Shown: positions 1 through 64,000 of the stretch, in pieces
How the letters are laid out: each line of letters opens with the position of its first letter
Position numbering within the stretch: the stretch's first letter is position 1
NCBI GenBank assembly: GCA_045660745.1
Contig: JAZREJ010000041.1
Coordinates: forward strand, 12,656 to 76,655
Direction: 5' to 3'
Source: Eubacteriales bacterium
GTDB lineage: Bacteria > Bacillota > Clostridia > Oscillospirales > SIG627
Length of the DNA stretch: 64,000 nt
The notes under the pieces: model-generated
The model's input: the letters and a program-made list of their open reading frames with translations, nothing else
The model's database searches: none
Told to the model about the DNA's origin: nothing
Translations under genes and position numbers: made by a program

Positions 1-36
1 TTAATTTATTGTGTGATCCACAAAAGAAAAATTTAC

Positions 37-65
37 TTGTAAAACAAAACAAAATGTGATACAAT
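37..65 (+). promoter_or_regulatory. candidate sigma-A promoter for mfd (-35 TTGTAA 37-42, 17-nt spacer, -10 TACAAT 60-65 with upstream TG)
   Basis: Hexamers and spacing read from sequence; -35 is weak. Confidence 0.3.
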
Positions 66-151
66 AAAGGATACATAGAAAAAACAAGGACAAGAAAAGA
101 TGCGCAGTGCATCTTCTTGTCCTTTTCGGCATTGAGTTGCAGGAGAATCCA

Positions 152-3100
152 ATGAAAATATTTTATGAAGCATTAAGACGTGAAAAAGAATATGCGGGAA
201 TACTTGACTCTGTGAAAAAAAGGCGTTCCTCTCTTGTTTCGGGCATTGTCACGGGCCTCAGACCCGTGTTTTTGCAGTCACTTGTCAATGATATCGGAAA
301 GACGGTTATTGCGGTTCTTTCGGATGAGCGCGAGGCACTTTCTCTTTACGAGCAGTTTTCGTCAAGCGGATTGAATTCCGCTTTCCTTCCCGCACGAGAG
401 ATACTTTTAGGAGAGGTCGAGGCTGCCGGGCACGACCTTGAAAATTCCCGTCTTCGTGTCTTTTCGAGCCTTGCAAACGCGGAGCTTGACGTCGTTTTTA
501 CAACGGGCGAAGCACTTGCTCAGTATACTGTACCACGTGAGCGACTTCTTGAAAGCAGTGTAACCCTTAAAAGCGGTCAGGAGATAGAGCAGGATAAGGT
601 TATAAAAGCGTTTTCAAATATGGGGTATACAAGATGTGACATGGTTGACGGAAAGGGTCAATTTTCCAAGAGAGGCGACCTTATTGATGTATTCCCGTCC
701 CATCTTGATTATCCTGTAAGAATCGAGTTTTTTGGAGATGAAATAGATACAGTCTCCGCTTTTGATCCCGTGACTCAAAGAAGAGTCGATACTGTTAAGA
801 GCGTCACCGTTACCCCTTCTTTCGAGCTTTGGGCAGACAGCGACGCCAAAGAAGCCCTTATATCGGATTTTGATATGGCGGTCAAAAAAGGGGAGACAGA
901 CGTCTCCCGCGCGGCGTCAGTTGAACGAGAAAAGATAAAGGAAACGGGTGGATTCTGTGCCGAGCTATATATAAATTATCTGTTCCCGGAGCGTGCAACG
1001 TCACTTTCACATCTGCCCGATGATACTGTTTTTTGCCTGTTTGACAGCGACAGGATAGTTTCCCGTCTTGAGGGTGCCTTTGATATTATCTGCGAGGGTG
1101 TGGAAAACACGGTTAAAAGCCGTCCCGAGCTTTCTTTCATAAACACTTGCGTTCCAATGGAGGAGCCGAAGGACTTTATTGAAAAGGTTTGCTCAAGACC
1201 TTTTATTCTCGTTGATTCTCTGCGCTCGGCAAATGGAATAAAATTTGACGATATTTTTGAATTTTCTTCTCGAAAGAGTATAAATATGGCGCAGAATCCC
1301 GACCTGTTCTTTGATGACGTTTCGGCATTCCATAAGGGCGGTTACATGACTGTCATTATGACTCAGAACAGCGTTTCGGCTGAGAATCTTGTGTCCGCTC
1401 TTACATCCCGTTCTGTTCCCGCGGTGCTGAATCCGGAATTTGAAAATATAACGGGTAAGGCAGTAGTAGTGCTTTGCGCCATGCAGGGGCAGACAAGACG
1501 CTACTCTTTTTCTGAGGGGTTCGAGCTTACAAAAAGCCGTTTCGTGCTTCTTTTCGACAACGCTCCGAATATAACCGAGTCGCGTTCCCGCCGTCACAGA
1601 ACGCGCTATAAGTCGGACTCGAAAGAGCGTATTATGTCCTACAACGAGCTGTCGGTGGGGGACTTTGTTGTTCATATAAACCATGGAATAGGTGTATACG
1701 GAGGTATCAAAAGCATTGAGACCGACGGTGTGCAAAAGGACTATCTTGTGCTCAATTACGCACAAGGAGACGTTTTGTACGTTCCTTGCAACAGCCTTGA
1801 TTCGGTATCTAAATATATCGGTGCGGGAGAGGGCGCTGGAGTCAAGATAAACAGACTTTCGTCAGCCGATTGGCAGAAAACAAAGAGTCGCGCCAAGAGT
1901 GCCGCGAAGGATATTGCAAAGGAGCTTATAAAGCTCTATTCTTCCCGCCGTGCCACGAAGGGACACGCTTTTTCTCCCGACAGCCCATGGCAGGCTGAGT
2001 TTGAGGGAGCATTCGGCTATGAGGAGACCGGCGGTCAGCTTGATGCTGTAGAGGATATCAAGCAGGACATGGAAAGCGAAGTCCCCATGGACAGGCTTCT
2101 TTGCGGAGACGTAGGATTTGGCAAGACCGAGGTTGCGCTTCGCGGTGTGTTCAAATGTGTTACGGACTCTATGCAGGCGGCAATTCTCGCGCCTACTACA
2201 GTGCTTGCGTGGCAGCATTACAACACTATCGTTTCAAGATTCCGAGGGTTCCCCGTTAAGGTTGCCATGCTTTCAAGATTTTCCACCAAGTCACAGATCA
2301 AGGAAGCGCTTGAGGGAATAGAGGACGGAAGCGTCGATATAGTTGTTGGAACACACAGACTTTTGCAAAAGGACGTAAAATTCAAGAGACTAGGTTTTCT
2401 TGTGGTAGATGAGGAGCAGAGATTTGGTGTAACTCATAAAGAAAAGCTAAAAGAGATGTCGGTGGGGGTTGACGTGCTCACCCTTACAGCTACCCCGATC
2501 CCGAGGACCCTCAACATGGCGCTTTCGGGAATACGCGATATGTCGATTCTTGAGGAGGCACCCGGAGACCGTTTCCCTGTACAGACCTACGTTATGGAGT
2601 TTGACGAGAATACCGTGTATGAAGCCATAAGACGCGAAGTCAGACGTGGAGGACAGGTATTCTATCTTCTCAACAACACCGAGGCGCTTGAAGGCCGCGC
2701 CAAAAGAATTATGGATGCGGTGGACGGAGTTACCGTTGCCACAGCCCACGGAAAGCTTGACAGGGAAGAGCTTTCGGAGATATGGCGGGATATGTACGAC
2801 GGAAAGATAGACGTGCTTGTATGTACCACGATAATCGAAACGGGAGTTGACGTTCCAAACGCCAATACCCTCATAATAGAGAATGCCGACCGATACGGAC
2901 TGTCTCAGCTTCATCAGATAAGAGGACGAGTAGGACGCAGTAACCGCCGTGCTTTTGCTTACCTCACCTATAAGAGAGGGCGCGAGGTATCGGAGCTTGC
3001 CGAAAAGAGACTTTCCGCAATACGAGAGTATACCGAATTCGGGTCGGGCTTTAAGATAGCTATGCGAGACCTTGAGATAAGAGGTGCGGGAAATATTCTC

Positions 3101-3661
3101 GGCGCCGAACAGCACGGACACATGGACAGTGTGGGATATGACCTTTATATAAGGCTTCTTGATGAGGCAATGCGTGAGGAAAAGGGTGAGGCGGTAGAGG
3201 CGCCGGTTGAGGAGCTTCCTTCGGTAGACCTTTCGATAGACGCATTTATCCCGAACGGATATATTTCTTCCGAAAAAATGCGAATTGATGCCTATAAAAA
3301 GATATCCCAAATAAAGGATGATGACAGCGAGTGGGAGGTCGTGGACGAGTTCTGCGATCGCTACGGAGAGCCACCGAAATCGGTGATGAACCTCATTGCC
3401 GTGGCAAAGCTTCGTCCCGCGCTTGCCGAGTGCGGAATAAAAAAGGTCAATCAGACCGAGGACAGAATATATATCTACACCTCTCCCGAGGACAGACGTG
3501 CGGGCGAGGCGCTCGGAATGCTTTGGCGAGGAAAGCTTTCCTTTTGCTCCGCAACCTCTCCTTATTTTATATTCCGTCCCGAAAAGAAAAAAATTCTTGA
3601 AGAATTTACCGCTCTTGTGAGTGAGTATAAAATTATTCTTGAAAAAATGCGCAAAGGGTAG
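152..3661 (+). CDS. mfd: transcription-repair coupling factor Mfd
   Basis: ORF track 107..3661. SF2 helicase motifs GDVGFGKTEVA, DEEQRFG and QLHQIRGRVGRS; CarD-like segment GDFVVHINHGIGVY. Start moved to ATG 152 behind AGGAGA (141-146). Confidence 0.95.
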   Translation: MKIFYEALRREKEYAGILDSVKKRRSSLVSGIVTGLRPVFLQSLVNDIGKTVIAVLSDEREALSLYEQFSSSGLNSAFLPAREILLGEVEAAGHDLENSRLRVFSSLANAELDVVFTTGEALAQYTVPRERLLESSVTLKSGQEIEQDKVIKAFSNMGYTRCDMVDGKGQFSKRGDLIDVFPSHLDYPVRIEFFGDEIDTVSAFDPVTQRRVDTVKSVTVTPSFELWADSDAKEALISDFDMAVKKGETDVSRAASVEREKIKETGGFCAELYINYLFPERATSLSHLPDDTVFCLFDSDRIVSRLEGAFDIICEGVENTVKSRPELSFINTCVPMEEPKDFIEKVCSRPFILVDSLRSANGIKFDDIFEFSSRKSINMAQNPDLFFDDVSAFHKGGYMTVIMTQNSVSAENLVSALTSRSVPAVLNPEFENITGKAVVVLCAMQGQTRRYSFSEGFELTKSRFVLLFDNAPNITESRSRRHRTRYKSDSKERIMSYNELSVGDFVVHINHGIGVYGGIKSIETDGVQKDYLVLNYAQGDVLYVPCNSLDSVSKYIGAGEGAGVKINRLSSADWQKTKSRAKSAAKDIAKELIKLYSSRRATKGHAFSPDSPWQAEFEGAFGYEETGGQLDAVEDIKQDMESEVPMDRLLCGDVGFGKTEVALRGVFKCVTDSMQAAILAPTTVLAWQHYNTIVSRFRGFPVKVAMLSRFSTKSQIKEALEGIEDGSVDIVVGTHRLLQKDVKFKRLGFLVVDEEQRFGVTHKEKLKEMSVGVDVLTLTATPIPRTLNMALSGIRDMSILEEAPGDRFPVQTYVMEFDENTVYEAIRREVRRGGQVFYLLNNTEALEGRAKRIMDAVDGVTVATAHGKLDREELSEIWRDMYDGKIDVLVCTTIIETGVDVPNANTLIIENADRYGLSQLHQIRGRVGRSNRRAFAYLTYKRGREVSELAEKRLSAIREYTEFGSGFKIAMRDLEIRGAGNILGAEQHGHMDSVGYDLYIRLLDEAMREEKGEAVEAPVEELPSVDLSIDAFIPNGYISSEKMRIDAYKKISQIKDDDSEWEVVDEFCDRYGEPPKSVMNLIAVAKLRPALAECGIKKVNQTEDRIYIYTSPEDRRAGEALGMLWRGKLSFCSATSPYFIFRPEKKKILEEFTALVSEYKIILEKMRKG

Positions 3662-3729
3662 AAATTTTAATAATTTTGTATTATAATGTTTACCATATTA
3701 TCAAAATAAACTGAAAGGTTTTGCTTTTT

Positions 3730-4794
3730 ATGAAAAAAACAGGAGTTGTTTTACTCGTTTTTCTAATGCTTTGCACCTCGTTCCTTTTTTCTTGTTCCGA
3801 GGAAAAGAGCGAGAGCGCGATAAGATACGGCGAGGCAGAATACGACGAAAGACTTTTTATGTATGAGCTTTCAAGATACAAGACCGAGTTCCTTGCATCT
3901 CTCGGAATTCAGGGAAGTGATGCTCCCGAACTGTGGCAGACAGCAATGGGAACGGGAAGCGACGGCACCGTAATAACCATCGGCGATTATATTTATCAGG
4001 AATGCCTTCTCAATATGCGCATCACCCTCTTTTTTGCGGATTACGCAAAGAAGCACGGCGGTGAAATAACCTCTGCGCAGAAGAAAGAGCTTGATGCGTA
4101 TATGGACAATATTGTTGCGACCCTCGGATCTAAATCCGCAGTGAACAGTTATCTTGAGGAGTTCGGTATTGATTACGATTTGTACAGAAAGCATCTTGAT
4201 ATCAACCAGCTCAGCGTGAACGGAATCTCACTTGCTTATGCAAAGGGCGGTGACAGGTATATCACGGTGGACGAGGAGCGCGATTACTACAGAGAAAACT
4301 TTATTACCGTCAAGCATATCACCATAGGAACCGAAATTGCAGGCTCAGACCAAGAGGGTAACTATATTTATTATACCGATGAGGAAAAAGCCGAAAAACA
4401 GGCGAAAATTGACGATATCCGCGCAAGAATCGCGGCGGGTGAGGATTTTGATGTTCTCTGTGCCGAGAGTGAAGACAACTTCCTTGAAACATATCCCAAG
4501 GGGTACACAATAACAGAAGGTGCTCTTACGGGTGAAAAGGAAGGCTACGGCAAGGCAGCTCTTCTTCTTGACATGGGAGAAGTAACAGAGTGGAAAATGG
4601 AAGGCTTTGGATATTACTTCATCAAGCGAGTTGAGCTTAACGAGGACGATTTTGAATACTGCAGAGAGTATATCTATCCGATACTTGAGGAGCAGGATAA
4701 AACCGTTGCGGTAGTTGAAAACGCCGAAAACTTTGTGGAAAACGTTGATATCATTTCAAGTTATACTCTTGCAAACGTACCTGTAATGAAATAA
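3730..4794 (+). CDS. PrsA/SurA-like foldase lipoprotein with degenerate parvulin-type PPIase domain
   Basis: ORF track 3721..4794; start moved to ATG 3730 (MKKTGVVLL). Lipobox LFSC. Parvulin-like stretch VKHITIG..GEDFDVLCAESED..GYYFIKR. Confidence 0.7.
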   Translation: MKKTGVVLLVFLMLCTSFLFSCSEEKSESAIRYGEAEYDERLFMYELSRYKTEFLASLGIQGSDAPELWQTAMGTGSDGTVITIGDYIYQECLLNMRITLFFADYAKKHGGEITSAQKKELDAYMDNIVATLGSKSAVNSYLEEFGIDYDLYRKHLDINQLSVNGISLAYAKGGDRYITVDEERDYYRENFITVKHITIGTEIAGSDQEGNYIYYTDEEKAEKQAKIDDIRARIAAGEDFDVLCAESEDNFLETYPKGYTITEGALTGEKEGYGKAALLLDMGEVTEWKMEGFGYYFIKRVELNEDDFEYCREYIYPILEEQDKTVAVVENAENFVENVDIISSYTLANVPVMK

Positions 4795-4805
4795 GGAGAA
4801 AAATC

Positions 4806-5870
4806 ATGAAAAGAATACTTTTAATTGTTTTAGCGTTTCTTTTGTGCGTATCAGTCTTTTCCTGTTCTTCCGAAAAGAGCGAAGAACGGAATGAGATCTC
4901 ACTTCCCAAAGGAACTGTTCTCGGCTACGGAGACACTTACGTCACAGAAAGCTATTTCCTTTCCGAGGTAGCTATGTATAAGTCGAGTTATCTTTACTCG
5001 GTGATGGGTGTTGACGGAGATGTCGAGGGGCTTTGGGACGAGGCATCAAACGAGGAAGGTGTTACCAAGGGCGAGGCTATTTTGAATCTTGCGCTTGAGG
5101 AATGCTTTGCAATGGCATGGGTTGTTGACTGGGGTAAGAAAAACGGAATCGAGCTTACCGACGAGGACAGAGCGCTTATCGACGAGGATATTGCAACCGT
5201 GAGCGAGCAGTACGGCGGTTATGAAAATTTCATTGCAGCAATTAAGGAAAGTGGTCTTACCGAGGAAGAGTTTTATGCAAATTCCGAGTTTTCCCTTCTT
5301 TATGAGAAGGCTATAACGGTACTTACCGCAGAGGGCGGAGATTATGAGATATCCTCTGATGAGATAAACAAATATTTTGCGGAAAACTTTGTTGCCGTAA
5401 AGCATATTTATGTCAACAACGTTGCCGAGATGAACGAGGAAGGTACCTACGTTCAGATATCCTCCGAAACTTATGATGAGAAGATGCAGAAGGCAGACAG
5501 TATGGAGAATGCTCTTAAGAACGGGGAGGATTTTGACCTTCTTTATGCAATGTCGGATGACGGTATGCAGGCGGCATATCCCAACGGAATGGTGATTACA
5601 ACAGGGGATGTTGCATCTGTTGATTATGAGAAAGCGTGCTTCTCTCTTAAGGTTGACGAATGGAAGAGAGTGGATATTCCGATGTACGGAATATACTTCA
5701 TTAAGCGCGTTGCAGTGCCCGAGGATCTTGGTGCACAGAGACTTGCAGAGGTTCCCTACTACATGAGAGCCGATGTTCAGCATAAGATATGGGAAGACCA
5801 TCAGGATGAGTTTATCGTAAACTTTGACCTCGTTGATAAGATCGACGTTGCAGCTATTCCAGTAGGATAA
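4806..5870 (+). CDS. PrsA/SurA-like foldase lipoprotein, paralog of the preceding gene
   Basis: Signal peptide plus lipobox VFSC. Same architecture: VKHIYV..GEDFDLLYAMSDD..GIYFIKR. RBS GGAGAA upstream. Confidence 0.7.
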   Translation: MKRILLIVLAFLLCVSVFSCSSEKSEERNEISLPKGTVLGYGDTYVTESYFLSEVAMYKSSYLYSVMGVDGDVEGLWDEASNEEGVTKGEAILNLALEECFAMAWVVDWGKKNGIELTDEDRALIDEDIATVSEQYGGYENFIAAIKESGLTEEEFYANSEFSLLYEKAITVLTAEGGDYEISSDEINKYFAENFVAVKHIYVNNVAEMNEEGTYVQISSETYDEKMQKADSMENALKNGEDFDLLYAMSDDGMQAAYPNGMVITTGDVASVDYEKACFSLKVDEWKRVDIPMYGIYFIKRVAVPEDLGAQRLAEVPYYMRADVQHKIWEDHQDEFIVNFDLVDKIDVAAIPVG

Positions 5871-5877
5871 TAACAAA

Positions 5878-5908
5878 GCCCTTACATGAAAAAAGTGTAA
5901 GGGCTTTT
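5878..5908 (+). terminator. rho-independent terminator after the PrsA-like pair
   Basis: Stem GCCCTTACA (5878-5886) / TGTAAGGGC (5896-5904) followed by TTTT. Confidence 0.8.
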
Positions 5909-5912
5909 CGTA

Positions 5913-5926
5913 TGTAACGCTTTACG
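5913..5926. promoter_or_regulatory. candidate LacI-family operator half-palindrome TGTAACGCTTTACG
   Basis: Imperfect dyad centred on CG/GC, resembling TGTAAnCGnTTACA-type LacI/CcpA sites. A second dyad TACGAA-N5-TTCGTA lies at 6010-6026. Confidence 0.3.
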
Positions 5927-6079
5927 CAACAAATAGATTTTGAATATTTTAAAAAGGTGGGACTGTAGCTCTTTACGGAATGGGCGAGAAATAGGGTGAA
6001 TTTACTTTTTACGAAAAAAATTCGTATAAAGAAATATTGCTTTTCGACTTTTTGTGTGGTAATATGTGGGGGAGGTGAA

Positions 6080-7060
6080 ATGATGCTAACCTATAAAAAG
6101 ATAGCTTCTCTTGCGGGTGTTTCCGAATCTACTGTTTCAAAGGCTTTGACGGGTAGTGCGGAAATTGCACAGTCTACCGTAGAGAAGGTGAGAAGGATTG
6201 CTTGTGAGCAAGGATATTATAAGGCAAAAAGGGAGCTTAAGAGAAATAATTCTTCTGTATTTGCTCCGCATATTGCCATAATTTGCCCTGAGATAATAAG
6301 TGTTTTTTACTCCTCGGTTGCGGAAGCTCTTATAGAGAGAATAACCTCTTCAGGAGGACGGGCAACCATTGCTATCAGCCGTTTCGGTGCTTCCGAGGCT
6401 GAACATATCGCAGACAGTATTGCGCATGACCCCGACTTTGACGGAATAATTTCAATGCAGAGCCTTTCTAATTATTCGTCTTTGAATATTCCTGCTGTGT
6501 TTTTGACGGGAGCTTATTGCGGTGAGGCGGATTCTGTAGGCTGTAATATGTCTGCCAGCATAGAGTCGCTTGTTTGTCACCTTGCCGAAACAGGACACAA
6601 AAGAATAGGCTTTATAGGTGAAATGTATACTGTATATAAGGAAAGTATGTTCAGACAGTGTATGAAAAAACATGGATTTGATATTGTCGAGGAGCTTATT
6701 ATCAGAAGTGATAAAAGGTTTTTCAATGTCGGCAAAGAAGCTTTCGCTTCTTATTCCGAAAGAGGTATTTTCCCTGACGGTGTTATTTGTGCTTATGATG
6801 AAATTGCCTTTGGGTTTATGAGTGAGGCACAGAAAAAAGGAATGACAATCCCTGATGATATATCGGTGACAGGTATTAACGATACACCCTTTGCCGAGTT
6901 TTCAACCCCTCCGCTTACAACTACCTCCTCACGCCGTGAGGATATCGCCCATGCCGCATATGACATATTGATTTCAAGAATACTCGGCTCAAGATTGCCG
7001 CCTAAAAATATATGCTACGAAGGCTTTGTTGTGAAAAGACAGAGCGTTAAGAAAAGATAG
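6080..7060 (+). CDS. LacI family transcriptional regulator
   Basis: ORF track 5996..7060; start moved to ATG 6080 behind GGAGGTG. N-terminal HTH MLTYKKIASLAGVSESTVSKALTG, followed by a periplasmic-binding-protein-like sugar-binding fold. Confidence 0.9.
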   Translation: MMLTYKKIASLAGVSESTVSKALTGSAEIAQSTVEKVRRIACEQGYYKAKRELKRNNSSVFAPHIAIICPEIISVFYSSVAEALIERITSSGGRATIAISRFGASEAEHIADSIAHDPDFDGIISMQSLSNYSSLNIPAVFLTGAYCGEADSVGCNMSASIESLVCHLAETGHKRIGFIGEMYTVYKESMFRQCMKKHGFDIVEELIIRSDKRFFNVGKEAFASYSERGIFPDGVICAYDEIAFGFMSEAQKKGMTIPDDISVTGINDTPFAEFSTPPLTTTSSRREDIAHAAYDILISRILGSRLPPKNICYEGFVVKRQSVKKR

Positions 7061-7100
7061 ATTCAGCATAATAAAATAAAAAACTTAAAGGAGAATTAAA

Positions 7101-9032
7101 ATGTATACACACAGACTTGCTGTAAGATGTCTTAATGACCCTGCATGGGTTGATGAATTTTTAAAATACGTTGACGCAAATCCGAATTCATGTCAGGAGG
7201 TTTGGCTTTGCTCGTCATACGCTTTTCCTTCCATTGAAACGCACCGTCAATTTGCTAGAGGAATGAAGCCTGCTCTTGAGAAATTCAAGGCAAGAGGTAT
7301 CCGTGTTGCACTTCAGATATCAAATACCATCGGAGGTCATAACAATACTCTTTCCTCCGACTGTACGGGTCTTATCCGTGACGATTGGCACGCGCCTTAT
7401 TTTGTTTATCCAAACGGAGAGGAATGCCCCGGTAGATTCTGTGCACGCTCTAAAGCCTTTGCAGACTATATAGACGGCGAATTTGAAGCGTATCTTTCCG
7501 AGCTTGACGTGTGCGGTGTATGGATAGACGATGATTTCCGTATGGGTAATCATACTCAGTCCTGTTGGTGTGACTCTTGCATCGAAGAGTTTTCACGCCG
7601 TCAGGGAAGAGAGTATACAAGAGAAGAGCTTGTGCGCCTTGTAAACGATGATTTTGATACAAGAGATGCGTGGATAAAGTTCACAAGCGACAGAGCGCAC
7701 GATGCAGCAAAGCTTTTTGCGGACGTTGTACATAAATATAACCCCACAGCGTATATGGCTCTTCAGCACGGCGCTAACGGATATATGCAGGGCTGCGGCC
7801 ATACGTCTGTTTTTGAAGGCTTTATGGAAGGCTCGGGAGTTGCTCCCAAGTCACGTCCGGGAGGCGGCTCATACGAGGACTTCGACCCCAACACCTTTAT
7901 CAGAAAATATCGTTGGATGTCACATCAGACACGATATCTTCCCGAGTGCGTTGAGGATATCCGTCCCGAAATCGAAAACCTTCCCGACGTTGCCTATGGA
8001 AAAACAATGGCAGGTCTTGCCTTTGAGACAGCCTTCTATTTTGCGGGCGGTGCCACCAGCATGAGCTATGCCACCATGATGCGTCGCAACGAGCCTCTTT
8101 CATGGCTCACGATTCAGCTTCGCGATATGTCAGAAAACTTTGAGTGGTTTTCAAGGCTTTCAAAAATCAATAAGGAAACGAATCCCGACGGCGTTGAGGT
8201 GTACGTTGCCGAAAAGCCTTGGAATTATAAAACCGAAAAGGATTTTGCTTGGGAGCAGATATACTTTGATACGGGCGTTGAGCTTATCCGTGACGGATTT
8301 GGCGTAAACCTCAATAAGATAGGAAAGGTATTCTTCCTCAATAAGCACTATGCCGAGCTTCTCACAGACGACGAAATAAAGATGCTTCTTTCAAAGCCCG
8401 TTGTCTGCGACGGCGAGAGTGCTACCATTCTTACTGAGAGGGGATACGGAGATATGCTTGGTGTTAAGGCTGAGAATATCAAGACAGGCAAGCTTACCGA
8501 AAGACTTGCAGACGGCTATCCTTGGAGCTTTAACTTCTTTGTTCCGAGAGGAGCGCTTCTCACCCTTTCCGACAGAGCAAGAGAAATAACAAAGTATGAA
8601 GTGACCGCAACGGGAGAATATTTCGGCACAGCTTCAGCTTACACCGAGACAACCCTCGGCGGACGCTGGGCGGTTATCGGATACTGTCTCTTCCATCAGA
8701 TTACAAGCTTCGCAAAGAGATGTGCTATCGTTGACGCTATTGAGTGGGCGGGCGGCAAGCTTTCTGCAAAGTTAAATACCCCCGACAGAATGATAGTATT
8801 CCCGAGAGCGGATAAGAGCACAGGCAGACTGCGTGCGGTAAGCCTTGTGAATACAACGGTCGGAAAGGTGTCTGGTGCAATACTCGAGCTTGACGGAGAA
8901 TATACAAAGTGCGAGTGGCGCGCGCTTCACGTTCCGAGCACACCCCTGGAAACAAGAAGCGAGAACGGATCAACGTTTGTAACCATTCCCGATTTTGATG
9001 CTTGGAGCGTGGGAACACTGTTCCTTGACTAA
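7101..9032 (+). CDS. GH42-like TIM-barrel protein of unknown specificity
   Basis: 643 aa, RBS AAGGAG. Segment GVWIDDDFRMGNHTQSCWCDSCIEEF parallels the GH42 WNE...CxCxxC region of the two clear GH42 genes in this window. No further family assignment possible by eye. Confidence 0.5.
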   Translation: MYTHRLAVRCLNDPAWVDEFLKYVDANPNSCQEVWLCSSYAFPSIETHRQFARGMKPALEKFKARGIRVALQISNTIGGHNNTLSSDCTGLIRDDWHAPYFVYPNGEECPGRFCARSKAFADYIDGEFEAYLSELDVCGVWIDDDFRMGNHTQSCWCDSCIEEFSRRQGREYTREELVRLVNDDFDTRDAWIKFTSDRAHDAAKLFADVVHKYNPTAYMALQHGANGYMQGCGHTSVFEGFMEGSGVAPKSRPGGGSYEDFDPNTFIRKYRWMSHQTRYLPECVEDIRPEIENLPDVAYGKTMAGLAFETAFYFAGGATSMSYATMMRRNEPLSWLTIQLRDMSENFEWFSRLSKINKETNPDGVEVYVAEKPWNYKTEKDFAWEQIYFDTGVELIRDGFGVNLNKIGKVFFLNKHYAELLTDDEIKMLLSKPVVCDGESATILTERGYGDMLGVKAENIKTGKLTERLADGYPWSFNFFVPRGALLTLSDRAREITKYEVTATGEYFGTASAYTETTLGGRWAVIGYCLFHQITSFAKRCAIVDAIEWAGGKLSAKLNTPDRMIVFPRADKSTGRLRAVSLVNTTVGKVSGAILELDGEYTKCEWRALHVPSTPLETRSENGSTFVTIPDFDAWSVGTLFLD

Positions 9033-9039
9033 AATCCGT

Positions 9040-10323
9040 ATGAATGACAACGAAATTTTACATAACGGGACTGCTAAAAAAGTACAGCGCCTTTTTACCG
9101 CAGAGCAGACCTTTGAGTATTTTGTACAGATACTTGTAACAGGAGGGTTTCTTGCAACCCTCCTGTCCCGCAACGGAGTACCCGATTTTCTTGTCGGTAT
9201 CATCTCTTCATTTATTTCTCTTACCTGTATTGTTCAGATATTTTCCGCAAAGCTTGTAAGAAAGGCGTCCGGTGTCAAGCGCACAGTCTTTTTGCTGATA
9301 CTTTTCAACGAGATAATATTTTTGCTTTTGTACGTTATACCCCTTTTCAGTATACCGACTTATATCAAATGTATTGTCTTTGTAGTATTTATCTTTACTG
9401 CATACGTGCTTTATAACCTTGTTGCTCCGTTGAAGTTCAGCTGGTATATGCTGTTTGTCCCCACAAACGAGAGAGGAAGATATACCGCTAAAAAAGAGAT
9501 AATATCTCTTTTGGGAGGAATCGTGTTTTCTTTTATTATGGGCACCCTCTCCGATTATTACAACGAGAGGGGACAGGAAAACACAGCGTTTATTATATGC
9601 GCCGTTGCGATATTCGCGGTAAGTGTTGTGCATATATCAAGTATTCTTTCAACCCCTGCACATTCTCTTGACGTTTCTTCGGGCAAAGGATTTTTTTCCT
9701 CACTTAAAGCACTCAAAAACCGCGCGGTAGTTGCCGTTTTGGTGCTTGAAATAATGTGGAGATGCGCAATGTTTATGTCCAATCCTTTTTACGGCATTTA
9801 TCAGACGAAGGAGCTTGGATTTACATTGACACAGGTATCCCTTTTGGCAATAATTCAATCGGTGACACGCTCAAGCGTATCCTTCGGCATGGGTAAAATA
9901 GCCGACAGATACGGATGGAGGATAAATCTTACTCTGTGCCTTTCGGCAGCGTTTGTGTCTTATGGAGTAATGATATTTTGTACCCCGGGAAACGGACTTA
10001 TCATTTACGGACTTCACAACGTCTTTATGGGGATTGCACAGGCGGGCATCAATTCGGGACTTATGAATATATATTTTGATTACGTCCCAACCGCCGAGCG
10101 TACTGCAACCCTCGGAGTCAAGGCTGCTATAGGCGGAGTGTTCGGATTCCTTACCACAACCATTGCGGGTTTATGCCTTGCAAGGATGCAGGAAAGCGAA
10201 ATGAGTATTGCGGGCACTCCCGTTTATGCCCAACAGATACTCTCTCTTGTCAGCGCTATCATTACGGTCATAGCCGTTTTTTATGCATTTTTTGTTATTA
10301 AGCGATTACACAAAGCAGAATAA
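9040..10323 (+). CDS. MFS-type transporter
   Basis: About 12 hydrophobic segments. Start uncertain: ORF track 8995 (TTG), ATG 8998 or ATG 9040, none with a clear SD. Confidence 0.75.
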   Translation: MNDNEILHNGTAKKVQRLFTAEQTFEYFVQILVTGGFLATLLSRNGVPDFLVGIISSFISLTCIVQIFSAKLVRKASGVKRTVFLLILFNEIIFLLLYVIPLFSIPTYIKCIVFVVFIFTAYVLYNLVAPLKFSWYMLFVPTNERGRYTAKKEIISLLGGIVFSFIMGTLSDYYNERGQENTAFIICAVAIFAVSVVHISSILSTPAHSLDVSSGKGFFSSLKALKNRAVVAVLVLEIMWRCAMFMSNPFYGIYQTKELGFTLTQVSLLAIIQSVTRSSVSFGMGKIADRYGWRINLTLCLSAAFVSYGVMIFCTPGNGLIIYGLHNVFMGIAQAGINSGLMNIYFDYVPTAERTATLGVKAAIGGVFGFLTTTIAGLCLARMQESEMSIAGTPVYAQQILSLVSAIITVIAVFYAFFVIKRLHKAE

Positions 10324-10333
10324 TAAATACAAA

Positions 10334-10359
10334 AGCCCGACGTCATTCGTCGGGCTTTA
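10334..10359 (+). terminator. rho-independent terminator after the MFS gene
   Basis: Stem AGCCCGACG (10334-10342) / CGTCGGGCT (10348-10356) then TTT. Confidence 0.75.
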
Positions 10360-10412
10360 CTGATAAAAAATGGATTTTTTTGCATAATTTTGTTTTTTTG
10401 AAAAAATACCCC

Positions 10413-10449
10413 TTGACAAACTTGACAAACGGTGGTAATATTGTATACT
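10413..10449 (+). promoter_or_regulatory. tandem overlapping sigma-A promoters for rpoB
   Basis: Direct repeat CTTGACAAA CTTGACAAA. TTGACA 10413-10418 +17 nt to TAATAT 10436-10441; TTGACA 10422-10427 +16 nt to TATACT 10444-10449. Confidence 0.6.
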
Positions 10450-10586
10450 GCATTAGAATTGCGAATTATGTGCTCTTTTACTTGTTTTTGCTTTGAAAAA
10501 CGTATGAAAACACGTAAATTTGCAGAGTTAATCGCCATTTTGCGGTATTTCCGCTGACAAGAAAGAAATGGAGTGATTTATTTAAG

Positions 10587-13500
10587 ATGGCTGTAGAACT
10601 TAACGAAAGAGAACTCAGGGCAGCGGGTCTTAAAAAGAAGCAGCTTGGCCGTAACATCAGAATGAGCTTTTCAAAGATTGATGAAGCGGTTGAAATGCCC
10701 AACCTGATTGAAGTTCAGAAGAAGTCATACGAATGGTTCGTGAACGAAGGTCTTATGGAGGTTTTACGCGACGTATCTCCTATCGTTGACTATTCGGGAA
10801 CCCTTTATATTGACTTTGTGGGCTTCACTTTGGAGAAGACCCCCAAGTACGGTGTTGAGGAGTGTAAGGAGCGTGACGTAAACTACGCTGTTCCCCTCAA
10901 GGTAAACGTACGTCTTACCAACAAGGCAACGGGTGAGATTAAGGAGTCTGTGGTTTATATGGGTGATTTCCCCATTATGACCGACAACGGAACCTTTGTC
11001 ATCAACGGTGCTGAGCGTGTTATTGTTTCTCAGATCGTCCGTTCTCCCGGTATCTACTACGATATCGAGATAGATAAGATGGACAAGAAGCTTTATTCCG
11101 CAACGGTAATTCCTTACCGCGGAGCATGGCTTGAATACGAGACCGATGCCAACGATATATTTTATGTAAGAATAGACAAGAACCGTAAGCTTCCCGTTAC
11201 AGTGCTTGTCCGTGCTCTTGCGCGTGAATTCAGTGAATCGAAGGACGTTCTCGAACTCTTTGGTAATAATAAGGTCATCAGAGATACTCTTGCAAAGGAC
11301 CTTATTGATGAGACCGTCAATAAGATGAAGACTGAAAAGAAGACCACCTCTGCTTACGAGGAGGCTCTTAAGGAAATATACAGAAAGCTCCGTCCCGGCG
11401 ATCCTCCGCTTGTAGAGAGCGCCGAAGGACTCCTTAATTCTCTCTTCTTTGATCCCAAGAAGTATGATATTTCGGCAGTCGGACGTTATAAATTTAATAA
11501 GAAGCTTGCTCTTTCCAGAAGAATTGCGGGCTTTGTACTCTCGCGCCCTGCGGTAAATCCCTTCACGGGAGAAGTCATCTACGACGCCGGCACACGTCTT
11601 ACCCGTGCTATGGCTGAGGAGATAGAGTACGCAGGCGTTACAGAGGCGTGGCTTGAGGGCGAGGATGAGATAAAGGTATTCTCAAACGGCGCCGTACATC
11701 TTGACCGCGTTTCTCCTTACGACGTATCCGATCTCGGTATTTCCGAGATGGTAGACCGTGACGTTCTCATGGAGATACTCGGAGAGGTTGAGGATGATGC
11801 TTCCTTCCGTGAAGCAGTTCTCCGCCGCCGCGACGAACTCATTCCCAAGAGTATTACCCGTAAGGATATTCTTTCCACCATCAACTATCTCGTATGCCTT
11901 TACAGTGACGTTGGAGTGAAGGACGATATTGACCACCTTGGCAACCGTCGTCTGCGCTCTGTCGGCGAGCTTCTCCAGAACCAGATGCGTATTGGCTTTA
12001 TGAGAATGGATAAGATTGTCAAGGAGCGTATGACCATTCAGGATATTGATTCGGTCACCCCTCAGGCTCTTATCAATATAAGACCCGTGGTATCCTCTAT
12101 TAAGGATTTCTTCGGTTCTTCTCCCTTGTCTCAGTTTATGGACCAGGGCAACCCCCTCGGTGAGCTTACTCACAAGAGACGTCTTTCCGCACTCGGTCCC
12201 GGCGGTCTTTCCCGTGACCGTGCATCCTCCGAGGTTCGTGACGTACACTACACTCAGTACGGAAGAATGTGTCCCATCGAGACCCCCGAAGGACCTAACA
12301 TCGGTCTTATTTCTTATCTTTCAACCTTTGCTCGTATCAGCCCATTCGGATTTATTGAGGCTCCTTACCGCAAGGTAGACCGTGAGACCGGTATCGTTAC
12401 AAACGACGTACATTATCTTACCGCTGACGAAGAGGATGAGTTTATCGTTGCTCAGGCAAATGAGCCTCTTGATGCAGACGGACGTTTTGTAAACAAGAAG
12501 ATAACTGCGCGCCAGAGAGAAGAAATCGTAGTAGTTGACGCTTCCGAAATCGACTACATGGACGTTTCTCCCAAGATGGTTGTGTCTGTTGCTACCGCAT
12601 TCATCCCATTCCTTGAAAACGATGACAACTCCCGTGCGCTCATGGGCTCTAACATGCAGAAGCAGGCAGTGCCCCTGATGGTCAACGATTCTCCTATCGT
12701 CGGAACCGGTATGGAGTATAAGGCAGCTGTTGATTCCGGCGTTACCGTTCTTTGTAAGAAGGCGGGTGTTGTTGAGAGTGTTTCGGCTGACGAGATTGTT
12801 ATACGCAACGATGACGGTGAGCTTGACACCTATAAGCTTATCAAGTTTAAGCGTACCAACCAAGGCACCTGTAACAACCAGCGTCCCATCGTATCTCGCG
12901 GTGAGCGCATTGAAGAGGGTGAGGTTATTGCCGACGGTCTTGCTACCAAGAACGGTGAGGTGGCACTCGGTAAGAACGCACTTATCGGATTTGTAACCTG
13001 GGAAGGCTACAACTACGAGGACGCGGTGCTCATCAATGAGCGACTTGTAAGAGATGACGTTTATACGTCTATCCATATAGAAGAATATTCACACGAAGCA
13101 CGCGACACCAAGCTCGGTCCGGAAGAAATCACAAGAGAGCTTCCTTCCGTCGGTCCCGAGGCACTCAAGGATCTTGATGCCGACGGTATCGTAAGAGTCG
13201 GTGCAGAGGTGCATTCCGGTGATATTCTCGTTGGTAAGGTAACACCCAAGGGTGAGACCGAGCTTACTGCCGAGGAAAGACTTCTCAGAGCTATCTTCGG
13301 TGAAAAGGCACGCGAGGTTCGTGATACCTCGCTTAAGCTCCCTCACGGAGAAAGCGGTATTATCGTAGACGTCAAGATATTCACACGTGAAAATCAGGAC
13401 GAGCTTCCTCCCGGAGTAAACAAAGTAGTTAAAGTATACGTAGCACAGAAGAGAAAAATTTCTGTCGGAGACAAAATGGCGGGTCGCCACGGTAACAAGG

Positions 13501-14504
13501 GTGTCGTATCAAGAATACTCCCCTCCGAGGATATGCCCTTCCTTCCCGACGGTACTCCTCTTGATATCGTGCTCAACCCCCTCGGCGTTCCTTCACGAAT
13601 GAACATCGGTCAGGTGCTTGAGGTACACCTCGGAATTGCAGCGCGCAAGCTTGGATTCAAGATAATGACTCCCGTATTTGACGGTGCAAAAGAGGAAAAC
13701 ATCGCAGAGCTTCAGAGACTTGCACAGCTCGACCGTGACGTAATGCCCGGTGAGAACGTTGATTGCAAGAACGTGTATGAAGAAATATATGATGAAAACG
13801 GCAATCGTGATCTCCGCCGTCTTACCGACGAGGAGCGCGCCGACAAGGATTACATTGCAAGCCTTGCAGAAGAGGGAAGATTCAAGGTTATTGACGGTAA
13901 GACCGTTCTTTATGACGGACGTACAGGTCAGCCCTTTGATAACCCTGTAACCGTTGGTATCATGTACTTCTTGAAGCTCCATCACCTTGTTGGTGATAAC
14001 ATTCATGCCCGTTCAACAGGTCCTTACTCACTCGTAACTCAGCAGCCTCTCGGTGGTAAAGCACAGTTCGGCGGACAGAGATTCGGTGAGATGGAGGTTT
14101 GGGCTCTTGAGGCGTACGGCGCGGCTTACACGCTCCAGGAAATCCTTACCGTTAAGTCTGACGATATTGTTGGACGTGTTAACGCATTCGAGGCTATCGT
14201 TAAGGGACAGAACATTCCTACTCCCGGTATCCCAGAATCTTTCAAGGTACTTGTTAAAGAGCTTCAGTCTCTCGGTCTTGACATTCGTGCTCTTGACCAT
14301 GAGGACCGTGAAATAGAGCTTCACGAGATTGCAGAGGAAGAAACCGCTAAGATCCGTGCAGCAGAAGATAATATTGATCCCGAGCTTCTCGGCTCTATCG
14401 AAAACGATATGGAAGATCCTCTCTTCGACGATGAGTACGACGACGAGGGCAATTACGGAAGTGACGAGGCAGACGATGCCGACGATTACTCCGACGAATA
14501 TTGA
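10587..14504 (+). CDS. rpoB: DNA-directed RNA polymerase subunit beta
   Basis: 1305 aa. Conserved blocks [44 protein letters not shown] and [24 protein letters not shown]. Confidence 0.98.
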
Positions 14505-14523
14505 TTAAAGGAGGAGAAAAAGT

Positions 14524-17500
14524 ATGGATAATACAGAATTCGCCAAAATTAAAATAGGTCTTGCTTCTCCTGATATGATACGCTCCTGGTCTTACGGTGA
14601 GGTTACCAAGCCTGAGACTATAAATTATCGTACACTTAAGCCCGAACGCGACGGTCTTTTCTGCGAAAAGATTTTCGGCCCCACAAAGGACTGGGAATGC
14701 TATTGCGGAAAATACAAGAAGGTAAGATACCTCGGCAAGGTGTGTGAAAAGTGCGGAGTTGAGATCACAACAAAGAAGGTGCGCCGTGAGAGAATGGGTC
14801 ATATTGACCTTGCGGCTCCCGTTTCTCACATTTGGTACTTCCGTGCCATTCCTTCGAGAATGGGACTCCTTCTCGACATATCCCCCAAGCAGCTTGAAAA
14901 GGTACTTTACTTTGCTCAGTACGTTGTAGTTGACCCCGGTATGTCCCACTTTGAAAAGAAGCAGGTCATCACCGAGGCTGAATACCGCGAGGCAATGGAA
15001 AAGTACGAGGGCAATTTTGAAGCGGGAATGGGTGCTGAATACATTCAAAAGCTTCTTGCCGATATGGATCTTGAAGATACCTCCAAGGAGCTTAAGCTTG
15101 AACTTCAGACTGCATCCGGTCAGAAGAAGGCAAGAATTATCAAGCGCCTTGAGGTTGTTGAGTCCTTCCGTCTTTCGGGCAACCGTCCCGAGTGGATGAT
15201 ACTCAACGTGCTTCCGGTTATCCCACCCGAAATCAGACCGATGGTACAGCTCGACGGCGGACGTTTCGCAACCTCTGACCTCAACGATCTTTACCGCCGT
15301 GTTATCAACCGTAACAACCGTCTCAAGAAGCTCCTTGAGATGCGTGCGCCCGAGATTATTATAAAGAATGAAAAGCGTATGCTTCAGGAAGCTGTAGATG
15401 CACTTATCGACAACGGTCGTCGCGGACGTCCCGTAACAGGACCTAACAACCGTGCCCTCAAATCTCTTTCCGAGATGCTCAGAGGTAAGCAGGGTCGTTT
15501 CCGTCAGAACCTCCTCGGTAAGCGTGTTGACTACTCAGGACGTTCAGTTATCGTTGTAGGACCCGAAATGAAGATTTACCAGTGCGGTCTTCCCAAGCAA
15601 ATGGCACTTGAGCTGTTCAAGCCCTTCGTTATGAAGAGACTTGTTGAGACGGGTAAATCTACCAATATAAAGGACGCTAAGAAGAAGGTAGAGCATCAGA
15701 GTACAGAGGTTTGGGATGCACTTGAAGTAGTTATCCGTGAGCACCCCGTACTCCTCAACCGAGCTCCTACACTTCACCGTCTTTCCATTCAGGCGTTCGA
15801 GCCCATCCTTGTTGAAGGACGTGCGATTAAGCTCCATCCCCTCGTATGTTCAGCGTTCAACGCCGACTTCGACGGTGACCAGATGCCTGTACACGTGCCC
15901 CTTTCAAGTGAGGCTCAGTCGGAAGCACGTTTCCTTATGCTTTCGGCAAATAACCTCTTGAAGCCCGCAAACGGCCGTGCCGTTACCGTTCCTACACAGG
16001 ACATGGTGCTCGGTTCCTACTACCTCACCTACGAAAAAGAAGGCGAGAAGGGTGAAGGCAACGTTTACCGCGACTTCGACGAGGCTAATATGGCTTATGA
16101 AAACGGCTATCTCGGTCTCCATGCAAGAATCAAGATTCGCGATACCCGTGAATTTAACGGACAGAAGATTACAGGACTTGTTGACTGTACTCTGGGACGT
16201 TACATCTTTAACAGTGTTATCCCTCAGAATCTTCACTTTGTTGAAAGAATCACTCCCGAGGACATGTTCGTTCTTGAGATTAACCATGTTGTTAAGAAGG
16301 ATGACCTTGGAAATATCATTGATGCTTCCATTAAGTATTGCGGTATTGCAGTTACAGCAAAGCTTCTTGATGATATCAAGACAATGGGCTTCAAGTATTC
16401 CACAAGAGGCGCTATCACCATTTCTGTCTCGGATATGACCGTTCCTCCGGCAAAGAAGGAGATACTCCGTGCTGCAGATGAAAAGGTTGAATACATCACT
16501 TCTCTCTACCGTCAGGGTCTTGCAACCGATGAGGGCAGACGTGAGGCTGTTATCAAGACTTGGGAAGTTGCAACAAACGACGTTGCAAAGGCTCTTCAGG
16601 CAAACCTTGATAAGTTCAATCCCATATTCATGATGGCAGATTCAGGTGCGCGTGGTTCTATCAAGCAGATCAGACAGCTTGCAGGTATGCGTGGTCTTAT
16701 GGCTACAGCATCAGGTAGAACCCTTGAAATCCCGATTAAGGCTAACTTCCGTGAAGGTCTTAATATACTCGAATACTTCACCGCTGCAAGAGGTGCTCGT
16801 AAGGGTCTTGCGGATACGGCGCTCCGTACTGCTGACTCGGGTTACCTTACACGTCGTCTTGTTGACGTTGCTCAGGAAGTTATTATCCGTGACGTTGATT
16901 GCGGAGATGACAGAGGTGCATGGATCACAGAGATTCGTGATGGCAACGAGCTTATCGAGCCCTTGCGCGTAAGAATTGTCGGAAGATATATCATTGGTGA
17001 TTTTGCAGATCCCGTAACAGGCGAGCTTATTGCACGTGACGGAGATCTTATCAGCGAAGAGCAGTCTATTGCTATTGATAAGGCTTGCGCTAAGATGAGC
17101 GATGAACAGAAGGCTGAATTCAAGGGAATTCACATCCGTTCTATCCTCAACTGTCGTGCAAAACACGGTATATGCGCTCATTGCTACGGCGCAGACATGG
17201 CATCAGGTAATCCCGTTAACATCGGTGAAGCAGTCGGTATTCTTGCCGCACAGTCCATCGGTGAGCCGGGTACACAGCTTACCATGAGAACCTTCCATAC
17301 CGGTGGTATCGCGGGCGGAGATATTACTCAGGGTCTTCCCCGAGTTGAAGAACTCTTTGAAGCTCGCCGTCCCAAGAAGACCGCTATCATTGCGGAAATT
17401 GACGGACGTATAATTATCGACAACACCAAGAAGAACAGACTTATCATCAAGAATGACTTAACAGGTGAGGAAAAATCCTATCCCGTTGCAATGTCATCCC

Positions 17501-18081
17501 GTATACTTGCCGATGACGGTGATTACGTCATCCATGGTCAGAGACTTACCGAGGGTACTCTCTGTCCTGCAGATATTGCAAGAGTTCAGGGACTTGATGA
17601 GGTATACAGCTATATCATCCGCGAGGTACAGAAGGTTTACTGTCTCCAGAGCGTTGATATCAGTGACAAGCACATCGAGGTCATTGCGCGTCAGATGACA
17701 CGCAAGGCCAGAATAGAGGATGCAGGCGACACCGACCTTCTCACAGGTGCTCTCGTTGACGTAGCGGAAATTGCAACAGCAAACGAAGAGATAGAGGCAA
17801 GAATTGCCGCAGGCGAGAAGGAGCTTAGAGTCGCAGAGTTTACACCTGTTCTTCAGGGTATTACCAAGGCATCTCTCTCAACCGAGTCGTTCCTCTCGGC
17901 GGCATCCTTCCAGGAGACCACCAAGGTACTCACAGAGGCTGCTATCAAGGGTAAGGTTGACCCGCTTCTCGGTCTTAAGGAGAACGTTATCATTGGTAAA
18001 CTCATTCCTGCTGGTACAGGACTTTCCGTTTACCGTGATATTGAGGTTGCTAAGAAGAAAAATCCTGTAGTAACCGAGTAA
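14524..18081 (+). CDS. rpoC: DNA-directed RNA polymerase subunit beta prime
   Basis: 1185 aa. Zn finger [20 protein letters not shown]; catalytic NADFDGDQM; RBS GGAGGAG. Confidence 0.98.
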
Positions 18082-18157
18082 ATAGCAACAAACAGACAAA
18101 GTAAGTTAAAGTATTTTTGTGCAAAGTGCTGATTTTTTACGGGATTTATTATTTTTA

Positions 18158-18186
18158 TTGACATAAAAAAGTAAATCGGGTAAAAT
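18158..18186 (+). promoter_or_regulatory. sigma-A promoter of the rpsL-rpsG-fusA-tuf (str) operon
   Basis: TTGACA 18158-18163, 17-nt spacer, TAAAAT 18181-18186. Confidence 0.7.
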
Positions 18187-18241
18187 ATATAAGTAAATCT
18201 GCGCACAAAAGTGCCGATTTAAGTTAAGTTAGAACCGTTCC

Positions 18242-18266
18242 GCCTGCGGAGAGACCCTCCGCAGGC
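18242..18266 (+). promoter_or_regulatory. perfect 10-bp hairpin in the rpsL 5' leader
   Basis: GCCTGCGGAG (18242-18251), loop AGACC, CTCCGCAGGC (18257-18266). No U-run follows, so it is not a terminator. Confidence 0.6.
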
Positions 18267-18305
18267 TGGAGTGTGTCTATAAATAATTTAAAAAGGAGGA
18301 ATACT

Positions 18306-18725
18306 ATGCCAACATTTAACCAGCTGGTAAGACATGGACGTAGCCAGGTAGCTTATAAGTCAAAGTCTCCCGCCCTTCAGGCAGGTGTAAACACACTTAA
18401 GCAGACTGCAACTAACGTTCCTTCTCCCCAGAAGCGTGGTGTTTGCACAAAGGTTACGACCAAGACCCCTAAGAAGCCTAACTCCGCTCTCCGTAAGATC
18501 GCCAGAGTACGTCTTACAAACGGATACGAAGTTACCGCTTACATTCCCGGTATCGGTCATAACATTCAGGAGCACTCGGTTGTAATGATCCGTGGCGGAA
18601 GAGTAAAAGACCTTCCCGGTGTACGTTATCATATCATCCGCGGAACTCTTGATACACAGGGAGTTGCAAACAGAAACCAGTCGCGCTCAAAGTACGGCGC
18701 AAAGAAGGCTAAGGCTAAGAAATAA
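18306..18725 (+). CDS. rpsL: 30S ribosomal protein S12
   Basis: ORF track 18273..18725; start moved to ATG 18306 (MPTFNQL) behind AAAGGAGGA. Motifs [10 protein letters not shown] and [14 protein letters not shown]. Confidence 0.97.
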
Positions 18726-18898
18726 TTAGCTTGTCTTGACATCCAGCACGAACCAAAAAAACAGCTTGTGCTTGAAAAACAGATTGATAAATAAAGGTTA
18801 TAACCTATTATATATACATGAAGTTTGATCAAGCACTTACGGGGCAGAAGAACTGCACCGAGTACCGCTGATATCATTTTATGAAGGAGGGAAGTTCA

Positions 18899-19369
18899 GT
18901 GCCAAGAAGAGGTCAAATTTCTAAAAGAGACGTATTGCCGGATCCTATTTACCGCTCCAAGCTCGTTACAAAGCTTGTAAACAACATTATGCTTGACGGT
19001 AAGAAGGGTGTTGCTCAGGCAATCGTATACGATGCATTTGAGCTTGTTGAACAGAAGACAGGTGAAAACGCACTCGAATCATTCCAGAAGGCGCTTGAGA
19101 ACATCATGCCTACTCTCGAGGTTAAGGCTCGCCGTGTAGGTGGTTCTACTTATCAGGTACCTATGGAGGTTAGACCCGAAAGAAGACAGACACTCGGTCT
19201 CAGATGGCTCATCACTTATTCAAGAGCTAGAGGCGAGAGAACAATGGCTGAAAGACTTGCGGGCGAGATTATTGACGCTATTAACAACACCGGAAGTGCT
19301 GTTAAGAAGAAGGAAGACACACACAAGATGGCAGAAGCCAACAAGGCATTCTCCCATTTCAAGTGGTAA
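18899..19369 (+). CDS. rpsG: 30S ribosomal protein S7
   Basis: ORF track 18881..19369; start moved to GTG 18899 ([17 protein letters not shown]) behind GAAGGAGGG. Confidence 0.95.
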
Positions 19370-19423
19370 TTCTCGCATAAATTTATTAAAAAAAAGAGAA
19401 AAAATACTTGAAAGGAGATTAAA

Positions 19424-21547
<2,124 letters not shown>

Positions 21548-21590
21548 AATAAAAAAACAAATCATATTAAATTTTTAGGAGGATTTAACA

Positions 21591-22790
21591 ATGGCAAAGG
21601 CAAAATTCGAAAGAACAAAACCCCATATTAACATTGGTACCATCGGTCACGTTGACCACGGTAAGACCACTCTTACTGCTGCTATCACAAAGTATCTCTC
21701 TCTCGGAAACGGCGCTGAGTTCATGGCATATGACCAGATCGACAACGCTCCCGAAGAAAGAGCACGTGGTATCACGATCAACACCAGACACGTTGAGTAC
21801 GAAACAGAGAACAGACACTATGCACACGTTGACTGCCCCGGTCACGCTGACTACGTTAAGAACATGATCACCGGTGCTGCTCAGATGGACGGTGCTATCC
21901 TCGTTGTTGCTGGTACCGACGGTCCCATGCAGCAGACCCGTGAGCACATCCTTCTCGCTCGTCAGGTTGGCGTTCCCGCAATCGTTGTATTCATCAACAA
22001 GTGCGACATGGTAGACGACGAAGAGCTCCTCGAGCTCGTTGAAATGGAAATCCGTGGTCTTCTTTCTGACTACGACTTCCCCGGCGACGATCTTCCCATC
22101 GTTCGTGGATCTGCAAGAGATGCTCTTGAGTCCGCTTCCACCGATGCAAACGCTCCTGAGTATGCTCCTATCAAGGAACTCATGGCTCAGGTTGATGCTT
22201 ACATTCCTACTCCTCCCAGAATGGCTGACGAGCCCTTCCTTATGCCTGTTGAGGACGTATTCTCTATCTCCGGACGTGGTACAGTTGCTACCGGCCGTGT
22301 AGAGCGTGGTGTTCTTAAGCTCAATGACGAAGTTGAAATCGTTGGTATCAAGGATAGCCGTAAGACCGTTATCACCGGTATCGAAATGTTCCACAAGCTC
22401 ATGGACGATGCTCAGGCTGGTGACAACGTAGGATGTCTCCTCCGTGGTGTTCAGAAGAACGAGATTGAAAGAGGTCAGGTTCTCTGTAAGCCCGGTTCCA
22501 TCAAGCCTCACACCAAGTTCGTTGGTCAGGTTTACGTTCTTACTGAGAAGGAAGGCGGCCGTCATAAGCCCTTCTTCAACAACTACAGACCTGAGTTCTA
22601 CTTCAGAACTACCGACGTTACCGGTGTTATCACTCTTCCCGAGGGTGTTGAAATGTGCAACCCCGGTGATAACGTTGATATGAAGGTTGAAATCATCGCC
22701 CCCATCGCTATCGAAAAGGGTCTTCGTTTCGCTATCCGTGAGGGTGGTAGAACAGTTGGTTCCGGCGTTGTTGCTGATATCGATGAATAA
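21591..22790 (+). CDS. tuf: elongation factor Tu
   Basis: 399 aa. Motifs [21 protein letters not shown]; RBS AGGAGG. Confidence 0.98.
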
Positions 22791-22811
22791 TTAAAAACTT
22801 AATAGTTTATG

Positions 22812-22841
22812 AAAAAGGTGAGTTTTGCGCTCACCTTTTTT
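22812..22841 (+). terminator. rho-independent terminator after tuf
   Basis: AAAAAGGTGAG / CTCACCTTTTT with a T-run at 22836-22841. Confidence 0.85.
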
Positions 22842-22984
22842 GTCGTTGAAATATTTTTTAAAACGAAAAAATTCGGATTAAACCATATTGATTTTTGCGT
22901 TGCATTGTGATAATATGTAGCAGGGCGGATATATGACCCTTTAAGCTTTTTTTAGAGAAAAATAAATTTATAGGACGTAATAAT

Positions 22985-23761
22985 ATGGGAAGTTTTACAA
23001 AGATAAACGATAATACATACAGACTGACGATTCCGTTCAGCGACATTTATACAACGGTGTACTTGATAAAGACGGACGAAGGATTTATACTTTTTGATAC
23101 GGCAACATATGATAGCGACGTTACAAACTACATAATTCCTTTTCTCGAGGAAATCGGAGTTGCTAAAGAGTCGCTCAAGTACGTGTTTATTTCACATTTT
23201 CACGGCGATCATGCAGGCGGACTGCCTGAGATTATGAGAAACTATCCAAGCGCAACCATTATCACACGTTGCGATGATATTCGCGAACAGTTCAAAGATT
23301 ATAGCGTACTTATGCCCGAGGACGGAGAGAGAGTACTTGACTTTCTTTCTGTTGTTTCAATTCCCGGTCATTCACTCGACAGTGCGGGTGTATTCGACAA
23401 TCGTACAAAAACCCTTATCTGCGGAGATTCCCTTCAGCTTTACGGAATATATGGGTCGGGTAATTGGGGTGCTAATATTTCACTTCCCTCAGAACACTTT
23501 GAAGCAATAAAAAAACTCAGAGCAATGGATATTGATTGTATTTACACAGCTCATGACTACCATCCGTGCGGATTTTGTTATTCGGGAAAAATTGAGATAA
23601 ATCGCGCACTGGATTCCTGTATTGCTCCTCTTGAAGAAATAATGAATATGATAAAAACAAATCCCGAAGCCTCCGACGAGGAAATTGTTGCGGCTTATAA
23701 CGCAAGAAAACTTCCCGTCATTGGTGCACACGTTGCGAAGGCTTTGAGAAAATTAATATAA
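22985..23761 (+). CDS. MBL-fold metallo-hydrolase
   Basis: 258 aa; HxHxDH motif HFHGDHAGG. Confidence 0.85.
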   Translation: MGSFTKINDNTYRLTIPFSDIYTTVYLIKTDEGFILFDTATYDSDVTNYIIPFLEEIGVAKESLKYVFISHFHGDHAGGLPEIMRNYPSATIITRCDDIREQFKDYSVLMPEDGERVLDFLSVVSIPGHSLDSAGVFDNRTKTLICGDSLQLYGIYGSGNWGANISLPSEHFEAIKKLRAMDIDCIYTAHDYHPCGFCYSGKIEINRALDSCIAPLEEIMNMIKTNPEASDEEIVAAYNARKLPVIGAHVAKALRKLI

Positions 23762-23776
23762 AATAGGTGTTTTATC

Positions 23777-25012
23777 GTGAATAGACAAAAGTATCTCGAA
23801 AGTAAATCTTTAAGTATTGTTTTGTTCTTGTTCTTGTTTGTTTTGTATGCTGTTATATATATGACGAAAAGCATGTTTTCATCGGCTATGGCATCCATTG
23901 TTGAGAAAGGCTTTATGACCGCATCCCAGACAGGACTTATCAATGCGGCATTTTGGCTTGTGTATGCAATATTTCAGGTAGTCGGAGGATTCTGTGCCGA
24001 TAAGTTTTCTTCATATAAAATTATCATGATTGGACTTTTCGGCTCACTCATTGCTAATACAGTCATCTATTTCAATCAGGATTATTACGTTATGATAGGT
24101 GCTTGGGTGTTTAATGCTATGGCTCAATTTGGCATATGGCCCGGTGTTTTTAAGATAATTACAACTCAATTAAAGCCCGATTTAAGAGGGAAAGCCGTTT
24201 TCTGGATGCTCTTTGCGGGAAGCTTGGGACTTGGAATCAGTATGCTTGTGGCATCCTTCGTAAGCCATTGGAAGAATAACTTCCTTGTTTCGATTATCAG
24301 TAGTATATTGTTGATTGTGGGTTACATTGTTATCCATCATATTACCGACAGAAAAATGGTCACGGCAGAGCCTGTTTTAAAGGAACAGGGAGCACTTGTG
24401 GAAAAGGCAAAGACATTTCCTCTTATGATGTCGTCGGGACTTATAGTATTACTTTTTGTCTGCTTTTTGAGAGTTGCGGTTGATAACGGAATAAAAATGC
24501 TTACTCCTACCATGCTGATGCAGTCTTATAACAATCTATCTGCGGCGGTTTCAAACCGTATATCTTCAATCCTTGTTATTTCTTCGGCGCTCGGAATATT
24601 TGTGGCAAGGTTTGTTCAAAAGAAGATTACGCACAATGAGGCAAAGGCACAATTTTTGATTTATACAACCAGTCTTTTACCGCTTATTGCCGCATGTTTT
24701 GTAGGAAAGATTCATTACGTATTTATACTTGTTGCATTGTCCGCAGTCGTTTTGCTAAGTGGCGGTGCATCCCCATTCAGTCAGTCGTTTATAAGTGTCA
24801 GATTTGAAAAGTATGGAAGAATCGGTACTGTTTCGGGCATTCTTAATGCGGGTGCAAGTGTGGGAAATATATTTGCGTCTTACGTTTTTGCTAAAATGGC
24901 AGACGTAATGTCCTGGGAGGGTGTCGCTTTCAGTTGGATTGGCGCAGACTTTCTTTGCGCAGTGCTTTGTATTGCAGTGCTTCGCAGGTGGTCGAAGTTT
25001 TTAACGGAATAA
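23777..25012 (+). CDS. MFS transporter
   Basis: 411 aa with about 12 TM segments. GTG start at 23777 as in the track; start uncertain. Confidence 0.8.
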   Translation: MNRQKYLESKSLSIVLFLFLFVLYAVIYMTKSMFSSAMASIVEKGFMTASQTGLINAAFWLVYAIFQVVGGFCADKFSSYKIIMIGLFGSLIANTVIYFNQDYYVMIGAWVFNAMAQFGIWPGVFKIITTQLKPDLRGKAVFWMLFAGSLGLGISMLVASFVSHWKNNFLVSIISSILLIVGYIVIHHITDRKMVTAEPVLKEQGALVEKAKTFPLMMSSGLIVLLFVCFLRVAVDNGIKMLTPTMLMQSYNNLSAAVSNRISSILVISSALGIFVARFVQKKITHNEAKAQFLIYTTSLLPLIAACFVGKIHYVFILVALSAVVLLSGGASPFSQSFISVRFEKYGRIGTVSGILNAGASVGNIFASYVFAKMADVMSWEGVAFSWIGADFLCAVLCIAVLRRWSKFLTE

Positions 25013-25039
25013 CATAAAAACATTAGGGAGATAACTTGT

Positions 25040-25384
25040 ATGTACAAAAAAATAGAGGAATTTAAAACACAAATAAAGTTAAATAATGAAGGCCGCGAAA
25101 AAATGTTTAAGACAAACCTTGCAGACTTTGATGCATGGGACCCGAGAGTCAGACTGTTTTCTCTCATACAGGTAAAGCCCGGCGAGGAAGTGGAATATCA
25201 CATGCACGTTGGTGAAAGCGAGACTTTCTTTATTCTTTCGGGAAAGGGCATCTATAATGATAACGGAAACAAGGTGGACGTTGTACCCGGTATGGTAACC
25301 TTAACCCCGTCCGGTCAAGGTCACTCAATCAAAAATACAGGTGATGAAATGCTTGTATTTATTGCGCTTATTGTAAAAGGGTAA
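25040..25384 (+). CDS. cupin domain protein
   Basis: 114 aa. Cupin motifs GEEVEYHMHVGESETFFILSG and TPSGQGHSIKN. Confidence 0.7.
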   Translation: MYKKIEEFKTQIKLNNEGREKMFKTNLADFDAWDPRVRLFSLIQVKPGEEVEYHMHVGESETFFILSGKGIYNDNGNKVDVVPGMVTLTPSGQGHSIKNTGDEMLVFIALIVKG

Positions 25385-25447
25385 AGGTATATCTTTATAT
25401 AAATTTGGTTCAATAGTGCTTTAACTGTATTTAAAGAGAGGTTTTAT

Positions 25448-26281
25448 ATGATATATTCCGACTGGCATATTCACAGTGAGTATTCTTACGATGCTAAAAA
25501 TACACTTGAAGAAATAGCTGAGGGCGCTGTAAAACAGGGACTTTGCAGAATTGGAATTACTGACCATGCAAATTATAACGATACAAAGTTTATCGGAGAT
25601 TTGAACAATTCCGCAAATGCCGTTAAAAAGGCACAGGAGAAATATCCTTTTATGGTGCTCGGTGTGGAGCTTACGCCTATCGAGAAGCCTGAATTCGAGC
25701 ATATACAAAATACGGGAACAAGAGAAGGATACATCCCACCCGAAAGTGATCAGCCGTATGAAATTGAACTCGCACAAACCAAAGAGCAGCTTATTGAACT
25801 TGGAGTCAGATACGCTATCGGTGCGTCGCATTGGCGGGTAGACGTCCCTAACGGCAAAAGCAAGCTTACGGATATGGATATCTGTATAAAAGAGTGGTAT
25901 CGTCAGCAGATGTGGCTTGCGTGTGATGAGAGAGTTACGATACTCGGACATCCTTGGTATAGCGGAAACGCATTGTGGTACGAGGATTTCTCGGTCATTC
26001 CGCACTCCATGAATATGGATATCGCATCGGCACTCAAGGAGAACGGCAAATACGTTGAGTGTAACAGTCATTTCTTTTGGAGCGGAAAGTCAAGCGAAAA
26101 ATTCAAGCGCCAATACTCTGAGTTTTTAAGAGAGCTTTTTGAAATGGGAATTCCCGTAACCTACGGCTCGGATTCTCATTTGAATTATTCGGACGGACGA
26201 GCACCGGTCGAAGGCTATCTTGAAAAGGCGGGATTCAAGGACGGAGATATATCCGAGATTTCCGAAGCGGATTTGTGGTAA
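25448..26281 (+). CDS. PHP (polymerase/histidinol-phosphatase) family metal-dependent phosphoesterase
   Basis: 277 aa. N-terminal DWHIHSEYSYDA and ITDHANY motifs. Confidence 0.7.
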   Translation: MIYSDWHIHSEYSYDAKNTLEEIAEGAVKQGLCRIGITDHANYNDTKFIGDLNNSANAVKKAQEKYPFMVLGVELTPIEKPEFEHIQNTGTREGYIPPESDQPYEIELAQTKEQLIELGVRYAIGASHWRVDVPNGKSKLTDMDICIKEWYRQQMWLACDERVTILGHPWYSGNALWYEDFSVIPHSMNMDIASALKENGKYVECNSHFFWSGKSSEKFKRQYSEFLRELFEMGIPVTYGSDSHLNYSDGRAPVEGYLEKAGFKDGDISEISEADLW

Positions 26282-26295
26282 AGAGGAATAAAGCT

Positions 26296-27243
26296 ATGAA
26301 AATATCAACATCTACAGGGGATTTTTCTCATTATGCTCCGACAATTGCAGAAAAGGTAAAGCAGTTTAAAGGATCGAGCTTTAAATATATAAATCTTGAG
26401 CAGACCGGTAACTTTCCTACGGAGTTATTTTATGATTCGGAAGCGGCTCTTGAGAGAGTTGCACAAGAATGGCACGAGGCGGCGGAATATGCAGGGGTAA
26501 AGTACGTTGTATCGCACTCGCCCGTTTTAAATCCATTTTATGATTTGTCAGAGGAGAATTACAACCGCTGTGTTCTTGCAATAAAGAACTCAATTAAGAT
26601 TTGCGGTATGCTTGGAATCGACAGAATCGTTGCCCATACAGGCTGGCACGAATCCTTTGACAGAAAAAAATATTTCAGCGAAAATAAAAGGTTTTACAGT
26701 GAGCTTTTTCCCGAAATGGAAAAGTACGGCGTAATGGTCATGACCGAAAACGTTCACGATTGGCAAGAGGATTTTCTTGTAACGGGTGCAGATCTCAGAG
26801 AGATGGTAGACTTTATCGGGCATCCGCTTTTTGCGGCTTGCTGGGATACTGCACATGCAAATCTTTCAAAAAGATCAATAACCGAAGGACAGTATAAGTG
26901 TATTACGGATATAGGAGACGCGCTCAAGGGGTTGCATATTTCGGATAACCTCGGTGATACAAATGCGCACCATCACTCCTGGCCGTTTGCGGGAATTATT
27001 AACTTTGACGAAGTTATTCAGGCGCTTCTTGATGTGAATTATGACGGATATTTCAATTTTGAAGCATCTTATACTTTGTTGCACTCTAAAAACCTTCCGC
27101 GTAACAGACAGAGCTTTATATATAACGGGAATGAGGTAACAAAGCTTTTGAACCCTTCGATAGAGCTAAAAAAGAAGGCGGTAAATCTTTTATACGATGT
27201 CGGTAAATATATGCTTGAAGCATACAATGTCTTTGAAGAATAA
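26296..27243 (+). CDS. sugar phosphate isomerase/epimerase (xylose isomerase-like TIM barrel)
   Basis: ORF track 26275..27243; start moved to ATG 26296 behind AAGAGGA. Family-like pattern VAHTGW..TEN..CWDTAHANL..HISDN. Confidence 0.7.
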   Translation: MKISTSTGDFSHYAPTIAEKVKQFKGSSFKYINLEQTGNFPTELFYDSEAALERVAQEWHEAAEYAGVKYVVSHSPVLNPFYDLSEENYNRCVLAIKNSIKICGMLGIDRIVAHTGWHESFDRKKYFSENKRFYSELFPEMEKYGVMVMTENVHDWQEDFLVTGADLREMVDFIGHPLFAACWDTAHANLSKRSITEGQYKCITDIGDALKGLHISDNLGDTNAHHHSWPFAGIINFDEVIQALLDVNYDGYFNFEASYTLLHSKNLPRNRQSFIYNGNEVTKLLNPSIELKKKAVNLLYDVGKYMLEAYNVFEE

Positions 27244-27262
27244 TTATTGGAGAAAAAATAAC

Positions 27263-28021
27263 ATGGAAATAATTGACTTTCACGTCCACCCATTTCTTGA
27301 TGCAGACAAGAATTTTTGCCATTATAGAGAAACGATGAAAATCGATGAGAACACCTTTTTATCGGATATGGACGATGCAGGCGTATCCGTGTTTTGCGGA
27401 AGTGTCGTTAAGCGATGCGAAGGCTTTGAGGGGCTGAAGGAGTGCAATAGAGAAGCGATAAAGCTTAAAGAAATTTACGGCAATCGTTATCAGCCGGGTT
27501 TTCACATTCATCCCGCCTTTGTTGACGAGTCGGTTGATGAAATTAAGCTTGCAAAAGAACGTGACATTCGTATAATAGGCGAGCTTGTACCTTACATGCA
27601 TGGTTGGAGTGACTATTCCTGTAAGAGTTTTTCGGATATACTTGACGAAATTGAAAAATACGGAATGGTCGTGAGCTTACATACCATCAATCTTCAACAA
27701 ATGTCAAAAATGGCGGAGGCACATAGAAACGTGAATTTCGTTTTTGCTCATCCCGGCGAAAAAGCTTCGGTATCAGAGCATATCGAAATAATGAAAAGGC
27801 TTGACAACGTATATCTTGATTTGTCGGGGACAGGTCTTTTCCGATATGGACTTGTGCGCTATCTTGTAGACTCTGTTGGCGTCGAAAGAATATTGTTCGG
27901 CACCGATTATCCGATATGTAATTTGCCAATGTACATAGGAGCCGTTCTAGGAGAGAAGCTTTCAGATAGGGAAAGGGAGCTTATATTCAGCGGCAATGCA
28001 AAACGCTTACTCGGTTTGTAA
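27263..28021 (+). CDS. amidohydrolase-2 family metal-dependent hydrolase (TIM barrel)
   Basis: ORF track 27197..28021; start moved to ATG 27263 (MEIIDFHVHPF). Motifs FAHPG..LFGTDYP. Confidence 0.7.
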   Translation: MEIIDFHVHPFLDADKNFCHYRETMKIDENTFLSDMDDAGVSVFCGSVVKRCEGFEGLKECNREAIKLKEIYGNRYQPGFHIHPAFVDESVDEIKLAKERDIRIIGELVPYMHGWSDYSCKSFSDILDEIEKYGMVVSLHTINLQQMSKMAEAHRNVNFVFAHPGEKASVSEHIEIMKRLDNVYLDLSGTGLFRYGLVRYLVDSVGVERILFGTDYPICNLPMYIGAVLGEKLSDRERELIFSGNAKRLLGL

Positions 28022-28091
28022 AATTACAGATTGTTCAAAGCAGTGTAAACGGTGACGCTTAGAGCGCTCGTTAATCTTATATTACATATTT

Positions 28092-28136
28092 TCGGCTGTA
28101 GCAAATTGACTTGATTTGCTATAGCCGATTTTTTTT
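28092..28136 (+). terminator. rho-independent terminator ending the 22985-28021 operon
   Basis: TCGGCTGTAGCAAA (28092-28105) / TTTGCTATAGCCGA (28115-28128), one mismatch, then T8. Confidence 0.85.
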
Positions 28137-28144
28137 GAAAGTTC

Positions 28145-28199
28145 TTGACAAATCCATTCTAATGTGTTAGAATGACGGTGTAATCTAACGCATTAGAAT
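28145..28199 (+). promoter_or_regulatory. blaI-like promoter with two operator dyads
   Basis: TTGACA 28145-28150, 17 nt, TAGAAT 28168-28173. Dyad 1 ATTCTAA-TGTG-TTAGAAT (28156-28173) overlaps the -10. Dyad 2 ATCTAA-CGCA-TTAGAAT (28183-28199). Confidence 0.65.
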
Positions 28200-28211
28200 G
28201 GAGGAGCAAAA

Positions 28212-28580
28212 ATGGATACGCCAAAGATATTTGAAAGTGAGTATAGGTTTTGTCTTATACTGTGGGAGAATGAGCCTATAAAAAGTCCCGAGCTTGCGCG
28301 CATTTGCGCTGAAAAGCTTGGTTGGAAGAGCTCGACTACTTACACTGTAATAAAGAGATTATCGGAGCGCGGAGTTCTCAAAAACGAGCATATGATAGTC
28401 AGCTCTCTCGTGTCTAAGGATGAAGCACAGATATCCGAGATAGACGAGCTTGTAGAGAAAAGATTCGAAGGCTCACTTCCCGCATTTGTTGCCGCATTTA
28501 CAAAAAGACGTGATATAACGGATGCTGAAATAGACGAATTACAGAAGCTTATTGACAATGCGAGGGGAGGGGCTAAATGA
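28212..28580 (+). CDS. BlaI/MecI/CopY family transcriptional repressor
   Basis: 122 aa winged-helix repressor of typical size. ATGA stop/start overlap with the downstream M56 gene. Confidence 0.85.
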   Translation: MDTPKIFESEYRFCLILWENEPIKSPELARICAEKLGWKSSTTYTVIKRLSERGVLKNEHMIVSSLVSKDEAQISEIDELVEKRFEGSLPAFVAAFTKRRDITDAEIDELQKLIDNARGGAK

Positions 28581-31213
28581 ACGGTATTTTCACAAATCTT
28601 GTCAACATGAGTATTTCAGCAAGTATCCTCGCGGGTATCGTACTGATACTCAGATTTGTATTGAAGAGTGCACCGAGATGGATATTTGTTTTGCTTTGGG
28701 GAATCGTTGCAATTCGCCTTGTGTGTCCCGTGACGCTTGAAAGCAATGCAAGTCTTATGCCTGCAACGGAATGGGTAAGCGTGAATGCGGTTACAGGCCC
28801 TGTTGTAACACCGATTGCTTCGCAGACGGATACCTCGGTTCCGAGTATTCCCACACATCCCGATATACAGGCTCCGGAATATACAGCAACAGGTCACGAA
28901 CCGTTTGTGGAAGAAGAGCCTGTAACCAAGACGAGCGTTTTGCCGTATATATGGCTTGCGGGTATTGCGGTAATGCTTGTATACGCTGTCGTAAGCTTTG
29001 TAAGACTTTACAGACGGGTTTCCGACGGAGTAAAGCTTCGCGACAGAGTATATCAAAGCGAAAAAACAGCGTCTCCCTTCGTGCTCGGCTTTTTCAAACC
29101 AAGAATATTTATTCCGTATTCACTAAAAGCCGAAAGCACCGAATACGTTATAGCGCACGAGATGGCGCATATTCGCCGTCATGACCATTGGTGGAAGCCG
29201 CTAGGATACCTTTTGCTTTCTTTACATTGGTTTAATCCTGTAATGTGGGTGGCGTACGTTCTTCTTTGCCGAGATATTGAGTCGGCGTGTGACGAAAAGG
29301 TGGTGCGGGATATGAGTATTCCCGAGCGTGCCGATTATTCCGAGGCGCTTCTTGGATGCAGTGTAAAAGCTCGCGGTGTTTCTGCTTGTCCTCTTGCGTT
29401 CGGCGAGACGGGTGTCAAAAGCCGAATAAAATCCGTGTTGAGCTACAAAAAGCCAGCTTTCTGGGTAATAATTATATCGCTTCTTTTGTGTGTAGGACTT
29501 GTGGTGTTCTTTTTGACAAGCCCAGAAGGAAATAAGGATATCGCTAAAAATACGGAGCTCGGGGAAATAACGCTTATTGACAGGATCGTCTCGCGTGAAG
29601 GGTATTGTGTTATCGAACAGCGATTTACCGACATTTCGCTCGGAATACACACCGCCCGTATCATGCCCGCCGTGACAGAGGGAGTTGAATACGAATTTCT
29701 TCCCGAACAAAGACCGGCATATCTTGCAGATGGTACACAGATATATTTGAAGCGAGTGTCTCAGGTGAAGGGTGATGACACAAAGCTTATTCTGACGTTT
29801 GATTTTGAACATTCGCTTGACGAAAACGGAGGAAGCTTTCTTTCTCCTTGGACGCTTACCGATAACGATACCTACCTCACGGTCTTTAACGTTGCTAACA
29901 GAAAGCTTTACGGAGTTCCGAACGACTATGACAACGCGGTGCTTACAGCGGGTCAGGGTCCCGACTTTGAAATATCCGTATACGTTTTGAAGGAGGCATT
30001 GCGTCACACGGGGGACGATGCCGTCGTCGTTGTGACCCTGAATCAGTTGACCTACCTCAAGGATTATGAAAGAAGGACTCTTTCAGAGGATGAGCTTATA
30101 GAGGATGCGCGCCTTGTTGCATCGGTTACTCACTACGAGCTTGAGGAGGGGAGTGTCAGACTGCACACAGGCAACACGTTTGAGGCTCAGTTTGATTCCG
30201 CCGACGGTATTCATACGGTAGGAGTAAAATACTCTAAAAAAGGAAATGGCTGGATGCTTGATGAAACGCCTGTGAACGTGTATATAAAAGGCACTGATTA
30301 CTCAGCAATTTCCCGAAAATTTCCGACTGTAAGCAGTTGGGCTGTAAGCTATGCCTCCGAAATAGGTGACAGAATTTCCGAGGAGCAGTGGGCTCTGTAT
30401 AACGGTAGCCGTTCAGCGACTATAACCGAGCTTAAGAAGCTTTCGACGAGCTCTCAAGAAAAAGATGAGGGAGTCGAGCTTTATTATATGACCTATTGGA
30501 TAGGCAAGGGTATCAACGGACCGGGATGGACAGATGAGTATAAGATGTTTTCACGGTATTTTGCACTTCACGTTGGAAGAGGCGAGGGTGACGGTTATGC
30601 TGCGATCAACCTTGGTGATATAAGTGTCGAGGAATTTAATAACACCTACAATACCGAAGCCATGATATCCCGCTACGGAAGTGCATATACTGCGGCGGCA
30701 ATGGAGCTATATCAAAACTATCTTTACAGCGGCAAGTCGGGTGTGTCTGCAACTCAGTCAATGGAGGATAAAATTCTTGATGCCTATAACATGGCAACCG
30801 AGGTGGCAAGCTGGTTCAGGATAGAGAGTATGTCTACAAATTGGAACGACTATGTTGATATCGGTGATAAAAGATATTATAAGACCGTACAATTTGAGAC
30901 CCGACGTGATTTGCGTGACTATCTGGAATCTTACTTTTCTGTGAGCGTTGTCGATGAACTATTGTCAAATGATATGTATATCGACTATAATGGAAAGCTT
31001 TACTCGACCGGCGGTGCGCGAGGAGCAGACCTTTTCAAAGGGCGCGAAAGCTATTTGATAACCCGTGTAAATGATACGAAATACTTGCTCAATGTTATTG
31101 TTGAGATATACGGCAACGATGCCGAAACTGTTGAAGATTACGAAGAGTTTATCTTCACCTATGAGAATGTTTCGGGGAGAGGGGTATTTACTTCATTTCC
31201 AAGCATAAGATAA
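28577..31213 (+). CDS. BlaR1/MecR1-like M56 peptidase signal transducer with a large non-canonical extracytoplasmic domain
   Basis: 878 aa. N-terminal TM segments and zinc motif HEMAHIRRHDHWWK, a further TM near aa 305-325, then about 550 aa without a recognisable penicillin-binding (class D) sensor. Confidence 0.8.
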   Translation: MNGIFTNLVNMSISASILAGIVLILRFVLKSAPRWIFVLLWGIVAIRLVCPVTLESNASLMPATEWVSVNAVTGPVVTPIASQTDTSVPSIPTHPDIQAPEYTATGHEPFVEEEPVTKTSVLPYIWLAGIAVMLVYAVVSFVRLYRRVSDGVKLRDRVYQSEKTASPFVLGFFKPRIFIPYSLKAESTEYVIAHEMAHIRRHDHWWKPLGYLLLSLHWFNPVMWVAYVLLCRDIESACDEKVVRDMSIPERADYSEALLGCSVKARGVSACPLAFGETGVKSRIKSVLSYKKPAFWVIIISLLLCVGLVVFFLTSPEGNKDIAKNTELGEITLIDRIVSREGYCVIEQRFTDISLGIHTARIMPAVTEGVEYEFLPEQRPAYLADGTQIYLKRVSQVKGDDTKLILTFDFEHSLDENGGSFLSPWTLTDNDTYLTVFNVANRKLYGVPNDYDNAVLTAGQGPDFEISVYVLKEALRHTGDDAVVVVTLNQLTYLKDYERRTLSEDELIEDARLVASVTHYELEEGSVRLHTGNTFEAQFDSADGIHTVGVKYSKKGNGWMLDETPVNVYIKGTDYSAISRKFPTVSSWAVSYASEIGDRISEEQWALYNGSRSATITELKKLSTSSQEKDEGVELYYMTYWIGKGINGPGWTDEYKMFSRYFALHVGRGEGDGYAAINLGDISVEEFNNTYNTEAMISRYGSAYTAAAMELYQNYLYSGKSGVSATQSMEDKILDAYNMATEVASWFRIESMSTNWNDYVDIGDKRYYKTVQFETRRDLRDYLESYFSVSVVDELLSNDMYIDYNGKLYSTGGARGADLFKGRESYLITRVNDTKYLLNVIVEIYGNDAETVEDYEEFIFTYENVSGRGVFTSFPSIR

Positions 31214-31219
31214 CAAAAA

Positions 31220-31249
31220 CAGGGTAGGACGTTTTAACGTCCTACCCTG
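31220..31249. terminator. bidirectional terminator hairpin between convergent genes
   Basis: CAGGGTAGGACGT (31220-31232) / ACGTCCTACCCTG (31237-31249). The T-run is on the minus-strand side (plus AAAAAC at 31215-31220). Confidence 0.7.
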
Positions 31250-31313
31250 CAAATGCTTTATTCTTCATCTAATAAACAGTTATAATAACAAGTAAAAACA
31301 AAATATTATTCTT

Positions 31314-31847
31314 TTAATTTGAGAACCAATTTATTGAACTGACAGAATTGACCGAACCGTCGTTCCATAATTTGATAACAGCTTGTTGCAGCTTATCCAT
31401 TCTTTGCGAATAGGCGCTTGCATTTAAGCCGGTCTCTGTTTTTTTCTGATTAAACGAGTGCGAGAACTCATCAAACCAGTAGATCATATCTGTGTTAACA
31501 ATGCAAAGAACGTTGTCTTCGTTGAACGCAAAGTATCCCGCGATGTTTGAATCAATTGTTATTCTCTTTTCTGAAGTTAATGTAAGATTATCTTTGCCGA
31601 AATCGCATATGACCAAAACCGAAGATTCTCTTCCAAAAATTGCCCGGGTGCACTTTTGTGCCTCTGTTACACTGTATCTGTCGGGTATTTTTATTTTTAA
31701 ATCTGCCCCGGTGCTCGTTGGAATCTCCGTCGGACTTTGCTTGTCGGGTGTTTTTGTTTTTACTACGGCAAAGCAAATAACTAACACTGACAGAACAACG
31801 AACAAAGAAACAGCTATTATCGTTATCCTTTTTCCAAAAATATACAC
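31314..31847 (-). CDS. hypothetical membrane-anchored protein
   Basis: 177 aa, GTG start. One N-terminal TM helix (IIAVSLFVVLSVLVICFAVV), then a Pro/Thr-rich linker and a globular domain. Confidence 0.5.
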   Translation of the reverse strand: MYIFGKRITIIAVSLFVVLSVLVICFAVVKTKTPDKQSPTEIPTSTGADLKIKIPDRYSVTEAQKCTRAIFGRESSVLVICDFGKDNLTLTSEKRITIDSNIAGYFAFNEDNVLCIVNTDMIYWFDEFSHSFNQKKTETGLNASAYSQRMDKLQQAVIKLWNDGSVNSVSSINWFSN

Positions 31848-31851
31848 AACA

Positions 31852-31896
31852 TCCTTTCTGCAAACATTTCAAAATGACTTTTTGCCCTTTTTCACC
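31852..31896 (-). promoter_or_regulatory. conserved intercistronic element, copy A
   Basis: Minus strand reads GGTGAAAAAGGGCAAAAAGTCATTTTGAAATGTTTGCAGAAAGGA. The 39-nt core is 35/39 identical to copy B (36883-36921). It ends 4 nt before the GTG start at 31847. Confidence 0.6.
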
Positions 31897-33529
31897 TGTA
31901 CCTCTCCCTGTACCTCTCAACTATCAAGAGTTCTTCTTCCGAATAGTACTCATCTTCGGTAATGGCGTCAAGTCCGTGATCATTTAAAAAGGAAAGATAA
32001 TTTTCATACTGTGTGATGAGCGCAAGAGCTATTTCCTTTTCACCGACAGTATAGGTCATATCTCCGCTTTCCTTGTCTATCCTGTATTTGGTCATTTCGC
32101 CATCCAAAAAAAGGGGTGCGGAAAAATTATCATAAAGTAATCTTTCGAGAGAACCATCCAAATTCGGAAATAGGCTTCTATAGGATGTCATATTAAAGAA
32201 CTGGATGTGAGATGGCGCCTCGTTATCTTCGATAATATAACGGCTTGTTATATTTTCGTATTCTGCATCATCAATATGCACACGTATCTTATCAGATACA
32301 AGGTAGAAAGCACGAGGATAGGGAGCGTTTTTCACCTGCTCTATAGAATACGCGTCAAAATCCGCGTTCATTTCCTCCATGGCAAAGGCTATGGGCACAC
32401 AGAAAGAGGCAAGCTCGGGGGTATCTATTTTTTTGATATACTCAAGAAGAGTGTCAAACGTTATACCGTTCTTTTTATAGTCGGAGGCGGTATGGACTGC
32501 AAGCCAGTCGGGGGTGAAGATTTTTCCGTTCGCTGTCAGCGCCCACGGACTCACGAATGCCCTGTTAAGAGCCACCTCGTCGCCCGAATAAAGAGCTTCT
32601 ATCTGCTCGTCGGTGAAAACACTTCCGTTTTCGGCATTTGCCTTGATAAAAACACTTTTCGGAATGTTCATTTCCTTTACCGCCGAAAGAACGGTAAGCT
32701 CCCACAGAGAGCGCTCTTTTTCGTAAAACGGCCGAAGGAAGCTTTTGAGAGTGTCCTTTTCCACAAGGTCTGCCACAAAGGCTTCTATTCCGTAAAAATC
32801 AGTGACGTATTTTGTGCAGTATTGTGCATATTCTGAAATATATACGTCCCTTCCGCTGTTGTTAAAGTTCCACGGCCAGGAAAGCACGCCCGTTTTTTCT
32901 ATCGCTTTATTATAAGAATTAGCTGTAGTTTCCTTCCAAGGATCCCATTGACTGTCATTATAGTTCTTTCTTTCGTTCAGCCAAAGGATAAGGTCGTTTA
33001 CATCGATTCCTTCCTCAAATTCTAAAACGGAAAATCCGTTTTCTTTTGAAGTGACAGACTCGTAATTCAAATATTGCAATGGCTGAAGCGTCTCTGTGTT
33101 CTTTAGAATATCTGCATCAAATTGAGCCCTGCCTCCAACAAACCTTATGTATTCTGCCCCCTTCTCGGAATAAGAGGGACAGTAATAGCAAAAGTCTTCG
33201 ATAGAGTTTATCCGAGTCAGTATAATATCTTCTTGACAAATATCTTGGAGATTTACAGTAGGGATAAACACTTCTTTTAAGTAAGATGGCTTGTGATCGT
33301 TTGCAAAGGTTGATGTGAGGTGATCGTACAACACTCGGCAGTTGACCTTCGTGTATTCGTCTTCTTTTTTATTTCCCAAGGAAATCGTTTCGTCGGTAAA
33401 GGCATCTATTTCGAGTAATACGTAAGATCTGAGCACTCTGCGCTTTTGTACCTTTTCCGGCAATTCATCAGCATATACCAGAGTCGAAAGAGTGATGAAA
33501 ACAAGTATACATATTATAAGCTTTTTCAT
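31892..33529 (-). CDS. hypothetical secreted protein
   Basis: 545 aa. Signal peptide MKKLIICILVFITLSTLVYA; RBS GGGGGAG. No family recognised. Confidence 0.6.
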   Translation of the reverse strand: MKKLIICILVFITLSTLVYADELPEKVQKRRVLRSYVLLEIDAFTDETISLGNKKEDEYTKVNCRVLYDHLTSTFANDHKPSYLKEVFIPTVNLQDICQEDIILTRINSIEDFCYYCPSYSEKGAEYIRFVGGRAQFDADILKNTETLQPLQYLNYESVTSKENGFSVLEFEEGIDVNDLILWLNERKNYNDSQWDPWKETTANSYNKAIEKTGVLSWPWNFNNSGRDVYISEYAQYCTKYVTDFYGIEAFVADLVEKDTLKSFLRPFYEKERSLWELTVLSAVKEMNIPKSVFIKANAENGSVFTDEQIEALYSGDEVALNRAFVSPWALTANGKIFTPDWLAVHTASDYKKNGITFDTLLEYIKKIDTPELASFCVPIAFAMEEMNADFDAYSIEQVKNAPYPRAFYLVSDKIRVHIDDAEYENITSRYIIEDNEAPSHIQFFNMTSYRSLFPNLDGSLERLLYDNFSAPLFLDGEMTKYRIDKESGDMTYTVGEKEIALALITQYENYLSFLNDHGLDAITEDEYYSEEELLIVERYRERYR

Positions 33530-33533
33530 AATA

Positions 33534-34088
33534 TCACTCCCCCCCTAACTGTTCAAAAAGCTCTTTGCAAAGAGCGTGATATGCTTCGTATTGCGAAATA
33601 AGAGCGGAAGCAGTCTCATCTGAGTGCAGTTCTTTGTCGGGGACAGAGGTGTTGTCGGCTCTCGTCGACAAGGCAACAGTATAAGTGCTCGTGCCGTATG
33701 GAACAAAAACACTTGTTTCTTCTGCTCTGTAACCCTCGGGAAGGGTACTTTCGTCTATTGTAAAAGCAAAGAACTCACTCGGTCTTTCAAACGCGACAGA
33801 TCCGTTCTCAGTTTTTTTGTTGAACACCAATTCCTTTTGGTAACTCATTTGATGTTCAAGTGAGTGTATCGGAACGTATTTGTAAACGTTTATTTGAATA
33901 CCAGAAAGATCGACCTTTTCATCATCGCACGTGAGGACCAACGAGAAATCTCCGATTTCATCCGACAAAGTGATATCCGTGTCGGATACGGGTTTTTCGG
34001 TGCCCTCGGCGGGAGGGCTTTTTTTCGCACATCCCGCCATTAGCAAAAGCACAAGAGTGAGTAATAGACAGATATTATGTTTTTTCAT
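33534..34088 (-). CDS. hypothetical lipoprotein
   Basis: ORF track 33534..34148; start moved to ATG 34088 (MKKHNICLLLTLVLLLMAGC, lipobox MAGC). Confidence 0.6.
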   Translation of the reverse strand: MKKHNICLLLTLVLLLMAGCAKKSPPAEGTEKPVSDTDITLSDEIGDFSLVLTCDDEKVDLSGIQINVYKYVPIHSLEHQMSYQKELVFNKKTENGSVAFERPSEFFAFTIDESTLPEGYRAEETSVFVPYGTSTYTVALSTRADNTSVPDKELHSDETASALISQYEAYHALCKELFEQLGGE

Positions 34089-34155
34089 ATATAACCCCAT
34101 GTTCAAGAACTGATAATTACATACTGCAAAGTTTGATAGTTTTTTCATATATACG

Positions 34156-35198
34156 TTAGTTTAATGCTGCATTAATATCATATGATACATTACCAACAAT
34201 TCCCTCGTTAATGATAACTACTGTTATTTCTTTTGCCCCATTGCCTCCGAAACTAATCTCGTTAATTATATACTCGTTATTTTGAATAGTTGCTTCTGAA
34301 ATACTATAATTTCCGGTATAGGTTTTTTTGATAACCTTTACTCTAGTGTTAGAACCAGAGAAATTTACAGTTATTGTTATTGGTTGCACGCTACTTCCGG
34401 AAGGTTTAAACGTAATATAATTACTTGAAAGAGGGGATAACGATTCTTGTTGATTAGACGGGTAAGCAAAAGGATACGAAGTGCATTCTTGTGTTCTTTG
34501 TGCTTTTCCCCATGCATTGTTTCCTGTAGGTGCTATATCATAAAAATAATCTGCATCACTGTTAAATGTCATGAACCCGGAATATGCTTTTGCAAGATTG
34601 TAATTCGAGTTGTGGAGCGTTAATCCGGTATTAATCGCGGTCAAAGGATTGTTCGACGAGGTTGCGAATGATGCGAGAATTTTTTTAAGTTGAACAAAAT
34701 ACAGTGTCAATCTCATCAAAGACGTTGGCAACGGCTTCTGCAACCTCTATATTGACTGTAGTGCTTGCCTAATAATATACTCTGAATCTTCCCACTGTTT
34801 TACAATCATATGTTTGAGGCCATGTGTCATCATTTCGTCTTGACAATTCGTCTAATGTCCGTTGTATTGTGGACATATCGTAATCTTTGGAATCGCGATT
34901 ATTTTCATAAAATCTGCTTATCTCCCAATGTAATCCTGTGCCACATTCTTTTCTTATTATTTTTGTTTCGGCTTCTTCGCCTAAAATGGATTTACAAAGA
35001 GATAACACATAGTCATATTCTGAAATATCATCTTTATTTTTTGCAGTGTCAAATGTGTTTAATTCTGTTTGACAATCGTTGTTACAACATGCGGGGACTT
35101 TTTCTGTGCTTATTTCATTTGCATAAATTGGAAGTAACACTTGCAATAAAACCAAGGTGATAAGTAAAATGCTTATAATTTTTTTAATAGATTCTCAT
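34156..35198 (-). pseudogene. decayed gene for a secreted protein (two ORF fragments, 34769..35155 and 34156..34743)
   Basis: ATG 35198 is out of frame by 1 nt with the signal-peptide-like IKKIISILLITLVLLQVLLPIYA. In-frame TAG at 34771-34769. A plausible protein sequence (ASTTVNIEVAEAVANVFDEIDTV) continues past the TAG, then the frame shifts into the 34743 ORF. Confidence 0.55.
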
Positions 35199-35314
35199 TA
35201 TTAATAGAAAGGTTGAACGGCGTGTTAATTCAGTTAAGCCACATCGTATTCGCCTCCTTTTTGAGATTTGATATGCAATAAAATAAAGTGTAAATTGAAT
35301 AAAGCTCATTCTCT

Positions 35315-36562
35315 TTAACGAAGTGCACTTGTGCTTATGTAATAATAAACAAGTGACGAGGTCGTAACAGCATCTCCTCCAAGCTCTTTATTCGGAGTAT
35401 ATTCGGCGGCTCCAAAAATCAAATAATCATCTGTAACGTGACCGATATAATGCTTTCCGTCATTTATTGTATCGACATAAACAAGAATATCGTTCTTCAC
35501 ATCGTAATACATTGGGCAATCATTGTTCCATCCATCCCACACTATTAATGAATCATTACAATCAACAAGGTCTATTGTCAAAGAACTTTTAATTATCGGA
35601 TAAGATTTATTGTTTTTATACAGTATAAGCCCGTCATCAATTTTCGCAACCAGCGTGTTGTTATATCCGCTCAAATATAAATAGTTTTGTCCCAAAAATA
35701 TATCCGATTGCTCAGGCATTGTATTTTTTAAAACATACTCTTTTTTTGATTCATCATACCCCAGATATGAAACACCATTGTAATATATTGGCTCGGTAGC
35801 CCTTTTTTCGGCAACCAATGTAATTTCGTCCGCTTCTATATTATACTTATATAAATTAACGTTGGCTTTATTGTTGGTTACAGATACCGTGTCCTGAAAA
35901 TAAACTTCATTATCATTAATAACAATAGCACCAAAATTCCAGGAATACATATATCCGTTTTCGTCCTTTGTATAAGTGTAAAAGAGCTTGTTTACGCCTG
36001 TGTTCATGTCAAGACAGTTCAATGAAGCCTTAAGCCAATTGGCATTATCATCCTCCTTCCAAATAACATATCTGTCATTAACTACATAAATAGAGATTTC
36101 TTTATCTGTATTGAAGTGATATACGGTTTCCTCGGTGCAAGTGTCTAGGTTATATCTAAGAATGCTTTTATTCCCGTTTTGCTCTACTAAAAAATACAAA
36201 TAATTTTTATATTCTGCATGCAAAGCAAATGTATCATAAGATTCAATATTATTAAAAACCACCTTGTTTAGAGTTAAGCTCGGATAAACATTTGAAAACG
36301 CTTCGCATTTTTTATATAAATTTAATGTATACCTTTGAATATAATCTTTGCCTCCGACGTATTCCTTATATGCTATCTCTTTTTCTACAATTTCATAATG
36401 TTTGTTTTTATTAAAAACATCTGTGTCGATTTTCAAAACATTAGATATACCTTCTTCTTGTTCGTCTGCGATATCCGAAAAAGGCTCAGAGTTTCCTTTG
36501 CATGAAGAAAAAGTAAGAAAAAAACACAGCAATAGTACCGCAAATAATTTTTTATTAAACAT
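35315..36562 (-). CDS. hypothetical lipoprotein, beta-propeller-like (DUF5050/TolB-like pattern)
   Basis: 415 aa; lipobox FSSC. Repeated hydrophobic/aromatic beta-strand pattern (YNLDT..VYHF, YVIW, LYKYNIE, etc.). Confidence 0.6.
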   Translation of the reverse strand: MFNKKLFAVLLLCFFLTFSSCKGNSEPFSDIADEQEEGISNVLKIDTDVFNKNKHYEIVEKEIAYKEYVGGKDYIQRYTLNLYKKCEAFSNVYPSLTLNKVVFNNIESYDTFALHAEYKNYLYFLVEQNGNKSILRYNLDTCTEETVYHFNTDKEISIYVVNDRYVIWKEDDNANWLKASLNCLDMNTGVNKLFYTYTKDENGYMYSWNFGAIVINDNEVYFQDTVSVTNNKANVNLYKYNIEADEITLVAEKRATEPIYYNGVSYLGYDESKKEYVLKNTMPEQSDIFLGQNYLYLSGYNNTLVAKIDDGLILYKNNKSYPIIKSSLTIDLVDCNDSLIVWDGWNNDCPMYYDVKNDILVYVDTINDGKHYIGHVTDDYLIFGAAEYTPNKELGGDAVTTSSLVYYYISTSALR

Positions 36563-36594
36563 AATTTCTCCTTAAAATCTCATGACCTTTCTTA

Positions 36595-36870
36595 TCAAAA
36601 CAAATTTGTTATATTTGTTTTGATACTATACACTGTATTTTGCTCAAAGTTTTCTCCTACATATACTCTTGCAACTGTTTTGACTCGATATGTACCATTT
36701 GATAAACCCGATTTTGCATTGGTTAAAGAGCTTTTATATCGGATATTCAAATCTGAAAGGATCGAAGATGTATACATATATCTTGGAGTTACAGAGCCTG
36801 CTAACACAGTGATAAAAAAGCAACTTAACAAAAGCAATACCATAATTACCGACATCATCTTTTTAAGCAT
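36595..36870 (-). CDS. small secreted hypothetical protein
   Basis: ORF track 36595..36960; start moved to ATG 36870 behind AAAGGAGGGGG. Signal peptide MLKKMMSVIMVLLLLSCFFITVLAG. Confidence 0.5.
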   Translation of the reverse strand: MLKKMMSVIMVLLLLSCFFITVLAGSVTPRYMYTSSILSDLNIRYKSSLTNAKSGLSNGTYRVKTVARVYVGENFEQNTVYSIKTNITNLF

Positions 36871-36882
36871 AAGAATTCCCCC

Positions 36883-36928
36883 TCCTTTCTGCAAGTATTT
36901 TGAAATGACTTTTTGCCCTTTCATAAAC
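36883..36928 (-). promoter_or_regulatory. conserved intercistronic element, copy B
   Basis: Minus strand reads GTTTATGAAAGGGCAAAAAGTCATTTCAAAATACTTGCAGAAAGGA. Lies between the anti-sigma stop (36967) and ATG 36870. Confidence 0.6.
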
Positions 36929-36966
36929 ATATAACAAATCAGAGGGGGAAATTCTTTCACATTTTT

Positions 36967-37626
36967 TTACTTTTTTACAGATTCGGCAATTTTAACCAAA
37001 ACATCCTTGCCGATATTGGTAGATATATAAAAAACATATTCTCCGTTGTCCCACATTACGTGATGATAATCGTGATTATCTTTATAGTATATTCCGACAT
37101 TCCCGTTTATATTGATCTCTTCAATAACGGTATCCTCGGTATTAAGGCTAATATTAAAGCCCGATTTTGTATATTGATTAAAGCTTATCACGAGATTATC
37201 CTTGACATAATCAACGCATCTCGATATCGGAGTGACGCTCCACACATCCTCAATATATCCGTCAAGGTTATAAGTTATTTTGTAAAGCTCTTCAATGGAC
37301 TGCGAGGCGTTATTATCAAGTTGAACCAAAACCATTGAATTGGTATCAAAAATGCTTACAAAGAAGTTTGCAACGGCACTTCTCACGCTATCGAAAGCCA
37401 AAGCGGTTGCGGATAAGCAAAGCAACAGAATCAAAATAAAGCAAGCAACACGTTTTCTTGTAGAATTGATCAATTTATAATACGGTTTTTTACGCCTTTT
37501 TATCAATGCTCCCATTTTGTCTTCAAACTCTTTTGTGAAAATATGTTCGTCAGGCGAAATACTGTCGCATTCCTGAAGCATCGCATTTTGTAAAGCGATA
37601 ACAAAAACTTTATTGATCTTGTTCAC
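36967..37626 (-). CDS. anti-sigma factor-like membrane protein (DUF4367-type C-terminal domain)
   Basis: 219 aa. Overlaps the sigma gene by 17 nt. Cytoplasmic N-terminus, one TM (VACFILILLLCLSATALAF), C-terminal ...VMWDNGEYVFYISTNIGKDVLVKIAESVKK. Confidence 0.7.
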   Translation of the reverse strand: MNKINKVFVIALQNAMLQECDSISPDEHIFTKEFEDKMGALIKRRKKPYYKLINSTRKRVACFILILLLCLSATALAFDSVRSAVANFFVSIFDTNSMVLVQLDNNASQSIEELYKITYNLDGYIEDVWSVTPISRCVDYVKDNLVISFNQYTKSGFNISLNTEDTVIEEININGNVGIYYKDNHDYHHVMWDNGEYVFYISTNIGKDVLVKIAESVKK

Positions 37627-38149
37627 CTTCCTCCAAAAGATTTTTTAATTGTTTTTTTGCCCTACCTATGCGCACAGAAACTGTATTTTCCGTTATCGTG
37701 AGCATTTTTGCTATTTCTTTTGTTGAAAATCCAATTACGTAACGTAGATATAAAACATCTTTATAAATATCATCAAGCTGTAAGATACAATTTAAAAGCA
37801 CTTCATAATTATAGTTTTCGAAAAAATCTATCTCTATTGCGGTCGTATCATCGTTAAATTCTTTATGGTGGCTTGCATTTCTTTTGTTTTTGTTATAAAT
37901 GTTAATAGCTGCGTTCTTAGCTATAATAACAACGTATGGCTTTAATTCATGACAGGATAATTGAGAAATTTTTTCAAAACTATTTGCAATATTTAAAAAA
38001 GCTTGATGAACCGCATCTTCTGAATCGTGAACGTTTTTCAAAATATTAAAGCATACCGAATACATATATTGCTTGTAATTTATATACAACTCTTCAAAAC
38101 TTCTTTTTTGTTCTTCACGTTCCAATACAGAAAGATATAATTGCAACAT
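37610..38149 (-). CDS. ECF-type sigma-70 family RNA polymerase sigma factor
   Basis: 179 aa. Region 2 (DSEDAVHQAFLNI) and region 4 HTH (FSTKEIAKMLTITENTVSVRIGRAKKQLK). Confidence 0.9.
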   Translation of the reverse strand: MLQLYLSVLEREEQKRSFEELYINYKQYMYSVCFNILKNVHDSEDAVHQAFLNIANSFEKISQLSCHELKPYVVIIAKNAAINIYNKNKRNASHHKEFNDDTTAIEIDFFENYNYEVLLNCILQLDDIYKDVLYLRYVIGFSTKEIAKMLTITENTVSVRIGRAKKQLKNLLEEGEQDQ

Positions 38150-38288
38150 TTGTAACCCCTTTTAGCCCGAAAATCAAACTGAATTTTAATTGAATAAGCA
38201 ATTGCAAGTAACACAAAAATTCTCCTATAAAATCGCGAAGGTTTGCAGATATCACCTGCCTAATACGACTTTTTGTTACTTTATTACA

Positions 38289-38318
38289 ATTATAACACGG
38301 CATCAACATTAAAGTCAA
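38289..38318 (-). promoter_or_regulatory. sigma-A-type promoter upstream of the sigma/anti-sigma operon
   Basis: Minus strand TTGACT (38318-38313), 18-nt spacer, TATAAT (38294-38289), followed by a leader of about 130 nt. Confidence 0.55.
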
Positions 38319-38393
38319 GCAATGCATGTGTTATAAACTGTGTAAAGCGTAAATTTTGACAAGGTGTATGCAACAATTGAAAAGCAGGCAATA

Positions 38394-38452
38394 CAAAAAA
38401 TCAAGCGGGAGGCTCACCGGCTTACTAAACGTAAGTCAAGAGTCTCCCGCTT
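38394..38452 (-). terminator. terminator of the 43630-38491 carbohydrate operon
   Basis: Minus strand: AAGCGGGAG / CTCCCGCTT outer stem (38452-38444 / 38411-38403), inner stem CTTAC/GTAAG, then GATTTTTTG. Confidence 0.75.
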
Positions 38453-38490
38453 TGATATTAACAAAGTAGTGCGTGTCTTTTTTGAAGCAA

Positions 38491-39567
38491 TTAAAGCTTA
38501 ATAGGTTTACCTGTCCTTATACTTTCGTAGCAAGCATTCATAGCACAAATAGTATTGCGGTGCCATCCAAGATTAATCTTGGGGGTCTTGCCCTCACGGA
38601 TACAGGTTGCGAACTCATCAATGAGTCCTACCCACTCGTCAAAGTATGTGTACTGAACAACGTACTTGGAGTCGGGAGTAGAATTGTGATATACGTTGGG
38701 ACCGAAGCAATCGGTCATAACAGAGCCCTTGTCGGCATTGAGAATGATGTTAACCTCCATTCTCTTGGGGAAGATCTCCCATCCGGGACCGGGAACCTTA
38801 AGCTTAGCTTCGGTTCTTGACCAAGAGGGGTCGAGAAGGAATACAACGCCGTTTTTCATCTTACCTGTTACTGCAACCATATCCTCTTCCTCAATATCTA
38901 GACGGATGTTAGGTGCAACAGTTGCAAAGATGGTATCAAATTCACTGCCTGTCATCTCGCGGATGAGGTCAAAAATGTGGGGATGGTCACAGATAGCACC
39001 GCCTCTGAAACGGTGATCACCGTCCTTGAGGGGAACTCTCTTACCGTAGCTCTTCTCGGGAACGCCCTGCCAGGGGAACGCCCAAACGGGAGAAAGGGTG
39101 ATATTTGTCGCCTCAAAAGAACGGAGTGTTCCGAGAGCACCTGCGTTGTTAAGCTCCTTAAGTCTCATTACAACGGGCTTGTAGTGAAGCTCAAGCTCAA
39201 CCTGGAATACGATTCCCGCCTCACGGCATACTCTTTCCATTTCTGCATACTCCTCCATATCGAAGGTGGGTATCTTCATGGAGAGGATATGGATGCCGCG
39301 CTCTGCACACATCTTAACCTGACGGAGGTGATCGCTGTTCTCACTTGCAAGAACTACAGCCTCGATCTCGGGATGCTCGGCAAGCATCTGTTCCTCACTG
39401 TCATAGCAAGGAATACCCTGTACGGAATTGAGGAATATCTCCTTTACTTCAGCGTTAGCACAGGAAACTGCAACCCAATCAAGCTTGGGGTTGTCGCGAA
39501 GTGTCTGATAATACTTTCTTGTGTGTCCATGGGTCATGGACATCATAGCAATTTTAATAGGCTTCAT
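38491..39567 (-). CDS. Gfo/Idh/MocA family oxidoreductase
   Basis: 358 aa. N-terminal Rossmann-like segment KIAMMSMTHGHTRKY..EAVVLASEN and a C-terminal alpha/beta domain. Confidence 0.8.
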   Translation of the reverse strand: MKPIKIAMMSMTHGHTRKYYQTLRDNPKLDWVAVSCANAEVKEIFLNSVQGIPCYDSEEQMLAEHPEIEAVVLASENSDHLRQVKMCAERGIHILSMKIPTFDMEEYAEMERVCREAGIVFQVELELHYKPVVMRLKELNNAGALGTLRSFEATNITLSPVWAFPWQGVPEKSYGKRVPLKDGDHRFRGGAICDHPHIFDLIREMTGSEFDTIFATVAPNIRLDIEEEDMVAVTGKMKNGVVFLLDPSWSRTEAKLKVPGPGWEIFPKRMEVNIILNADKGSVMTDCFGPNVYHNSTPDSKYVVQYTYFDEWVGLIDEFATCIREGKTPKINLGWHRNTICAMNACYESIRTGKPIKL

Positions 39568-39581
39568 TATGTGTCCCTCCC

Positions 39582-40271
39582 TTATACTCTTATGTTATCA
39601 ACGGTCTCGATAGCAAGACGAGCAGCCTTAACAACTGCGTCGATGTGGTCAGCCGCAGCTTCTGTTTCGGTTCCGTTCTGTGCAATATCGAAGGTGTGAC
39701 GGATGATAGCGCACTCATCAATGTTGAGCCCGAAAAGCTCGGCATCAACGTCGGTGAAGGTAGTGTTTGTATCACCGAAAACGTAGATAGAGCTCTGGGG
39801 TACCTGAGTATCAACAACTCTGTCGCAAACGTTACCGGATACTGCGATCATCTCGTGCTTGTCAATGGGAGCCTGAGTATCGGGAAGAGTTGCGGAAAGC
39901 TCAAAGGAGCAAACGATTCCATTTTCGCTCTTTGCGATGGCGTTGAGTGCAACACCGCCATTTTCAACAGCAAAGATCTCAGCGATCTTTTCGCCCGAGA
40001 TATACTCAAATACATCCGCCTCACGCCAAAGAACATCGTAGAGGTTGGTGCCTCTCTTTGTAATGTGAGTGACTCTTACGGTGGAAAGACCTGTAAGTCT
40101 GCCCTGTACCACAAGATTTCTCATCTCGATAAATCTGCGCTCTGCACGCCATGGGAGAAGTCTAACCTTCTTACCTGCAACAAGCGCTTCCTTCTCACTT
40201 ACAAGCTCTGCCTTTGTGGCAACGTCGTACTTTGCAAGAAGAAACTCAAGCTTTTCCTGAAGTTTTTTCAT
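39582..40271 (-). CDS. Gfo/Idh/MocA C-terminal-domain-like protein lacking a Rossmann fold
   Basis: 229 aa. Segment RFIEMRNLVVQGRLTGLSTVRV...VFEYISGEKIAEIFAV..NGIVCSFELSAT resembles the oxidoreductase C-terminal domain. No N-terminal nucleotide-binding segment. Confidence 0.5.
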   Translation of the reverse strand: MKKLQEKLEFLLAKYDVATKAELVSEKEALVAGKKVRLLPWRAERRFIEMRNLVVQGRLTGLSTVRVTHITKRGTNLYDVLWREADVFEYISGEKIAEIFAVENGGVALNAIAKSENGIVCSFELSATLPDTQAPIDKHEMIAVSGNVCDRVVDTQVPQSSIYVFGDTNTTFTDVDAELFGLNIDECAIIRHTFDIAQNGTETEAAADHIDAVVKAARLAIETVDNIRV

Positions 40272-40291
40272 GGTTTTATTCCTTTCTTAAA

Positions 40292-41041
40292 TTAAAGCAT
40301 TTTTATGCGAGGCCTATACTTTGCAAGATAAGCCGCATTCTTTTCGTCACCGCCGGGAGTATTTGCGCTTGACCATACAGGAGGAGTGATTCCTCTCTCA
40401 ATACACTGACGCACACACTCAATCTCAAGAAGATGAGCAATGTAGAAATCAACTATGTTGGAGGTGGGCGCAATGGGAGTGTCAAGACCCGGTACGTTTA
40501 CAACAGCGTCACCTACGGGGTTGTAGTCGTCAATGCAAACGTCTGCATAATCGAAGAGATTCTTCTTGTTCGGATGGCGGATAAAGTGATCGGCGGGCAT
40601 CTCGTCCTGCCAGTAGGAGCTGGAGATAGCAATAATCTTAACGCCTCTCTTCTTTGCTTCCTCAGCGGCATCTATGGTTGCGGGGTTGATACCGATGTTG
40701 TGGAAGATGATAAGAAGGTCTCCTTCCTTAAGATCATAGTACTTGAGAATGGATGAGCCGTAGTTTACGGTACGCTCAAGCTCAAGATATTTGAGCGCCT
40801 GATTGAAAACAGAAAGACCTGTTTCCATACAAGGATTGATGCAGGCAAGACCGCCCGCTCTGAAGAACATCTCACCGAGGGGAAGGGTGGTATGTCCGCC
40901 ACCGCCGTATACACTGATAAGGCGATCGTTTTCTATAGCGTCAGCCATAAGGCTTGCCGCTTTTTTTATATTTTCTTCCTGCTTTTCGTTTATCTCTTCA
41001 AGGTTTGCAAGAATACTCTTAAAATAACCGAAATCATTCAT
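40292..41041 (-). CDS. SIS domain protein (UPF0309-like)
   Basis: 249 aa. Segment DRLISVYGGGGHTTLPLGEMFFRAGGL..IAISS; paralog of 41880..42599. Confidence 0.75.
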   Translation of the reverse strand: MNDFGYFKSILANLEEINEKQEENIKKAASLMADAIENDRLISVYGGGGHTTLPLGEMFFRAGGLACINPCMETGLSVFNQALKYLELERTVNYGSSILKYYDLKEGDLLIIFHNIGINPATIDAAEEAKKRGVKIIAISSSYWQDEMPADHFIRHPNKKNLFDYADVCIDDYNPVGDAVVNVPGLDTPIAPTSNIVDFYIAHLLEIECVRQCIERGITPPVWSSANTPGGDEKNAAYLAKYRPRIKML

Positions 41042-41870
41042 ACTGAAGTTTCCTTTCTATTTCTTTTCTTGTTGGGATAGCATCAATAACATGGGCTCTT
41101 GTAACGCTGATTCCGCTTGCGGCATTGGCAAAACGGCAAGACTCTTCAAGGCTCATATTCTCAGCCAAGCATACAGCAAGCACCCCGTTGAAGGTATCGC
41201 CTGCGCCGGTTGTGTCAACGGGACGATCAGAAGTTGCGGGGACAACAGTCGTACCGTTTATAAGGCAACCCTTTTTGCCGAGGGTCACTATAGTGTTTTC
41301 AAAAAGCTGTGGGTCCAAAAAGCGAGATTCTTGCTCATTGGGGGTTGCAAGGAACAGCTTTTCCGAAATCAGGGCTTTTCTTGCGGGAGCGGGATTGAGT
41401 ATTACGCGTACACCGTGCTTTTTCGCAATTTCCATTGCACACGCGTTCACTTCTTGCGGTACCTCGTTTTGCAAAAGCAGAATATCGCTCGACTCAATCT
41501 CCTTTTCAAAAGCACCTACATCCTCTTCCGTAAGCTCGGCTCCCCTGTAGACCGTCACACGGTTTTCACCGTTTTTGTCGGTCAGGATAAATGCCGTAGG
41601 ACTGGGGGTATTCTTTTTTATAAGGAACGGAGTGATACCGTTTTCGATACAGCACTCAAGACTTGCACGCCCGTCCGAGTCATCTCCGACAGCGGCAAGA
41701 AACGAGACCTGCGCCCCAAAGCGTGCGGCGGCGACAGCCTGATTCATGCCCTTGCCGCCAACCTCGTAAAAAAGCGAGTCGGCGGAAAGAGTCTCTCCGT
41801 TTTCGTGGAAATGGTCGACTGTCATGAAATACGAGCCGCCAACGATACCGATAACAGATATTTTAGCCAT
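41034..41870 (-). CDS. PfkB family carbohydrate kinase (ribokinase-like)
   Basis: 278 aa. Motifs GGKGMNQA and DTTGAGDTFNG. Confidence 0.9.
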   Translation of the reverse strand: MAKISVIGIVGGSYFMTVDHFHENGETLSADSLFYEVGGKGMNQAVAAARFGAQVSFLAAVGDDSDGRASLECCIENGITPFLIKKNTPSPTAFILTDKNGENRVTVYRGAELTEEDVGAFEKEIESSDILLLQNEVPQEVNACAMEIAKKHGVRVILNPAPARKALISEKLFLATPNEQESRFLDPQLFENTIVTLGKKGCLINGTTVVPATSDRPVDTTGAGDTFNGVLAVCLAENMSLEESCRFANAASGISVTRAHVIDAIPTRKEIERKLQYE

Positions 41871-41879
41871 GTCAACCTC

Positions 41880-42599
41880 TTAAAGATGCTTTATGCGTGG
41901 CATGTATTTTTTGATAAGTGCTTTGTTGTACTCAGCGCCTCCCTCAACGTTTCCGCTGAGGTATACGTCAGGCTTCACTGTTTTTGCGGCAAGGCGTGCG
42001 CCTTCCATCAAAACAGACTGCATAATATAGGATGAAGCAGCGGTGGAAACACTGCCCATCGGCACTTCAACGCCTTCAATATCAATGACTGCATCTCCGT
42101 GTGGCACGCAGTTGTCAATATAGATATCTGAGCACTCGTAAAGGAGTGGGGCGTCCTTTTTATCGGTAAAATAGTCGGAGGAGACTACTGATACGGTAAA
42201 GACACCGCTTGAACGCGAAACTTCTGCCATCTCGACGGGAGCGGCATTTTTGCCCGAGGTGGATATAACGAAAAGCATATCGCGCTCGGTTATGCAGTAG
42301 CGCTCAAAAACGCTGGGGGTTATCCCGCGCATCTTCTCCATTTTACTGCTTTTTGCCGCACCGTTGTGAAGCATGAGGTCGGTGTCGAGCACTGCACTTA
42401 CGTTTACAAGACCTCCTGCTCTGTAAAAGCAGTCGAGCCCGATAAGATGGGAATGTCCGCATCCGAAAACGTATATAATGCCGTCGTCTTCTATGACCTT
42501 CGCAACACGCTCTGCAACACTCTGCATCTTGTCATGCTGAGTGTTTTTTATTTTTGTGAGTACTTCTGTGATTTTTTCGTAATAAGTATCGAAAATCAT
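41880..42599 (-). CDS. SIS domain protein (UPF0309-like)
   Basis: 239 aa. Segment DGIIYVFGCGHSHLIGLDCFYRAGGL..FVISTSGKN. Confidence 0.75.
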   Translation of the reverse strand: MIFDTYYEKITEVLTKIKNTQHDKMQSVAERVAKVIEDDGIIYVFGCGHSHLIGLDCFYRAGGLVNVSAVLDTDLMLHNGAAKSSKMEKMRGITPSVFERYCITERDMLFVISTSGKNAAPVEMAEVSRSSGVFTVSVVSSDYFTDKKDAPLLYECSDIYIDNCVPHGDAVIDIEGVEVPMGSVSTAASSYIMQSVLMEGARLAAKTVKPDVYLSGNVEGGAEYNKALIKKYMPRIKHL

Positions 42600-43630
42600 T
42601 ATTTCTTAAGAACTCTTCTGTAGTTTTCACCAATCTTGTCCCAAAGAGCGAGGGGGTTCTCAGCTGCAACAACGGTGCCGAGACCTCCGCGGTAGGTCCA
42701 GGTAGCAAGACGGTCAACGCCCATAGATTCGTAAAGGTCAACAACGTGATCGACCTGAGAGAGATCTGCTGGGCTCTTGTTATAGCCCATGAGCCAACGC
42801 TCGGACTGCTTGCCGTACTTCTTTGCCATCTCAACTGTTCTCTTGGTGATGTCGATAAAGAAGCTTTCGGGGAGAGTCCAGTTGATGATGGTGGTGGAGA
42901 ATACGTCAAAATAGGGGCAGGAAGCAACCATATCCCAGTTATCGTAGCCGCGAAGCTCGGTAACGTAATAGGTGTTCAAGGTTGCGTGAACGCAACAGGT
43001 AATTTCAAGGTTGGGGTTGATCTCCTTGAGAGTCTTTGAGGTGTCGGAAAGGGTCTTGAGAGCCTCTCTCCAACGGAACTGCTTAACGTCATCATTCATG
43101 AACTTGGGCATTTCATAGCCGTAGTATTCCTCAAACTTCTTCATACATTCGGGGCAACGGCAAGCCCAGTCGTCACCTGCGCCGCCTGTGATGGATGCGT
43201 AGGACTTGGGATATGCGTAGTGGGGCTCATCCCAGAAGAATCCGTCAACCTCTGTCTCGCGAGCAAGCTTTACGCAAATTCTCGTGAAATAATCTCTGAA
43301 GGAATTGGTATTGAAGCAAGCGGCGTTGAGAACTTCACCTGTATAAGCGGAAACTTGTCTGTGGTGAATGTTGTTCTGAAGGAACAGGCTGACCTGTTCT
43401 CCACCGAAATACTTACCGATACCCCAGGTATCAGCGATAACGCGAAGTCCCATCTCGTGAGCCTTTTTAACGATGTTGTTGATATTGGGAAACCAGAAGT
43501 CCATGTCGAACTCTGTGATAGCGAGAATCACGGTATCACAGCCGTGCTCAAGCATCTCCTGAAAATCCTTTTCTGCATGCTCTACGTAGTTAAGTCCGTA
43601 GTAGCTGACAGCACAGTGCTTTATTGCCAT
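42599..43630 (-). CDS. cytoplasmic GH-like TIM-barrel protein of unknown specificity
   Basis: 343 aa with no signal peptide. Segment DGFFWDEPHY....WACRCPECMKKFEEYYG parallels the GH42 NE/CxCxxC region. Confidence 0.5.
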   Translation of the reverse strand: MAIKHCAVSYYGLNYVEHAEKDFQEMLEHGCDTVILAITEFDMDFWFPNINNIVKKAHEMGLRVIADTWGIGKYFGGEQVSLFLQNNIHHRQVSAYTGEVLNAACFNTNSFRDYFTRICVKLARETEVDGFFWDEPHYAYPKSYASITGGAGDDWACRCPECMKKFEEYYGYEMPKFMNDDVKQFRWREALKTLSDTSKTLKEINPNLEITCCVHATLNTYYVTELRGYDNWDMVASCPYFDVFSTTIINWTLPESFFIDITKRTVEMAKKYGKQSERWLMGYNKSPADLSQVDHVVDLYESMGVDRLATWTYRGGLGTVVAAENPLALWDKIGENYRRVLKK

Positions 43631-43730
43631 AGTTTTAAATCTCCTTTGATATTTATTTTATTTTAGTATAAAATGAAAGGACGATATTGTAAACTCACAT
43701 AAAATAACTTAAAGGTGGACATTTAGTAAC

Positions 43731-43759
43731 TTGACAAGGGAAGATTTATGTGGTATTTT
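43731..43759 (+). promoter_or_regulatory. sigma-A promoter of the first AraC gene
   Basis: TTGACA 43731-43736, 17 nt, TATTTT 43754-43759. Confidence 0.5.
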
Positions 43760-43776
43760 ATGTGTGAGGTGATATT

Positions 43777-44535
43777 ATGTTTCCAAACAAAAAAACTCAA
43801 TATTATCGTTTAATTTCAGCCTTAGAGCTTGAATGGGAGCCTCGGTGCGAGCACGCACCCGAGCGTAATTTTCATGCTATTTCCTTTCGCATAAAAGGAA
43901 ACGCAGTTTTTGAGCATGGGAGCGAAAGTACCTCGGTAGGTGCGGGAGAAGTTGCATTTGTGCCCGCAGGATATTCCTACACACTTGACGAAAAGAGCAG
44001 AGCACATCTTTTCGTTATACATTTTGATACTGTTCCCGACAAGATATCGGGTCTTGAATCAATAAAAGTGGCAAATCCTCTTTGGTACGAGGAGCACTTC
44101 AGAATGCTACATCGTATATGGCAGAGAAAGGAAACGGGCTACCGCCTTGCGGCGACCTCGGTCTTTTACAGGATACTTGAGGAGCTGGAACGAGAGGGAG
44201 AGGAAAAAAAGCCTTGTACTAAAGATAGATTGTCGCGTGTTGTCGAGTATATACACGCAAACTATACTGACCCCACGCTTTCAATAACCAGACTTGCGGA
44301 AATGTACGGAGCAAGTTCCACGTATTTCAGAAGGATATTTAAGGAAAGTATGTCGTCTCTTCCGCTGCAGTACCTCAATAAGCTCAGGCTCAAGCGCGCA
44401 GAGGAGCTCTTGCGCTCGGGATATTATACAGTGGCGCAGGCGGCGGCTGAATCGGGATTTTCGGACGTTAAATACTTCTCAAGGTTTGTAAAAAAGATAA
44501 ACGGAGATGCCCCGTCGAGGCTGTGGAAGGTATAA
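43777..44535 (+). CDS. AraC family transcriptional regulator
   Basis: 252 aa. Cupin-like N-terminus and a C-terminal double HTH (..TLSITRLAEMYGASSTYFRRIFK..VAQAAAESGFSDVKYFSRFVKK). Confidence 0.85.
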   Translation: MFPNKKTQYYRLISALELEWEPRCEHAPERNFHAISFRIKGNAVFEHGSESTSVGAGEVAFVPAGYSYTLDEKSRAHLFVIHFDTVPDKISGLESIKVANPLWYEEHFRMLHRIWQRKETGYRLAATSVFYRILEELEREGEEKKPCTKDRLSRVVEYIHANYTDPTLSITRLAEMYGASSTYFRRIFKESMSSLPLQYLNKLRLKRAEELLRSGYYTVAQAAAESGFSDVKYFSRFVKKINGDAPSRLWKV

Positions 44536-45363
44536 TTATTTTGTATAATCATGCGGAGTCTTGCCTGTGACCTTGTAAAATGCTTTGTAAAAATTGGAGG
44601 ATGAGGAAAATCCGCACCGCTGTGCTATCTCCAGCTTGGACAGAGCCTCGGTTTTTAAAAGCGAGATTGCACGCTCGACCCTCTTTATTGTTATATATTC
44701 CGTTACGGTTATACCGTTGTATTTTTTGAAAAGCGAAGAAAAATAAGGCTCAGACAGAAAGGAAAGCTCGGCAAGTGCTTTAAGCGAAATCTTATCCTGA
44801 AGATTCTCGTTAATGTAACGAAGAGCCTTCTTGATAGCTGATATCTGAGACGTTTCAACACTTAGCTCCGCATTTTTGTCAATATAATCATACTCGCGAA
44901 CTATATAAACGAGTGCATGAAGCAGAAAAAATCTTGAGTTTATCTCATAGCAAGGAACCTTGTCACAAAGCTCCTTTTCAACACCGAGAATGAGTTCCGA
45001 AAGCTTTTTGTCTCTACCTATCCTGTTTTCAAAGCCATCACTGCGCGCGAAGAAAAGCTTCAAAAGCTCGGAGCTTTCCCAAAGAAGTCGCGGTTCAAAG
45101 TGAATGTTAAGTATTTCGGTGTCGCGTATTATTTCGGTGATGCAGTGTACCTCGTGGCTCCCGAAAAGAAATATATCGCCTTCACGGTATTGGTAAGTAT
45201 GTTCTCCTACCTTGTATATCCCTTCACCTTGTACGAAAAGAGATAGCTCACATTCTGTATGGTGGTGCTCTCGGTATTCCCTTTTTTCGGGGGATACGCA
45301 GGAGCGAAAGCTTTTAATAATGGGACCTGAGTTTTTGAGAATCGAGTATTCGCACTTTTTCAT
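44536..45363 (-). CDS. AraC family transcriptional regulator
   Basis: 275 aa. Cupin-like N-terminus (HHHTECELSLFVQGEG) and a C-terminal AraC HTH (IAQRCGFSSSSNFYKAFYKVTGKTPHDY). Confidence 0.85.
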   Translation of the reverse strand: MKKCEYSILKNSGPIIKSFRSCVSPEKREYREHHHTECELSLFVQGEGIYKVGEHTYQYREGDIFLFGSHEVHCITEIIRDTEILNIHFEPRLLWESSELLKLFFARSDGFENRIGRDKKLSELILGVEKELCDKVPCYEINSRFFLLHALVYIVREYDYIDKNAELSVETSQISAIKKALRYINENLQDKISLKALAELSFLSEPYFSSLFKKYNGITVTEYITIKRVERAISLLKTEALSKLEIAQRCGFSSSSNFYKAFYKVTGKTPHDYTK

Positions 45364-45482
45364 TTTTACCTCATCTTAAAATAGTGGATAAATTCATTAA
45401 CAAAAGCATAGACCTTTTTTCTTTATTATGTTATATTTATGGTAGCACATAAGAACAGAGATGTCAACAGGAGATAGGTTTT

Positions 45483-46850
45483 ATGGGACAGATAAAAGAA
45501 AGAATCAGCGAAAACACAAATATATGCTCCTCTCCGTCAGAGCTTAAAATAACGGATATAAGAGTGGCGAATCTCAACGGTGCTCCCAAGCACTGTCCAC
45601 TCATCAAAATATACACAAATCAGGGAATCGTTGGCTACGGAGAGCTTCGTGATGCGTCCAGTGCCACATATGCATTGATGCTCAAATCAAGGCTTATCGG
45701 AGAAAATCCCTGTAACGTGGATAAGCTTTTTCGCCGTATCAAGCAGTTCGGAGGTCCTTCCCGTCAGGGTGGCGGTGTATCGGGAATCGAAATTGCACTC
45801 TGGGACCTTGCGGGCAAGGCATGGGGTGTTCCTCTCTGGCAGATGCTGGGAGGTAAATTCCGCGATAAGGTGAGAGTTTACTGCGATACCGACGTTGAAG
45901 GCAAGCATACAGGTCGCGATATGGGACTTGCACTAAAAAAACGTATGGAGCAGGGCTTCACATTTCTTAAAATGGACCTCGGTATTGAAATGCTTCTTGA
46001 CGAACCCGGTACCCTCAACGCCCCCGGCGGCTTCCTTGAGGATATCAAGAAATATTCCATGAAGGCAATAAATCATCAGGCGGGCTCTATTGACCGTTCA
46101 CTCATGCTTGGCAAAAACTACGAGGTTTTTACCATTCCCCATTACGCAACGGGAATTCACGTTACCGAAAAGGGACTTGATATACTTGAGGATTATGTAA
46201 GACAGGTACGAGAAGTTATAGGCTACGAAATTCCTCTGGCGATAGATCATCTCGGACACATAGCAATAGAGGACTGTATAAGATTTTTACGCCGCCTTGA
46301 AAGGTATAACATTGCGTGGGTAGAGGATCTCACCCCATGGCACCTCACGAATCACTGGGAAAGAATGGCAAGCTCTGTTGCAGTACCCCTCTGCACCGGA
46401 GAGGACATATACCTCGCCGAAAATTTTGAGCCTCTTCTTGCATGTCACGGCGTTTCGGTGGTACAGCCCGACCTTTTGACCATTGGCGGAGCACTCGAAA
46501 CGAAAAAGCTTGGCGATATGTGTGAAAAGTACGGCGTGGCAATGGCACTTCACATGGCTGAAAGTCCCATTGCTTGTATGGCTGCGATCCATACTGCGGC
46601 AGCTCTTCAGAACGTTCTTGCCGTAGAATATCACTCGATAGACATTCCTTGGTGGAATGATCTTGCTCTCGGCATCGACAATCCTCTTTTCAAAGACGGA
46701 TTCGTTGACGTTCCGAACAAACCCGGGCTTGGAATCGACTCACTCAATGAGGAACTTATCGCAGAGCACATACACCCCGACTACCCCGGTCAGTGGGAGC
46801 CTACCGATAACTGGAACAACGAGTGGGCAAACGACAGAGAATGGAGTTAA
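45483..46850 (+). CDS. enolase-superfamily (mandelate racemase/muconate lactonizing enzyme) acid-sugar dehydratase-like protein
   Basis: 455 aa. Segment GVSGIEIALWDLAGKAWGVPLWQMLGG; metal-ligand contexts AIDHLGH, WVEDL, TGEDIY. Confidence 0.8.
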   Translation: MGQIKERISENTNICSSPSELKITDIRVANLNGAPKHCPLIKIYTNQGIVGYGELRDASSATYALMLKSRLIGENPCNVDKLFRRIKQFGGPSRQGGGVSGIEIALWDLAGKAWGVPLWQMLGGKFRDKVRVYCDTDVEGKHTGRDMGLALKKRMEQGFTFLKMDLGIEMLLDEPGTLNAPGGFLEDIKKYSMKAINHQAGSIDRSLMLGKNYEVFTIPHYATGIHVTEKGLDILEDYVRQVREVIGYEIPLAIDHLGHIAIEDCIRFLRRLERYNIAWVEDLTPWHLTNHWERMASSVAVPLCTGEDIYLAENFEPLLACHGVSVVQPDLLTIGGALETKKLGDMCEKYGVAMALHMAESPIACMAAIHTAAALQNVLAVEYHSIDIPWWNDLALGIDNPLFKDGFVDVPNKPGLGIDSLNEELIAEHIHPDYPGQWEPTDNWNNEWANDREWS

Positions 46851-46852
46851 TT

Positions 46853-47530
46853 ATGAAAATACGTTGGATAGGACAGGGAGGATATCTTCTGAGCGACAAC
46901 GACACTACGATTTGTATAGATCCATATATTTCGGATGCTGTCGAAAGGATCTCGGGCAAAAAGAGACTTGTAAAAGCACCGTTTCACCCGAGCGAGCTCA
47001 AAGCAAATGCCGTAATATGCACTCACGACCATCTTGATCACGTTGATACGGATGCCATACCTTTCATGAATGAGCTTTGCTTTTTCGCTCCCTCAAGCGC
47101 TGAAAAAACGATACGTTCGTGCGGTGTTACAGCTTATACTCAGTTTGACGTAGGGACAAGTGTAATGGTGGGAGAGTTTGAACTCACGGCGGTGTTTGCA
47201 GATCATACCGTTCCCGCAATAGGTGTTATCGTAAGACACAAGGACAGTACTCTTTTCTTTACGGGAGATACCTTCTACAATGAAAAGCTTATACATCAAG
47301 GTATTGATATTCTCTTTGTTTGCATCAACGGAAAGCTTGGTAATATGAACGTTTACGAGGCTATAAAGCTGGTAGGGGAAATCAACCCGAAGGTGGCGGT
47401 ACCCGCACACTACGGAATGTTTGCGGAAAACACAGAGGACCCCAAGAAATTTACGTCGGCTATTGAAAATGGTTTTGAAATGGAATATAATAAAGAATAC
47501 GAATGTGAGGAGTTGTTATGTTCGATTTGA
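46853..47530 (+). CDS. MBL-fold hydrolase (UlaG/lactonase-like)
   Basis: ORF track 46823..47530; start moved to ATG 46853 (MKIRWIGQGG). Motif THDHLDHVD. Confidence 0.75.
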   Translation: MKIRWIGQGGYLLSDNDTTICIDPYISDAVERISGKKRLVKAPFHPSELKANAVICTHDHLDHVDTDAIPFMNELCFFAPSSAEKTIRSCGVTAYTQFDVGTSVMVGEFELTAVFADHTVPAIGVIVRHKDSTLFFTGDTFYNEKLIHQGIDILFVCINGKLGNMNVYEAIKLVGEINPKVAVPAHYGMFAENTEDPKKFTSAIENGFEMEYNKEYECEELLCSI

Positions 47531-48249
47531 CAGGAAAAACGGCACTTGTAACCGGTGCGACTCAGGGAATCGGATTTGAAATCGCAAGGCTTCTTGCGTC
47601 ACATGGCGCAAAAGTGTTTGTGGCGGGCTCAAGAGACATTGAAAAATGCAAAAAGGCCTGTCTTGAAATTTCCGAAGCGCTCCCCGTTGTGGCAGACCTC
47701 ACCAGCCCCGACTGTGCCGAAAAATTATACGATATGACCGGAGACGTTGATATACTTGTACTCAACGCATCCATTCAGTACAAGCGTGAGTGGGACTGCT
47801 TTTCGGATGAGGAGTATGATGCGCAATGGAATTGCAACTTTAAAAGCTCCTACCTTCTCATAAAGAAGTACAGTGAGGGAATGAAGGAAAAGGGATTCGG
47901 AAGAATTGTGACTGTCGGAAGTGTAAATCAATACAGTCAACACAAGGAGCTTTCTATGTACGGAGTGACGAAGGCTGCACAGATGAAGCTTGTGCAAAAT
48001 CTTGCGCCACTACTCGCACCACACGGAATCACAGTAAACAATATTGCTCCCGGAGTTGTGGAAACTCCAAGAAACGACGACGTGCTCTCAGACGAGTGCT
48101 TAAAAGAAAAGATACAGGAGAAGATTCCCTGCGGGTTCATTGCGACTCCGAGGGATATCGCACCCGCAGTTTTACTTCTCGTTTCAAATGAAGGAAGATA
48201 TATCACAGGAAGCGACCTGATAATTGACGGAGGTATGCATCTAAAATGA
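47518..48249 (+). CDS. SDR family oxidoreductase
   Basis: 243 aa. Motifs TGATQGIG and YGVTKAA (YxxxK). Confidence 0.9.
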   Translation: MFDLTGKTALVTGATQGIGFEIARLLASHGAKVFVAGSRDIEKCKKACLEISEALPVVADLTSPDCAEKLYDMTGDVDILVLNASIQYKREWDCFSDEEYDAQWNCNFKSSYLLIKKYSEGMKEKGFGRIVTVGSVNQYSQHKELSMYGVTKAAQMKLVQNLAPLLAPHGITVNNIAPGVVETPRNDDVLSDECLKEKIQEKIPCGFIATPRDIAPAVLLLVSNEGRYITGSDLIIDGGMHLK

Positions 48250-49154
48250 ATTTTAACAATCGTGACGAAATAATCGCACTCACCCCCGAGTGGACAGGAG
48301 AAAGACTCCCCGACGGACGTCCCAAAGTGGATGAAAAATACTTAAAGGCACTGAAAAATCTCACTCTTGAGGAGGTTTGGAAGCCTATATTCGTAAAGGG
48401 GTATGAAAGCCAGTTTGAGGGCAGACTTCAGACCCTTCACAACGACGGACGCAAGCTTATAGGCAGAGCTGTGACCGCAACCTACTGTCCGTTCCGTCCC
48501 GACCTTAACGAGGTTGTTAAAGAGACAGGCAAGAGTGAGGGTAGAACGGGTACCTACAATCAATGGGTGATTGACTCACTCGGAGAATACGACGTGCCTG
48601 TTATTGATATGTACGACAAGATATACAAGGGCACTTTTCTCGGCGGAAACCTCACCACCGCTCTCAAGAATAAGACGAAGAATGAAAACGGTGGAGCTGT
48701 TATCTGGGGCGGTATCCGTGACACAGAGCAGATGCTCAAGGTTGAAAATACACAGGTATACTACCGAGGCATCGACCCCACTCCCATCCGTGACTTTATA
48801 ATGACAGGCTTTAATACCGTGACGAGAATCGGAAACGCCGTGTGCCTGCCGGGTGACGTTGTATTCGGTGCGGGAGGAGGCGTACTCTTTATTCCGAGTC
48901 ACCTTGTAGAAGATGTTGTGGGGGGCGCGGCAAAGACTCAGGTGAAGGATATGTTCGGCTTTGAGATGATAGCGCAAAACAAGTTCACCACAGCACAAAT
49001 TGACCGTAACACCTGGACTCGCGAAATGCTTGATTTACTTCTCGAATTTATCGAAAAGGATGACAGAGCGGCAGAGTACCGCGAGCTTGACTGGTCACAC
49101 GAATACTATCTTGCCGACAACGGAGATCCGACGGATACACAATCTGCACTCTAA
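48246..49154 (+). CDS. RraA/HMG-aldolase-like family protein
   Basis: 302 aa. Segment GGNLTTALKNKTKNENGGAVIWGGIRDTEQ and ...LPGDVVFGAGGGVLFIP match the RraA/4-hydroxy-4-methyl-2-oxoglutarate aldolase fold pattern. Confidence 0.7.
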   Translation: MNFNNRDEIIALTPEWTGERLPDGRPKVDEKYLKALKNLTLEEVWKPIFVKGYESQFEGRLQTLHNDGRKLIGRAVTATYCPFRPDLNEVVKETGKSEGRTGTYNQWVIDSLGEYDVPVIDMYDKIYKGTFLGGNLTTALKNKTKNENGGAVIWGGIRDTEQMLKVENTQVYYRGIDPTPIRDFIMTGFNTVTRIGNAVCLPGDVVFGAGGGVLFIPSHLVEDVVGGAAKTQVKDMFGFEMIAQNKFTTAQIDRNTWTREMLDLLLEFIEKDDRAAEYRELDWSHEYYLADNGDPTDTQSAL

Positions 49155-49165
49155 AGGAGATAAAA

Positions 49166-49732
49166 ATGGATATTTACAAGCTTTTACAGGACAGAAGAAC
49201 AGTAAGAAAATTCAAAAACGAGCCTGTGGACAAATCGCTTCTCATAAAATTTGTCGACATGGCACGTATCGCACCGAGTGCTGCAAATCTTCAATCCATA
49301 AAATACGCCATAGTAACGGACGAGGTGACTCGGCGTGAAATATTTCCCTACATCAAGTATGCGGGCTACACTCCCGAATGGGTAAACACCTTTGACATAA
49401 CTCCGACCTCCTTCATCGTACTTCTCAATGACACAGAAGTGCGTCCTACTACAAAGGCGGAGGTGGATGCGGGAATCTCTCTCATGTCACTAACACTCAC
49501 AGCGGAGGCTGAAGGGCTTGCAAGCTGTATAATCGGCTCGGTCAATCGCGCAAAGGTCAAAGAAATACTTGCACTTTCCGAAAAGCTTGATATACTCTAT
49601 CTTATAGGAATAGGACATCCCGCGCAGACTAACAGGCTTTCGGATAGTGAAGAAAAGGTAAAATACAAGCTTGATGAGGATGGCAACTTTGCTGTTCCTA
49701 AAAGAACGCTTGACGAAATACTTGTGAGGTAA
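49166..49732 (+). CDS. nitroreductase family protein
   Basis: 188 aa. Segments RRTVRKFKNEPV...APSAANLQSIKY. Confidence 0.8.
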   Translation: MDIYKLLQDRRTVRKFKNEPVDKSLLIKFVDMARIAPSAANLQSIKYAIVTDEVTRREIFPYIKYAGYTPEWVNTFDITPTSFIVLLNDTEVRPTTKAEVDAGISLMSLTLTAEAEGLASCIIGSVNRAKVKEILALSEKLDILYLIGIGHPAQTNRLSDSEEKVKYKLDEDGNFAVPKRTLDEILVR

Positions 49733-49735
49733 AAA

Positions 49736-51805
49736 ATGAATAAACAGGAAAAACTTACATTCTTAAAAAACAACCCCGTTTTCTGGTCAAGACTCGGATT
49801 CAGTTATGACCCGCCAAGACGTGGCAAGGACGGGAAACCGATAGTATTTACTCCCGATCTTACGGAGGACTCGAGCTTTCACCGTGACTTTACTGACATA
49901 GGCGTTAAGATTCACACAAACATCCTTCATCTCGGATGGATGGGCATTGACGACTATGATTATTCGGTAACAGATGCTGTGCTTGAAGAAATCTTTAAAA
50001 ATGACGACATTTACTACATTCCACGTATAAAGCTCAACGTACCCGTTGACTGGTGCCGTGAAAATCCGGAGGACGTATTTGTATACTGGGAGGGGCCAAG
50101 AGATGCGGAAGAGATTCGTGCGCTCGTTGACACACCTAAGCACGACTGGTTTGGATATACTGCCCCCAAGGGATATTACAAGGCGGGTGACTTCATTGAT
50201 GACCGCCCGAACGTGGGCGGCGTCATTTCACGCCAGAGCTTTTCCTCCGAGAAGTGGCTGAGTGATGCGGGAGAGGCGCTCAGACGCCTTGTTGACAGAC
50301 TTGAAAACGGCAAATACGCCGATAGAATAATCGGCTATCATATTGCCTTCGGCGTTTCCGGAGAAGCCATTCTTTGGGGACGTGCCGACTATCACTACGG
50401 TGACTACGGAATAAAGAATACAGAAAACTTTTATGCGTGGGCAGAAAAGAAATACGGCTCAAAGGAGGCGCTTCTCAAGGCTTGGGATGGGGATCTCACC
50501 CTTCCTTCTCCCGACGAGCGCTATTCAAGATTTGATAAGACTGAGGAATTTCTCCGAGGTGACAGAATCGGACGTGTCAGCCGTGATATGGATGAGTTTA
50601 CAAGTGCTTCCTGTGCAAATGCCATAGAGTATTTTTCAAGGGTAATAAAGAGCTTTGCCCCTGACAAGCTTATCGGTGCGTTCTATGGCTACTTCATGCA
50701 CACCGACAATCCCAACTACGCTGGACATCTTGAGCTTCAAAGACTTCTTGACGGAGATCTTGTTGACTTTTTTGCCGCTCCCAAGATATATCACAGATGC
50801 GGTCCCGGCGAGCCGGGCGGTGAGATGTGCCCCGTTCAGTCGGTAAACCTCAAAAAACTTTGGGTAGACGAGGCTGACAACCGTACACATCTTGCCAGCG
50901 ATGACGTTGCGGCATGGCTTTGCCGTGATATGAATGATACACGCTGGGTTATGTGGCGCGAGCTTTCAAAGAACATCGCCCACGATTCAGGCTTTTGGTG
51001 GATGGACCTTGGCGGACGCTGGTTCAAATCACGCGAGATACTGGATGAGGTCAAGCATATGCTTGATGTTTCCTCCTATCTGCGCACCTTGCCCCATAAG
51101 TCTCCCGCAGATGCTTTAATACTTGTTGACGAAAAGTGTATCTACTCCATGGGAATCTCAAAAAATCTTCGTGTAGGCTTTATGGAGGACTTCGTGTGCG
51201 AGACGAGAAAGTCGGGTGTGATTGCCGACGTTTACAGACTCTCCGACATACGCACAATTGACCTTTCAAAATACAAGCTTATCGTATTCGCCTACACGTT
51301 TGAAATTTCTCAAGAGGACAAGCTCTTCCTTGAAAGTCATATTTCAAATGACGCAACCATTTCCTATCACTGGGCGGCCGGTGCTATCAAGGACGGCAAG
51401 GTATCTCTTGAAAACGTGAAGGATTTCACAGGGTTTGACGTTATACAAGTCGAGCGTGACAAATACGATTTTCCCAAGCTTACTGTTGAAAATGCTGAAG
51501 CCTTTTCGGACAAGGGCTTTATAAAGGGCAACAGACTTATTTTCACAGAGCCTTTTATCACACACTCTGAAATAAGAAAAATGGGAGAGATTGCGGGATG
51601 TCGCATCGTTTGTGACAACGGGCTTATCCTTTACGGGGACAACCGAATCACGGGTGTATTTTCCAAGGAAAAGCTTACTGGTAAGGTAAAGCTTTCGGAC
51701 AAGGCTTGCTGGCGTGAGGAATTTTCGGGTAAGGTATTTACACAGACCGATGAAGTTGACCTTGAGCAGTTTGATGCAAATATTGCGGTATTTATACGCA
51801 AATAA
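49736..51805 (+). CDS. distant GH42-like glycoside hydrolase candidate with trimerisation-like C-terminal region
   Basis: 689 aa with no signal peptide. N-terminal TIM-like region and a central block ALILVDEKCIY...LSKYKLIVFAY resembling the GH42 middle domain. Confidence 0.5.
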   Translation: MNKQEKLTFLKNNPVFWSRLGFSYDPPRRGKDGKPIVFTPDLTEDSSFHRDFTDIGVKIHTNILHLGWMGIDDYDYSVTDAVLEEIFKNDDIYYIPRIKLNVPVDWCRENPEDVFVYWEGPRDAEEIRALVDTPKHDWFGYTAPKGYYKAGDFIDDRPNVGGVISRQSFSSEKWLSDAGEALRRLVDRLENGKYADRIIGYHIAFGVSGEAILWGRADYHYGDYGIKNTENFYAWAEKKYGSKEALLKAWDGDLTLPSPDERYSRFDKTEEFLRGDRIGRVSRDMDEFTSASCANAIEYFSRVIKSFAPDKLIGAFYGYFMHTDNPNYAGHLELQRLLDGDLVDFFAAPKIYHRCGPGEPGGEMCPVQSVNLKKLWVDEADNRTHLASDDVAAWLCRDMNDTRWVMWRELSKNIAHDSGFWWMDLGGRWFKSREILDEVKHMLDVSSYLRTLPHKSPADALILVDEKCIYSMGISKNLRVGFMEDFVCETRKSGVIADVYRLSDIRTIDLSKYKLIVFAYTFEISQEDKLFLESHISNDATISYHWAAGAIKDGKVSLENVKDFTGFDVIQVERDKYDFPKLTVENAEAFSDKGFIKGNRLIFTEPFITHSEIRKMGEIAGCRIVCDNGLILYGDNRITGVFSKEKLTGKVKLSDKACWREEFSGKVFTQTDEVDLEQFDANIAVFIRK

Positions 51806-51810
51806 TAGGG

Positions 51811-51837
51811 AAAGAGGCTTTGAAAAGCCTCTTTTTC
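51811..51837 (+). terminator. rho-independent terminator
   Basis: AAAGAGGCTT / AAGCCTCTTT with loop TGAA, then TT. Confidence 0.8.
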
Positions 51838-51870
51838 TACTTTAAAGAGAGTCAATTTTTTACCATTCCG

Positions 51871-51899
51871 TTGACAAATAATCTTTGGTATGGTACACT
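51871..51899 (+). promoter_or_regulatory. sigma-A promoter for the GH42 pair
   Basis: TTGACA 51871-51876, 17 nt, TACACT 51894-51899 preceded by TGG. Confidence 0.6.
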
Positions 51900-51935
51900 C
51901 TTATTGTAAAATTGATGCTTAAAATGGAGGAAATA

Positions 51936-53990
51936 ATGAAACTATTTACAGAATTCTATCCCTACGGCACACAGTATCACAGAGCGCCCACACCTCTCCC
52001 CGAGGAATGGGAGGGCGATATTAAGACTATTGCTGAAAAGGGGTATACACATATACAGTTCCGTCCTCAGTGGAGATGTCACGAGAGGGTACGCGGGAAA
52101 TACGTTTGGGATGATCTTGACAGGCTGTTCGAGCTTGCGGAAAAGTACAATATGAAGGTCGTTTTGAAGCCGATGCTTGAAAACGCTCCCGACTACGTGT
52201 ATACAAAGCTTGATGGAACGCGTATAAGCTTCCGCGGTCTGCCCATCGTTCCTCATGCCCCCGCGGCATACTACGTTGGCGGTTGGCTGCCTTGCTTTGA
52301 CAACCCCAAGGTAAGAAAGGCTGCCGCAAAATTTGTACGTGAGCTTACAAACAGATACAAGGACCATCCAAGCCTTTGGTTCTACAACGCGTGGAACGAG
52401 CCGAGAAGCCGTCCTATGGGACAGTGCTGCTGTAAGCATTCGGTGAAAAATTATCAGAATTGGTTGCGCGAGCGCTACGGCACGATAGAAAATCTCAACC
52501 GCACCTTTGGAAAGGAGTGGGAGAGCTTCAAGACTATCATTCCCCCTCACTCAAACGGATGCTACGTTGAAATGTTCTTATGGCGCCGGTGGGCGGCATA
52601 TGCACTTTCGGAGCACGTTGGTCTTGTTGCAGACGCGATACGCGAGGCTGACCCAAATGCCCGCGTAATGTGTCATGTCGGCGCATCCGCAGTTCATCAG
52701 GATCCTGTGTCCGATACGTCGGATGACTTCCTCAATTTCTCGAAGGTGGATTGGTACGGAACCTCTATGTGGATACCCTTCCGTCCCGAGACTCCCGCCG
52801 CATATAACGAGCTTTTCTATCAGGCAGCATGGCTCAGACGAGTTGACAAGAACTGGCAGTGCCATGAATTTTATCCGAATCAGGGTAACTGGTGGACTGA
52901 GGGCAAGCCATCGTTTGTGGAGCAGTCGATTCTTATGACGCTTGCGTCGGGTGCAAGAGGACTTACCTTCTGGCAGTACAGAAGCGAGCGCTTTGGTAAG
53001 GAATCAAACGGCTGGGGAATGAGAAATATCGACGGAAGTCCCACACCGAGAAGCGAGCGCTGTGACAGGGTTGCGGATTTTCTTAAAAACAACCCCGAAA
53101 TTGCACTTTCGGATTATAAAAAGCCTGAGGTTGCAGTATACTTCGATATTGAAAACGACCTTTTGATGAAGCTTCAGAAGATGGGCATCACAGGTGGCAA
53201 TCCCGAGGGCGGCAATCTAAACGAGACTTCCAACTACAAAACTGCATTCAAAGGCGCTCATACAACCCTGCGACGCATGGGACATACCGCTGATTACGTA
53301 GTAAACGGAGATGATCTCTCCTCCTATAAGTTAGTGACCGTAACTTCTCTTGAAATGACCGACGAATATGAAAGAGCCGCGTTTGAAGAGTATGTCAGAA
53401 ACGGTGGTATACTTTACATAGAGTACCCGTTTGCTTGCCGCGACGAAAAGACATGGGTATCTCCAACCCGTCCGAACCTCGGATTTGATGCCCTTACCGG
53501 CTGTCGCGAAGTACACAGAGTTGACTTTTCTTCATATGTTTCAAACGTTATAAAATTCAATGACGGACATGAGGAAACAGCAGCAGGCTGGCATATCACG
53601 CTCGAACCTGTTGCGGATGATGTAAAGGTGCTTGCTAATTGGAAGGATGGCGGTGTTGCTGTTGTTGAGAGACAGGTTGGGCGCGGTAAAGTTATCGTTT
53701 CTGCGGGTAGCTTCTCATCGTTTGCTCAGGAAAACTCCACCGAGATGATTCCCTCGCTTTACTACAAGCTCATGCTTTACGCAGGCCTTGAGATAAACGA
53801 AAGCCACGTATGGACTCTCTCAAGAGTATCGGATGAATTTGAATACCGCTTCTTCTTCAACACAAGTTATGATGATGCAACGGTTGAAAACTGCGGTGAG
53901 CTGATATTTGCTTCCGAGGAATGTACCGTTTCCGACAGCGGAACAGTTCTTCCTCACCAGACCTCCGCAATATACAGAATAAAGCTTTAA
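51936..53990 (+). CDS. GH42 family beta-galactosidase-like glycoside hydrolase
   Basis: ORF track 51885..53990; start moved to ATG 51936 behind GGAGG. Segments YPYGTQYHRAPTP, FYNAWNEPRS, LTFWQYRSERFGKESNGWG. Confidence 0.88.
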   Translation: MKLFTEFYPYGTQYHRAPTPLPEEWEGDIKTIAEKGYTHIQFRPQWRCHERVRGKYVWDDLDRLFELAEKYNMKVVLKPMLENAPDYVYTKLDGTRISFRGLPIVPHAPAAYYVGGWLPCFDNPKVRKAAAKFVRELTNRYKDHPSLWFYNAWNEPRSRPMGQCCCKHSVKNYQNWLRERYGTIENLNRTFGKEWESFKTIIPPHSNGCYVEMFLWRRWAAYALSEHVGLVADAIREADPNARVMCHVGASAVHQDPVSDTSDDFLNFSKVDWYGTSMWIPFRPETPAAYNELFYQAAWLRRVDKNWQCHEFYPNQGNWWTEGKPSFVEQSILMTLASGARGLTFWQYRSERFGKESNGWGMRNIDGSPTPRSERCDRVADFLKNNPEIALSDYKKPEVAVYFDIENDLLMKLQKMGITGGNPEGGNLNETSNYKTAFKGAHTTLRRMGHTADYVVNGDDLSSYKLVTVTSLEMTDEYERAAFEEYVRNGGILYIEYPFACRDEKTWVSPTRPNLGFDALTGCREVHRVDFSSYVSNVIKFNDGHEETAAGWHITLEPVADDVKVLANWKDGGVAVVERQVGRGKVIVSAGSFSSFAQENSTEMIPSLYYKLMLYAGLEINESHVWTLSRVSDEFEYRFFFNTSYDDATVENCGELIFASEECTVSDSGTVLPHQTSAIYRIKL

Positions 53991-53999
53991 GGAGATAGC

Positions 54000-56060
54000 A
54001 TGGAAAATATTTTTACAGATATATTCCCTTACGGTACTCAGTACCACAGAGCCCCTACTCCACTTCCCGAGGAATGGGAGGAAGACTTTCAAAACATAAA
54101 AAACAACGGATATACACACGTTCAGTTTCGTCCGCAGTGGAGATGGCATGAGAGGGTAAGAGGACAGTATACCTGGGATGACCTCGACCGTCTTTTCGAT
54201 CTTGCAGACGAATATGATATAAAGGTGGTTTTGAAGCCGATGCTTGAAAATGCCCCCGACTATGTCTATCATGAGCTTGGAGGTACTCGAATAGGCTTTA
54301 GAGGACACCCTATAGGTCCTATTTCACACGCAGCTTTTTATGTTGGCGGTTGGCTTCCTTGTTTTGATAATCCCGAGGTTGCAAAGGCTGCGGGAGATTT
54401 CGTCTTCGAGCTTGTATCAAGATATAAAAACCGTAAGAGTCTTTGGTTCTACAATGCATGGAATGAGCCGAGAAGCCGCCCCCTCGGACAGTGCACTTGT
54501 CCTCATTCAGTAAAGAAATACCGAGAATTTTTGAAAAACCGATTCGGTACTGTTGAAAACCTCAACCGTATTTACGGAAAGGCTTGGGAAAGCTTTGAGA
54601 CGATCACACCTCCTCTGTCAAGCTCTGATTACGTTGAACTGTTTTTGTGGAGAAGATGGGCGGCACAAGCGGTAGCAGAGCATATTTCCATTGCATCCGA
54701 AGCAATAAGACGTGCTGACCCGAATGCCAAGGTAATGTGTCACGTCGGTGCATCGTCTGTACGTCAGGACCCGGCTTGCGACACCTCCGACGATTTCCAA
54801 AACAAAGAAACCGTTGATTGGTACGGCACCTCCATGTGGATTCCAATGAACCCTGAGAATCCGCTTGAATATGACAGCACTCTTATTCAATCGTCCTGGC
54901 TCCACAGGGTAGATAAAAACTGGATGTGCCACGAATTCTACCCGAATCAGGGTAACTGGTGGCCCGAGGCAAAGCCCGAATATATCGAGCAAGCAGCTCT
55001 TATGGCGATATCCGTCGGATGCCGCGGACTTACCTTCTGGCAGTACAGAAGTGAGCGCTTTGGAGAAGAGTCAAACGGATGGGGAATGAGAAATATCAAC
55101 GGAAGTGCAACTCCGAGAAGCGAGCGCTTTGACCGACTCGGAAGAATACTTTCGACCGAGAAGGATCTTGCAAAAACTGATTACGTCGCACCTCCCGTCG
55201 CGCTCTACTTTGATATGGAAAACGATCTTCAGATGAGATTGCAAACTATAAACTCACCCACGGGTGAGGAGCTTGGACGCGTGCAACCCTCATACTCTCA
55301 CGCAACAAAGACCTCTGTAAACGGTGCTCACGCAACCCTCAGACGTCTTGGATATACGGCGGATTTCGTCGTAAAGGGGGATGACCTATCTCGCTATAAG
55401 GCGGTCGTTGTGTCCTCACTTGAAATGACAACAAACGTGGAGCGTGAAGCGTTTGAAAACTACGTTAAAAACGGTGGTGTTCTCTACATAGAATATCCCT
55501 TCGCTTGCCGTGATGAGAGAACTTGGGTATCTCCCAATCGTCCGAATTCGGGCTTTGAAGCACTCACCGGATGCCTTGAAGCGCACAGAGTTGAGTTCTC
55601 AAAGAGAATGACAAACAAGATGATATTCGAGGACGGCAGAATTGAAGAGACTGCGGGATGGCACGTAACTCTTGAGCCTATTGCAGACGACGTAAAGATT
55701 CTTGCACGCTGGGAGGAAGGTGGCGTTGCCGCGATCGAGCGTAAGGTAGGAAATGGAAAGGTCATTGTTTCTGGTGGAAACTTTTCAATATGGTCACACG
55801 ATCACTCGACAGAGGCTATTCCCTCACTCTTCGCAAAATCACTTGAGGATGCGGGTATCCGTGTCGACACCTCTCCTCTTTGGGTAATCGAGCGTGAATC
55901 GGATGAATATCTCTTCCGATTTGTGTTCAACACAGGAGACGAAAGTGTCGTGTGTGACAAGCTTGGTGAGATAGCATTCTCAGCAATTGAAATCACCGAA
56001 GGAAACGGAAAGATCACACTTCCTCCTCAAACGAGCGTAGTGTTTAAGATCAAAAAATGA
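54000..56060 (+). CDS. GH42 family beta-galactosidase-like glycoside hydrolase (tandem paralog)
   Basis: 686 aa, collinear with the preceding gene along its whole length (same YGTQYHRAPTPLPEEWE, FYNAWNEPRSRP and WQYRSERFG blocks). Confidence 0.88.
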   Translation: MENIFTDIFPYGTQYHRAPTPLPEEWEEDFQNIKNNGYTHVQFRPQWRWHERVRGQYTWDDLDRLFDLADEYDIKVVLKPMLENAPDYVYHELGGTRIGFRGHPIGPISHAAFYVGGWLPCFDNPEVAKAAGDFVFELVSRYKNRKSLWFYNAWNEPRSRPLGQCTCPHSVKKYREFLKNRFGTVENLNRIYGKAWESFETITPPLSSSDYVELFLWRRWAAQAVAEHISIASEAIRRADPNAKVMCHVGASSVRQDPACDTSDDFQNKETVDWYGTSMWIPMNPENPLEYDSTLIQSSWLHRVDKNWMCHEFYPNQGNWWPEAKPEYIEQAALMAISVGCRGLTFWQYRSERFGEESNGWGMRNINGSATPRSERFDRLGRILSTEKDLAKTDYVAPPVALYFDMENDLQMRLQTINSPTGEELGRVQPSYSHATKTSVNGAHATLRRLGYTADFVVKGDDLSRYKAVVVSSLEMTTNVEREAFENYVKNGGVLYIEYPFACRDERTWVSPNRPNSGFEALTGCLEAHRVEFSKRMTNKMIFEDGRIEETAGWHVTLEPIADDVKILARWEEGGVAAIERKVGNGKVIVSGGNFSIWSHDHSTEAIPSLFAKSLEDAGIRVDTSPLWVIERESDEYLFRFVFNTGDESVVCDKLGEIAFSAIEITEGNGKITLPPQTSVVFKIKK

Positions 56061-56161
56061 AAAAGTCGCCTTCGTAAAGTTCGCCTGCACTCACTAATCT
56101 CAGGGTAGACTTTTGCGTTACACGTAAATTGCGATGCAATTTCCTTAGTAATAAAAATACA

Positions 56162-56203
56162 AACCCCGAAACGCACTTGTTTTGAGTGCTTTTCGGGGTT
56201 TTG
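56162..56203. terminator. hairpin terminator between convergent GH42 and glpP genes
   Basis: AACCCCGAAA..GCACT / AGTGC..TTTCGGGGTT followed by TTTG on plus; T-rich on minus as well. Confidence 0.7.
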
Positions 56204-56215
56204 TTAAGATGTACA

Positions 56216-56249
56216 GAAAAAACACACGACATTTGTGTCGTGTGTTTTG
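56216..56249 (-). terminator. rho-independent terminator of glpP
   Basis: ACACACGACA (56222-56231) / TGTCGTGTGT (56236-56245). Plus A6 at 56216-56221 gives a U-run on the minus strand. Confidence 0.75.
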
Positions 56250-56251
56250 CT

Positions 56252-56782
56252 TTATCTCCAAAGCTCTCTTTTACCTGTTGAAACAGCAAACGCACCTGAA
56301 ACGTGCGCAAGAGCTACTTCCTCCTCAGTCTCAATAAGACCGCCTGCAATAATGGGAATAGTCACTCTGTCGCGGAAGAAGGAGATTGCCTTCGTTGCAA
56401 TTCCGGGCATAAGCTCAATCATATCAGGAAGATTCTTCTGCATGGTATCGACGGCAGTAGCAATTGAGTGGGAATCAACGATAAATACTCTTTGAACAGT
56501 TTTCATACCGAGATCCCTTGCCGACTTTATGATACTTGCGCGGGTACTTATTATACCATCAACACCGAGTGTCTTAAGATATAAACATCCTGACGTATCC
56601 TTGCCTATACCATCGGCAAAATCCATATGTACAAAAAGTCTCTTTCCCGCAGTGTGTACCTTTTCAAGAACACTCTGAAGCTCCATTATATCGGTCTTTA
56701 AAAGAAATATATCCGAAACGCTTGACAAAAGCGCTTCTTCTAAATCCCGCTGGTTTCTTACCGCTGCAATTATCTTTCCCAT
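56252..56782 (-). CDS. glpP: GlpP-family RNA-binding antiterminator
   Basis: ORF track 56252..56851; start moved to ATG 56782 behind GGAGGG. Strong resemblance to Bacillus subtilis GlpP as recalled from memory (DGIISTR, IPIIAGGLIETEEEV, STGKRELW). Confidence 0.85.
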   Translation of the reverse strand: MGKIIAAVRNQRDLEEALLSSVSDIFLLKTDIMELQSVLEKVHTAGKRLFVHMDFADGIGKDTSGCLYLKTLGVDGIISTRASIIKSARDLGMKTVQRVFIVDSHSIATAVDTMQKNLPDMIELMPGIATKAISFFRDRVTIPIIAGGLIETEEEVALAHVSGAFAVSTGKRELWR

Positions 56783-56794
56783 AAAACCCTCCAA

Positions 56795-56847
56795 AGAAAA
56801 AATAAGCGCACTACTGCTGCAGCATTTTGCCACAGCAGTATGTGCAC
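56795..56847 (-). terminator. leader terminator upstream of glpP (leader 2)
   Basis: Minus strand GTGCACATACTGCTG (56847-56833) / CAGCAGTAGTGCGC (56819-56806), loop containing GGCAAAATG, then TTATTTTTT. Confidence 0.7.
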
Positions 56848-56878
56848 TCAAAATCTCAGCAATTACTACAGTAACTTG

Positions 56879-56907
56879 ATTATAGCACCGAGTGAGATTT
56901 TTGTCAA
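56879..56907 (-). promoter_or_regulatory. consensus sigma-A promoter for glpP
   Basis: Minus strand TTGACA (56907-56902), 17 nt, TATAAT (56884-56879). Begins 8 nt after the malic enzyme stop. Confidence 0.75.
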
Positions 56908-56914
56908 GAATAAT

Positions 56915-58087
56915 TTATATTCTTGCAACGCCCGTCTCACGTGCGGTCTTGATAACCGCTTCTGCAACGACCTCAGCAACTCTCTTATCAAGAGCTGAAG
57001 CGATAATGTTTTCCTCAGAAAGCTCTTCGTCGCTGATAAGGGATGCGAGAGCAAAAGAGGTTGCAACCTTCATTTCCTCGTTGATGCAGGTAGCTCTGCA
57101 ATCAAGCGCACCGCGGAAGATACCGGGGAAAGCAAGTACGTTGTTTATCTGGTTGGGAAAGTCGGAGCGTCCTGTGCCGACAACTCTTGCACCTGCCTTC
57201 TTTGCTATGTCCGGCATGATTTCGGGAGTGGGGTTTGCCATGGGGAACATGATAGCATCATTCGCCATAGACTTTACCATATCCTCGTTTACGAGGTTTG
57301 GAGCGGAAACACCGATAAATACGTCAGCGCCAACGAGAGCATCAGCAAGAGTTCCTTTCTTGTGCTCAAGGTTTGTAACCTTAGAGATTTCTTCCTGTGC
57401 AACGTTGTTATTTTCGTCACCCTCGCAGATGATGCCGAAACGGTCGCAGAAGGTAAGATTTTTAACGCCGATGTTGAGGAGGTGACGTCCGATAGCGATA
57501 CCTGCACTTCCAGCGCCGTTGATAACTACTTTAACCTCACCGATCTCCTTCTTAACAACCTTAAGCGCGTTGATAAGAGCTGCCGCAACAACGATAGCTG
57601 TTCCGTGCTGGTCATCGTGGAAAATCGGGATATCACAGATTTCTTTAAGCTTTCTCTCAATCTCAAAGGAACGGGGAGCGGAAATATCCTCGAGGTTGAT
57701 ACCGCCGAAGCTTCCGGAGAGAAGATAAATCGTTCTTACAATTTCGTCAACGTCCTTGGACTTGATGCAAAGGGGGAATGCATCAACGTCTGCAAATTCC
57801 TTGAAGAGTGCACATTTACCCTCCATAACGGGCATACCTGCCTCAGGTCCGATATCACCGAGACCGAGGATTGCAGTACCATCGGTTATAACCGCAACGA
57901 GATTTGAACGACGGGTAAGGTCATAGGACTTGTTTATATCCTTGTTGATTTCAAGGCAAGGCTCTGCAACACCGGGGGTATATGCAAGAGAGAGATCCTG
58001 ACGGTCATTGATGGGGGCACGGGAGATAACTTCTATCTTACCCTTCCATTCGTAATGCTTTTTGAGTGATTCTTGTCTGATATCCAT
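56915..58087 (-). CDS. NAD(P)-dependent malic enzyme
   Basis: 390 aa. Segments AYTPGVAEPC, IPIFHDDQHGTAIV, INGAGSAGIAI. Confidence 0.92.
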   Translation of the reverse strand: MDIRQESLKKHYEWKGKIEVISRAPINDRQDLSLAYTPGVAEPCLEINKDINKSYDLTRRSNLVAVITDGTAILGLGDIGPEAGMPVMEGKCALFKEFADVDAFPLCIKSKDVDEIVRTIYLLSGSFGGINLEDISAPRSFEIERKLKEICDIPIFHDDQHGTAIVVAAALINALKVVKKEIGEVKVVINGAGSAGIAIGRHLLNIGVKNLTFCDRFGIICEGDENNNVAQEEISKVTNLEHKKGTLADALVGADVFIGVSAPNLVNEDMVKSMANDAIMFPMANPTPEIMPDIAKKAGARVVGTGRSDFPNQINNVLAFPGIFRGALDCRATCINEEMKVATSFALASLISDEELSEENIIASALDKRVAEVVAEAVIKTARETGVARI

Positions 58088-58090
58088 TTT

Positions 58091-59200
58091 TTAGTCCTCC
58101 CAAGGGAATTTATATTGTGTAAGACCAAGTGTGTTACGAACCTCTTCCATTTCCTTCTGAACAGATTCGTTGATCGGCACGCCCGACTCGCGTGCAAGGC
58201 GAACTTCATGTTCCTTCTCACCCGCAGTGTAGATACGCTCTGCATCGGGAGCTTTTCTGGAAGCACGAACTTCACGAAGAATATCGCCCGCCTTTTTACG
58301 GCAAACATCCTCACCGAGGAAGTGATCGGTATCGATTGCGATAAAGAAGTGCCCGAGGCAGTAGGGAACCTTGTTTCCATTTTCGTCCTTACCTGTAAGA
58401 GCCTTACCATAGCTGCCGTCCTGAAGAACTGCAGACATAAGCTCTACGAACATAGCAAAGCCGTAGCCCTTGTATCCGCATCCTTCTTCACCGGGACCGC
58501 CGAGAGTACAAAGTGCAGCCTCTCCGCGTGCCATAGCCTTAAGAGCATCCGCTGAAGTTCCCTCATAGGCTTCGCCCTCAAGATTTACCAGCGCGCCCTT
58601 GGGAGCGTCCTTGCCGATACGCGCATAATACTCGAGCTTGCCATTTTGGTAGGTGGAGCTTGCGGCATCAAAGTTAAAATCAAACGCCTCGTCGGTGGGG
58701 ACGCCGAGAGTTAATGGGTTGGTACCGAACATACCCTCAACACCGAAGGTGGGGGCAACTGTTGGACGTGCGTTTGTACCTGTCATACCTACACAACCCG
58801 CTTTAGCTGCCATGGAAGTGTAATAGCCGGCGATACCATAGTGGCAGGAGTTACGAACAACTACCATACCCATACCATATTCTTTAGCTTTTGCAATAGC
58901 CATCGACATCGCCTTGTGACCGATGACCTGACCCATACCATGATGTCCGTCAACAACGGCAGTGGTGGGGGTTTCCTTGATGATTTCAAAGTTTGTAATT
59001 GGGTTCTGGATACCGTCTCTGATTCTGTCGAGATAAACTGGCTTGAAGCGGTTAACACCGTGAGATTCGATACCTCTCTTATCGGATTCGAGAAGAACGT
59101 CAGCACATATCTCTGCATCCTCTCTGGGAATTCCGTAACCTACGAAAGCGTCGATAACGAAATTCGTGATTGTTTTCCAATCGACAATGTTGCTTTTCAT
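58091..59200 (-). CDS. Ldh2 (malate/L-lactate dehydrogenase type 2) family oxidoreductase
   Basis: 369 aa. Segments ESHGVNRF, DGHHGMGQV, GYKGYGFAMFVELMS; RBS GGAGG. Confidence 0.82.
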   Translation of the reverse strand: MKSNIVDWKTITNFVIDAFVGYGIPREDAEICADVLLESDKRGIESHGVNRFKPVYLDRIRDGIQNPITNFEIIKETPTTAVVDGHHGMGQVIGHKAMSMAIAKAKEYGMGMVVVRNSCHYGIAGYYTSMAAKAGCVGMTGTNARPTVAPTFGVEGMFGTNPLTLGVPTDEAFDFNFDAASSTYQNGKLEYYARIGKDAPKGALVNLEGEAYEGTSADALKAMARGEAALCTLGGPGEEGCGYKGYGFAMFVELMSAVLQDGSYGKALTGKDENGNKVPYCLGHFFIAIDTDHFLGEDVCRKKAGDILREVRASRKAPDAERIYTAGEKEHEVRLARESGVPINESVQKEMEEVRNTLGLTQYKFPWED

Positions 59201-59226
59201 CTTTTTTCCTCCAAAATATTAATTCC

Positions 59227-59275
59227 AACAAAAAAGCGCACTTATCCCATCGTATTTGCCGATAAATAAGTGCAC
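59227..59275 (-). terminator. leader terminator upstream of the Ldh2-family gene (leader 1)
   Basis: Minus strand GTGCACTTAT (59275-59266) / ATAAGTGCGC (59245-59236), inner ATCG/CGAT stem, loop containing GGCAAATA, then TTTTTTGTT. Confidence 0.7.
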
Positions 59276-59297
59276 TCTAAAATCTCAATGCGTAGAT

Positions 59298-59326
59298 ATT
59301 ATAATAGATTTTTTGAATATTGTCAA
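59298..59326 (-). promoter_or_regulatory. consensus sigma-A promoter for the Ldh2/malic enzyme operon
   Basis: Minus strand TTGACA (59326-59321), 17 nt, TATAAT (59303-59298). Confidence 0.75.
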
Positions 59327-59756
59327 GCATAATTCTGCAAACAGCATGATTATTCTTCCACACTCACTATTTTACGGATTCACACCCCTTGCCAAACAGA
59401 TCAAGTGTAAGCGACGTACCGCTAAACTTTTTTCACAATCTAACTCCTTTTAGTCTATAAAATAGTATAAAAACCGCCAGAAATCTGCTTTTCAGAGCTT
59501 TGCTTGTTGCAAAATCTATTGTCTCTCGTAACAGCAAGCCTCTCACAGATACAGCATTGAGCTTTTATCAGTGGAAACATTTTACGTTTATTTTATCACA
59601 ATTAATAATTTTTTTAATCCTATATCGGTAAATATCTTGTTCCTCATAATATTACGTGCTCATTATTCACCCGATTTTACAAGCGGACATCATATCGGAG
59701 CAAGTCAAACAGACACGGGATATTCCGATCTCTTGTTTTTTTGAAGAGAGCCTTTT

Positions 59757-60953
59757 CTACCGTTTTGATCTTAGTTTTACGTTCTTATAGAGAAAAAACA
59801 GTCCGAAGGTCAGAGTTATCGGAAATACTGTGGCAGTAAGTAAGCCTATTTTCAGGTCTCCGCCCGCCATTTCCGAGAATTTGCCCACCATAGCAGGGCT
59901 TACGGTTGCCCCCAAGTCTCCAGCCAAAGCCAAAAAGGCAAACATAGCAGTTCCGCCTCGCGGACATTTTTGAGAGGAAATACTGATCGTTCCGGGCCAC
60001 ATGATTCCGACGGCAAGACCGCAAAGAGCGCAACCTACCAAGCCTAATATCGGCAAAGGAGACAGCGACGCAATCAAATAACATGCTGTACAGGAAGCTC
60101 CGCATAAAAGCATGGTTTTTGTAAGGTTGAGATTTTGGCTCATTTTTCCGTATGACATACGGGCAACACCCATGAATGCCGCAAATAAACAAGCGCCCGC
60201 CAGATCTCCTACAGTTTTGGATACTCCGAGTGCCGATTCGGTAAATGCAGATGTCCACTGGGACATGGTGGCTTCCGAAGCACCGGCACATATCATCAGA
60301 ATTATCATCAGCCAAAAGACAGGAACTCCGAATAACTGCTTTATACTCATGCTATTTCCGTCCTCAACCAGTCTTTCTATAGGACAGCGCATAAAATTAA
60401 ATGCGTTATACAGCGGAACCAAAGCCCAGATAAAGGTAAGTATTTTCCAGCTTTCTATACCGAATATTGTGAAAAATGCTGTTGACCCCAATATCACTCC
60501 TACCGCACCCCAGCAGTAAAATGAGTGCAACAGACTCATCATGCCGTCTTTGTTTTCAAAAGGACACGCCTCAACGATTGGACTTACAAGTACCTCGATA
60601 AGACCGCTGCCTATTGCGTAAAAAATTACGGCAATAAGCAGTCCGACAAACGGTGCTGACATTATATCCGGCAAAATCGCCATTAAAACAAGTCCCACCG
60701 ATGACAACAGCTGTGATGCAACCACACAGATCCGATAACCTATTCTGTCGGCATATTTTGTGGCTGCCAGATCCGTGAGTAATTGTGTAAAATAAAATAC
60801 CAAAGGAATAAGAGCTATTTTTTCAAGCGAAATTCCGTAGGTTCCTTTAAAGGTCAAGAACAATAGCGGCGAAAAGTTCGCCGATATTGATTGTGTTACA
60901 AATCCGAGATAACAGGCCACCAATGTTTTTTTGTAATTCTTTTGCTTTACCAT
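59757..60953 (-). CDS. MFS transporter
   Basis: 398 aa with about 12 TM segments. Confidence 0.85.
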   Translation of the reverse strand: MVKQKNYKKTLVACYLGFVTQSISANFSPLLFLTFKGTYGISLEKIALIPLVFYFTQLLTDLAATKYADRIGYRICVVASQLLSSVGLVLMAILPDIMSAPFVGLLIAVIFYAIGSGLIEVLVSPIVEACPFENKDGMMSLLHSFYCWGAVGVILGSTAFFTIFGIESWKILTFIWALVPLYNAFNFMRCPIERLVEDGNSMSIKQLFGVPVFWLMIILMICAGASEATMSQWTSAFTESALGVSKTVGDLAGACLFAAFMGVARMSYGKMSQNLNLTKTMLLCGASCTACYLIASLSPLPILGLVGCALCGLAVGIMWPGTISISSQKCPRGGTAMFAFLALAGDLGATVSPAMVGKFSEMAGGDLKIGLLTATVFPITLTFGLFFLYKNVKLRSKR

Positions 60954-61345
60954 AATTGCTCACTTCCTAAAAGCTGAATTCACAGTCCCTATGTTCTCAG
61001 AGTACATCCCAGAAGCCTTAAACCAATTTAAATTTTCCATCGTCAACAAAGTATTTACATCGTAGAGCTCCTTGGCAGCACAGCCTAAAACAGTTTATCA
61101 TATAGCAACCGAAAAATCAATATAAATAAGCTTTTTTAAGTATTAAAAATCCAAGATCCGCGCTTTCTCGCTACACTGATATTATATCCCACGTCAAATG
61201 TACGGCAAAACAATTTTTGATAAAAGCGCATCATATAGCTTTATAACGATTTTATAAATTATAAGAGCTGTATATTGAAAAAAACAGCATTCAATAAGAT
61301 AAAAGAACTCATCAAATTCTTACTTGTCGAACAGTTAAATAGAGA

Positions 61346-61373
61346 AAGAGCGGAGGCTTAGACCTCCGCTCTT
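61346..61373. terminator. terminator hairpin downstream of rubrerythrin
   Basis: AAGAGCGGAGG / CCTCCGCTCTT; T-rich flanks on both strands. Confidence 0.65.
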
Positions 61374-61409
61374 TGTGTTTTCTATATAATTGCTATGTGG
61401 TTCACGATC

Positions 61410-61997
61410 TTATTTGAAATATCTCTTAAGAAGACCTTCAAGACCTCTGCCGTGTCTTGCTTCATCTCTTGCCATTTCATGAACGGTGTCATGGATAGCG
61501 TCAAGGCCGTTCTTCTTAGCGCAAGAAGCGAGGTCAAATTTGCCCTGGGTTGCGCCGTATTCACAGTCAACTCTCCACTTAAGGTTGTCCTTGGTGGTAG
61601 CTTTCATATTGGGCTCAAGGTCCTCACCAAGAAGCTCAGCAAACTTTGCTGCATGCTCTGCTTCTTCGTATGCTGCCTTTTCCCAGTAAAGTCCTACTTC
61701 GGGATAGCCCTCTCTGTGAGCGATGCGTGCCATGCAGAGGTACATACCAACCTCGGCACACTCTCCATTGAAGTTAGCCATGAGCTGTTCGAATATGTAC
61801 TTCTTATCTTCTTCACTGATGTCGGGGTTATTCTTAACGGTCTTTGCATAAACACCATACTCGTGCTGTGCTGCGAGAGCTGCGCCCTCTTCCATTACCT
61901 TAAATTTGTCTGCGGGAACCTTACATACAGGGCACTTTTCGGGAGCTGCATCGCCCTCGTGAACGTAACCGCATACTGAACATACATACTTTGCCAT
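61410..61997 (-). CDS. rbr: reverse rubrerythrin (N-terminal rubredoxin-like domain plus di-iron four-helix domain)
   Basis: ORF track 61410..62012; start moved to ATG 61997 behind GGAGG. Segments [31 protein letters not shown]. Confidence 0.9.
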
Positions 61998-62031
61998 AAT
62001 AAAATCCTCCAAAAATTATATAAATTATTTT

Positions 62032-62412
62032 TTATTTGGTACAATCCTTACACGTTCCGTAAAAGAACATTCTGTGGTAATCAATTTTTGCACCTGTCTT
62101 TTTTTCAGCCTCTACGTCGATTGCATCAAGCGGCATCTCAACATCAAGTATACGATTGCACTCGTTACATACGAAGTGACTGTGCTCATGGGTGAACGCA
62201 TCGTAGTGCTCGGTTCCGCTTCCGGTTTCAAGCCTTAATATTAGTCCTTTGTCGGAAAGCTGTTTTAAATTTCTGTAAACTGTTCCAAGACTTACGTTCG
62301 GGAACCCCTTCCTCATATTAAAGTAAACCCAATCTGCATCGGGGTGTTCTTTGGTAGACTTTAATAATTCGATTATAGCATCGCGTTTATCGGAATGCTT
62401 TTCCTGAGCCAT
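62032..62412 (-). CDS. perR: Fur family peroxide-responsive repressor (PerR-like)
   Basis: 126 aa. Segments HPDADWVY..SLGTVYRNL, HSHFVCNECNR and CKDC (two CxxC pairs). Lies directly upstream of rubrerythrin. Confidence 0.8.
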   Translation of the reverse strand: MAQEKHSDKRDAIIELLKSTKEHPDADWVYFNMRKGFPNVSLGTVYRNLKQLSDKGLILRLETGSGTEHYDAFTHEHSHFVCNECNRILDVEMPLDAIDVEAEKKTGAKIDYHRMFFYGTCKDCTK

Positions 62413-62430
62413 TTGAACTCCCCTCCAATC

Positions 62431-62483
62431 AATAACAGTAATGATTACTGTTATTATAATACCACAAAATCTATATTTGTCAA
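62431..62483 (-). promoter_or_regulatory. perR-rbr promoter with a 25-bp perfect palindrome (candidate PerR box)
   Basis: AATAACAGTAAT-G-ATTACTGTTATT at 62431-62455. Minus-strand TTGACA at 62483-62478 and an ATTATAAT -10 region abutting the palindrome. Confidence 0.65.
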
Positions 62484-62589
62484 TACCTTTTTTGAAATTT
62501 TTTTAAAAAATTTTTTTGACATTTGTTATTGCCTGTATATTGTTCGTAATTAATAGAAATACATATTATCCAATATACTTCAATAACAA

Positions 62590-62619
62590 AAAAGGCTACA
62601 GCAAATAGCTTTGCTGTAG
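62590..62619 (-). terminator. rho-independent terminator of the WG-repeat gene
   Basis: CTACAGCAAA (62596-62605) / TTTGCTGTAG (62610-62619). Plus A-run at 62588-62593 gives a U-run on minus. Confidence 0.75.
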
Positions 62620-62681
62620 TTCCTTTTGAAGTTATGTTTATTTTAAAATCACGTGTTTTACTTTTCTTGCTATGTGGTCCT

Positions 62682-63500
62682 TTATCTTACTTTTTCGCCT
62701 TTTTTGTTGATGAAGAACTCGTTGTCCCCAAGATAGACCCGTGCTGTACCGGTTTCATCGGAAAAATCGCGCGCCATATCGTATTTCGGCTCTATTACAA
62801 ATTCGCCTTCTTTGTTTATATATCCGTACGTTCCGTTTATCTCAACGCACGCAAGCCCATTTTTGGCAAAGTCACCCGCATCGTCGAAATTGAGCGATAT
62901 CACCGTCTCACCATGTTCGTTGATGTAGCCGTACTTGTCACCAAGCTTGACCCATGCAAGCCCGTTTTCTGCAAAGTCAGACCCTTCGTCAAATTGCGGA
63001 GCGATTGCAAGCTCACCAATTTCATTTACATATCCGATTTTCTCGTCTAGTTTTACAAGTGCAAGTCCGTTTTTTGCAAAATCTTGAGCATATTCAAATT
63101 GAATGTCAATGATGATTTCGCCTTTTTCGTTGATAAAGCCGTCTTTTTCACCTATCCAAACCCTTGCGAGTCCGTTTTCGGCAAACTCTGCTCCACCGTC
63201 AAACTGTGGATATATTACGAATTCGCCTTTTTCGTTGATGTACCCGCAGTTAAGAGGAGCATCCCATTCGCCAACGTGCACTGCGGCAAGCCCATTCTCA
63301 GCAAAGTCATAAGCCATTATGAATTGCGGCTCGATTACTGTTTTACCATCTGCATTTTTGTAACCCCACATACCATTTTTACTGTATGGAATAAGGGATC
63401 GTTCTTCCGTGTGGGTGCTTTCTCTGTTATTGCAGGATATAAGCGAAAAAACGGCAATAACCGATAGCACAAAAATTAAAAATCTGATTGTCTTTTTCAT
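62682..63500 (-). CDS. WG-repeat (KWG-type) lipoprotein
   Basis: 272 aa; lipobox LISC. About 6.5 tandem repeats of roughly 35 aa, G[YF]INxxGExVIxPQFDxAxDFAxNGLAxV. Confidence 0.85.
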   Translation of the reverse strand: MKKTIRFLIFVLSVIAVFSLISCNNRESTHTEERSLIPYSKNGMWGYKNADGKTVIEPQFIMAYDFAENGLAAVHVGEWDAPLNCGYINEKGEFVIYPQFDGGAEFAENGLARVWIGEKDGFINEKGEIIIDIQFEYAQDFAKNGLALVKLDEKIGYVNEIGELAIAPQFDEGSDFAENGLAWVKLGDKYGYINEHGETVISLNFDDAGDFAKNGLACVEINGTYGYINKEGEFVIEPKYDMARDFSDETGTARVYLGDNEFFINKKGEKVR

Positions 63501-63722
63501 ATTAAGTCTCCGCGAATTATTTTTGTTACCGACATTTTATTATAATGCTTTCTTGAGTTTTCAACAAATATAAGGCTTGCTGAGTCGGTAATTCATTCAA
63601 CATTGAAAGCTCTTGAGTCGGGACAGGGGAGAACCTTCTGCAAAGCTCTCCCCAAACGGTAATTTAAATATATTGTCAACTGTTTTTTGAAATTTGCTTC
63701 CGTATGCGATGCAGATCGTATT

Positions 63723-64000
63723 TTAATCGTGACATCCAATCTTTATTGAGTGTACTCTTAAATGCACTTCGGTCTTAGACTTCTTGAGTTTTACGATGTA
63801 GGTGCCTGCTTCTTTTGCTTCAAAGTCACAGACGATAACCTCCATGGGCTTTGAAATAGAGCTTGTTCCGAACTTCTTTTCAGCCTCGTAAATAACGGTG
63901 TCGCCTGCGTCTGTTCTGTGTGTTACCGAAACAGTTGTTTCAACTCCCTTATCTGCGGCAACAGTAAAGAACAGTCTGTAGGTACCTGCTTTGGTTATCT
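63723..64000 (-). CDS. C-terminal fragment of a protein that continues beyond the window (beta-sandwich-like tail)
   Basis: Not in the ORF track because the window edge removes its start. Minus-strand frame reads ITKAGTYRLFFTVAADKGVETTVSVTHRTDAGDTVIYEAEKKFGTSSISKPMEVIVCDFEAKEAGTYIVKLKKSKTEVHLRVHSIKIGCHD, with stop TAA at 63725-63723. Confidence 0.45.
   Translation of the reverse strand, partial: ITKAGTYRLFFTVAADKGVETTVSVTHRTDAGDTVIYEAEKKFGTSSISKPMEVIVCDFEAKEAGTYIVKLKKSKTEVHLRVHSIKIGCHD

Follow-up and report, generated by a model that had tools for sequence, protein, structure and literature searches.

The 64,000-nt stretch of DNA analysed here (contig JAZREJ010000041.1 of a Eubacteriales bacterium; hereafter the window) contains a block of minus-strand genes (31314-38318), headed by a sigma factor gene and described in an initial annotation as an A+T-rich island that could form a cell-envelope or extracellular module under dedicated sigma control. 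The question raised by this locus is whether the block is indeed a single unit or was put together from parts with separate histories. We find that the A+T-rich block is genuine and entered the genome as an insert by horizontal transfer. The explanation that we favour, with a probability of about 0.6 for all of its parts taken together, is that the whole block would be an accessory insert of composite make-up, occupying a rearranged and variable slot on the downstream side of a conserved sugar operon, its right 4.2 kb being a recently acquired and decaying copy of a mobile cassette and its left genes being separate.

Composition and limits of the block

The mean GC content is 0.443 for the window and 0.361 for the block. 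The A+T-richness attributed to the whole of 31.3-38.3 kb holds for approximately 34-38 kb and fails for 31.3-34.15 kb, which is in the host range. The segment 34000-38318 has a GC content of 0.329 (GC3 of its genes 0.24-0.39), about 6 SD under that of the host, since 4.3-kb windows outside the block average 0.455 (sd 0.021, minimum 0.403). The most extreme value is that of the sigma gene, with a GC3 of 0.24 versus 0.45-0.60 in the flanking genes. The left part (31314-34000; GC 0.412, GC3 0.41-0.45) overlaps in composition with ordinary host genes, e.g., those at 22985-28021 (GC 0.40-0.44). The block therefore consists of two compositional modules, of which only the one at 34.15-38.3 kb is strongly A+T-rich.

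The ORF coordinates agree with the gene order initially annotated, all on the minus strand with short gaps (Table 1). On the right, the insert is bounded by the terminator of the upstream sugar operon, and blastn homology with relatives stops at about 38483. At the other end, the minus-strand block is closed by a strong terminator common to a convergent BlaR1-like gene. Signal peptides, lipoboxes and the transmembrane (TM) anchor of the products were checked by sequence analysis, and the cargo is, as proposed, secreted or located in the envelope. Searches of Pfam, NCBIfam and PHROGs with the block proteins gave matches to the sigma factor and the DUF4367 protein only, and none of the cargo proteins matched a named family.

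Table 1. Features of the block and its edges, with positions in the window.
Feature	Position	Strand	Basis or description
Strong intrinsic terminator	31219..31250	-	14-bp perfect stem and T-run; inverted-repeat search
177-aa protein with N-terminal TM anchor	31314..31847	-	ORF and TM helix
39-nt copy of a leader fragment	31852..31890	-	90% identical to 36883-36921; repeat search and blastn
545-aa secreted protein	31892..33529	-	Near-orphan
184-aa lipoprotein	33534..34088	-	Lipobox LMAGC; host-like GC
Secreted-protein pseudogene	34156..35230	-	Three-frame translation
415-aa lipoprotein	35315..36562	-	Lipobox TFSSC
Small secreted protein, 91 aa	36595..36870	-	Shortened member of a ~135-aa beta-sandwich family (alignments)
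Palindrome at junction of 1091-nt deletion	36596..36640	-	blastn break at 36625, equivalent to L104 1706 and 2798
Conserved leader of small-protein gene	36871..36966	-	ECF-like promoter motif and SD-pairing hairpin
Putative anti-sigma factor, 219 aa	36967..37626	-	Pfam DUF4367, 8.4e-17
ECF-type sigma factor, 179 aa	37610..38149	-	Regions 2 and 4 only; Pfam Sigma70_r2, Sigma70_r4_2
In-ORF copy of the leader motif	37926..37954	-	TGTCAT-N17-TGTTAT; offset +196 in sigma ORF
Sigma-A type (housekeeping) promoter of sigma/anti-sigma pair	38289..38318	-	TTGACT-N18-TATAAT, extended TG
Intrinsic terminator of upstream sugar operon	38395..38450	-	GCGGGAG...CTCCCGC, then T-run; read from sequence

A sigma factor, a DUF4367 protein and a small secreted protein

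The presence of an ECF-type sigma factor at the head of the block and of an overlapping DUF4367 protein was borne out by profile matches above the cut-offs (77.2 bits to NCBIfam TIGR02937, cut-off 42.9; 62 bits to DUF4367, cut-off 22.1). None of the specific ECF subgroup models of NCBIfam reached its cut-off with the sigma factor, which is 50-55% identical to those of loci L088-L091. The promoter upstream of the sigma gene is the best sigma-70-type match of the region (11/12), and a TTGACT/TTGATT...TATAAT-like promoter also precedes the sigma homologues of L088, L097, L101 and L102. No sigma-type target motif was detected ahead of the sigma gene, and autoregulation of the sigma factor is accordingly not supported.

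The DUF4367 protein has a cytoplasmic N-terminus of about 56 aa ending in a conserved KKPYYKLIN motif, one TM helix (residues ~57-83) and the extracytoplasmic DUF4367 domain. Its gene overlaps that of the sigma factor by 17 nt, likewise in L088/L090 and L104, and L104 and L105 encode exactly the same DUF4367 protein as each other and as the window. The N-terminus is shorter than classical anti-sigma domains and lacks the zinc-binding HxxxCxxC motif, and we know of no sigma binding by a DUF4367 protein, by experiment or from any homologue. This protein most likely acts as the anti-sigma factor of the overlapping sigma.

All the cassette loci with enough sequence (L088-L091, L096, L098-L103, L104 and L112, of which L098-L103 were reached from three members of the small-protein family) contain the triad of sigma factor, DUF4367 protein and small secreted protein, and in these loci the three genes alone make up the conserved unit. 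The downstream cargo varies (FtsX permeases with an ABC ATPase, an ABC-2 transporter, dockerin proteins, a C39-like peptidase), and the neighbours include genes of mobile elements, such as a ParM-like ALP, NikA/MobC, a serine recombinase, a relaxase and AAA_25. The cassette, previously undescribed, is widespread in gut Clostridia and often seems to reside on mobile elements.

A promoter-like motif within a hairpin

The leader of the small-protein gene carries the motif TGAAAG-N17-TGTTAT (36931-36959), the only match to the strict motif in the window (0.28 expected by chance). An anti-SD CCCCC (36944-36948) located in the motif spacer pairs with the SD GGAGGGGG (36878-36885), and the resulting hairpin is also terminator-like. 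Among 11 leaders, GTTAT is invariant in all, the spacing does not vary and compensatory changes occur in the helix; the pairing probability of the SD is at least 0.86 in 10 of them and the MFE z-scores range from -4.8 to -8.3. The second copy of the motif, inside the sigma ORF, has the same offset in eight of the nine loci that allowed its placement (L101 has +187), and its variants agree with those of the leader copy in L096, L098, L101 and L102. There are thus two fixed motif positions per cassette, with locus-specific variants, and the motif is enriched in cassette loci (14 hits in 258 kb) compared with control loci (one in 2.3 Mb). The copy inside the sigma ORF may serve as an internal promoter for the anti-sigma gene; it could also be a by-product of conserved codons (C-Q-E...Y-I-V-I-I).

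A way to bring these features together is the following. The housekeeping promoter would drive sigma and anti-sigma together, and the latter would keep the sigma factor at the membrane until an extracytoplasmic cue reaches the DUF4367 domain. Once released, the sigma factor would fire its cognate promoter (TGTCAG-N17-TGTTAT; TGAAAG-N17-TGTTAT in the window) ahead of the small-protein gene. This promoter would lie inside the 5' arm of the hairpin that pairs with the ribosome-binding site and, because of this placement, read-through transcripts would be either terminated or untranslatable, so that translation would take place from sigma-initiated transcripts only. Both the sigma-dependence of the leader motif and the gating by the hairpin are what we infer from these patterns. 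An alternative reading of the leader motif is a sigma-A promoter whose -10 is extended (TGnTATnnT), and the -35 hexamers of the two copies in the window differ (TGAAAG in the leader versus TGTCAT in the sigma ORF).

Decay of the cassette and the genes to its left

A 99%-identical copy of the cassette (locus L104, on an unlinked metagenomic contig) allows the decay in the window to be followed. The 91-aa protein, correctly annotated as secreted, is a deletion derivative of a 135-aa protein: compared with the form in L104 its gene has a 141-nt in-frame deletion (47 codons) and a replaced C-terminus. A second deletion of 1091 nt corresponds in L104 to the gene for a 297-aa secreted C39-like cysteine peptidase (L104:1880-2773; Pfam Peptidase_C39_2, 5.6e-8, 33.9 bits, cut-off 24). 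The direction of these changes (deletion in the window, not insertion in L104) was inferred from the family consensus. The decayed secreted-protein gene of the initial annotation is indeed a pseudogene. Its signal peptide is not preceded by an ATG, and the reading frame is broken by an in-frame TAG (34769-34771), a further stop and a frameshift. L104 already shares the later stop and the frameshift but reads CAG (Gln) at the site of the first one; this TAG is an extra change in the window copy. Sigma, anti-sigma, leader and 415-aa lipoprotein are intact in the window. Hence, by comparison with L104, the window copy appears partly degraded and still decaying, and its output arm is probably crippled, since the small protein lacks one of its two repeats, the C39-like gene has been deleted and a further gene has become a pseudogene. 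The single-repeat protein might still fold and function; a short form of 85 aa occurs in L096.

The 415-aa lipoprotein gave two hits in a word-indexed search, and a search of 1.84 billion proteins recovered 59 representatives of its family at E<=1e-3. The DUF5050/TolB-like character ascribed to it was not recovered by sequence profiles: it has no Pfam match, DUF5050 was weakly matched (E=0.006) by one of 45 relatives, and the family profile had no significant sequence match in PDB. Structure prediction gave an AF2 model of low confidence (pLDDT 46) whose top Foldseek hits in PDB were all propellers (Kelch, TolB and others; TM ~0.25), a weak indication that this is probably a beta-propeller of a small, rare family. 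Its homologue P0004 (41-43% identity), in L082-L087, lies in an unrelated context devoid of a sigma gene.

Further left, the ORF of the 184-aa lipoprotein reaches 34148 via a duplicated 15-nt start region (repeat search); this protein has no family match in Pfam, NCBIfam or PHROGs and no relative in the loci compared. For the 545-aa protein, a single relative turned up in 5.8 billion clusters (P0002, 67% identical across 59% of the query), and sequence searches of Pfam, NCBIfam, PHROGs and PDB gave no match. In L081 a frameshifted, 81-84%-identical copy of the 177-aa protein adjoins this relative, without a sigma gene. Their composition and relatives indicate that the three genes form a separate, host-like module with its own history. 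Its sole links to the cassette are its position and the 39-nt fragment just upstream of the TM-anchored gene. This fragment is the 3' part of the small-protein leader, without promoter and anti-SD, and is beyond chance (0 matches of the exact 39-mer in 100 shuffles).

It is in this light that we consider it rather unlikely that the block is one intact operon of eight genes, with a coherent envelope or extracellular function and all its cargo as the sigma regulon. Such an operon would account for the uniform strand and short gaps, for every product being secreted, lipidated or membrane-anchored, for the single strong sigma-70-type promoter and single strong same-strand terminator being placed at the two ends, and for the recurrence of the leader piece ahead of the last gene. 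It is at odds with the two compositional classes, with just three genes travelling together elsewhere, with the relatives of the 545-aa/177-aa pair and of the 415-aa lipoprotein that lack a sigma gene, and with the presence of one pseudogene, one shortened gene and one deleted gene. Moreover, the interval that separates the anti-sigma gene from its downstream neighbour contains a terminator-like hairpin as well as a promoter-like motif of its own, the only one outside the sigma ORF, and the single sigma-headed transcription unit originally envisaged is not supported. The eight genes are not one homogeneous module.

A bacteriocin-like toxin/immunity locus, with the small protein as an analogue of lactococcin 972 and the window as a disarmed remnant, seems to us similarly improbable, together with its corollary that the FtsX/ABC transporters of sister cassettes serve in export or immunity and the C39-like peptidase of L104 in processing. 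Sister cassettes do have two FtsX permeases and an ATPase, the mobile-element context and the variable, fast-evolving cargo would be appropriate, and TIGR03608 ('putative bacteriocin export ABC transporter') is the best or second-best NCBIfam match of the sister ATPase. Nevertheless, these matches (207-227 bits) are under the cut-off of 254.85 bits and the LolD, MacB and FtsE models score about equally, and several cassettes have no transporter beside the small protein (L101, L104). The small-protein family itself, with at least 795 clusters at E<=0.01, has no Pfam match, Lactococcin_972 included, and no member known to be antimicrobial. In PDB, the AF2 model of a full-length member, which has seven strands and a pLDDT of 85 (>95 for the mature part), matches only generic Ig-like sandwiches.

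Accessory status and acquisition

The accessory nature of the island was confirmed in related genomes: seven loci that have the same sugar operon (L001, L106-L111) lack the block downstream of it, and in L106 BlaI-BlaR directly follows the oxidoreductase gene. At 90% identity the block proteins are singletons or near-singletons among ~15 billion proteins, while the flanking oxidoreductase has 17 members. As initially noted, repeat and tRNA/gene searches found no integrase, transposase, tRNA or flanking repeat at the block. The route of acquisition had been considered unclear, and no element ends of the insert were found; the cassette relatives whose neighbours are relaxase, NikA/MobC, serine recombinase and ParM-like genes make it less so.

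We regard it as very improbable that the block derives from a prophage or another regulatory remnant of a phage, with the sigma factor and its partner as phage late-gene regulators. The sigma factor matches phrog_1740 (sigma factor) at 1.8e-28, residues 24-218 of the DUF4367 protein match phrog_12603 at 4.7e-9, and one IMG/VR contig (L112) carries the triad, but this is the only such locus among 2.9 million viral contigs, tblastn of the DUF4367 protein against 50,697 phage genomes gave no match, capsid, tail, terminase, lysis and integrase genes are absent from the block and beside the cassette in L088-L104, and the cassette neighbours are of plasmid/ICE type (relaxase, MobC, ParM). Equally hard to sustain is that these are lineage-specific core genes, A+T-rich through, e.g., weak expression or fast evolution of surface proteins: the host-like GC of 31.3-34.15 kb and the lack of flanking integrase, tRNA or direct repeats would fit, but not the seven loci without the block, the GC3 of the sigma gene or the 99% identity to L104 next to flanks that reach just 67-78% identity to the closest genome sharing those neighbours.

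Comparison with known systems

The block has partial counterparts among described systems. SigW-RsiW and SigV-RsiV of Bacillus subtilis are ECF (group 4) sigma factors, each with a co-transcribed single-pass membrane anti-sigma, and SigW recognizes TGAAAC-N16-CGTA. The window pair is alike in having a two-domain sigma (regions 2 and 4) and an overlapping gene for a protein with cytoplasmic N-terminus, one TM helix and extracytoplasmic domain, and the cassette motif is similarly ECF-style (-35 TGTCAG, 17-nt spacer, -10 (C/T)GTTAT). It differs in that the sigma reaches no specific ECF subgroup cut-off, the partner has DUF4367 and not zf-HC2, RskA or DUF4179, and the target motif is found inside the sigma ORF. 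Classical autoregulation is not evident, because a housekeeping-type promoter and not a copy of the target motif precedes the sigma gene.

Lactococcin 972-type loci encode a Sec-secreted beta-rich bacteriocin and a dedicated ABC transporter (TIGR03608 group), and to our knowledge no sigma/anti-sigma pair. Sister cassettes resemble them in the small Sec-dependent, all-beta protein followed by FtsX-type permeases and a TIGR03608-matching ATPase, and differ in the sub-threshold ATPase, the missing Lactococcin_972 match and the sigma/anti-sigma pair, the window also lacking a transporter. As for TolB/DUF5050 propeller lipoproteins, the 415-aa lipoprotein is predicted to share their all-beta architecture of repeated four-strand units, unaccompanied by a Pfam DUF5050 hit.

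Finally, DUF4367 (PF14285) had no established function in the searched literature, where its sole mention was as an extra domain on SsdC of Bacillus subtilis, described there as orthologous to GerS, a lipoprotein regulator of spore germination (bioRxiv 10.1101/2025.01.13.632879). The C-terminal domain of the 219-aa protein aligns with PF14285 over its whole length (profile 2-110 of 110) but, unlike in SsdC, it is carried by a membrane-anchored protein whose gene is translationally coupled to that of a sigma factor.

A degraded cassette within a minus-strand island

The minus-strand block that lies between the BlaI-BlaR genes and the sugar operon is a real island, and the initial annotation, which had described it from the sequence alone as an A+T-rich unit headed by an ECF-type sigma, was broadly right in its outline. 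A better description is that of a degraded copy of a conserved cassette (genes for the sigma, a DUF4367 protein and a small secreted protein) which has been joined, at a variable and rearranged site, with a three-gene module unrelated to it. The order and strand of the genes agree with the first description, as do their signal peptides, their lipoboxes and the TM anchor, and the cargo does fall outside known families, since Pfam, NCBIfam and PHROG matches were limited to the sigma and the DUF4367 protein.

Features of the island and its surroundings, with GC at third codon positions (GC3) where calculated
Feature	Positions	Strand	GC3
Flanking genes			0.45-0.60
BlaI-like repressor	28212-28577	plus	
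BlaI-BlaR pair	28212-31213	plus	
First strong terminator 3' of the block	31219-31250		
Whole block	31314-38318	minus	
TM-anchored 177-aa protein	31314-31847	minus	0.41-0.45 (range of the three left-hand genes)
Leader-like 39-nt stretch	31852-31890		
545-aa secreted protein	31892-33529	minus	0.41-0.45 (same range)
Left-hand lipoprotein	33534-34088 (GC3 over 33534-34148)	minus	0.41-0.45 (same range)
15-nt direct repeat	34079-34093 and 34139-34153	minus	
Pseudogene pieces		minus	0.25-0.31
First stop of the pseudogene (TAG)	34769-34771	minus	
Strong RBS and four-codon ORF	35215-35250	minus	
415-aa lipoprotein	35315-36562	minus	0.31
Small secreted protein	36595-36870	minus	0.28
Palindrome at deletion junction	36596-36640		
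3' part of small-protein leader	36883-36921		
Leader motif	36931-36959		
DUF4367 protein	36967-37626	minus	0.39
Sigma	37610-38149	minus	0.24
Motif inside sigma ORF	37926-37954	minus	
Housekeeping-type promoter	38289-38318		
Sugar operon	38491-43630		
Metallophosphoesterase-like gene	63739-63992		

The conserved unit and its cargo

A metagenome scan with the DUF4367 protein recovered ten loci. A sigma homologue (36-55% identical) is found upstream in nine of them, the tenth (L092) being too short to show one, and wherever downstream sequence exists a small secreted protein is encoded 3' of the DUF4367 gene. Three members of the small-protein family located on long contigs (P0045, P0100 and P0037) were looked up and led to loci L098-L103, where the small-protein gene is each time directly downstream of genes for a sigma of 176-178 aa and a DUF4367 protein of 221-223 aa. 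The triad has the same order as in the window, on one strand, in L088-L091, L096, L098-L104 and L112, the last being the single IMG/VR locus.

What follows the triad is different from locus to locus. L090, L091 and L098-L100 carry a further small secreted protein together with two FtsX permeases and an ABC ATPase (the L091 contig ends after the first permease), and L096 has the permeases and the ATPase without the second small protein. The cargo is a lipoprotein and an ABC-2 transporter in L088, two dockerin proteins in L102 and L103, a 199-aa protein in L101 and a 1285-aa secreted protein in L112. Because the cargo varies in this way, the triad itself is the conserved unit, and it appears to serve a variety of secreted or envelope proteins as a portable "head". 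Mobility-related genes are neighbors of several cassettes: a ParM-like actin and NikA/MobC in L088 and L090, a serine recombinase and an AAA_25 protein in L098-L100, and a serine recombinase, a relaxase and NikA/MobC in L101. The cassettes of L102 and L103 appear chromosomal.

Two further genes of this kind lie just 5' of the cassette in L098-L100 (3075-6054), one for a sigma-like protein of 210 aa with region 4 only, the other for a second sigma of 186 aa, which overlaps the gene of a 300-aa partner lacking a Pfam match, so these elements carry several sigma-type regulators in tandem. The plasmid-like contig L088 also encodes, a few kb from its cassette (16474-19173, minus strand), an 899-aa secreted protein in which a zinc-metalloprotease motif (HEFGHVVHH) and, at the C-terminus, a dockerin-like region were recognized by eye only.

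Decay of the window copy

The exact DUF4367 protein of the window recurs on two ENA metagenomic contigs, L104 and L105. The first of these matches window positions 34203-38189 with 99.1-99.7% identity and is more complete. Both copies keep the sigma, the DUF4367 protein, the leader of the small-protein gene and the 415-aa lipoprotein intact. The small protein of L104 has 135 aa; the window copy is shorter by 141 nt, or 47 codons, which removes one of two internal repeats, and it ends in a different C-terminus, so that it departs from the full-length two-repeat form of L104 and of the family consensus. In L104 there is also a gene for a secreted protein of 297 aa, in which Peptidase_C39_2 is detected above its gathering score (5.6e-8); this C39-like peptidase gene has gone from the window through a 1091-nt deletion with its junction inside a palindrome. 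The secreted-protein gene initially annotated as decayed is indeed a pseudogene: its signal peptide is not preceded by an ATG, and its frame is broken by a TAG, a further stop and a frameshift. The TAG is CAG in L104 and the later lesions are common to both copies. Its conceptual translation had no relative in any fetched locus, and a fragment of it matched nothing significant among PDB sequences. A resemblance to a metalloprotease at the N-terminus and to a beta domain at the C-terminus was considered and dropped, as no tool supported it. Between this pseudogene and the 415-aa lipoprotein gene, a strong RBS (AAAGGAGG) precedes a four-codon ORF (ATG TGG CTT AAC TGA) that appears to be the remnant of a further lost gene.

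That lipoprotein had been described as DUF5050/TolB-like. Sequence profiles did not bear this out: the protein has no Pfam match at E<=0.1, one of 45 relatives matches DUF5050 (E=0.0063), and the family profile found nothing significant in PDB (best E 0.022, to non-propellers). A word-indexed search gave two matches and an exhaustive HMMER scan of 1.84 billion proteins gave 59 representatives at E<=1e-3; a homologue 41-43% identical stands alone in an unrelated context. The AlphaFold (AF2) model, built from only two sequences, has a pLDDT of 46, and its top 50 Foldseek matches in PDB are all beta-propeller or repeat-blade structures (E 1e-6 to 8e-5, TM 0.15-0.26, rmsd >11 A), which makes a propeller fold plausible from this low-confidence model. 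A 381-aa lipoprotein of L088 showed no detectable relationship to the 415-aa protein (BLASTP E=0.089, hhalign probability 18%).

The left-hand module

Mean GC is 0.443 in the window, 0.361 in the whole block and 0.329 at 34000-38318, to be compared with 0.455 (sd 0.021, minimum 0.403) in 4.3-kb windows outside the block. The A+T-richness initially ascribed to 31.3-38.3 kb, and most strongly to 34-38 kb, therefore applies to 34000-38318, and the left-hand genes have a host-like composition. As the per-gene GC3 values split in the same manner, these three genes resemble ordinary host genes such as those at 22985-28021. The boundary between the two compositions coincides with an exact 15-nt direct repeat (TATATATGAAAAAAC on the minus strand, copies 60 nt apart), which duplicates the ATG start region of the left-hand lipoprotein, creates two in-frame MKK starts and is a possible mark of a recombination junction.

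The 545-aa secreted protein has one partial relative in 5.8 billion clusters and nothing significant among PDB sequences. This relative is encoded on L081, an ENA contig of 4390 nt, beside a frameshifted copy of the TM-anchored gene (84-88% nucleotide identity to the window). The pair adjoins there a metallophosphoesterase-like gene, the homologue of which is ~32 kb away in the window, indicating that the pair has moved within related genomes.

An alternative that we consider unlikely is that the whole block is one intact operon. The left-hand genes are on the same strand as the cassette, 3' of it, and no strong terminator intervenes, as this model would have it; the same three genes were found with no other cassette among the fetched loci, their GC3 is different, and of the genes to their right one is truncated, one deleted and one a pseudogene.

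The 39 nt located 5' of the TM-anchored gene match the 3' part of the small-protein leader with 90% identity and do not include its promoter and anti-SD part. We read this stretch as a probable trace of past recombination with the cassette leader and not as evidence of sigma control. A third copy of a 27-nt repeat, 78% identical and within the sigma ORF (37637-37663), was judged a chance or coding match.

The small secreted protein

A profile of the small protein matched at least 795 clusters (90% identity) at E<=0.01. Members have ~135-142 aa, carry no Pfam domain and are annotated as "hypothetical protein" in Ruminococcus and Clostridia MAGs; the window protein aligns with them, with 30% identity to the L091 member over its shortened length. 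AlphaFold with 64 sequences predicted a seven-strand beta-sandwich (pLDDT 85, >95 at residues 40-140), for which Foldseek found only generic Ig-like domains in PDB (TM ~0.4).

A small secreted protein accompanied in sister loci by ABC exporters brings to mind a bacteriocin with its immunity locus, an interpretation that we find unlikely. Full-length members (L091, L098 and L104) matched no Pfam family at E<=0.05, and hence not Lactococcin_972, and the small protein had no NCBIfam match. The ATPases of the sister loci reach 207-227 bits against TIGR03608, below the cut-off of 254.85, and the window encodes neither an ABC transporter of this group nor any other transporter. The cassette thus differs from a lactococcin 972-type locus in both the small protein and the transporter.

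A variable insertion site

The flanking sugar operon is conserved in 80 species-level Clostridia genomes, the best matches being 95%, 88%, 83% and 81% (Fumia xinanensis). None of the 80 oxidoreductase loci contains an island gene or a BlaR homologue, and synteny ends at the oxidoreductase gene, which is all that these loci could show. Among closer relatives, in L001 and L107-L111 the slot 3' of this gene holds an aldose-epimerase, DUF5107, GH5 and AraC set; in L106 (10001-14393, compared with window 28.2-39.6 kb) BlaI-BlaR follows directly, after a 360-nt gap and in operon direction. YuaJ, HSP90, S15 and PNPase come next in both types of slot. Since BlaI-BlaR is inverted in the window relative to the operon, with the 7-kb block in between, the block is situated at a rearrangement point, and because the YuaJ, HSP90, S15 and PNPase genes of the relatives are absent from the window, a larger inversion or rearrangement has one end here. 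The BlaI-like repressor is followed by an 878-aa BlaR1-type M56 peptidase, the long extracellular C-terminus of which resembles the IseA DL-endopeptidase-inhibitor domain (PF16800, 2.5e-6, 28.0 bits vs a cut-off of 29.9) and not a penicillin-binding sensor domain; this architecture is shared by the orthologue in L106.

In a collection of ~15 billion proteins clustered at 90% identity, most island proteins are singletons, the sigma and the TM-anchored protein have one further member each, and the flanking oxidoreductase has 17 members; the left-hand lipoprotein was not found there. Exact-protein look-up of the 545-aa protein and of the oxidoreductase returned no contig on record. As initially stated, no integrase, transposase or flanking repeat was found in or around the island, nor any tRNA in the window; Pfam and PHROG detected no mobility domain in its proteins, such genes being found only beside sister cassettes, and blastn of the whole island against the plasmid collection gave no match. 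A phage remnant is very improbable: the triad does occur in the IMG/VR locus, and tblastn with the DUF4367 protein had no match in the phage collection. That the block is no island at all, as the host-like left-hand genes might suggest, has very little in its favor given its deviant composition, its absence at the same site in related genomes and its singleton clusters.

Sigma, DUF4367 protein and leader

The sigma matches Pfam Sigma70_r2 (30.2 bits, cut-off 24) and Sigma70_r4_2 (50.4 bits, cut-off 25.7), without a match to region 3 or region 1, and reaches 77.2 bits against TIGR02937 (cut-off 42.9), so that with ~180 aa and regions 2 and 4 only it is of the ECF type (group 4). All ECF subgroup models stayed below their cut-offs (sigma_PG0214 78.8/130, PRK12542 77.6/211, SigM subfamily 68.2/148 bits). 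The DUF4367 gene overlaps the sigma gene by 17 nt in the window, L088/L090 and L104. Its product has a cytoplasmic part of ~56 aa ending in KKPYYKLIN, one TM helix and a complete PF14285 domain (62.1 bits vs a cut-off of 22.1, E=8.4e-17; residues 115-217 cover profile positions 2-110 of 110). Pfam detected no known anti-sigma domain in it; position, overlap and topology suggest that it is a putative anti-sigma factor. The juxtamembrane motif (R/Q)KKPYYKLIN(T/S) is nearly invariant in the window, L088, L090, L091 and L096, between proteins only ~30% identical overall, and is a candidate site for sigma binding or regulated proteolysis. The sole mention of DUF4367 in the literature searched is as an extra domain on B. 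subtilis SsdC (bioRxiv 10.1101/2025.01.13.632879).

The best promoter of the region is of housekeeping type (TTGACT-N18-TATAAT) and lies 5' of the sigma gene, as similar ones do in L088, L097, L101 and L102. The motif TGTCAG-N17-TGTTAT is absent from the regions upstream of the sigma genes, so that the arrangement expected of ECF autoregulation is not seen. The motif belongs instead to a leader between the DUF4367 and small-protein genes that can be recognized even at 30-55% protein identity. A -35-like hexamer (TGTCAG, TGTCAC, TGTCGC or AGTCAG; TGAAAG in the window) is followed by a spacer of exactly 17 nt and (C/T/G)GTTAT, GTTAT being invariant in 11/11 leaders. Within the spacer, a CCTCC-like anti-SD pairs with the Shine-Dalgarno (SD) sequence 60-70 nt downstream (pairing probability at least 0.86 in 10/11 leaders, MFE z-scores of -4.8 to -8.3 vs dinucleotide shuffles), four of nine consensus pairs of this helix show compensatory changes, and a short U-rich tract lies 3' of the hairpin. 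The window leader (TGAAAG-N17-TGTTAT) has its SD paired with probability 1.0 and a z-score of -4.9. In its strict form the motif has a single occurrence in the 64 kb of the window (0.28 expected by chance). Motif hits, those inside the sigma ORF included, number 14 in 258 kb of cassette loci vs one in 2.3 Mb of control loci. An Rfam search of 30.5-39 kb at a relaxed threshold gave nothing credible (only STnc50, 27 bits vs a gathering score of 55), which places the leader outside described RNA families.

A second copy of the motif is located inside the sigma ORF of the window (TGTCAT-N17-TGTTAT), L088, L090, L091, L096, L098, L101, L102 and L104, with an offset of +196 in eight of these nine loci, in which it could be placed by script, and of +187 in L101. 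In several loci it agrees with the leader variant of the same locus (TGTCAC...CGTTAT in L096; TGTCAG...TGTTAT in L098, L101 and L102). There are two possible readings of this copy, a cognate promoter within the gene that would drive expression of the anti-sigma gene, or a side effect of conserved codons (C-Q-E...Y-I-V-I-I).

Mode of action and comparison with known systems

The cassette most likely follows ordinary ECF logic: an extracytoplasmic cue would make the membrane anti-sigma release the sigma, which would fire a dedicated promoter before the small secreted protein and the cargo. A transcript started just 3' of the -10 element would lack the anti-SD and leave the SD free; in read-through transcripts of the sigma operon the entire hairpin would be present. 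We give a probability of about one in eight to a more elaborate proposal, namely that the triad is a self-contained transferable signaling device of an undescribed kind. Such a device would combine a cognate promoter in the 5' arm of a terminator/anti-SD hairpin, making only sigma-initiated small-protein transcripts translatable, a second cognate promoter in the sigma ORF that would feed the anti-sigma gene for negative feedback, and a secreted small protein whose action on the extracytoplasmic DUF4367 domain would in turn complete an extracellular loop, autoregulatory or from cell to cell, by which the cargo of the element would be switched on.

For this genome the island has little weight, being a small decaying accessory insert in a variable slot of one uncultured gut Clostridia genome, and the single locus is of modest interest. 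The cassette family matters more and is worth a systematic survey: the small-protein family is large, has neither Pfam model nor name, and accompanies a sigma and a DUF4367 protein in every context examined, often on mobilizable elements, with the triad heading cargo as different as ABC exporters, dockerin proteins, a C39-like peptidase and lipoproteins. For DUF4367 the cassette suggests a role that can be tested, that of sensor domain in an anti-sigma factor. To our knowledge, ECF signaling has been little studied in gut Firmicutes, for which confirmation would provide a defined ECF group, its target promoter and a first regulon member.

ECF promoters have sequences such as TGAAAC-N16-CGTA, and the motif of the cassette leader resembles them. 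The unusual feature of the cassette is the placement of this putative promoter within the hairpin, a compact example of a promoter in an RBS-blocking structure that would insulate the regulated gene from read-through.

Follow-up and report, generated by a model that had tools for sequence, protein, structure and literature searches.

A 39-nt element repeated in an ECF-type sigma factor operon is probably a transcribed leader, joined at one copy to a putative promoter nested in a hairpin

Introduction

What is the role of a short non-coding sequence that stands, nearly unchanged, in front of two unrelated genes of the same operon? The question is raised by 64,000 nucleotides of DNA from a Eubacteriales bacterium (GCA_045660745.1, JAZREJ010000041.1:12656-76655), called the window throughout, in which a 39-nt element precedes two genes of an operon headed by an ECF-type sigma factor gene. 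An earlier note on this DNA suggested that the element was either a sigma-dependent internal promoter, with an AAGTC/CGTC-like -10 box, or an RNA operator.

In ECF operons such as those of SigW, SigV and SigM in Bacillus subtilis, the gene for a two-domain sigma factor (regions 2 and 4) shares a transcript with that for a membrane anti-sigma factor, and the target promoters carry conserved -35 and -10 boxes at a fixed spacing. For annotation, the case considered here illustrates that conservation immediately ahead of a gene does not in itself mark a promoter: the boxes lie just outside the repeat, and the repeat would be leader RNA. The sigma family concerned is common in gut and rumen Clostridia and controls secreted proteins of unknown function, and with a defined promoter motif its regulon could be searched for.

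Results and discussion

The operon and its two copies of the element

Read along the minus strand from 38149 to 31314, the operon consists of the sigma gene, a DUF4367 gene, copy B of the element, genes for proteins of 91, 415, 128, 195, 204 and 545 aa, copy A, and a last gene for a protein of 177 aa. Domain matches identify the product of the first gene (37610-38149) as an ECF-type sigma factor with Sigma70_r2 and r4_2 domains that passes TIGR02937, and that of the second (36967-37626) as a DUF4367 membrane protein, the presumed anti-sigma factor. Consensus scans place a housekeeping-type promoter, TTGACT-18-(TG)TATAAT with 11/12 matches, ahead of the sigma gene (38289-38318) and a strong terminator-like hairpin with a 14-bp stem and a T-run at the operon end (31219-31250), both on the minus strand. 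The block has a G+C content of 31-43%, compared with ~46% in its surroundings, and is itself a mosaic, with ~31-36% at 34-38 kb, near copy B, and 41-43% at 32-34 kb, near copy A.

With the four variable positions masked, the pattern AAAGGGCAAAAAGTCATTT-NN-AAAT-NN-TTGCAGAAAGGA matches the 64-kb window exactly twice, both times on the minus strand, at 31890-31852 (copy A) and 36921-36883 (copy B). Read against each other the copies are identical at 35/39 positions, as had been proposed; the shuffled window gave no match, and no copies are expected by chance. The two are direct repeats 5,031 bp apart that bracket six genes, from the 91-aa to the 545-aa gene. The proteins encoded downstream of A (177 aa, membrane-anchored, GTG start; 31314-31847, minus strand) and of B (91 aa, secreted; 36595-36870, minus strand) are unrelated, and past ~43 nt the flanks show no A/B similarity, local alignments scoring no higher than shuffles. 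This supports the view that a non-coding module was reused rather than a gene duplicated.

At the upstream end the homology runs 2-4 nt beyond the 39-mer, as TGAAAAAGGGC in A and TGAAAGGGC in B, with an indel of two A residues; copy A then covers 31852-31894 and copy B, the predicted 5'-UTR from the putative start to the Shine-Dalgarno (SD) sequence, 36883-36923. The TGA at 31894-31892, with which copy A begins, is indeed the stop codon of the open reading frame for the 545-aa secreted protein (31892-33529, minus strand). Both copies end in AGAAAGGA and, as the earlier note held, in the SD of the gene downstream. At copy B the SD runs on as GGAGGGGG, 7 nt before an ATG; at copy A it is reduced to AAAGGA and stands only 4 nt before the GTG, rather close to it. 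The four differences are TG (31871-31870) in A versus CA (36902-36901) in B, and GT (31865-31864) versus AC (36896-36895). They had been described as dinucleotides replaced by their own reverse complements; the exchanges are real, but since all four are transitions each block is merely two adjacent transitions.

A dispersed repeat of the REP or MITE kind, or a chance match, is suggested by the AT-rich, partly palindromic composition and by nothing more, and we give this explanation practically no credence. Chance predicts no matches, as above, and a degenerate family pattern had none in 185,579 species-representative genomes, a set in which the genomes of the window and of its relative L001 were not recovered and which is therefore silent on those two. 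The same pattern found two evidently unrelated matches in JGI metagenomes, one of them low-complexity, and a profile of the leader run over 90 sequences picked out A and B, the orthologous leaders of L001 and L003/L004, and nothing else. The common dispersed repeat that the earlier note had allowed for is thus not what the searches returned: there are two copies in 64 kb, both in one operon.

A known RNA family (riboswitch, leader or sRNA) was considered separately and rejected, as nothing relevant in Rfam was matched across 31000-38600 at E<=1; a lone sub-threshold match to STnc50 lay elsewhere.

Copy B lies in a conserved intergenic module

About 100 related loci were fetched by way of sigma protein homologues, from metagenome-assembled genomes of Ruminococcus, Oscillospiraceae and other Clostridia. 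In ~25 of them the order is sigma gene, DUF4367 gene and an intergenic region of ~90-120 nt, and this last can be aligned with the copy-B region. We aligned 18 distinct modules from this position after the DUF4367 gene, with sigma factors 42-71% identical to that of the window. The order at B is a promoter-like TGTCAGGA-N14-TTGTTAT with a C-rich anti-SD in its spacer, the 39-mer ~7 nt later, and then the SD. In the alignment, block 1 is TGTCAGGA(W)T, with TGTC nearly invariant, and block 2, at a fixed spacing from it, is (C)TGATTTGTTAT, in which TTTGTTAT is invariant in 18/18. Block 3, ~7 nt past block 2, reads TTGAAC(A/G)GG or, in the window and its closest relatives, TGAAAGGRC, which is the start of the 39-mer. 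Blocks 1 and 2 are conserved as sequence, and the rest of the hairpin described below is conserved as structure only.

The first gene after the module encodes a small secreted protein that is always homologous to the 91-aa protein of the window (L001 6494-6898, L002 11308-11712, L003 2782-3186, L005 4418-4840, L008 4587-5009). These homologues, which belong to no Pfam family, measure 133-140 aa in relatives, and the window version appears to be short of ~45 internal residues. Genes farther downstream vary among relatives, with RicinB-M23 peptidases, C39 peptidases and ABC/FtsX transporters among the neighbours. In four loci (L005-L007 and L011) the block of sigma, anti-sigma and effector genes is flanked by large serine recombinase genes and NikA/MobC-like genes, and there it apparently rides on a mobile element. 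A second intergenic region, at L001 6898-6984 and L097 1833-1915, has in common a motif TATGCCACCGAA(T/C)TT..TTTGTT(T)AA upstream of the second effector gene; the motif is absent from the window and may be another regulatory site. In the literature on DUF4367 anti-sigma factors and Ruminococcus ECF systems we found no description of the module.

A promoter-like motif precedes copy B and recurs within the sigma gene

On the minus strand of the window, the -35-like box TGAAAGAA (36952-36959) has the canonical spacing but is a poor match to the family consensus TGTCAGGA, at 5/8 positions, and the -10-like box GATTTGTTAT (36931-36940) contains TTGTTAT at 36937-36931. Searching the window with either box alone was uninformative. 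The combined motif, TGTCAGGA-N14-TTGTTAT, has ~70 matches of at least 13/15 in 1.9 Mb of loci, versus 3 in shuffles, and save for a few scattered 13/15 matches these sit at two places per locus: the intergenic module and, ~1,000-1,046 nt upstream of it, the sigma coding sequence. Two boxes at a fixed spacing with a free spacer are the signature of -35/-10 recognition, and the motif upstream of copy B, with its fixed spacing, variable spacer and adjoining cognate sigma gene, has the features expected of such a promoter. One locus, L010, keeps the boxes without the hairpin, so that conservation of the motif does not merely serve pairing. Upstream of the sigma operons no copy of the motif was found, SigA/housekeeping-type promoters standing there instead.

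Could the 39-mer itself be the sigma-dependent promoter, used at both copies with AAGTC as its -10 and echoed in the sigma leader? Both copies do lie inside an ECF-type sigma operon, the GTC-containing box loosely recalls the ECF -10 motif, and the 9-mer CAAAAAGTC recurs in the sigma leader. This explanation nevertheless appears very improbable to us. At B the nearly invariant boxes precede the 39-mer, at A they are missing, and flank alignment confirms the earlier note's own remark that the upstream regions of the two copies have no -35 in common. The AAGTC stretch is not conserved in the 18 related modules, where the hairpin is kept and its sequence is not (GAAAGGRC/GUCAUUUC, GAAAAG/CUUUUC, GAAAGGA/UCCUUUU or AACAGGGAAAU/AUUUCUUGUU, depending on the locus). 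Were transcription to begin 7 nt past AAGTC, the UTR ahead of the SD would measure ~12-22 nt, which is possible yet unsupported.

The 9-mer of the sigma leader is present, at 38275-38267 and hence one base from where it was first placed, downstream of the near-consensus housekeeping promoter, but it is missing from the sigma leaders of relatives and the leader profile does not detect the site. Its five occurrences in the window (A, B and three more), versus 0.84 expected, are marginal, and the recurrence looks like chance. The idea of a sigma-dependent internal promoter survives in that copy B is physically tied to a putative promoter of sigma type; it does not survive for the 39-mer as such.

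The second place at which the motif occurs is a twin inside the sigma coding sequence, TGTCATGA-N14-TTGTTAT with 14/15 matches (37926-37954, minus strand), over the codons C-Q/H-E-x3-Y-x-V-I-I of sigma region 2. Its box spacing is identical to that of the intergenic motif, its spacer is different, and it has no anti-SD. Counterparts occur at L002 10220, L005 3296, L012-L021 ~6196 and in other loci. Codons are fixed at motif positions (TGT 13/13, CAG 10/10, GTT 13/13, with a background of 50-55% in the same genes), while third positions outside the motif vary freely (TAT/TAC, ATT/ATA, AAG/AAA). The twin is absent from L097, the closest relative, which has other codons there, and from some distant loci. 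The intragenic and intergenic motifs agree within the locus in L010, L019 and L031 and not in the window, L001 or L008, a co-variation that is suggestive only. On codon conservation, the twin is a candidate sigma-dependent internal promoter that would feed the anti-sigma gene.

A covarying hairpin is predicted to mask the ribosome-binding site at copy B

Within the promoter spacer, the anti-SD TTCCCCCTCT (36941-36950, minus strand) is predicted to pair with GGAGGGGGAA at 36885-36876. The resulting fold-back hairpin (36876-36950, minus strand; -31.2 kcal/mol, z -5.1) buries the SD of the 91-aa gene and is followed by a U-rich tail, TTCTTATG. In this fold two of B's variable sites are paired, CA (36902-36901) with the UG in AUGAAAGGGC and A36896 with U36929. 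A long hairpin from the anti-SD to the start codon is predicted in 16/18 loci, with z from -5 to -8.6 relative to dinucleotide shuffles. The anti-SD/SD pairs covary, as CCCCC/GGGGG in the window, CGCCC/GGGCG in L002 and L097, CCCC/GGGG in L003, CCTCCTAA/TTAGGAGG in L005 and CCTCCTG/CAGGAGG in L008, and several hairpin columns show three or four types of Watson-Crick pair. With its stable and covarying anti-SD/SD pairing, copy B can be taken, at the level of prediction, as part of an SD-sequestering hairpin, and copy A is without a partner. The basal stem is G+C-rich and gives way to U-rich tails (UUCUUAUG, AUUUUUAUG, GAUUUAAUUG); the hairpin is unusually long, and the terminator consensus scan did not call it.

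The predicted state of the SD depends on where the RNA begins. In read-through RNA, folded from 150 nt upstream of the -10, its unpaired probability is ~0.00 in 16/18 loci; in RNA from the putative start it is 0.15-0.91 across loci, and 0.85 in the window. A hairpin is predicted to begin 1-4 nt from that start in 18/18 loci. In the window this is the apical hairpin UGAAA-G-GGC(AAAAA)GUC-A-UUUCA (36901-36923, minus strand), which has covarying equivalents in L001, L002, L003 and L097 and would form the 5'-terminal hairpin of the promoter-initiated transcript. The -10 box lies inside the 5' arm of the long hairpin, a geometry that fits a putative inner start from which the 5' arm is excluded.

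A proposed mechanism

On balance we favour the reading that the 39-mer is the transcribed leader (5'-UTR and ribosome-binding site) of effector genes in an ECF-type sigma/DUF4367 operon and not a promoter, with copy B part of a nested-promoter hairpin module and copy A a promoter-less duplicate. From the repeat, the conservation of the module, the covarying hairpin and the absence of promoter boxes at A, we infer a transcription start, a dependence on the sigma factor, a possible termination and a role for copy A.

In the proposed mechanism, a sigma-specific promoter (-35 TGTCAGGA, 14-nt gap, -10 TTGTTAT) would be nested in the 5' arm of the hairpin, within a module of ~90 nt; the 3' arm would carry the SD of the first effector gene and the promoter spacer the anti-SD. 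Read-through RNA from the housekeeping promoter would hold both arms, fold back and hide the SD and, given the U-rich tract after the hairpin, may also terminate. RNA from the nested promoter would start ~6-8 nt past TTGTTAT, at ~36925-36923, within 1-3 nt upstream of the 39-mer; without the 5' arm, its SD would be free and a small 5'-terminal hairpin would be left. Since 36923 is also where the A/B homology sets in, the repeat unit has the same extent as the predicted 5'-UTR between putative start and SD. Copy A would represent the transcribed part only, fused to the end of the 545-aa reading frame. Lacking promoter and anti-SD, it would simply offer an unmasked, rather poorly spaced SD to the last gene of the polycistronic RNA, and it probably arose as a side effect of the shuffling of cassettes within a mosaic operon.

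Such a module may be of wider interest. It would show how a single transcription unit can express its sigma and anti-sigma genes constitutively and yet keep its effector genes insulated, at the level of RNA, for as long as the sigma factor is not released. Promoter, anti-SD and SD would be packed in one hairpin, and the same motif is under synonymous-site constraint in the sigma gene. Compared with the duplicated leader, which is of modest interest in itself, the module and the candidate twin promoter inside the sigma gene are the more interesting result.

State and origin of copy A

Upstream of copy A we found no promoter boxes, no anti-SD and no remnants of either, and its SD has a predicted unpaired probability of 0.79 in the polycistronic context. 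The outgroups L001 and L003 carry the B state at no fewer than three of the four variable positions, which marks A as the derived copy. No credible second copy of the leader was found in the 17 related modules, each tested against its own locus. In relatives at 68-71% sigma identity the leaders have already diverged substantially, so that 35/39 identity between A and B points to duplication or conversion in the recent past. For the 177-aa gene, homologues were found in near-identical strains alone, in which copy A is unchanged; a search for loci where this gene stands first after a module gave no homologue outside those strains. Contigs of strain variants (L092 1-4390) match the 545-aa gene at 85% in mid-gene and at 97% around copy A, and the context upstream and downstream of the copy A region differs in them. 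Together with the mosaic G+C content, this suggests frequent recombination across 31000-38200. Copy A is best read as a recent, promoter-less, lineage-specific duplicate of the leader only, and would serve at most as an unmasked ribosome-binding region for the 177-aa gene.

A 12-nt perfect tandem duplication (GAGAGGTACAGG x2; 31918-31895, minus strand) encodes ERYRERYR at the C-terminus of the 545-aa protein and abuts its stop codon and copy A; it also occurs in the strain variants L092 and L093.

The direct repeats could alternatively be viewed as a recombination substrate: they flank a 5-kb cassette of six genes, and recombination between them would delete the cassette and place the 177-aa gene under the nested promoter, or else the repeat would be the scar of a Campbell-type insertion. 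The bracketing of the 91-aa to 545-aa genes, the mosaic of G+C content and of strain identity with its changed context around A, and the tandem duplication next to A all accord with this. We consider it quite improbable all the same, as 39 nt at 90% identity make a poor substrate and no contig recovered contains a deletion junction; moreover, the 91-aa family is the ancestral first gene, which a simple insertion model does not fit.

The other candidate of the earlier note, an RNA operator, comes closer to the evidence than a promoter in that copy B comprises an apical hairpin and an SD-bearing arm, but nothing indicates a trans-acting partner. In this alternative, an RNA-binding protein or a small RNA would bind the leader in trans, or the leader would be a processing or stability site; either way the first and last effector genes would be co-regulated, and selection for this would keep copy A. 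We regard it as unlikely. The copies remain 35/39 identical where the leaders of relatives at ~70% sigma identity have diverged, and the duplicate spans exactly the predicted transcribed leader. All four differences are transitions, CA-to-TG would turn two Watson-Crick pairs of the B type into wobble pairs, and three of the four substitutions create pairs in copy A's own weak local fold (A10-U27, C15-G21, A16-U20), which hints at selection rather than decay. Copy A is also unchanged in strain variants whose flanking coding sequence differs by ~3%, but 45 unaltered nucleotides are not a significant result at 3% divergence.

Against an operator, the inner leader of relatives is conserved in structure only and not in sequence, the second copy exists in this lineage only, and neither a candidate partner nor an Rfam match was found. 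Local folds of A and of the bare 39-mers, with or without short flanks, are no better than shuffles (z -0.8 to +1.0), which leaves a self-contained RNA motif within the 39-mer unsupported. The exact extent from start to SD and the pair-creating substitutions do leave room for a selected RNA role, whether as operator, processing site or stability element, and a duplicate that ends exactly at the putative start and keeps 35/39 positions could mean that selection acts on a function of the leader RNA itself.

A more far-reaching version of this idea seems doubtful. It would make the leader a functional, portable RNA unit copied precisely from start to SD, so that one trans-acting factor or processing event sets the first and last effector genes, in a sigma family with a nested-promoter hairpin that masks the ribosome-binding site and possibly terminates, and with a twin promoter in the sigma coding sequence that feeds the anti-sigma gene. 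Copying of such precision could be an RNA-templated or a selection-trimmed duplication.

Comparison with known systems

In IS10/Tn10, an inverted repeat is transcribed in full from outside promoters, and its paired arms sequester the signals for translation, while the element's own promoter starts inside the structure and gives RNA that lacks the 5' arm and is translated. The proposed module would behave alike, with masked read-through RNA and open nested-promoter RNA that lacks the 5' arm. Unlike IS10/Tn10, it would protect the effector genes of a sigma/anti-sigma operon, and its 'outside' promoter would be the housekeeping promoter of that same operon. Its putative inner promoter is also presumed to be specific for an alternative sigma factor, and the -10 box and anti-SD are built into the 5' arm. 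Fold-back inhibition of the IS10/Tn10 transposase mRNA goes back to Davis, Simons & Kleckner (1985), as cited in PMC13181058. To judge from its parts, the copy B module would join two known principles, an ECF-type sigma-dependent promoter and fold-back masking of a ribosome-binding site against read-through.

The likeness to ECF operons lies in the small sigma factor, the membrane anti-sigma factor and boxes at a fixed spacing. The boxes themselves are TGTCAGGA and TTGTTAT rather than the classical AAC and CGT, and the operon promoter is of housekeeping type and not autoregulated. The motif itself occurs only within the sigma coding sequence and downstream of the anti-sigma gene.

In Escherichia coli, the promoter rseA P3, which lies within the coding region of rpoE, reportedly depends on sigma-E and drives expression of the anti-sigma genes. 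The twin at 37954-37926 is likewise embedded in a sigma gene and would raise anti-sigma expression, a negative feedback. The families and motifs are unrelated, and the twin is recognised by synonymous-site conservation and identical spacing only.

In Firmicutes, 5' stabiliser hairpins (the ermC and aprE leaders, the cryIIIA STAB-SD) place a stem-loop a few nucleotides from the 5' end, followed by a strong SD. The leader predicted to start at the nested promoter has the same order of a stem-loop at its putative 5' end and then an SD, whereas the hairpin of copy A is weak and internal to a polycistronic RNA.

Other features near the operon end

A mini-ORF of nine codons (31852-31823, minus strand; ATG TTG TGT ATA TTT TTG GAA AAA GGA TAA) has its start codon within the end of copy A and runs, in a different reading frame, across the GTG with which the 177-aa gene begins, and a second SD-like sequence, AAAAAGGA, follows; these features make the true start of the 177-aa gene uncertain. 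Convergent with the operon, a plus-strand gene (28577-31213) encodes an 878-aa membrane sensor-protease of the BlaR1/peptidase M56 type, whose C-terminal region resembles the DL-endopeptidase inhibitor IseA, just under the Pfam cut-off.

Follow-up and report, generated by a model that had tools for sequence, protein, structure and literature searches.

A stretch of 64,000 nucleotides (the window) contains a six-gene operon (g1–g6, 38491-43630) belonging to a modular cassette that is conserved in hundreds of bacterial species from gut, soil and sea. We tentatively read it as an AraC-controlled operon for the cytoplasmic breakdown of an amino-sugar (N-acetylhexosamine-type) glycoside, with phosphorylative and non-phosphorylative branches. 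A literature search found no paper on the pathway of this cassette.

As the initial annotation had described, the six minus-strand genes are tightly packed, with successive junctions of -1, 9, -8, 20 and 14 nt, so that neighbours overlap or are almost contiguous. A ribosome-binding site (AAGGAG) lies 5' of g1, and a promoter-like site is found about 35 nt 5' of its start codon. The terminator proposed for the end of the unit corresponds to a hairpin and U-run 3' of g6 (hairpin at about 38400-38456; -28.5 kcal/mol, z = -4.84), which a simple terminator scan did not call because its stem is interrupted. The unit indeed faces an AraC regulator gene, across a 146-bp spacer holding promoter-like sites for both directions and three copies of the motif TTTATGTG (two direct, one inverted). 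Given the near-touching genes, promoter-like site, terminator and divergent AraC gene, g1–g6 is a real operon, and we infer that it is co-transcribed. A family search of its ORFs found no transporter gene within the unit, as previously stated.

Table 1. Features of the operon and its surroundings (positions in the window)
Feature	Position	Strand	Description
g1	42599-43630	minus	343 aa ORF
g2	41880-42599	minus	239 aa ORF
g3	41034-41870	minus	278 aa ORF
g4	40292-41041	minus	249 aa ORF
g5	39582-40271	minus	229 aa ORF
g6	38491-39567	minus	358 aa ORF
Promoter-like site for g1–g6	43665..43693	minus	TTTACA-17-TATACT, consensus match only
Intrinsic terminator	38389..38456	minus	long interrupted GC-rich hairpin, then U-run
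Strong promoter-like site for next operon	38318-38289		beyond g6 terminator
AraC-family regulator gene	43777-44535	plus	divergent from g1–g6
Promoter-like site for AraC gene	43731-43759		within 146-bp spacer to g1
689-aa Pfam-less protein	49736..51805	plus	neighbouring operon, possibly linked to g1–g6

In a gene-neighbourhood comparison across genomes, proposed with the initial annotation, g1 relatives turned up in at least 589 species genomes. Around the g1 homologues of the 80 best-matching species genomes, and of three Bacteroidota genomes, the same set of genes is found again; thus, the grouping is not due to chance. Co-occurrence was counted over 36 fully covered Clostridia loci. A UPF0309 SIS gene adjoins g1 in all 36, and 34 have an AraC homologue upstream of g1. 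The phosphate-type (g2) SIS gene and the kinase gene occur in 21 loci, this SIS type never without the kinase, while the g4-type SIS gene occurs in 28, 12 of which have no kinase. g5 and g6 are present in 24 loci, always adjacent and never one alone, and a GH20-like gene, absent from this window, is found in 25. The core proteins are unusually conserved in sequence: several Clostridia families share 86-90% identity in g1, g4 is 78-87% conserved in all but two Clostridia sequences, and identity between Clostridia and Bacteroidota is 62% for g1, 71% for g4, 64% for g6 and 34% for g5. Conservation as high as that of g1 is unusual for a glycosidase.

g1 has no match in a Pfam and NCBIfam family search, GH42 and GH20 included. 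Its AF2 model (pLDDT 89.7) matches GH14, GH42, GH35 and Cwp19 TIM barrels in Foldseek (GH42 E ~1e-10), and its sequence gives weak GH42, GHL and MupG matches. g1, the anchor gene of the cassette, is thus predicted to encode a cytoplasmic GH42-like (beta/alpha)8 barrel, in line with the GH-like TIM barrel originally suggested. It shares this fold with GH42 beta-galactosidases, but its 343 aa form one domain and their trimerisation domain is missing. When aligned with the window's own GH42 pair (hhalign), C105, C157 and C159 fall on GH42 cysteines and 'WDEP' on 'WNEP'; the Glu of 'WDEP' occupies the GH42 acid/base position and the preceding Asn is Asp in g1. The GH42 'CHEF' Glu, presumably the nucleophile, aligns with M281/G282, where g1 has no Glu. 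g1 therefore probably lacks the GH42 nucleophile, and its invariant Cys4 site (C105, C157, C159 and C162) is probably a zinc site. The D134-E135 pair at the end of strand 4 gives g1, whose activity is putative, the adjacent Asp and Glu of hexosaminidases such as GH20 and GH123, the latter a further family with an Asp-Glu catalytic pair. In GH20, these residues are the polarising residue and the general acid/base (PMC11659886). A substrate-assisted mechanism of this kind is not secure for g1, because its subfamily has lost two near-invariant residues of the wider family (the Tyr of 'TDPYW' to I/N, and Q281 to M) and the most distant subgroup carries WENPH or WDNPH rather than WDEPH.

Both g2 and g4 match SIS_2 and score well above the NF002805/PRK02947 cut-off of 135 bits (250 and 233 bits, respectively), as expected for the two UPF0309-type SIS proteins first recognised here; they are 31% identical to each other. 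They match the NagS structure 9eol over their full length (E = 1e-27 to 1e-31). NagS (SCO4393) of Streptomyces, the sole UPF0309 enzyme to have been characterised, was identified as a GlcNAc-6P dehydratase in 2025 (PMC12680351). The view that UPF0309 proteins have no defined function is thus outdated for the family and still applies to this clade, as Clostridium and Paenibacillus homologues lack that activity (PMC12680351). g2 and g4 belong to the same PRK02947 family as NagS, yet are only ~30% identical to it, true orthologues sharing at least 58.7% (PMC12680351); dmdR1 synteny is absent and the host lies outside Streptomycetaceae. Mapping both proteins onto the NagS mutational data (PMC12680351) revealed that g2 keeps all nine ligand-contacting or catalytic residues, including S91 and the phosphate serines, as do 57/57 sequences of its class. 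g4 keeps N228 and the essential residues H53, R64, E94 and D179, and at positions 54, 91, 119 and 121 its Ser residues are replaced by T, L, H and I, so that the phosphate-binding serines are lost; T54, H119 and I121 occur in 53/53 sequences of its class and L91 in 52/53. In contrast to NagS, the SIS gene here is duplicated and sits in a catabolic cassette, with g2 tied to a kinase and g4 devoid of the phosphate site. That kinase, g3, is a PfkB protein as annotated (175 bits). It falls in the ribokinase clade but below the ribokinase equivalog cut-off, and it carries substitutions to Gly and Ser in the residues that align with the ribokinase 'GSxNxD' motif.

g5 likewise has no Pfam or NCBIfam match in the family search. 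Its AF2 model (pLDDT 90.8) matches Gfo/Idh/MocA dehydrogenases in Foldseek, and NAD-dependent glycoside hydrolases too, so g5 is predicted to be a Rossmann-less protein with the Gfo/Idh/MocA C-terminal-domain fold, as proposed. Both Pfam-less proteins, g1 and g5, had been named correctly from sequence alone. g6 is the full oxidoreductase described, with GFO_IDH_MocA N- and C-terminal domains. The pair had looked like a split oxidoreductase, but g6 is full length and g5 is a separate, very divergent protein (g5 versus g6 BLAST, E = 0.07). The usual dinucleotide-binding glycine loop is absent from g6, which has a conserved 'SMTHGHTRKY' stretch where members of the family carry their GxGxxG loop; K98 ('SMKIP') and 'DHPHIFD', which we read as the catalytic Lys and Asp/His motifs, are retained. 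A weak, non-significant alignment places the canonical D...H dyad on E/R83 of g5. With the loop missing and, in that weak alignment, the dyad too, g5–g6 may be something other than a conventional dehydrogenase. To our knowledge, no described enzyme has a divergent Gfo/Idh/MocA C-terminal domain alone as its obligate partner.

Amino sugars (HexNAc) are the substrate type indicated by the gene context. Neighbours include GH20-like and NAGLU genes, three kinds of N-acetyltransferase, DUF4434, GH113 and GH94. In Ruthenibacterium, the cassette is flanked on one side by a MurQ-like SIS gene, a BadFG kinase, GH20 and NAGLU, and on the other by a GlcNAc 2-epimerase. In Bacteroidota, the core lies within SusC/D loci under ECF sigma control, together with two remote GH20-like paralogues, some with Tat-type signals, and an MFS or SSF transporter. 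Distant relatives of g1 lie in a BadFG-MurQ-[g1]-NamZ-NagA-AnmK cluster, beside BadFG and AnmK, or beside ROK, GH94 and PGM genes. Other neighbours (GH113, GH42 and a rhamnogalacturonan-lyase-like gene) are not specific to amino sugars. Of the amino-sugar or ketosamine substrates first suggested, this context thus favours the former over an Amadori compound. The cassette contains no nagA, nagB or aldolase gene, so its exit to central metabolism is not seen.

Alongside the observed gene anatomy, folds, residue patterns, co-occurrence rules and gene context, we infer the following chemistry, step order and type of sugar. A transporter encoded elsewhere would import the glycoside, and g1, with its GH42 fold, Cys4 site and retained acid/base Glu but no nucleophile, would cleave it, often with a GH20-like partner. 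The released sugar would pass to the NagS/MurQ-like SIS enzymes g2 and g4, which would catalyse elimination or addition of water (or an ether substituent) at the C2-C3 bond of the sugar in its open-chain form. In the phosphorylative branch, the ribokinase-like g3 would supply the sugar phosphate used by g2; in the non-phosphorylative branch, g4 would take an unphosphorylated or otherwise 6-substituted sugar, its product being finished by the g5–g6 pair, probably a heteromer. Counting against this reading are the inactivity of Clostridium and Paenibacillus UPF0309 homologues on GlcNAc-6P, the high conservation of g1 and its insecure substrate-assisted mechanism, the atypical g5/g6, the unseen exit to central metabolism and the non-specific neighbours.

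An oxidative route through a keto intermediate is an unlikely alternative in which g5–g6 would be the bond-breaking enzyme, transiently oxidising a glycoside or anhydro-sugar for elimination, g1 a hydratase- or lyase-type TIM barrel, and the SIS proteins isomerases of the product. It is modelled on RgNanOx, levoglucosan dehydrogenase, DgpA and NAD-dependent glycosidases; g6 shares their two domains, Lys98 and 'DHPH', g5 the C-terminal-domain fold and the glycoside hydrolase match, and both a sugar-catabolic setting. The PDB and NCBIfam neighbours of g6 include RgNanOx (6Z3B/6Z3C, E ~1e-6), DgpA, levoglucosan dehydrogenase and disaccharide 3-dehydrogenase models, g1 without its nucleophile is conserved like a small-molecule enzyme, and one Bacteroidota locus adds a xylose-isomerase-like TIM barrel, the usual partner in keto-intermediate cleavage pathways. 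However, none of the g6 similarities goes beyond a weak, family-level match (26-31 bits, where the cut-offs are 350-650), 'SMTHGH' replaces GxGxxG, and 12/36 loci keep g1 and a SIS gene without g5/g6, so this pair is not the universal bond-breaking step. Somewhat less probable is salvage of a 3-O-substituted or otherwise modified muramic-type sugar, parallel to the MurK/MurQ pathway for N-acetylmuramic acid, which combines a kinase with a SIS etherase. g1 would then be a cytoplasmic muropeptide glycosidase, g3/g2 the kinase and etherase analogue, and g4 a phosphate-free etherase. Both systems pair a kinase with a SIS enzyme, which in the cassette too would act on a 2-acetamido sugar phosphate, and place a glycosidase gene beside the SIS gene; one distant g1 relative, that of the BadFG-MurQ-[g1]-NamZ-NagA-AnmK cluster, directly adjoins a MurQ-like gene, and another adjoins a BadFG kinase and AnmK. 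Cwp19, matched by the g1 model, is a C. difficile wall hydrolase, the loci repeatedly contain N-acetyltransferases, esterase-like hydrolases and a beta-lactamase-family protein, and gut, soil and marine occurrence suits a universal substrate. NagS has also been described as related to MurQ (PMC12680351). Yet the MurQ/NamZ/AnmK link is confined to g1 relatives at 24-40% identity and does not extend to the subfamily in the window, which departs from them at conserved positions; g2 and g4 match no MurQ/GKRP-type model, the kinase is PfkB rather than BadFG or ROK, and a second, putatively phosphate-independent SIS paralogue and the oxidoreductase pair are additional. The cassette has no conserved amidase or peptidase that would act on stem peptides, and loci with NAGLU, GH113, GH42 and ECF sigma-controlled SusC/D genes point instead to host or dietary glycans.

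We consider it improbable that the substrate is a 6-sulfated or 6-sulfonated sugar (GlcNAc-6-sulfate of mucin or glycosaminoglycans, or sulfoquinovose), with g4 binding sulfate or sulfonate where NagS binds phosphate and g5/g6 acting in non-hydrolytic removal of the sulfur group. The g4 class does replace exactly the phosphate-contacting serines (S119H, S121I and S54T) while keeping the catalytic residues, it occurs without a kinase in 12/36 loci, NAGLU co-occurs, and g3 weakly matches sulfofructose kinase; however, Leu and Ile would fit a neutral or deoxy position just as well, and no sulfatase, sulfite/sulfonate exporter or sulfolactaldehyde enzyme was seen in the loci examined. GH20 is the family of the known 6-sulfo-GlcNAc-ases, but their published sulfate-binding motifs are absent from the GH20-like partners, a specificity that is in any case not predictable from sequence (PMC11659886). 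Catabolism of Amadori/Heyns compounds (fructosamine-type, FrlB/FrlD-like) or of galactosamine through AgaS, the analogies drawn initially, is very improbable. The SIS and PfkB pairing does resemble FrlB/FrlD, and g2 and g3 are strictly coupled. However, g2 and g4 are single SIS_2 proteins from the clade of PRK02947 and NagS, their NCBIfam matches at E <= 0.01 include no model named for FrlB or AgaS, and g3 reaches 28 bits against the fructoselysine 6-kinase cut-off of 247. Both partners come from families other than those of FrlB and FrlD. Fructosamine-type loci have amino-acid transporters or asparaginases as companions, whereas the recurring neighbours here are glycosidases and N-acetyltransferases, not genes for amino-acid conjugates. 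The cassette thus fails membership tests for both systems. The earlier statement that the pathway is not among known ones stands.

Finally, the 689-aa protein of the neighbouring operon is possibly linked to the cassette that we tentatively assign to amino-sugar glycosides: members of its family (50% identity) are encoded directly after g6 in four related loci.

The six genes of the cassette (g1-g6) are tightly packed on one strand: g1 and g2 overlap by 1 nt and g3 and g4 by 8 nt, and the gaps are 9 nt (g2/g3), 20 nt (g4/g5) and 14 nt (g5/g6). A ribosome-binding site (AAGGAG) lies 5' of g1 and a TTTACA-17-TATACT promoter-like site is found ~35 nt 5' of its start codon, while g6 is followed at its 3' side by a long interrupted hairpin and then a U-run (-28.5 kcal/mol, z = -4.84; 0 of 200 shuffles as stable). 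The single strand, the tight or overlapping junctions, the one promoter and one terminator, and the conserved gene order predict cotranscription as an operon. The initial annotation had described a terminator, a facing AraC regulator and the lack of a transporter, all of which were upheld: the regulator is divergent from g1 and has its own promoter-like site, and no transporter gene was found inside or adjoining the six-gene unit. A near-consensus promoter-like site directly after the terminator hairpin would serve the next unit (a sigma-factor gene). Since the second AraC gene nearby fronts another operon, it is not the regulator of the cassette. The 146-bp spacer between the AraC gene and g1 contains three copies of the 8-mer TTTATGTG (43696-43764), two as a direct repeat 12 nt apart and one inverted; the 8-mer is a possible operator half-site, although it is short and lies in AT-rich sequence.

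Coordinates of the cassette genes and of the two neighbouring AraC-family genes
Feature	Position	Orientation	Length	Assignment
g1	42599-43630	minus	343 aa	GH42-like TIM barrel
g2	41880-42599	minus	239 aa	UPF0309 SIS protein
g3	41034-41870	minus	278 aa	PfkB kinase
g4	40292-41041	minus	249 aa	UPF0309 SIS protein
g5	39582-40271	minus	229 aa	Rossmann-less Gfo/Idh/MocA-fold protein
g6	38491-39567	minus	358 aa	Gfo/Idh/MocA protein
AraC-family regulator	43777-44535	divergent from g1	252 aa	faces the cassette
Second AraC	44536-45363	minus		faces a different operon

Domain, model and structure matches of g1-g6 confirmed all family calls of the initial annotation. Both SIS proteins matched the UPF0309/PRK02947 model NF002805 over their full length (g2 250.4 bits, g4 233.2 bits; cut-off 135) as well as SIS_2 PF13580 (134 and 129 bits), bearing out the call of two UPF0309-like proteins, and share 31% identity with one another. 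Solved structures exist for just two relatives, 3cvj and 9eol, the latter named 'UPF0309 protein SCO4393'. This is NagS, the Streptomyces GlcNAc-6P dehydratase, and the study describing it is the only functional work on UPF0309 that we found in the full-text literature (PMC12680351). True NagS orthologues share at least ~58.7% identity with SCO4393, have a divergent dmdR1 neighbour and occur in Streptomycetaceae (PMC12680351); g2 and g4 are remote homologues (E = 1e-27 to 1e-31) with an AraC neighbour and hosts among Clostridia and Bacteroidota, and were rejected as NagS orthologues. Moreover, homologues from Clostridium amylolyticum and Paenibacillus selenitireducens gave negative or negligible GlcNAc-6P dehydration (PMC12680351), so the substrate here is not GlcNAc-6P, or at least is not established as such.

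Mutants and crystal contacts of NagS identified H53, R64, E94 and D179 as essential and S91 and N228 as important, with the phosphate held by S54, S119 and S121 (PMC12680351). We placed these residues (NagS numbering) on g2 and g4 using HMMER alignments to 9eol, and then over all orthologues. The g2 class retains nine of nine, phosphate serines included (57/57 sequences). The g4 class keeps H53, R64, E94, D179 and N228 (53/53 sequences), whereas positions 54, 119 and 121 are Thr, His and Ile in all 53, and position 91 is Leu in 52 and Ile in one.

The kinase call for g3 was likewise sound (PF00294, 174.9 bits, over the cut-off), with 'GGKG.NQ' and 'DTTGAGD' stretches, presumably the PfkB signature motifs, conserved across 55 orthologues. 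The closest relatives of g3 are ribokinases (E = 1e-40 to the Thermotoga enzyme). However, it scores 236.8 bits against the ribokinase equivalog TIGR02152 (cut-off 299.65), and has Gly and Ser opposite the 'GSxNxD' motif, whose Asn and Asp bind ribose in ribokinase. Given the score under the cut-off and the changed sugar-binding residues, g3 was rejected as a true ribokinase (RbsK).

The initial annotation had proposed a comparison of gene neighbourhoods, which we ran on 36 loci whose contigs span 3.5 kb upstream and 7 kb downstream of g1. All 36 contained one or more UPF0309 SIS genes, and 34/36 had an AraC gene upstream of g1. A g2-type SIS gene was accompanied by the kinase in 21 loci and occurred without it in none; three further loci combined the kinase with a SIS protein not typed by residue pattern. 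The g4-type SIS gene was found in 28 loci, 12 of them without a kinase, and no locus (0/36) lacked both the g4-type gene and the kinase. Genes g5 and g6 appeared together in 24/36 loci and singly in 0/36, and a GH20-like gene was present in 25/36. The full six-gene set was recovered in 10 or 11 of the 36, four of these lacking a GH20 gene, like the window. Together, the anion-site residue differences and these co-occurrence rules suggest that g2 is phosphate-dependent, acting on a phosphate ester made by g3, and that g4 takes a sugar without phosphate.

No Pfam or NCBIfam model matched g1. Its AF2 model is a (beta/alpha)8 barrel (pLDDT 89.7, pTM 0.90), in agreement with the GH-like TIM barrel noted initially. 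The PDB structures that it matches best are GH14 beta-amylase, the C. difficile wall hydrolase Cwp19, and GH42, GH35 and GH164 enzymes. Among 58 diverse g1 relatives, C105, C157 and C162 are invariant, C159 is present in 57, and D134, E135 and P136 are kept in 56. Searching PDB sequences with the g1 profile placed a GH42 enzyme at the top (E = 0.015), over the N-terminal 160 residues that include the Cys cluster; individual family members weakly matched GHL6, MupG_N, GH42, GHL10, DUF4838 and GH123 models, and weak matches were confined to 6 of the 58. GH42 enzymes carry the clan GH-A 'NEP' acid/base at strand 4, a nucleophile Glu at strand 7 and a Cys zinc site. Using hhalign, g1 aligned with both GH42 proteins of the window (E = 7e-5, 288 columns), pairing C105 with a GH42 Cys, C157 and C159 with cysteines of the GH42 'CCC', and 'FWDEPH' with 'AWNEPR', such that 'DEP' stands in place of 'NEP'. 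The Glu of the GH42 'CHEF', which we take to be the nucleophile, falls on M281/G282 of g1. In the g1 model, strand 4 ends at D134-E135 and strand 7 spans residues 275-281, presumably the acid/base and nucleophile positions of the clan. Thus, although the fold and Cys cluster match, g1 was rejected as a GH42 beta-galactosidase on the missing PF02449 match, the 'DEP' for 'NEP' and the Met/Gly at the nucleophile position.

Hexosaminidases that use the acetamido group of the substrate itself have an Asp-Glu pair and no nucleophile; in the GH20-type mechanism this acetamido group sits in a pocket of Tyr and Trp. The pair of GH20 comprises a polarising Asp and an acid/base Glu (PMC11659886). An Asp-Glu pair is found in 56/58 g1-family members, and g1 has no sequence homology to GH20. 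The window's g1 subfamily lacks the family 'TDPYW' Tyr, a candidate for the acetamido pocket, and Q281, and the most distant subgroup has WENPH or WDNPH. On the basis of the Asp-Glu pair and the missing nucleophile, g1 is proposed to act as a glycosidase on a 2-acetamido sugar, an activity predicted from sequence and model.

The two oxidoreductase-like proteins were previously described as a split-looking pair; the family calls, a Rossmann-less g5 and a full g6, stood, while the split did not. g6 matched the N-terminal PF01408 (36.3 bits; cut-off 24) and the C-terminal family domain (39.6 bits; cut-off 27). Gfo/Idh/MocA enzymes share a GxGxxG/A dinucleotide loop, an EKP lysine and a D...H motif. 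In 39 g6 orthologues a conserved 'SMTHGHTRKY' stretch sits at what we take to be the position of the loop, and Lys98 ('SMKIP') and 'DHPHIFD', presumably the catalytic motifs, are retained. g5 lacks the Rossmann domain and matched no Pfam or NCBIfam family model. Along almost its entire length, its predicted structure (pLDDT 90.8) matches Gfo/Idh/MocA enzymes, inositol dehydrogenases among them, with the fold of their C-terminal domain (Foldseek E = 2e-11, TM ~0.6). With a profile of 50 g5 orthologues, no PDB sequence gave a significant match; the hit ranked second, the Gfo/Idh/MocA protein 3ezy (E = 0.95, non-significant), aligns from approximately where we take the C-terminal domain to begin. 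In this weak alignment (E = 0.95) the D...H positions fall on E/R83 of g5. As g6 is full length, g5 has no significant sequence similarity to it, and both are kept separate across phyla, a split gene was rejected. It is unusual for a degenerate Gfo/Idh/MocA protein to be paired obligately with a C-terminal-domain-only partner.

The g1 family is small, with 498 matches at E <= 0.001 in 1.84 billion representative proteins, many of them fragments, and relatives in at least 589 genomes in a scan of one genome per species. The best 80 of these at least 589 genomes belong without exception to Clostridia from gut or rumen and span several families; among them is the cultured Fumia xinanensis (strain NSJ-33), and Ruthenibacterium sp. 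CLA-JM-H11 and Parabacteroides faecis are further cultured carriers of the cassette. Identity of g1 across the best 80 is 86-90%; recent wholesale horizontal transfer is an unlikely cause, as g5 and g3 of the same loci are only 38-58% and 49-63% identical. In the Bacteroidota Parabacteroides faecis, Dyadobacter and Membranicola, a core of g1, g4-type SIS, g5 and g6 lies within SusC/SusD loci under ECF sigma/anti-sigma control, with an MFS or SSF transporter present and with the kinase and the g2-type SIS absent. Identities between Clostridia and Bacteroidota are uneven (g1 62%, g4 71%, g6 64%, g5 34%), which speaks for constraint differing per gene rather than for recent transfer of the entire block. 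The core of these three loci is flanked by two paralogous, remotely GH20-like proteins of ~310-370 aa; the twin-arginine (Tat-type) signal of some copies, which others lack, points to a single activity with one copy in the periplasm and one in the cytoplasm.

The Ruthenibacterium set is bordered on one flank by sugar ABC permeases, an acetyltransferase, a MurQ-like SIS protein, a BadFG kinase, GH20, NAGLU and LacI, and on the other by a GlcNAc 2-epimerase, an FAD oxidoreductase and DUF4434. Rarer recurrent neighbours across loci are NAGLU, GH113, three kinds of N-acetyltransferase, a DUF4434-like protein, an esterase-like hydrolase, GH94 and a beta-lactamase-family protein, and farther out several loci are bordered by housekeeping genes with no relation to the cassette, for example uvrAB and genes of arginine biosynthesis. 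The GH20-like genes that accompany the cassette fall into two subfamilies: one has the H-x-G-x-D-E motif, which contains the GH20 catalytic Asp-Glu pair, and the other has a conserved Asp-Lys in its place (for example L080:6613-7965 and L031:12095-13465, in two related loci) and may therefore not be a conventional hexosaminidase.

Our tentative reading, to which we give slightly less than even weight, is that the cassette encodes an AraC-controlled cytoplasmic pathway for an amino-sugar-containing glycoside with a phosphorylative branch, a non-phosphorylative branch or both; the amino-sugar glycoside is more secure than any single step. g1 would cleave the glycoside, helped in other loci by the GH20-like partner, and the product may enter either branch or both: g3 and then g2 in the phosphorylative one, g4 and then g5/g6 in the other. 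NagS and MurQ serve as analogies for the SIS enzymes, whose probable reaction is elimination or addition of water, or of an ether substituent, across C2-C3.

Four other explanations, given here from the more to the less probable, were weighed against this amino-sugar pathway. The g5/g6 pair could itself break the bond in an oxidative, keto-intermediate pathway; this is weakened by the absence of the pair from a third of loci. The surroundings of distant g1 relatives bear on the second, a salvage route specific to a cell-wall, muramic-type sugar. One relative that is 39% identical (L086:5201-6199) lies in the order BadFG kinase, MurQ-like, g1 relative, NamZ, NagA-like, AnmK and M20 peptidase, and could represent a cytoplasmic muropeptide glycosidase not yet described; another, 24% identical, adjoins a BadFG kinase and AnmK. 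Two more on Omnitrophica-type contigs are beside a sugar ABC transporter, a ROK kinase, GH94 and a phosphohexomutase, and the archaeal contexts were uninformative. These contexts tie the g1 family as a whole to HexNAc as well as MurNAc salvage, and fit the acetamido-sugar reading of g1, though they are no proof of it for the subfamily in the window.

The third possibility is that the route serves a 6-sulfated or sulfonated sugar; the GH20-like partners of the cassette contain none of the published sulfate-recognition motifs, and sequence is not predictive of sulfate specificity in GH20 (PMC11659886). Finally, the initial annotation saw in the SIS and PfkB genes a resemblance to Amadori (FrlB/FrlD) or AgaS-type catabolism, which failed the family tests. 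g3 scores 28.3 bits against the fructoselysine 6-kinase model NF007321 (cut-off 247) and was rejected as FrlD. FrlB/AgaS-type proteins are ~330-390 aa long with two GlmS-type SIS domains; g2 and g4, with single SIS_2 domains in 239 and 249 aa, were rejected as deglycases or deaminases of this type. PF01380 is sub-threshold in g4 (22.3 bits; cut-off 25), and no FrlB- or AgaS-named NCBIfam model is among the g2/g4 matches at E <= 0.01.

We consider it unlikely that a new GH family (g1), a SIS enzyme for a sugar without phosphate (g4) and a new kind of heteromeric Gfo/Idh/MocA enzyme (g5-g6) jointly form an undescribed route for an abundant modified amino sugar. If so, g1 would found a GH family on a GH42-derived barrel in which Asn-Glu and the nucleophile were swapped for an Asp-Glu pair; g4 would be the first SIS enzyme of NagS/MurQ type to act on a sugar that lacks phosphate and may be 6-sulfated or 3-O-substituted; and a degenerate Rossmann subunit with a C-terminal-domain-only subunit would carry out a redox-assisted, non-hydrolytic step.

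We found no paper on the cassette in the full-text literature; a 2026 mycobacterial MurNAc preprint was judged unrelated. Sugar-catabolic operons are a known kind of system, but this enzyme set and branch structure are not described, and we regard them as a lead rather than a finished discovery. Pfam lacks a family for two of the six proteins, and no close relative of any of the six has been tested. Carriers of the full cassette or its core are numerous among uncultured Clostridia of gut and rumen, and extend to gut, soil and marine Bacteroidota. Solving it would give a function to several large 'hypothetical' families, extend NagS chemistry beyond Streptomyces and probably add a GH family, and could show by what route a common glycan that contains amino sugars, of host, dietary or microbial cell-wall origin, is used by gut anaerobes. 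The clean residue difference between g2 and g4 provides a testable hypothesis of phosphate-dependent and phosphate-independent branches.

The operon fronted by the second AraC gene (45483-56060, plus strand) encodes enolase-superfamily (galactonate-dehydratase-like), metallo-beta-lactamase-fold and SDR proteins, an RraA-like aldolase, a nitroreductase, a 689-aa Pfam-less protein and two GH42 paralogues that are 63% identical, and looks like a galactoside and sugar-acid pathway. A PDB sequence search with the 689-aa protein (49736-51805, plus strand) gave no match; its 50%-identical homologues lie directly after g6 in four related loci (L016, L074, L077 and L081), which makes a functional link with the cassette possible. 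The stretch 34000-38300, which directly follows the terminator, has 32-34% G+C (~45% elsewhere) and contains a sigma-70-family gene, a DUF4367 protein and several ORFs without a family match; it could be an acquired island. Further away, at 25448-31213, a PHP-domain protein, a xylose-isomerase-like TIM barrel and an amidohydrolase-2 protein stand in a row, followed by a BlaR1-type M56 peptidase whose C-terminus has a sub-threshold match to an IseA-like endopeptidase-inhibitor domain (28.0 bits; cut-off 29.9).

Follow-up and report, generated by a model that had tools for sequence, protein, structure and literature searches.

Does the compact gene array at positions 45483-49732 of a 64,000-nucleotide stretch of DNA from an Eubacteriales bacterium (the whole stretch is referred to here as the window) encode an oxidative sugar route without phosphorylation that ends in an aldolase of the RraA fold, as a sequence-only reading had proposed? 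The features on which the answer depends are the following.

44536..45363, minus strand: divergent AraC-family regulator (Pfam cupin/AraC_binding and HTH_18)
45483..46850, plus strand: enolase-superfamily acid-sugar dehydratase candidate, 455 aa (Pfam MR_MLE_N and MR_MLE_C)
46853..47530, plus strand: metallo-beta-lactamase (MBL)-fold hydrolase, UPF0173-like, candidate lactonase (Pfam Lactamase_B_2/3)
47518..48249, plus strand: classical SDR oxidoreductase (Pfam adh_short)
48246..49154, plus strand: candidate Mg-dependent lyase of the RraA fold, 302 aa, extended by helices at the C terminus (Pfam PF03737, E 1.6e-10)
49166..49732, plus strand: nitroreductase-family flavoprotein, accessory module gene 1 (Pfam)
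49736..51805, plus strand: candidate glycosidase of 689 aa from an unannotated family, three-domain fold resembling GH42 (AF2 and Foldseek)
51806..51839, plus strand: terminator-like hairpin followed by a T-run, immediately 3' of the 689-aa gene (RNA fold)
51871..51899, plus strand: promoter-like element ahead of the GH42 pair (consensus scan)
51936..53990, plus strand: divergent GH42-family glycosidase (Pfam GH42 and GH42M)
54000..56060, plus strand: second divergent GH42-family glycosidase (Pfam GH42 and GH42M)
56219..56248, plus strand: terminator-like hairpin closing the gene array (13-pair stem)

The five genes from the dehydratase to the nitroreductase were confirmed on the plus strand in the order, and with the coordinates and overlaps, originally described, by open reading frames, Pfam and NCBIfam domains and junction sequences. 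The dehydratase stop at 46850 is followed by the ATG of the MBL gene at 46853, preceded by GGAG (an alternative GTG start lies at 46823); the MBL and SDR genes overlap by 13 nt, and the SDR and RraA genes by the tetranucleotide ATGA. We refer to 45483-49154 as the core and to the nitroreductase, the 689-aa protein and the two GH42 genes as the accessory module. The overall arrangement is found again in another genome (L086), indicating that the juxtaposition seen in the window is not due to chance. None of the enzymes of the locus scored above the curated NCBIfam threshold of any characterised family.

Conservation of the core and the separate accessory module

We surveyed 85 related Clostridia loci containing an RraA-like gene, including a subset of 51 with sufficient flanking sequence (full-flank loci). 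The RraA-like gene occurs together with an SDR gene in 72 of the 85 loci, with a dehydratase in 58 and with an MBL gene in 33; in 44, an AraC homologue (35-53% identity) precedes the core in divergent orientation. Among the full-flank loci, 50 encode a dehydratase, 48 an SDR orthologue and 26 a lactonase. In the Clostridia loci the gene of the enolase-type dehydratase neighbours that of the RraA-like protein. The dehydratase is exclusively of the enolase type in 42 of them, exclusively of the UxuA type in six and of both types in two, and the lactonase is either an MBL protein (21 loci) or a PF10282 beta-propeller (5 loci), the two never occurring together. Such non-orthologous replacement, of enolase-type by UxuA-type enzymes and of MBL proteins by PF10282 proteins, supports the dehydratase and lactonase roles originally assigned to the window proteins. 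Collectively, the dehydratase, the SDR, the lactonase-type hydrolase and the RraA-like protein are a conserved functional unit.

GH10-like genes lie within the core in 30 of the 51 full-flank loci. The loci with a UxuA-type dehydratase are flanked by GH38 alpha-mannosidases, which suggests a coherent route from mannose via mannonate and KDG to the RraA-like enzyme. The RraA/dehydratase pair is kept even in distant SusC/SusD loci of the Bacteroidota type (30-40% identity for RraA and 43-52% for the dehydratase), where both proteins carry export signals, the dehydratase gene adjoins the RraA gene in 51 of 80 loci and some loci carry tandem copies of the pair; in a haloarchaeal mannanase cluster, manD is likewise paired with an RraA gene. 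No characterisation of the dehydratase/RraA-like pair was found in the literature searched. The absence of a kinase and of Eda, claimed for the operon, holds in the window but not in the family. In about five relatives (L025, L042, L044, L046 and L062), Eda, KdgK-like genes or both lie beside the core, so that "kinase-free" is not a general description, and some of the Bacteroidota-type loci also carry KdgK-like genes.

The nitroreductase and the GH42-type genes, previously read as one unit with the sugar route, are a separate accessory module that was joined downstream of the core in the lineage of the window. These genes are missing from nearly all other core loci, nitroreductase homologues (37-49%) being present in only four of the 85 (in L042 and L044, beside the Eda/KdgK-like genes), and in two loci that lack the core (L087 and L088) a nitroreductase gene precedes genes for a 690-aa protein and for GH42 proteins. 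Furthermore, of the three genes described as GH42-type, 51936-53990 and 54000-56060 match Pfam GH42, whereas 49736-51805 is GH42-like only at the fold level. Its 689-aa product had no sequence match in Pfam or PDB and has 598 homologues, for which "hypothetical protein" is the only name among the matches listed; its AF2 model (pLDDT 91) matched GH42 beta-galactosidases in Foldseek (E about 1e-21, TM about 0.6, 10-13% identity).

The two downstream proteins share the Pfam GH42 and GH42M domains, and the 689-aa protein the three-domain fold, with GH42 beta-galactosidases and alpha-L-arabinopyranosidases. However, the 689-aa protein is undetectable as GH42 by sequence, and the pair shows very low similarity to characterised members, the nearest solved GH42 structure matching the second protein with only 54 bits (E 1e-13). 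Given this distance, galactose or an arabinose-type sugar, the substrate originally deduced from these genes, cannot be inferred.

The operon had been thought to run on into all three genes, but the terminator-like hairpin at 51806-51839 (dG -19.5 kcal/mol, z -3.26, rounded -3.3) separates the 689-aa gene from the last two. Together with the promoter-like element (TTGACA-17-TACACT with TG; 10 of 12 positions match, by consensus only) and an RBS between 51805 and 51936, this hairpin suggests that the last two GH42 genes may form their own transcription unit. The open reading frame of the first of them reaches to TTG 51885; its likely start is ATG 51936, which follows GGAGG and was assigned from the paralogue and a 683-aa orthologue in L086.

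The dehydratase and the RraA-fold protein

The nearest relatives of the dehydratase are acid-sugar dehydratases and not a non-sugar family, the top matches being the galactonate dehydratase model in NCBIfam (195 bits against a cutoff of 311) and 2qq6 in PDB (1.6e-52). Its highest scores are with the galactonate, gluconate and mannonate dehydratase models, these aldonate models far exceeding the aldarate ones (talarate/galactarate, 92 bits; glucarate, 28 bits). With DgoD, the archaeal gluconate/galactonate dehydratase, ManD and 2qq6, it has the domain pair in common, and its predicted metal ligands and His/Asp positions align with theirs and are kept in 46 orthologues. It differs from DgoD/ManD-type enzymes in scoring under every equivalog threshold, in about 30 inserted residues and in a C-terminal tail that is conserved, and has D-H-x-G-H where 2qq6 has D-x-H. 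The MBL protein produced matches to NCBIfam PRK00685 (86 bits, below the cutoff) and to PDB 7e3v (1e-9).

The AF2 model of the RraA-like protein (pLDDT 92) retrieved 5ir2, 3k4i, 5x15 and 3noj as top Foldseek matches, 5ir2 being the best, and a profile search of PDB gave 5x15 (2.4e-32) and 3noj (3e-17). The closest solved relative by profile is thus RraAS2 of Streptomyces coelicolor (5x15), which aligns over residues 55-289, including the C-terminal extension, and is described as an inhibitor of RNase ES; we know of no enzymatic role or sugar-acid context for it.

More informative for chemistry is HMG/CHA aldolase (LigK/ProA/GalC; 3noj), a class II pyruvate aldolase with the same alpha-beta-beta-alpha fold. 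In the profile alignment with 3noj, its essential Arg and metal-binding Asp (R123-D124) correspond to R158-D159 of the window protein, and this Arg-Asp pair is kept in 23 of 26 diverse RraA-like members. RraA-fold enzymes act via a pyruvate-enolate intermediate in C3-C4 cleavage, for example in oxaloacetate decarboxylation, and the window protein is expected to share this intermediate with HMG/CHA aldolase. Nevertheless, the two are only about 16% identical, and the NCBIfam ligK/PcmE model yields 24 bits against a cutoff of 304. Asp102 of the aldolase is replaced by Gly, Lys147 stands opposite Asp183 as read from the profile alignment, and the counterpart of Glu199, the second metal ligand, has no mapped position. 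At 302 versus 238 aa, the window protein is also longer, by a region at the N terminus and helices at the C terminus, and its context is carbohydrate rather than aromatic catabolism. The aldolase motifs, reportedly defined by Mazurkewich et al. in 2014, are D-X20-R-D and G-X20-R-D-X2-E/D; that of the window clade, G-X23-R-D-T-E-Q, equals neither, the spacing being 23 instead of 20 residues. The fold and the retained catalytic Arg-Asp speak for the proposed aldolase identity, but neither motif is matched exactly. Aldolase is one of several chemistries open to the RraA fold, FlDet being a dehydratase/decarboxylase.

A candidate route and its alternatives

The explanation that we tentatively favour, at a little under an even chance, is that the core is a conserved catabolic module around the tightly coupled dehydratase/RraA-fold pair, constituting an oxidative non-phosphorylative route that ends in a retro-aldol step. 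The divergent AraC gene would regulate the core, and the glycosidases of the accessory module would supply the sugar. Because the presence of a lactonase implies a lactone intermediate and hence oxidation at C1, the SDR would convert the freed sugar to the lactone, the ring of which would be opened by the MBL-fold hydrolase; the dehydratase would then turn the aldonate into a 2-keto-3-deoxy-aldonate. The RraA-fold enzyme would bind this 2-oxo acid via Mg2+ and Arg158-Asp159 and, most likely by retro-aldol cleavage, release pyruvate and an aldehyde. The npED, Dahms, L-rhamnose LRA1-4 and archaeal mannose routes likewise run through a dehydrogenase, a lactonase, a dehydratase of the enolase superfamily or the UxuA type, and a lyase, and the window operon is also kinase-free. 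Known non-phosphorylative pathways employ aldolases of the DHDPS/NAL or HpcH type and lactonases of the SMP30 or amidohydrolase kind, whereas the candidates here are of the RraA and MBL folds and the hosts are strict gut/rumen anaerobes.

Besides the sub-threshold family scores and the inexact motif match, several observations count against this route. Any lactonase is absent from 25 of the 51 full-flank loci; the top NCBIfam match of the SDR, glucose 1-dehydrogenase, is sub-threshold, and its PDB profile matches are generic (FabG, gluconate 5-DH, glucose 1-DH); Eda and KdgK-like genes beside the core would be superfluous next to an RraA-like enzyme that itself cleaves the 2-keto-3-deoxy acid; and an oxidative, ATP-poor route would probably be energetically unattractive for a fermenter. 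What has stood of the original proposal is the functional unit with its dehydratase and lactonase roles, and not the aldolase chemistry or the identity of the sugar; a kinase-free route does not extend across the family.

An unlikely alternative keeps the substrate class but changes the last step: the RraA-fold enzyme would be a FlDet-like dehydratase (with or without decarboxylation) or would take an aldarate-derived 2-keto-3-deoxy acid, which would make the module an oxidative uronate route. The SDR would be a uronate dehydrogenase, the lactonase would act on an aldarolactone, the enolase-type enzyme would be an aldarate dehydratase and the RraA-like protein would form 2-oxoglutarate semialdehyde. 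FlDet of Flavobacterium sp. UMI-01, an RraA-family protein compared here by description, turns 2-keto-3-deoxy-hexarate into alpha-ketoglutarate semialdehyde, is stimulated by Mg2+ and likewise belongs to a polysaccharide-utilisation setting; moreover, the hexuronate genes UxaC, UxuA, KdgK and Eda, as well as GH10-like genes, recur near the core, and glucuronoxylan might be the source. However, FlDet (237 aa) is hexarate-specific and inactive on KDG, its gene adjoins an aldehyde dehydrogenase gene, which the window operon lacks, and the window dehydratase favours aldonate over aldarate models.

Improbable, in our estimate, is a diketo-hydrolase route that takes a sugar acid as its starting point, in which the SDR would oxidise the C4 hydroxyl after dehydration and the RraA-fold protein, in place of an FAH-family hydrolase, would hydrolyse the 2,4-diketo-3-deoxy acid to pyruvate and a short acid, by analogy with L-fucose, L-rhamnose and pentose route III. 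It would accommodate the invariant triad of dehydratase, SDR and RraA and the frequent lack of a lactonase; an NCBIfam model of the FAH family, PRK12764, picks up the RraA-like protein through an RraA-like region of the model (profile positions 289-473), and C3-C4 cleavage via pyruvate enolate is known for the fold. Yet the alternation of two unrelated lactonase types is left unexplained, the SDR is absent from the periplasmic pairs and the RraA fold is not known to support hydrolase activity. Pathways with an SDR 4-dehydrogenase do exist, as PMC6336799 and PMC11199699 describe.

Slightly less probable still is a reductive uronate route of the fungal type, in which an L-aldonate, formed from a uronate by the SDR, would be dehydrated by the enolase-type enzyme and an RraA aldolase would yield pyruvate and L-glyceraldehyde. 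Such a route might better fit fermentative redox balance, uronate genes recur nearby and the L-galactonate dehydratase of fungi belongs to the enolase superfamily and is similar in size, but the lactonases would be superfluous and the GH38/UxuA-type loci suggest a neutral hexose.

Finally, we give very little credence to an RraA-fold protein that acts on no small 2-oxo acid, be it a carbohydrate-active enzyme like HLB5 (5ir2, the best structural match, encoded in a cluster that also contains two xylanases, and reported in a preprint to be active on CMC and Miscanthus, in keeping with the GH10-like genes inside core loci) or a non-catalytic regulator like E. coli RraA, since the Arg-Asp pair is retained, coupling to the dehydratase is very tight across phyla even in loci without a glycosidase, the preprint's "cellulase" claim comes with no proposed mechanism and export of an RNase regulator would make no sense.

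The dehydratase/RraA-fold pair is widespread, and if the favoured oxidative route is correct, this operon of a gut Clostridia member would convert sugars released by neighbouring glycosidases to pyruvate without phosphorylation.

Operon genes and the predicted active sites of their products

The gene order on the plus strand that had been read from the sequence alone agrees with the ORF listing and the profile searches, and the tight junctions are likewise borne out: a 2-nt gap separates the dehydratase and hydrolase genes, the hydrolase and SDR genes overlap by 13 nt, and the SDR and RraA-like genes share an ATGA overlap.

Genes of the operon and its divergent regulator
44536-45363, divergent from the operon: AraC-family regulator (profile search)
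45483-46850, +: enolase-superfamily protein, candidate dehydratase (MR_MLE_N and MR_MLE_C)
46853-47530, +: metallo-beta-lactamase (MBL)-fold hydrolase (UPF0173-like)
47518-48249, +: classical SDR (adh_short)
48246-49154, +: RraA-like protein (PF03737, E 1.6e-10)
49166-49732, +: nitroreductase-family protein (PF00881)

The candidate dehydratase combines an MR_MLE N-terminal capping domain (PF02746, 2.1e-11) with a C-terminal barrel (PF13378, 1e-42), and its residues D255, E281, E307, D329 and H357 fall on the corresponding motifs of 2qq6 in an alignment. Across 46 orthologues, D255 and H357 never vary, and E281, E307 and D329 lie in conserved motifs, so that, with roles assigned by homology, the three carboxylate metal ligands and the His-Asp general base all appear to be present. 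There was no equivalog-level match among the NCBIfam models for DgoD, gluconate/galactonate dehydratase, ManD, AraD and RhamD (194.6 bits against a cutoff of 311 for galactonate dehydratase DgoD, 155 against 750 for the archaeal gluconate/galactonate dehydratase, 120 against 550 for ManD and 108 against 650 for arabinonate dehydratase). Nevertheless, the concern that the enzyme might group with a characterised non-sugar family was not substantiated: its best curated matches, all of them sub-threshold, are acid-sugar dehydratases, and aldarate dehydratases and non-sugar families score far lower. Its closest structure is 2QQ6, the function of which is unassigned, and 2O56, 2POZ, 3RCY and 2OX4 are also among the closest; a literature search on these five entries found nothing relevant.

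The top NCBIfam match of the SDR is the glucose 1-dehydrogenase subfamily (179 against a cutoff of 215), and single-sequence and profile searches of the PDB did not separate FabG, gluconate 5-dehydrogenase, glucose 1-dehydrogenase and KduD as guides to its substrate. An NADP(H) preference deduced from the Ser-Arg pair following beta-strand 2 was dropped, since the orthologues do not share this Arg. NCBIfam and PDB searches with the MBL-fold UPF0173-like protein detected no characterised sugar-lactonase homologue, and the literature on UPF0173 lactonases yielded nothing useful.

The RraA-like protein was modelled with AF2 at a pLDDT of 92, and a Foldseek search seeded with this model returned RraA-family structures as all of the top 26 matches. 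These include HLB5 (5ir2), PSPTO_3204 (3k4i), Streptomyces coelicolor RraAS2 (5x15), yeast Yer010c (2c5q) and the HMG/CHA aldolase 3noj (E 3.6e-12); the family profile matched 5x15 at 2.4e-32 and 3noj at 3e-17. In the profile alignment, Gly101-Asp102 and Arg123-Asp124 of 3noj correspond to G133-G134 and R158-D159, respectively, of the window protein. In HMG/CHA aldolase, Arg123 is essential and stabilises the pyruvate enolate, and Asp124 and Glu199 are metal ligands (PMC5065237). The Arg-Asp pair is kept in 23 of 26 diverse family members and G133, the equivalent of the pocket-lining Gly101, is invariant; the alignment to 3noj ends at residue 184, short of the second metal ligand Glu199. Over the aligned part, the protein does not lack the metal- and pyruvate-binding residues, a deficiency that would have told against the aldolase proposed in the sequence-only reading.

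Mazurkewich and colleagues are said to have described, in 2014, the metal-binding motif as either D-X20-R-D or G-X20-R-D-X2-E/D. The window protein has G134-X23-R158-D159-T-E161-Q162 and its close relatives G-X21, such that the clade as a whole carries Gly at the first motif position with a spacing of 21-23 residues; among more distant relatives, the canonical D-X20-R-D is found in 11, whereas the motif begins with S or A in seven others. The protein therefore appears to keep the catalytic core and yet is an exact fit to neither motif. The NCBIfam models ligK_PcmE and PRK09262 scored below threshold (23.7 bits against 304.5 and 21.4 against 179, respectively). These comparisons are compatible with aldolase activity, short of proof.

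Two precedents widen the range of possible functions. FlDet (LC519890) is an RraA-family 2-keto-3-deoxy-hexarate dehydratase/decarboxylase; its type of context includes an adjacent 2-oxoglutarate semialdehyde dehydrogenase, whereas the window operon contains no aldehyde dehydrogenase. HLB5 (PDB 5ir2), the top structural match of the RraA-like protein, comes from a Parabacteroides cluster with two xylanases, has an RraA fold and was deposited and reported as a "novel cellulase" (bioRxiv 10.1101/516542). Instead of being a genuine cellulase, HLB5 may be another metabolic enzyme of the RraA fold encoded within a glycan locus.

Conservation of the core and of the dehydratase/RraA pair

At E <= 1e-5 we found 3,823 relatives of the RraA-like protein, named in their sources solely as "RraA family protein" or "regulator of RNase E"; an exact-sequence look-up found neither this protein nor the 689-aa protein encoded further downstream on record. 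In a one-genome-per-species collection, relatives occur at no fewer than 570 of 600 pattern-matched stretches. The best 80 of these loci encode RraA-like proteins 78-90% identical to that of the window and come nearly all from gut or rumen Clostridia, including Oscillospiraceae, Christensenellaceae, Acutalibacteraceae and Acetatifactor, with one cultured strain among them, Ructibacterium gallinarum DSM 107454. Window proteins were then compared by tblastn with 85 Clostridia loci carrying the RraA-like gene.

Co-occurrence of window proteins with the RraA-like gene (85 loci, identity to the window protein)
SDR: 72/85, mostly 50-70%
Dehydratase: 58/85, mostly 77-84%
AraC regulator: 44/85, mostly 35-53%
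MBL hydrolase: 33/85, mostly 55-60%
Nitroreductase: 4/85, 37-49%
689-aa protein: 2/85, 50%
GH42: 0/85

When all ORFs of these neighbourhoods were clustered and annotated with Pfam, further recurrent neighbours emerged: a GH10-like protein (37 loci), a short UxuA-type dehydratase (19), a PF10282 beta-propeller lactonase (10), UxaC (7), GH39 (6), the KDPG aldolase Eda (5) and a KdgK-like 2-keto-3-deoxy-acid kinase (4), in addition to an esterase, a GH13-like protein, GH38 alpha-mannosidases and GH2. Among the 51 loci whose flanks reach at least 4 kb upstream and 2.5 kb downstream, a dehydratase is present in 50 (enolase-type only in 42, UxuA-type only in six, both in two) and an SDR in 48. A lactonase is encoded in 26 of the 51, either the MBL type (21) or the propeller type (5), never together. 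These counts identify the dehydratase, the SDR and the RraA-like protein as the invariant unit, to which the lactonase is an optional and the glycosidases a variable addition.

The GH10-like protein is an intracellular, divergent member of about 444 aa (Pfam, 83 bits) with WEVINE and ITEV motifs; its gene lies at variable positions within the core operon in 30 of the 51 loci, with none in the window. The substrate of this protein may be the key to the sugar of the core module.

Across loci L006-L085, which span Clostridia families, identity to the window is 78-90% for the RraA-like protein and mostly 77-84% for the dehydratase, and 35-70% for the SDR, MBL and AraC proteins. The higher identity of the first two suggests, as far as sequence comparison goes, either an unusually strong constraint on the pair or its lateral spread.

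The pair recurs far outside Clostridia. Many RraA-like relatives at 30-42% identity carry N-terminal signal peptides, and alignment of such relatives retrieved 80 metagenomic loci of the SusC/SusD type. In 51 of the 80, the RraA gene adjoins an enolase-superfamily homologue that is 43-52% identical to the window dehydratase over its full length; the usual order is SusC-SusD-RraA-dehydratase, followed by an SBF-family transporter. Of 45 full-length dehydratase homologues, 42 bear the canonical Tat motif S/T-R-R-x-F-L-K, and other neighbours include Tat-signal GFO/IDH/MocA oxidoreductases, a Tat-signal UxuA-like protein, and FGGY and KdgK-like kinases. Furthermore, a figure legend on a haloarchaeal mannanase cluster pairs manD with an RraA-family gene. 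Recurrence in the SusC/SusD loci and the haloarchaeal cluster marks the dehydratase/RraA pair as an ancient, tightly coupled unit. To go by the export signals, the pair apparently works where soluble NAD(P) and ATP are absent, which fits two successive metal-dependent lyase-type reactions. In the environmental loci (L089-L168, e.g., L101, L109, L111, L116 and L118), the pair is sometimes duplicated in tandem (RraA-ENOL-RraA-ENOL), and many of them are devoid of any glycosidase.

The glycosidase module and surrounding genes

Downstream of the core, the sequence-only reading had placed three GH42-type genes. Two of these, 51936-53990 and 54000-56060, match the Pfam GH42 catalytic and trimerisation domains, but the first, 49736-51805, is GH42-like at the level of the fold only. 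This gene encodes the 689-aa protein, for which Pfam, NCBIfam and PDB searches gave no sequence match and a relaxed Pfam search (E <= 10) gave noise; its AF2 model (pLDDT 91) aligns structurally with GH42 beta-galactosidases and with related members of clan GH-A (E ~1e-21, TM ~0.6, 10-13% identity). The two true GH42 proteins score just 54 bits against the nearest solved GH42, and therefore their specificity is not readable from the family name. The galactose or arabinose substrate formerly deduced from GH42 membership is accordingly unsupported, given the distance to characterised GH42 enzymes and the absence of the GH42 module from the other core loci. The divergent GH42 genes are lineage-specific additions from which the sugar is not inferable.

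Hairpins in the glycosidase module
51806-51839: terminator-like hairpin with T-run after the 689-aa gene (dG -19.5 kcal/mol, z -3.3)
56219-56248: strong hairpin closing the gene array

A promoter-like element and a good RBS lie between the first hairpin and the ATG at 51936; given these signals, the last two GH42 genes may have a transcript of their own or be expressed by read-through. The complete layout of the window, including the upstream SIS/PfkB operon, recurs in locus L086. In L087 and L088, the block of nitroreductase, 690-aa protein and two GH42 genes follows an aldose 1-epimerase and other genes, with the core absent, which assigns the nitroreductase to the glycosidase module and not to the sugar-acid core. 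The co-transcribed nitroreductase, previously unexplained, thus acquires a place. Homologues at 37-49% identity lie beside the core in L025, L042, L044 and L068, so that a protein of this family recurs where sugar acids are handled; in L042 the gene is flanked by Eda on one side and the KdgK-like gene on the other, and in L044 it directly follows both.

Several other neighbourhoods of the window deserve mention. A divergent six-gene operon (38491-43630, minus strand) encodes a GFO/IDH/MocA oxidoreductase, a 229-aa protein, an SIS protein, a ribokinase-like PfkB kinase, a second SIS protein and a 343-aa protein, the 229-aa and 343-aa products having no Pfam matches; synteny with L086, a locus that ends within the 229-aa gene, extends over no fewer than the five core-proximal genes. 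A second AraC-type gene occupies 43777-44535. The region 33534-38149 (minus strand) has a low GC content (32-34% versus ~45% elsewhere) and contains seven ORFs, five without a Pfam match and the others encoding an ECF-type sigma factor and a DUF4367 protein; the region may have been acquired, or may be a cluster of genes for surface proteins. A putative catabolic cluster at 22985-28021 (plus strand) encodes an MBL-fold protein, an MFS transporter, a PHP-domain protein, a xylose-isomerase-like TIM barrel and an Amidohydro_2 protein, and 28212-31213 (plus strand) an 878-aa BlaR1-type M56 peptidase sensor whose C-terminal domain is IseA-like; the 122-aa ORF ahead of it may encode its BlaI-type repressor. 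Finally, convergent with the GH42 genes, 56252-60953 (minus strand) encodes a GlpP-type glycerol-3-phosphate antiterminator, malic enzyme, an MFS transporter and an Ldh_2-family dehydrogenase with L-sulfolactate dehydrogenase as its best sub-threshold match; a link of these genes to the aldehyde and pyruvate products of the operon is possible.

A proposed sugar-acid pathway with an RraA-fold enzyme

The most economical scheme in which each conserved part has a use is the four-step, non-phosphorylative oxidative route of the sequence-only reading: the SDR would oxidise an aldose to the lactone, the lactonase would open it to the aldonate, the dehydratase would turn the aldonate into the 2-keto-3-deoxy-aldonate, and the RraA-fold enzyme, with Mg2+ and Arg158/Asp159, would cleave the latter into pyruvate and an aldehyde. 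The strongest new support for this scheme comes from the replacement of the dehydratase and the lactonase each by unrelated families, and from the coherent enzyme set of the UxuA-type loci. In these, GH38 would free mannose, the SDR would convert it to the lactone, the propeller lactonase would yield mannonate, and UxuA would produce KDG, a 2-keto-3-deoxy acid on which the RraA-like enzyme would act. The surroundings of the RraA-like gene, including UxaC-SDR-UxuA loci and adjacent KdgK and Eda, converge on KDG-type intermediates. That the RraA-like enzyme acts on the sugar-acid product of the dehydratase is probable; the full scheme with an aldolase we put forward tentatively, as a serious contender with slightly less than an even chance.

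The absence of a kinase and of Eda, noted in the sequence-only reading, holds for the window itself: no 2-keto-3-deoxy-acid kinase or KDPG-type aldolase was detected across its 64 kb, and the only PfkB protein, considered as a hidden KdgK, was ruled out as ribokinase-like. It does not hold for the relatives, as L025, L042, L044, L046 and L062 have Eda and/or KdgK-like genes next to the core. With KdgK and Eda both close by, an aldolase for KDG would seem redundant, and the RraA-like enzyme may instead perform other chemistry on the 2-keto-3-deoxy acid, namely dehydration, retro-aldol C4 epimerisation, or hydrolysis of a diketo acid after oxidation by the SDR. A broader proposal, which we consider conceivable but on balance rather doubtful, is that the pair is an ancient module that would need only a divalent metal and neither NAD(P) nor ATP, and hence would be usable both in the cytoplasm of Clostridia and, via Tat/Sec, in the periplasm of Bacteroidota beside an SBF-family transporter. 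Its reaction could be that of a new RraA-fold 2-keto-3-deoxy-aldonate aldolase or, where KdgK and Eda adjoin, a retro-aldol C4 epimerisation funnelling KDGal-type products into the KDG pathway.

Sugar routes that are oxidative and non-phosphorylative are well established. The novelty of the present case lies in the candidates of the RraA and MBL folds for two steps, in hosts that are strict gut anaerobes (rubrerythrin and a Fur-family regulator are also encoded in the window), and in the cross-phylum, partly exported dehydratase/RraA pair. Literature searches combining RraA with the enolase superfamily, xylan, mannonate dehydratase and gut operons retrieved no characterisation of the module or of an RraA-fold 2-keto-3-deoxy-aldonate lyase; what they did yield of use was the haloarchaeal figure legend and the papers on FlDet and HLB5.

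RraA-like proteins are found in all domains of life, and to our knowledge most have no known physiological substrate. The window locus and its relatives give one large subfamily a defined, testable biochemical context, directly beside a sugar-acid dehydratase in glycan-utilisation loci of gut and rumen Clostridia and environmental Bacteroidota-type organisms, and the cultured carrier R. gallinarum DSM 107454 (L084) makes experiments feasible. Should other chemistry be found, it would be a new reaction for the RraA fold. If the aldolase reading is true, it would add a new fold to the 2-keto-3-deoxy-aldonate aldolases, reveal an oxidative, non-phosphorylative sugar route in strict gut anaerobes, and change pathway reconstruction for many uncultured gut species in which these proteins are now "RraA family protein" or "regulator of RNase E".
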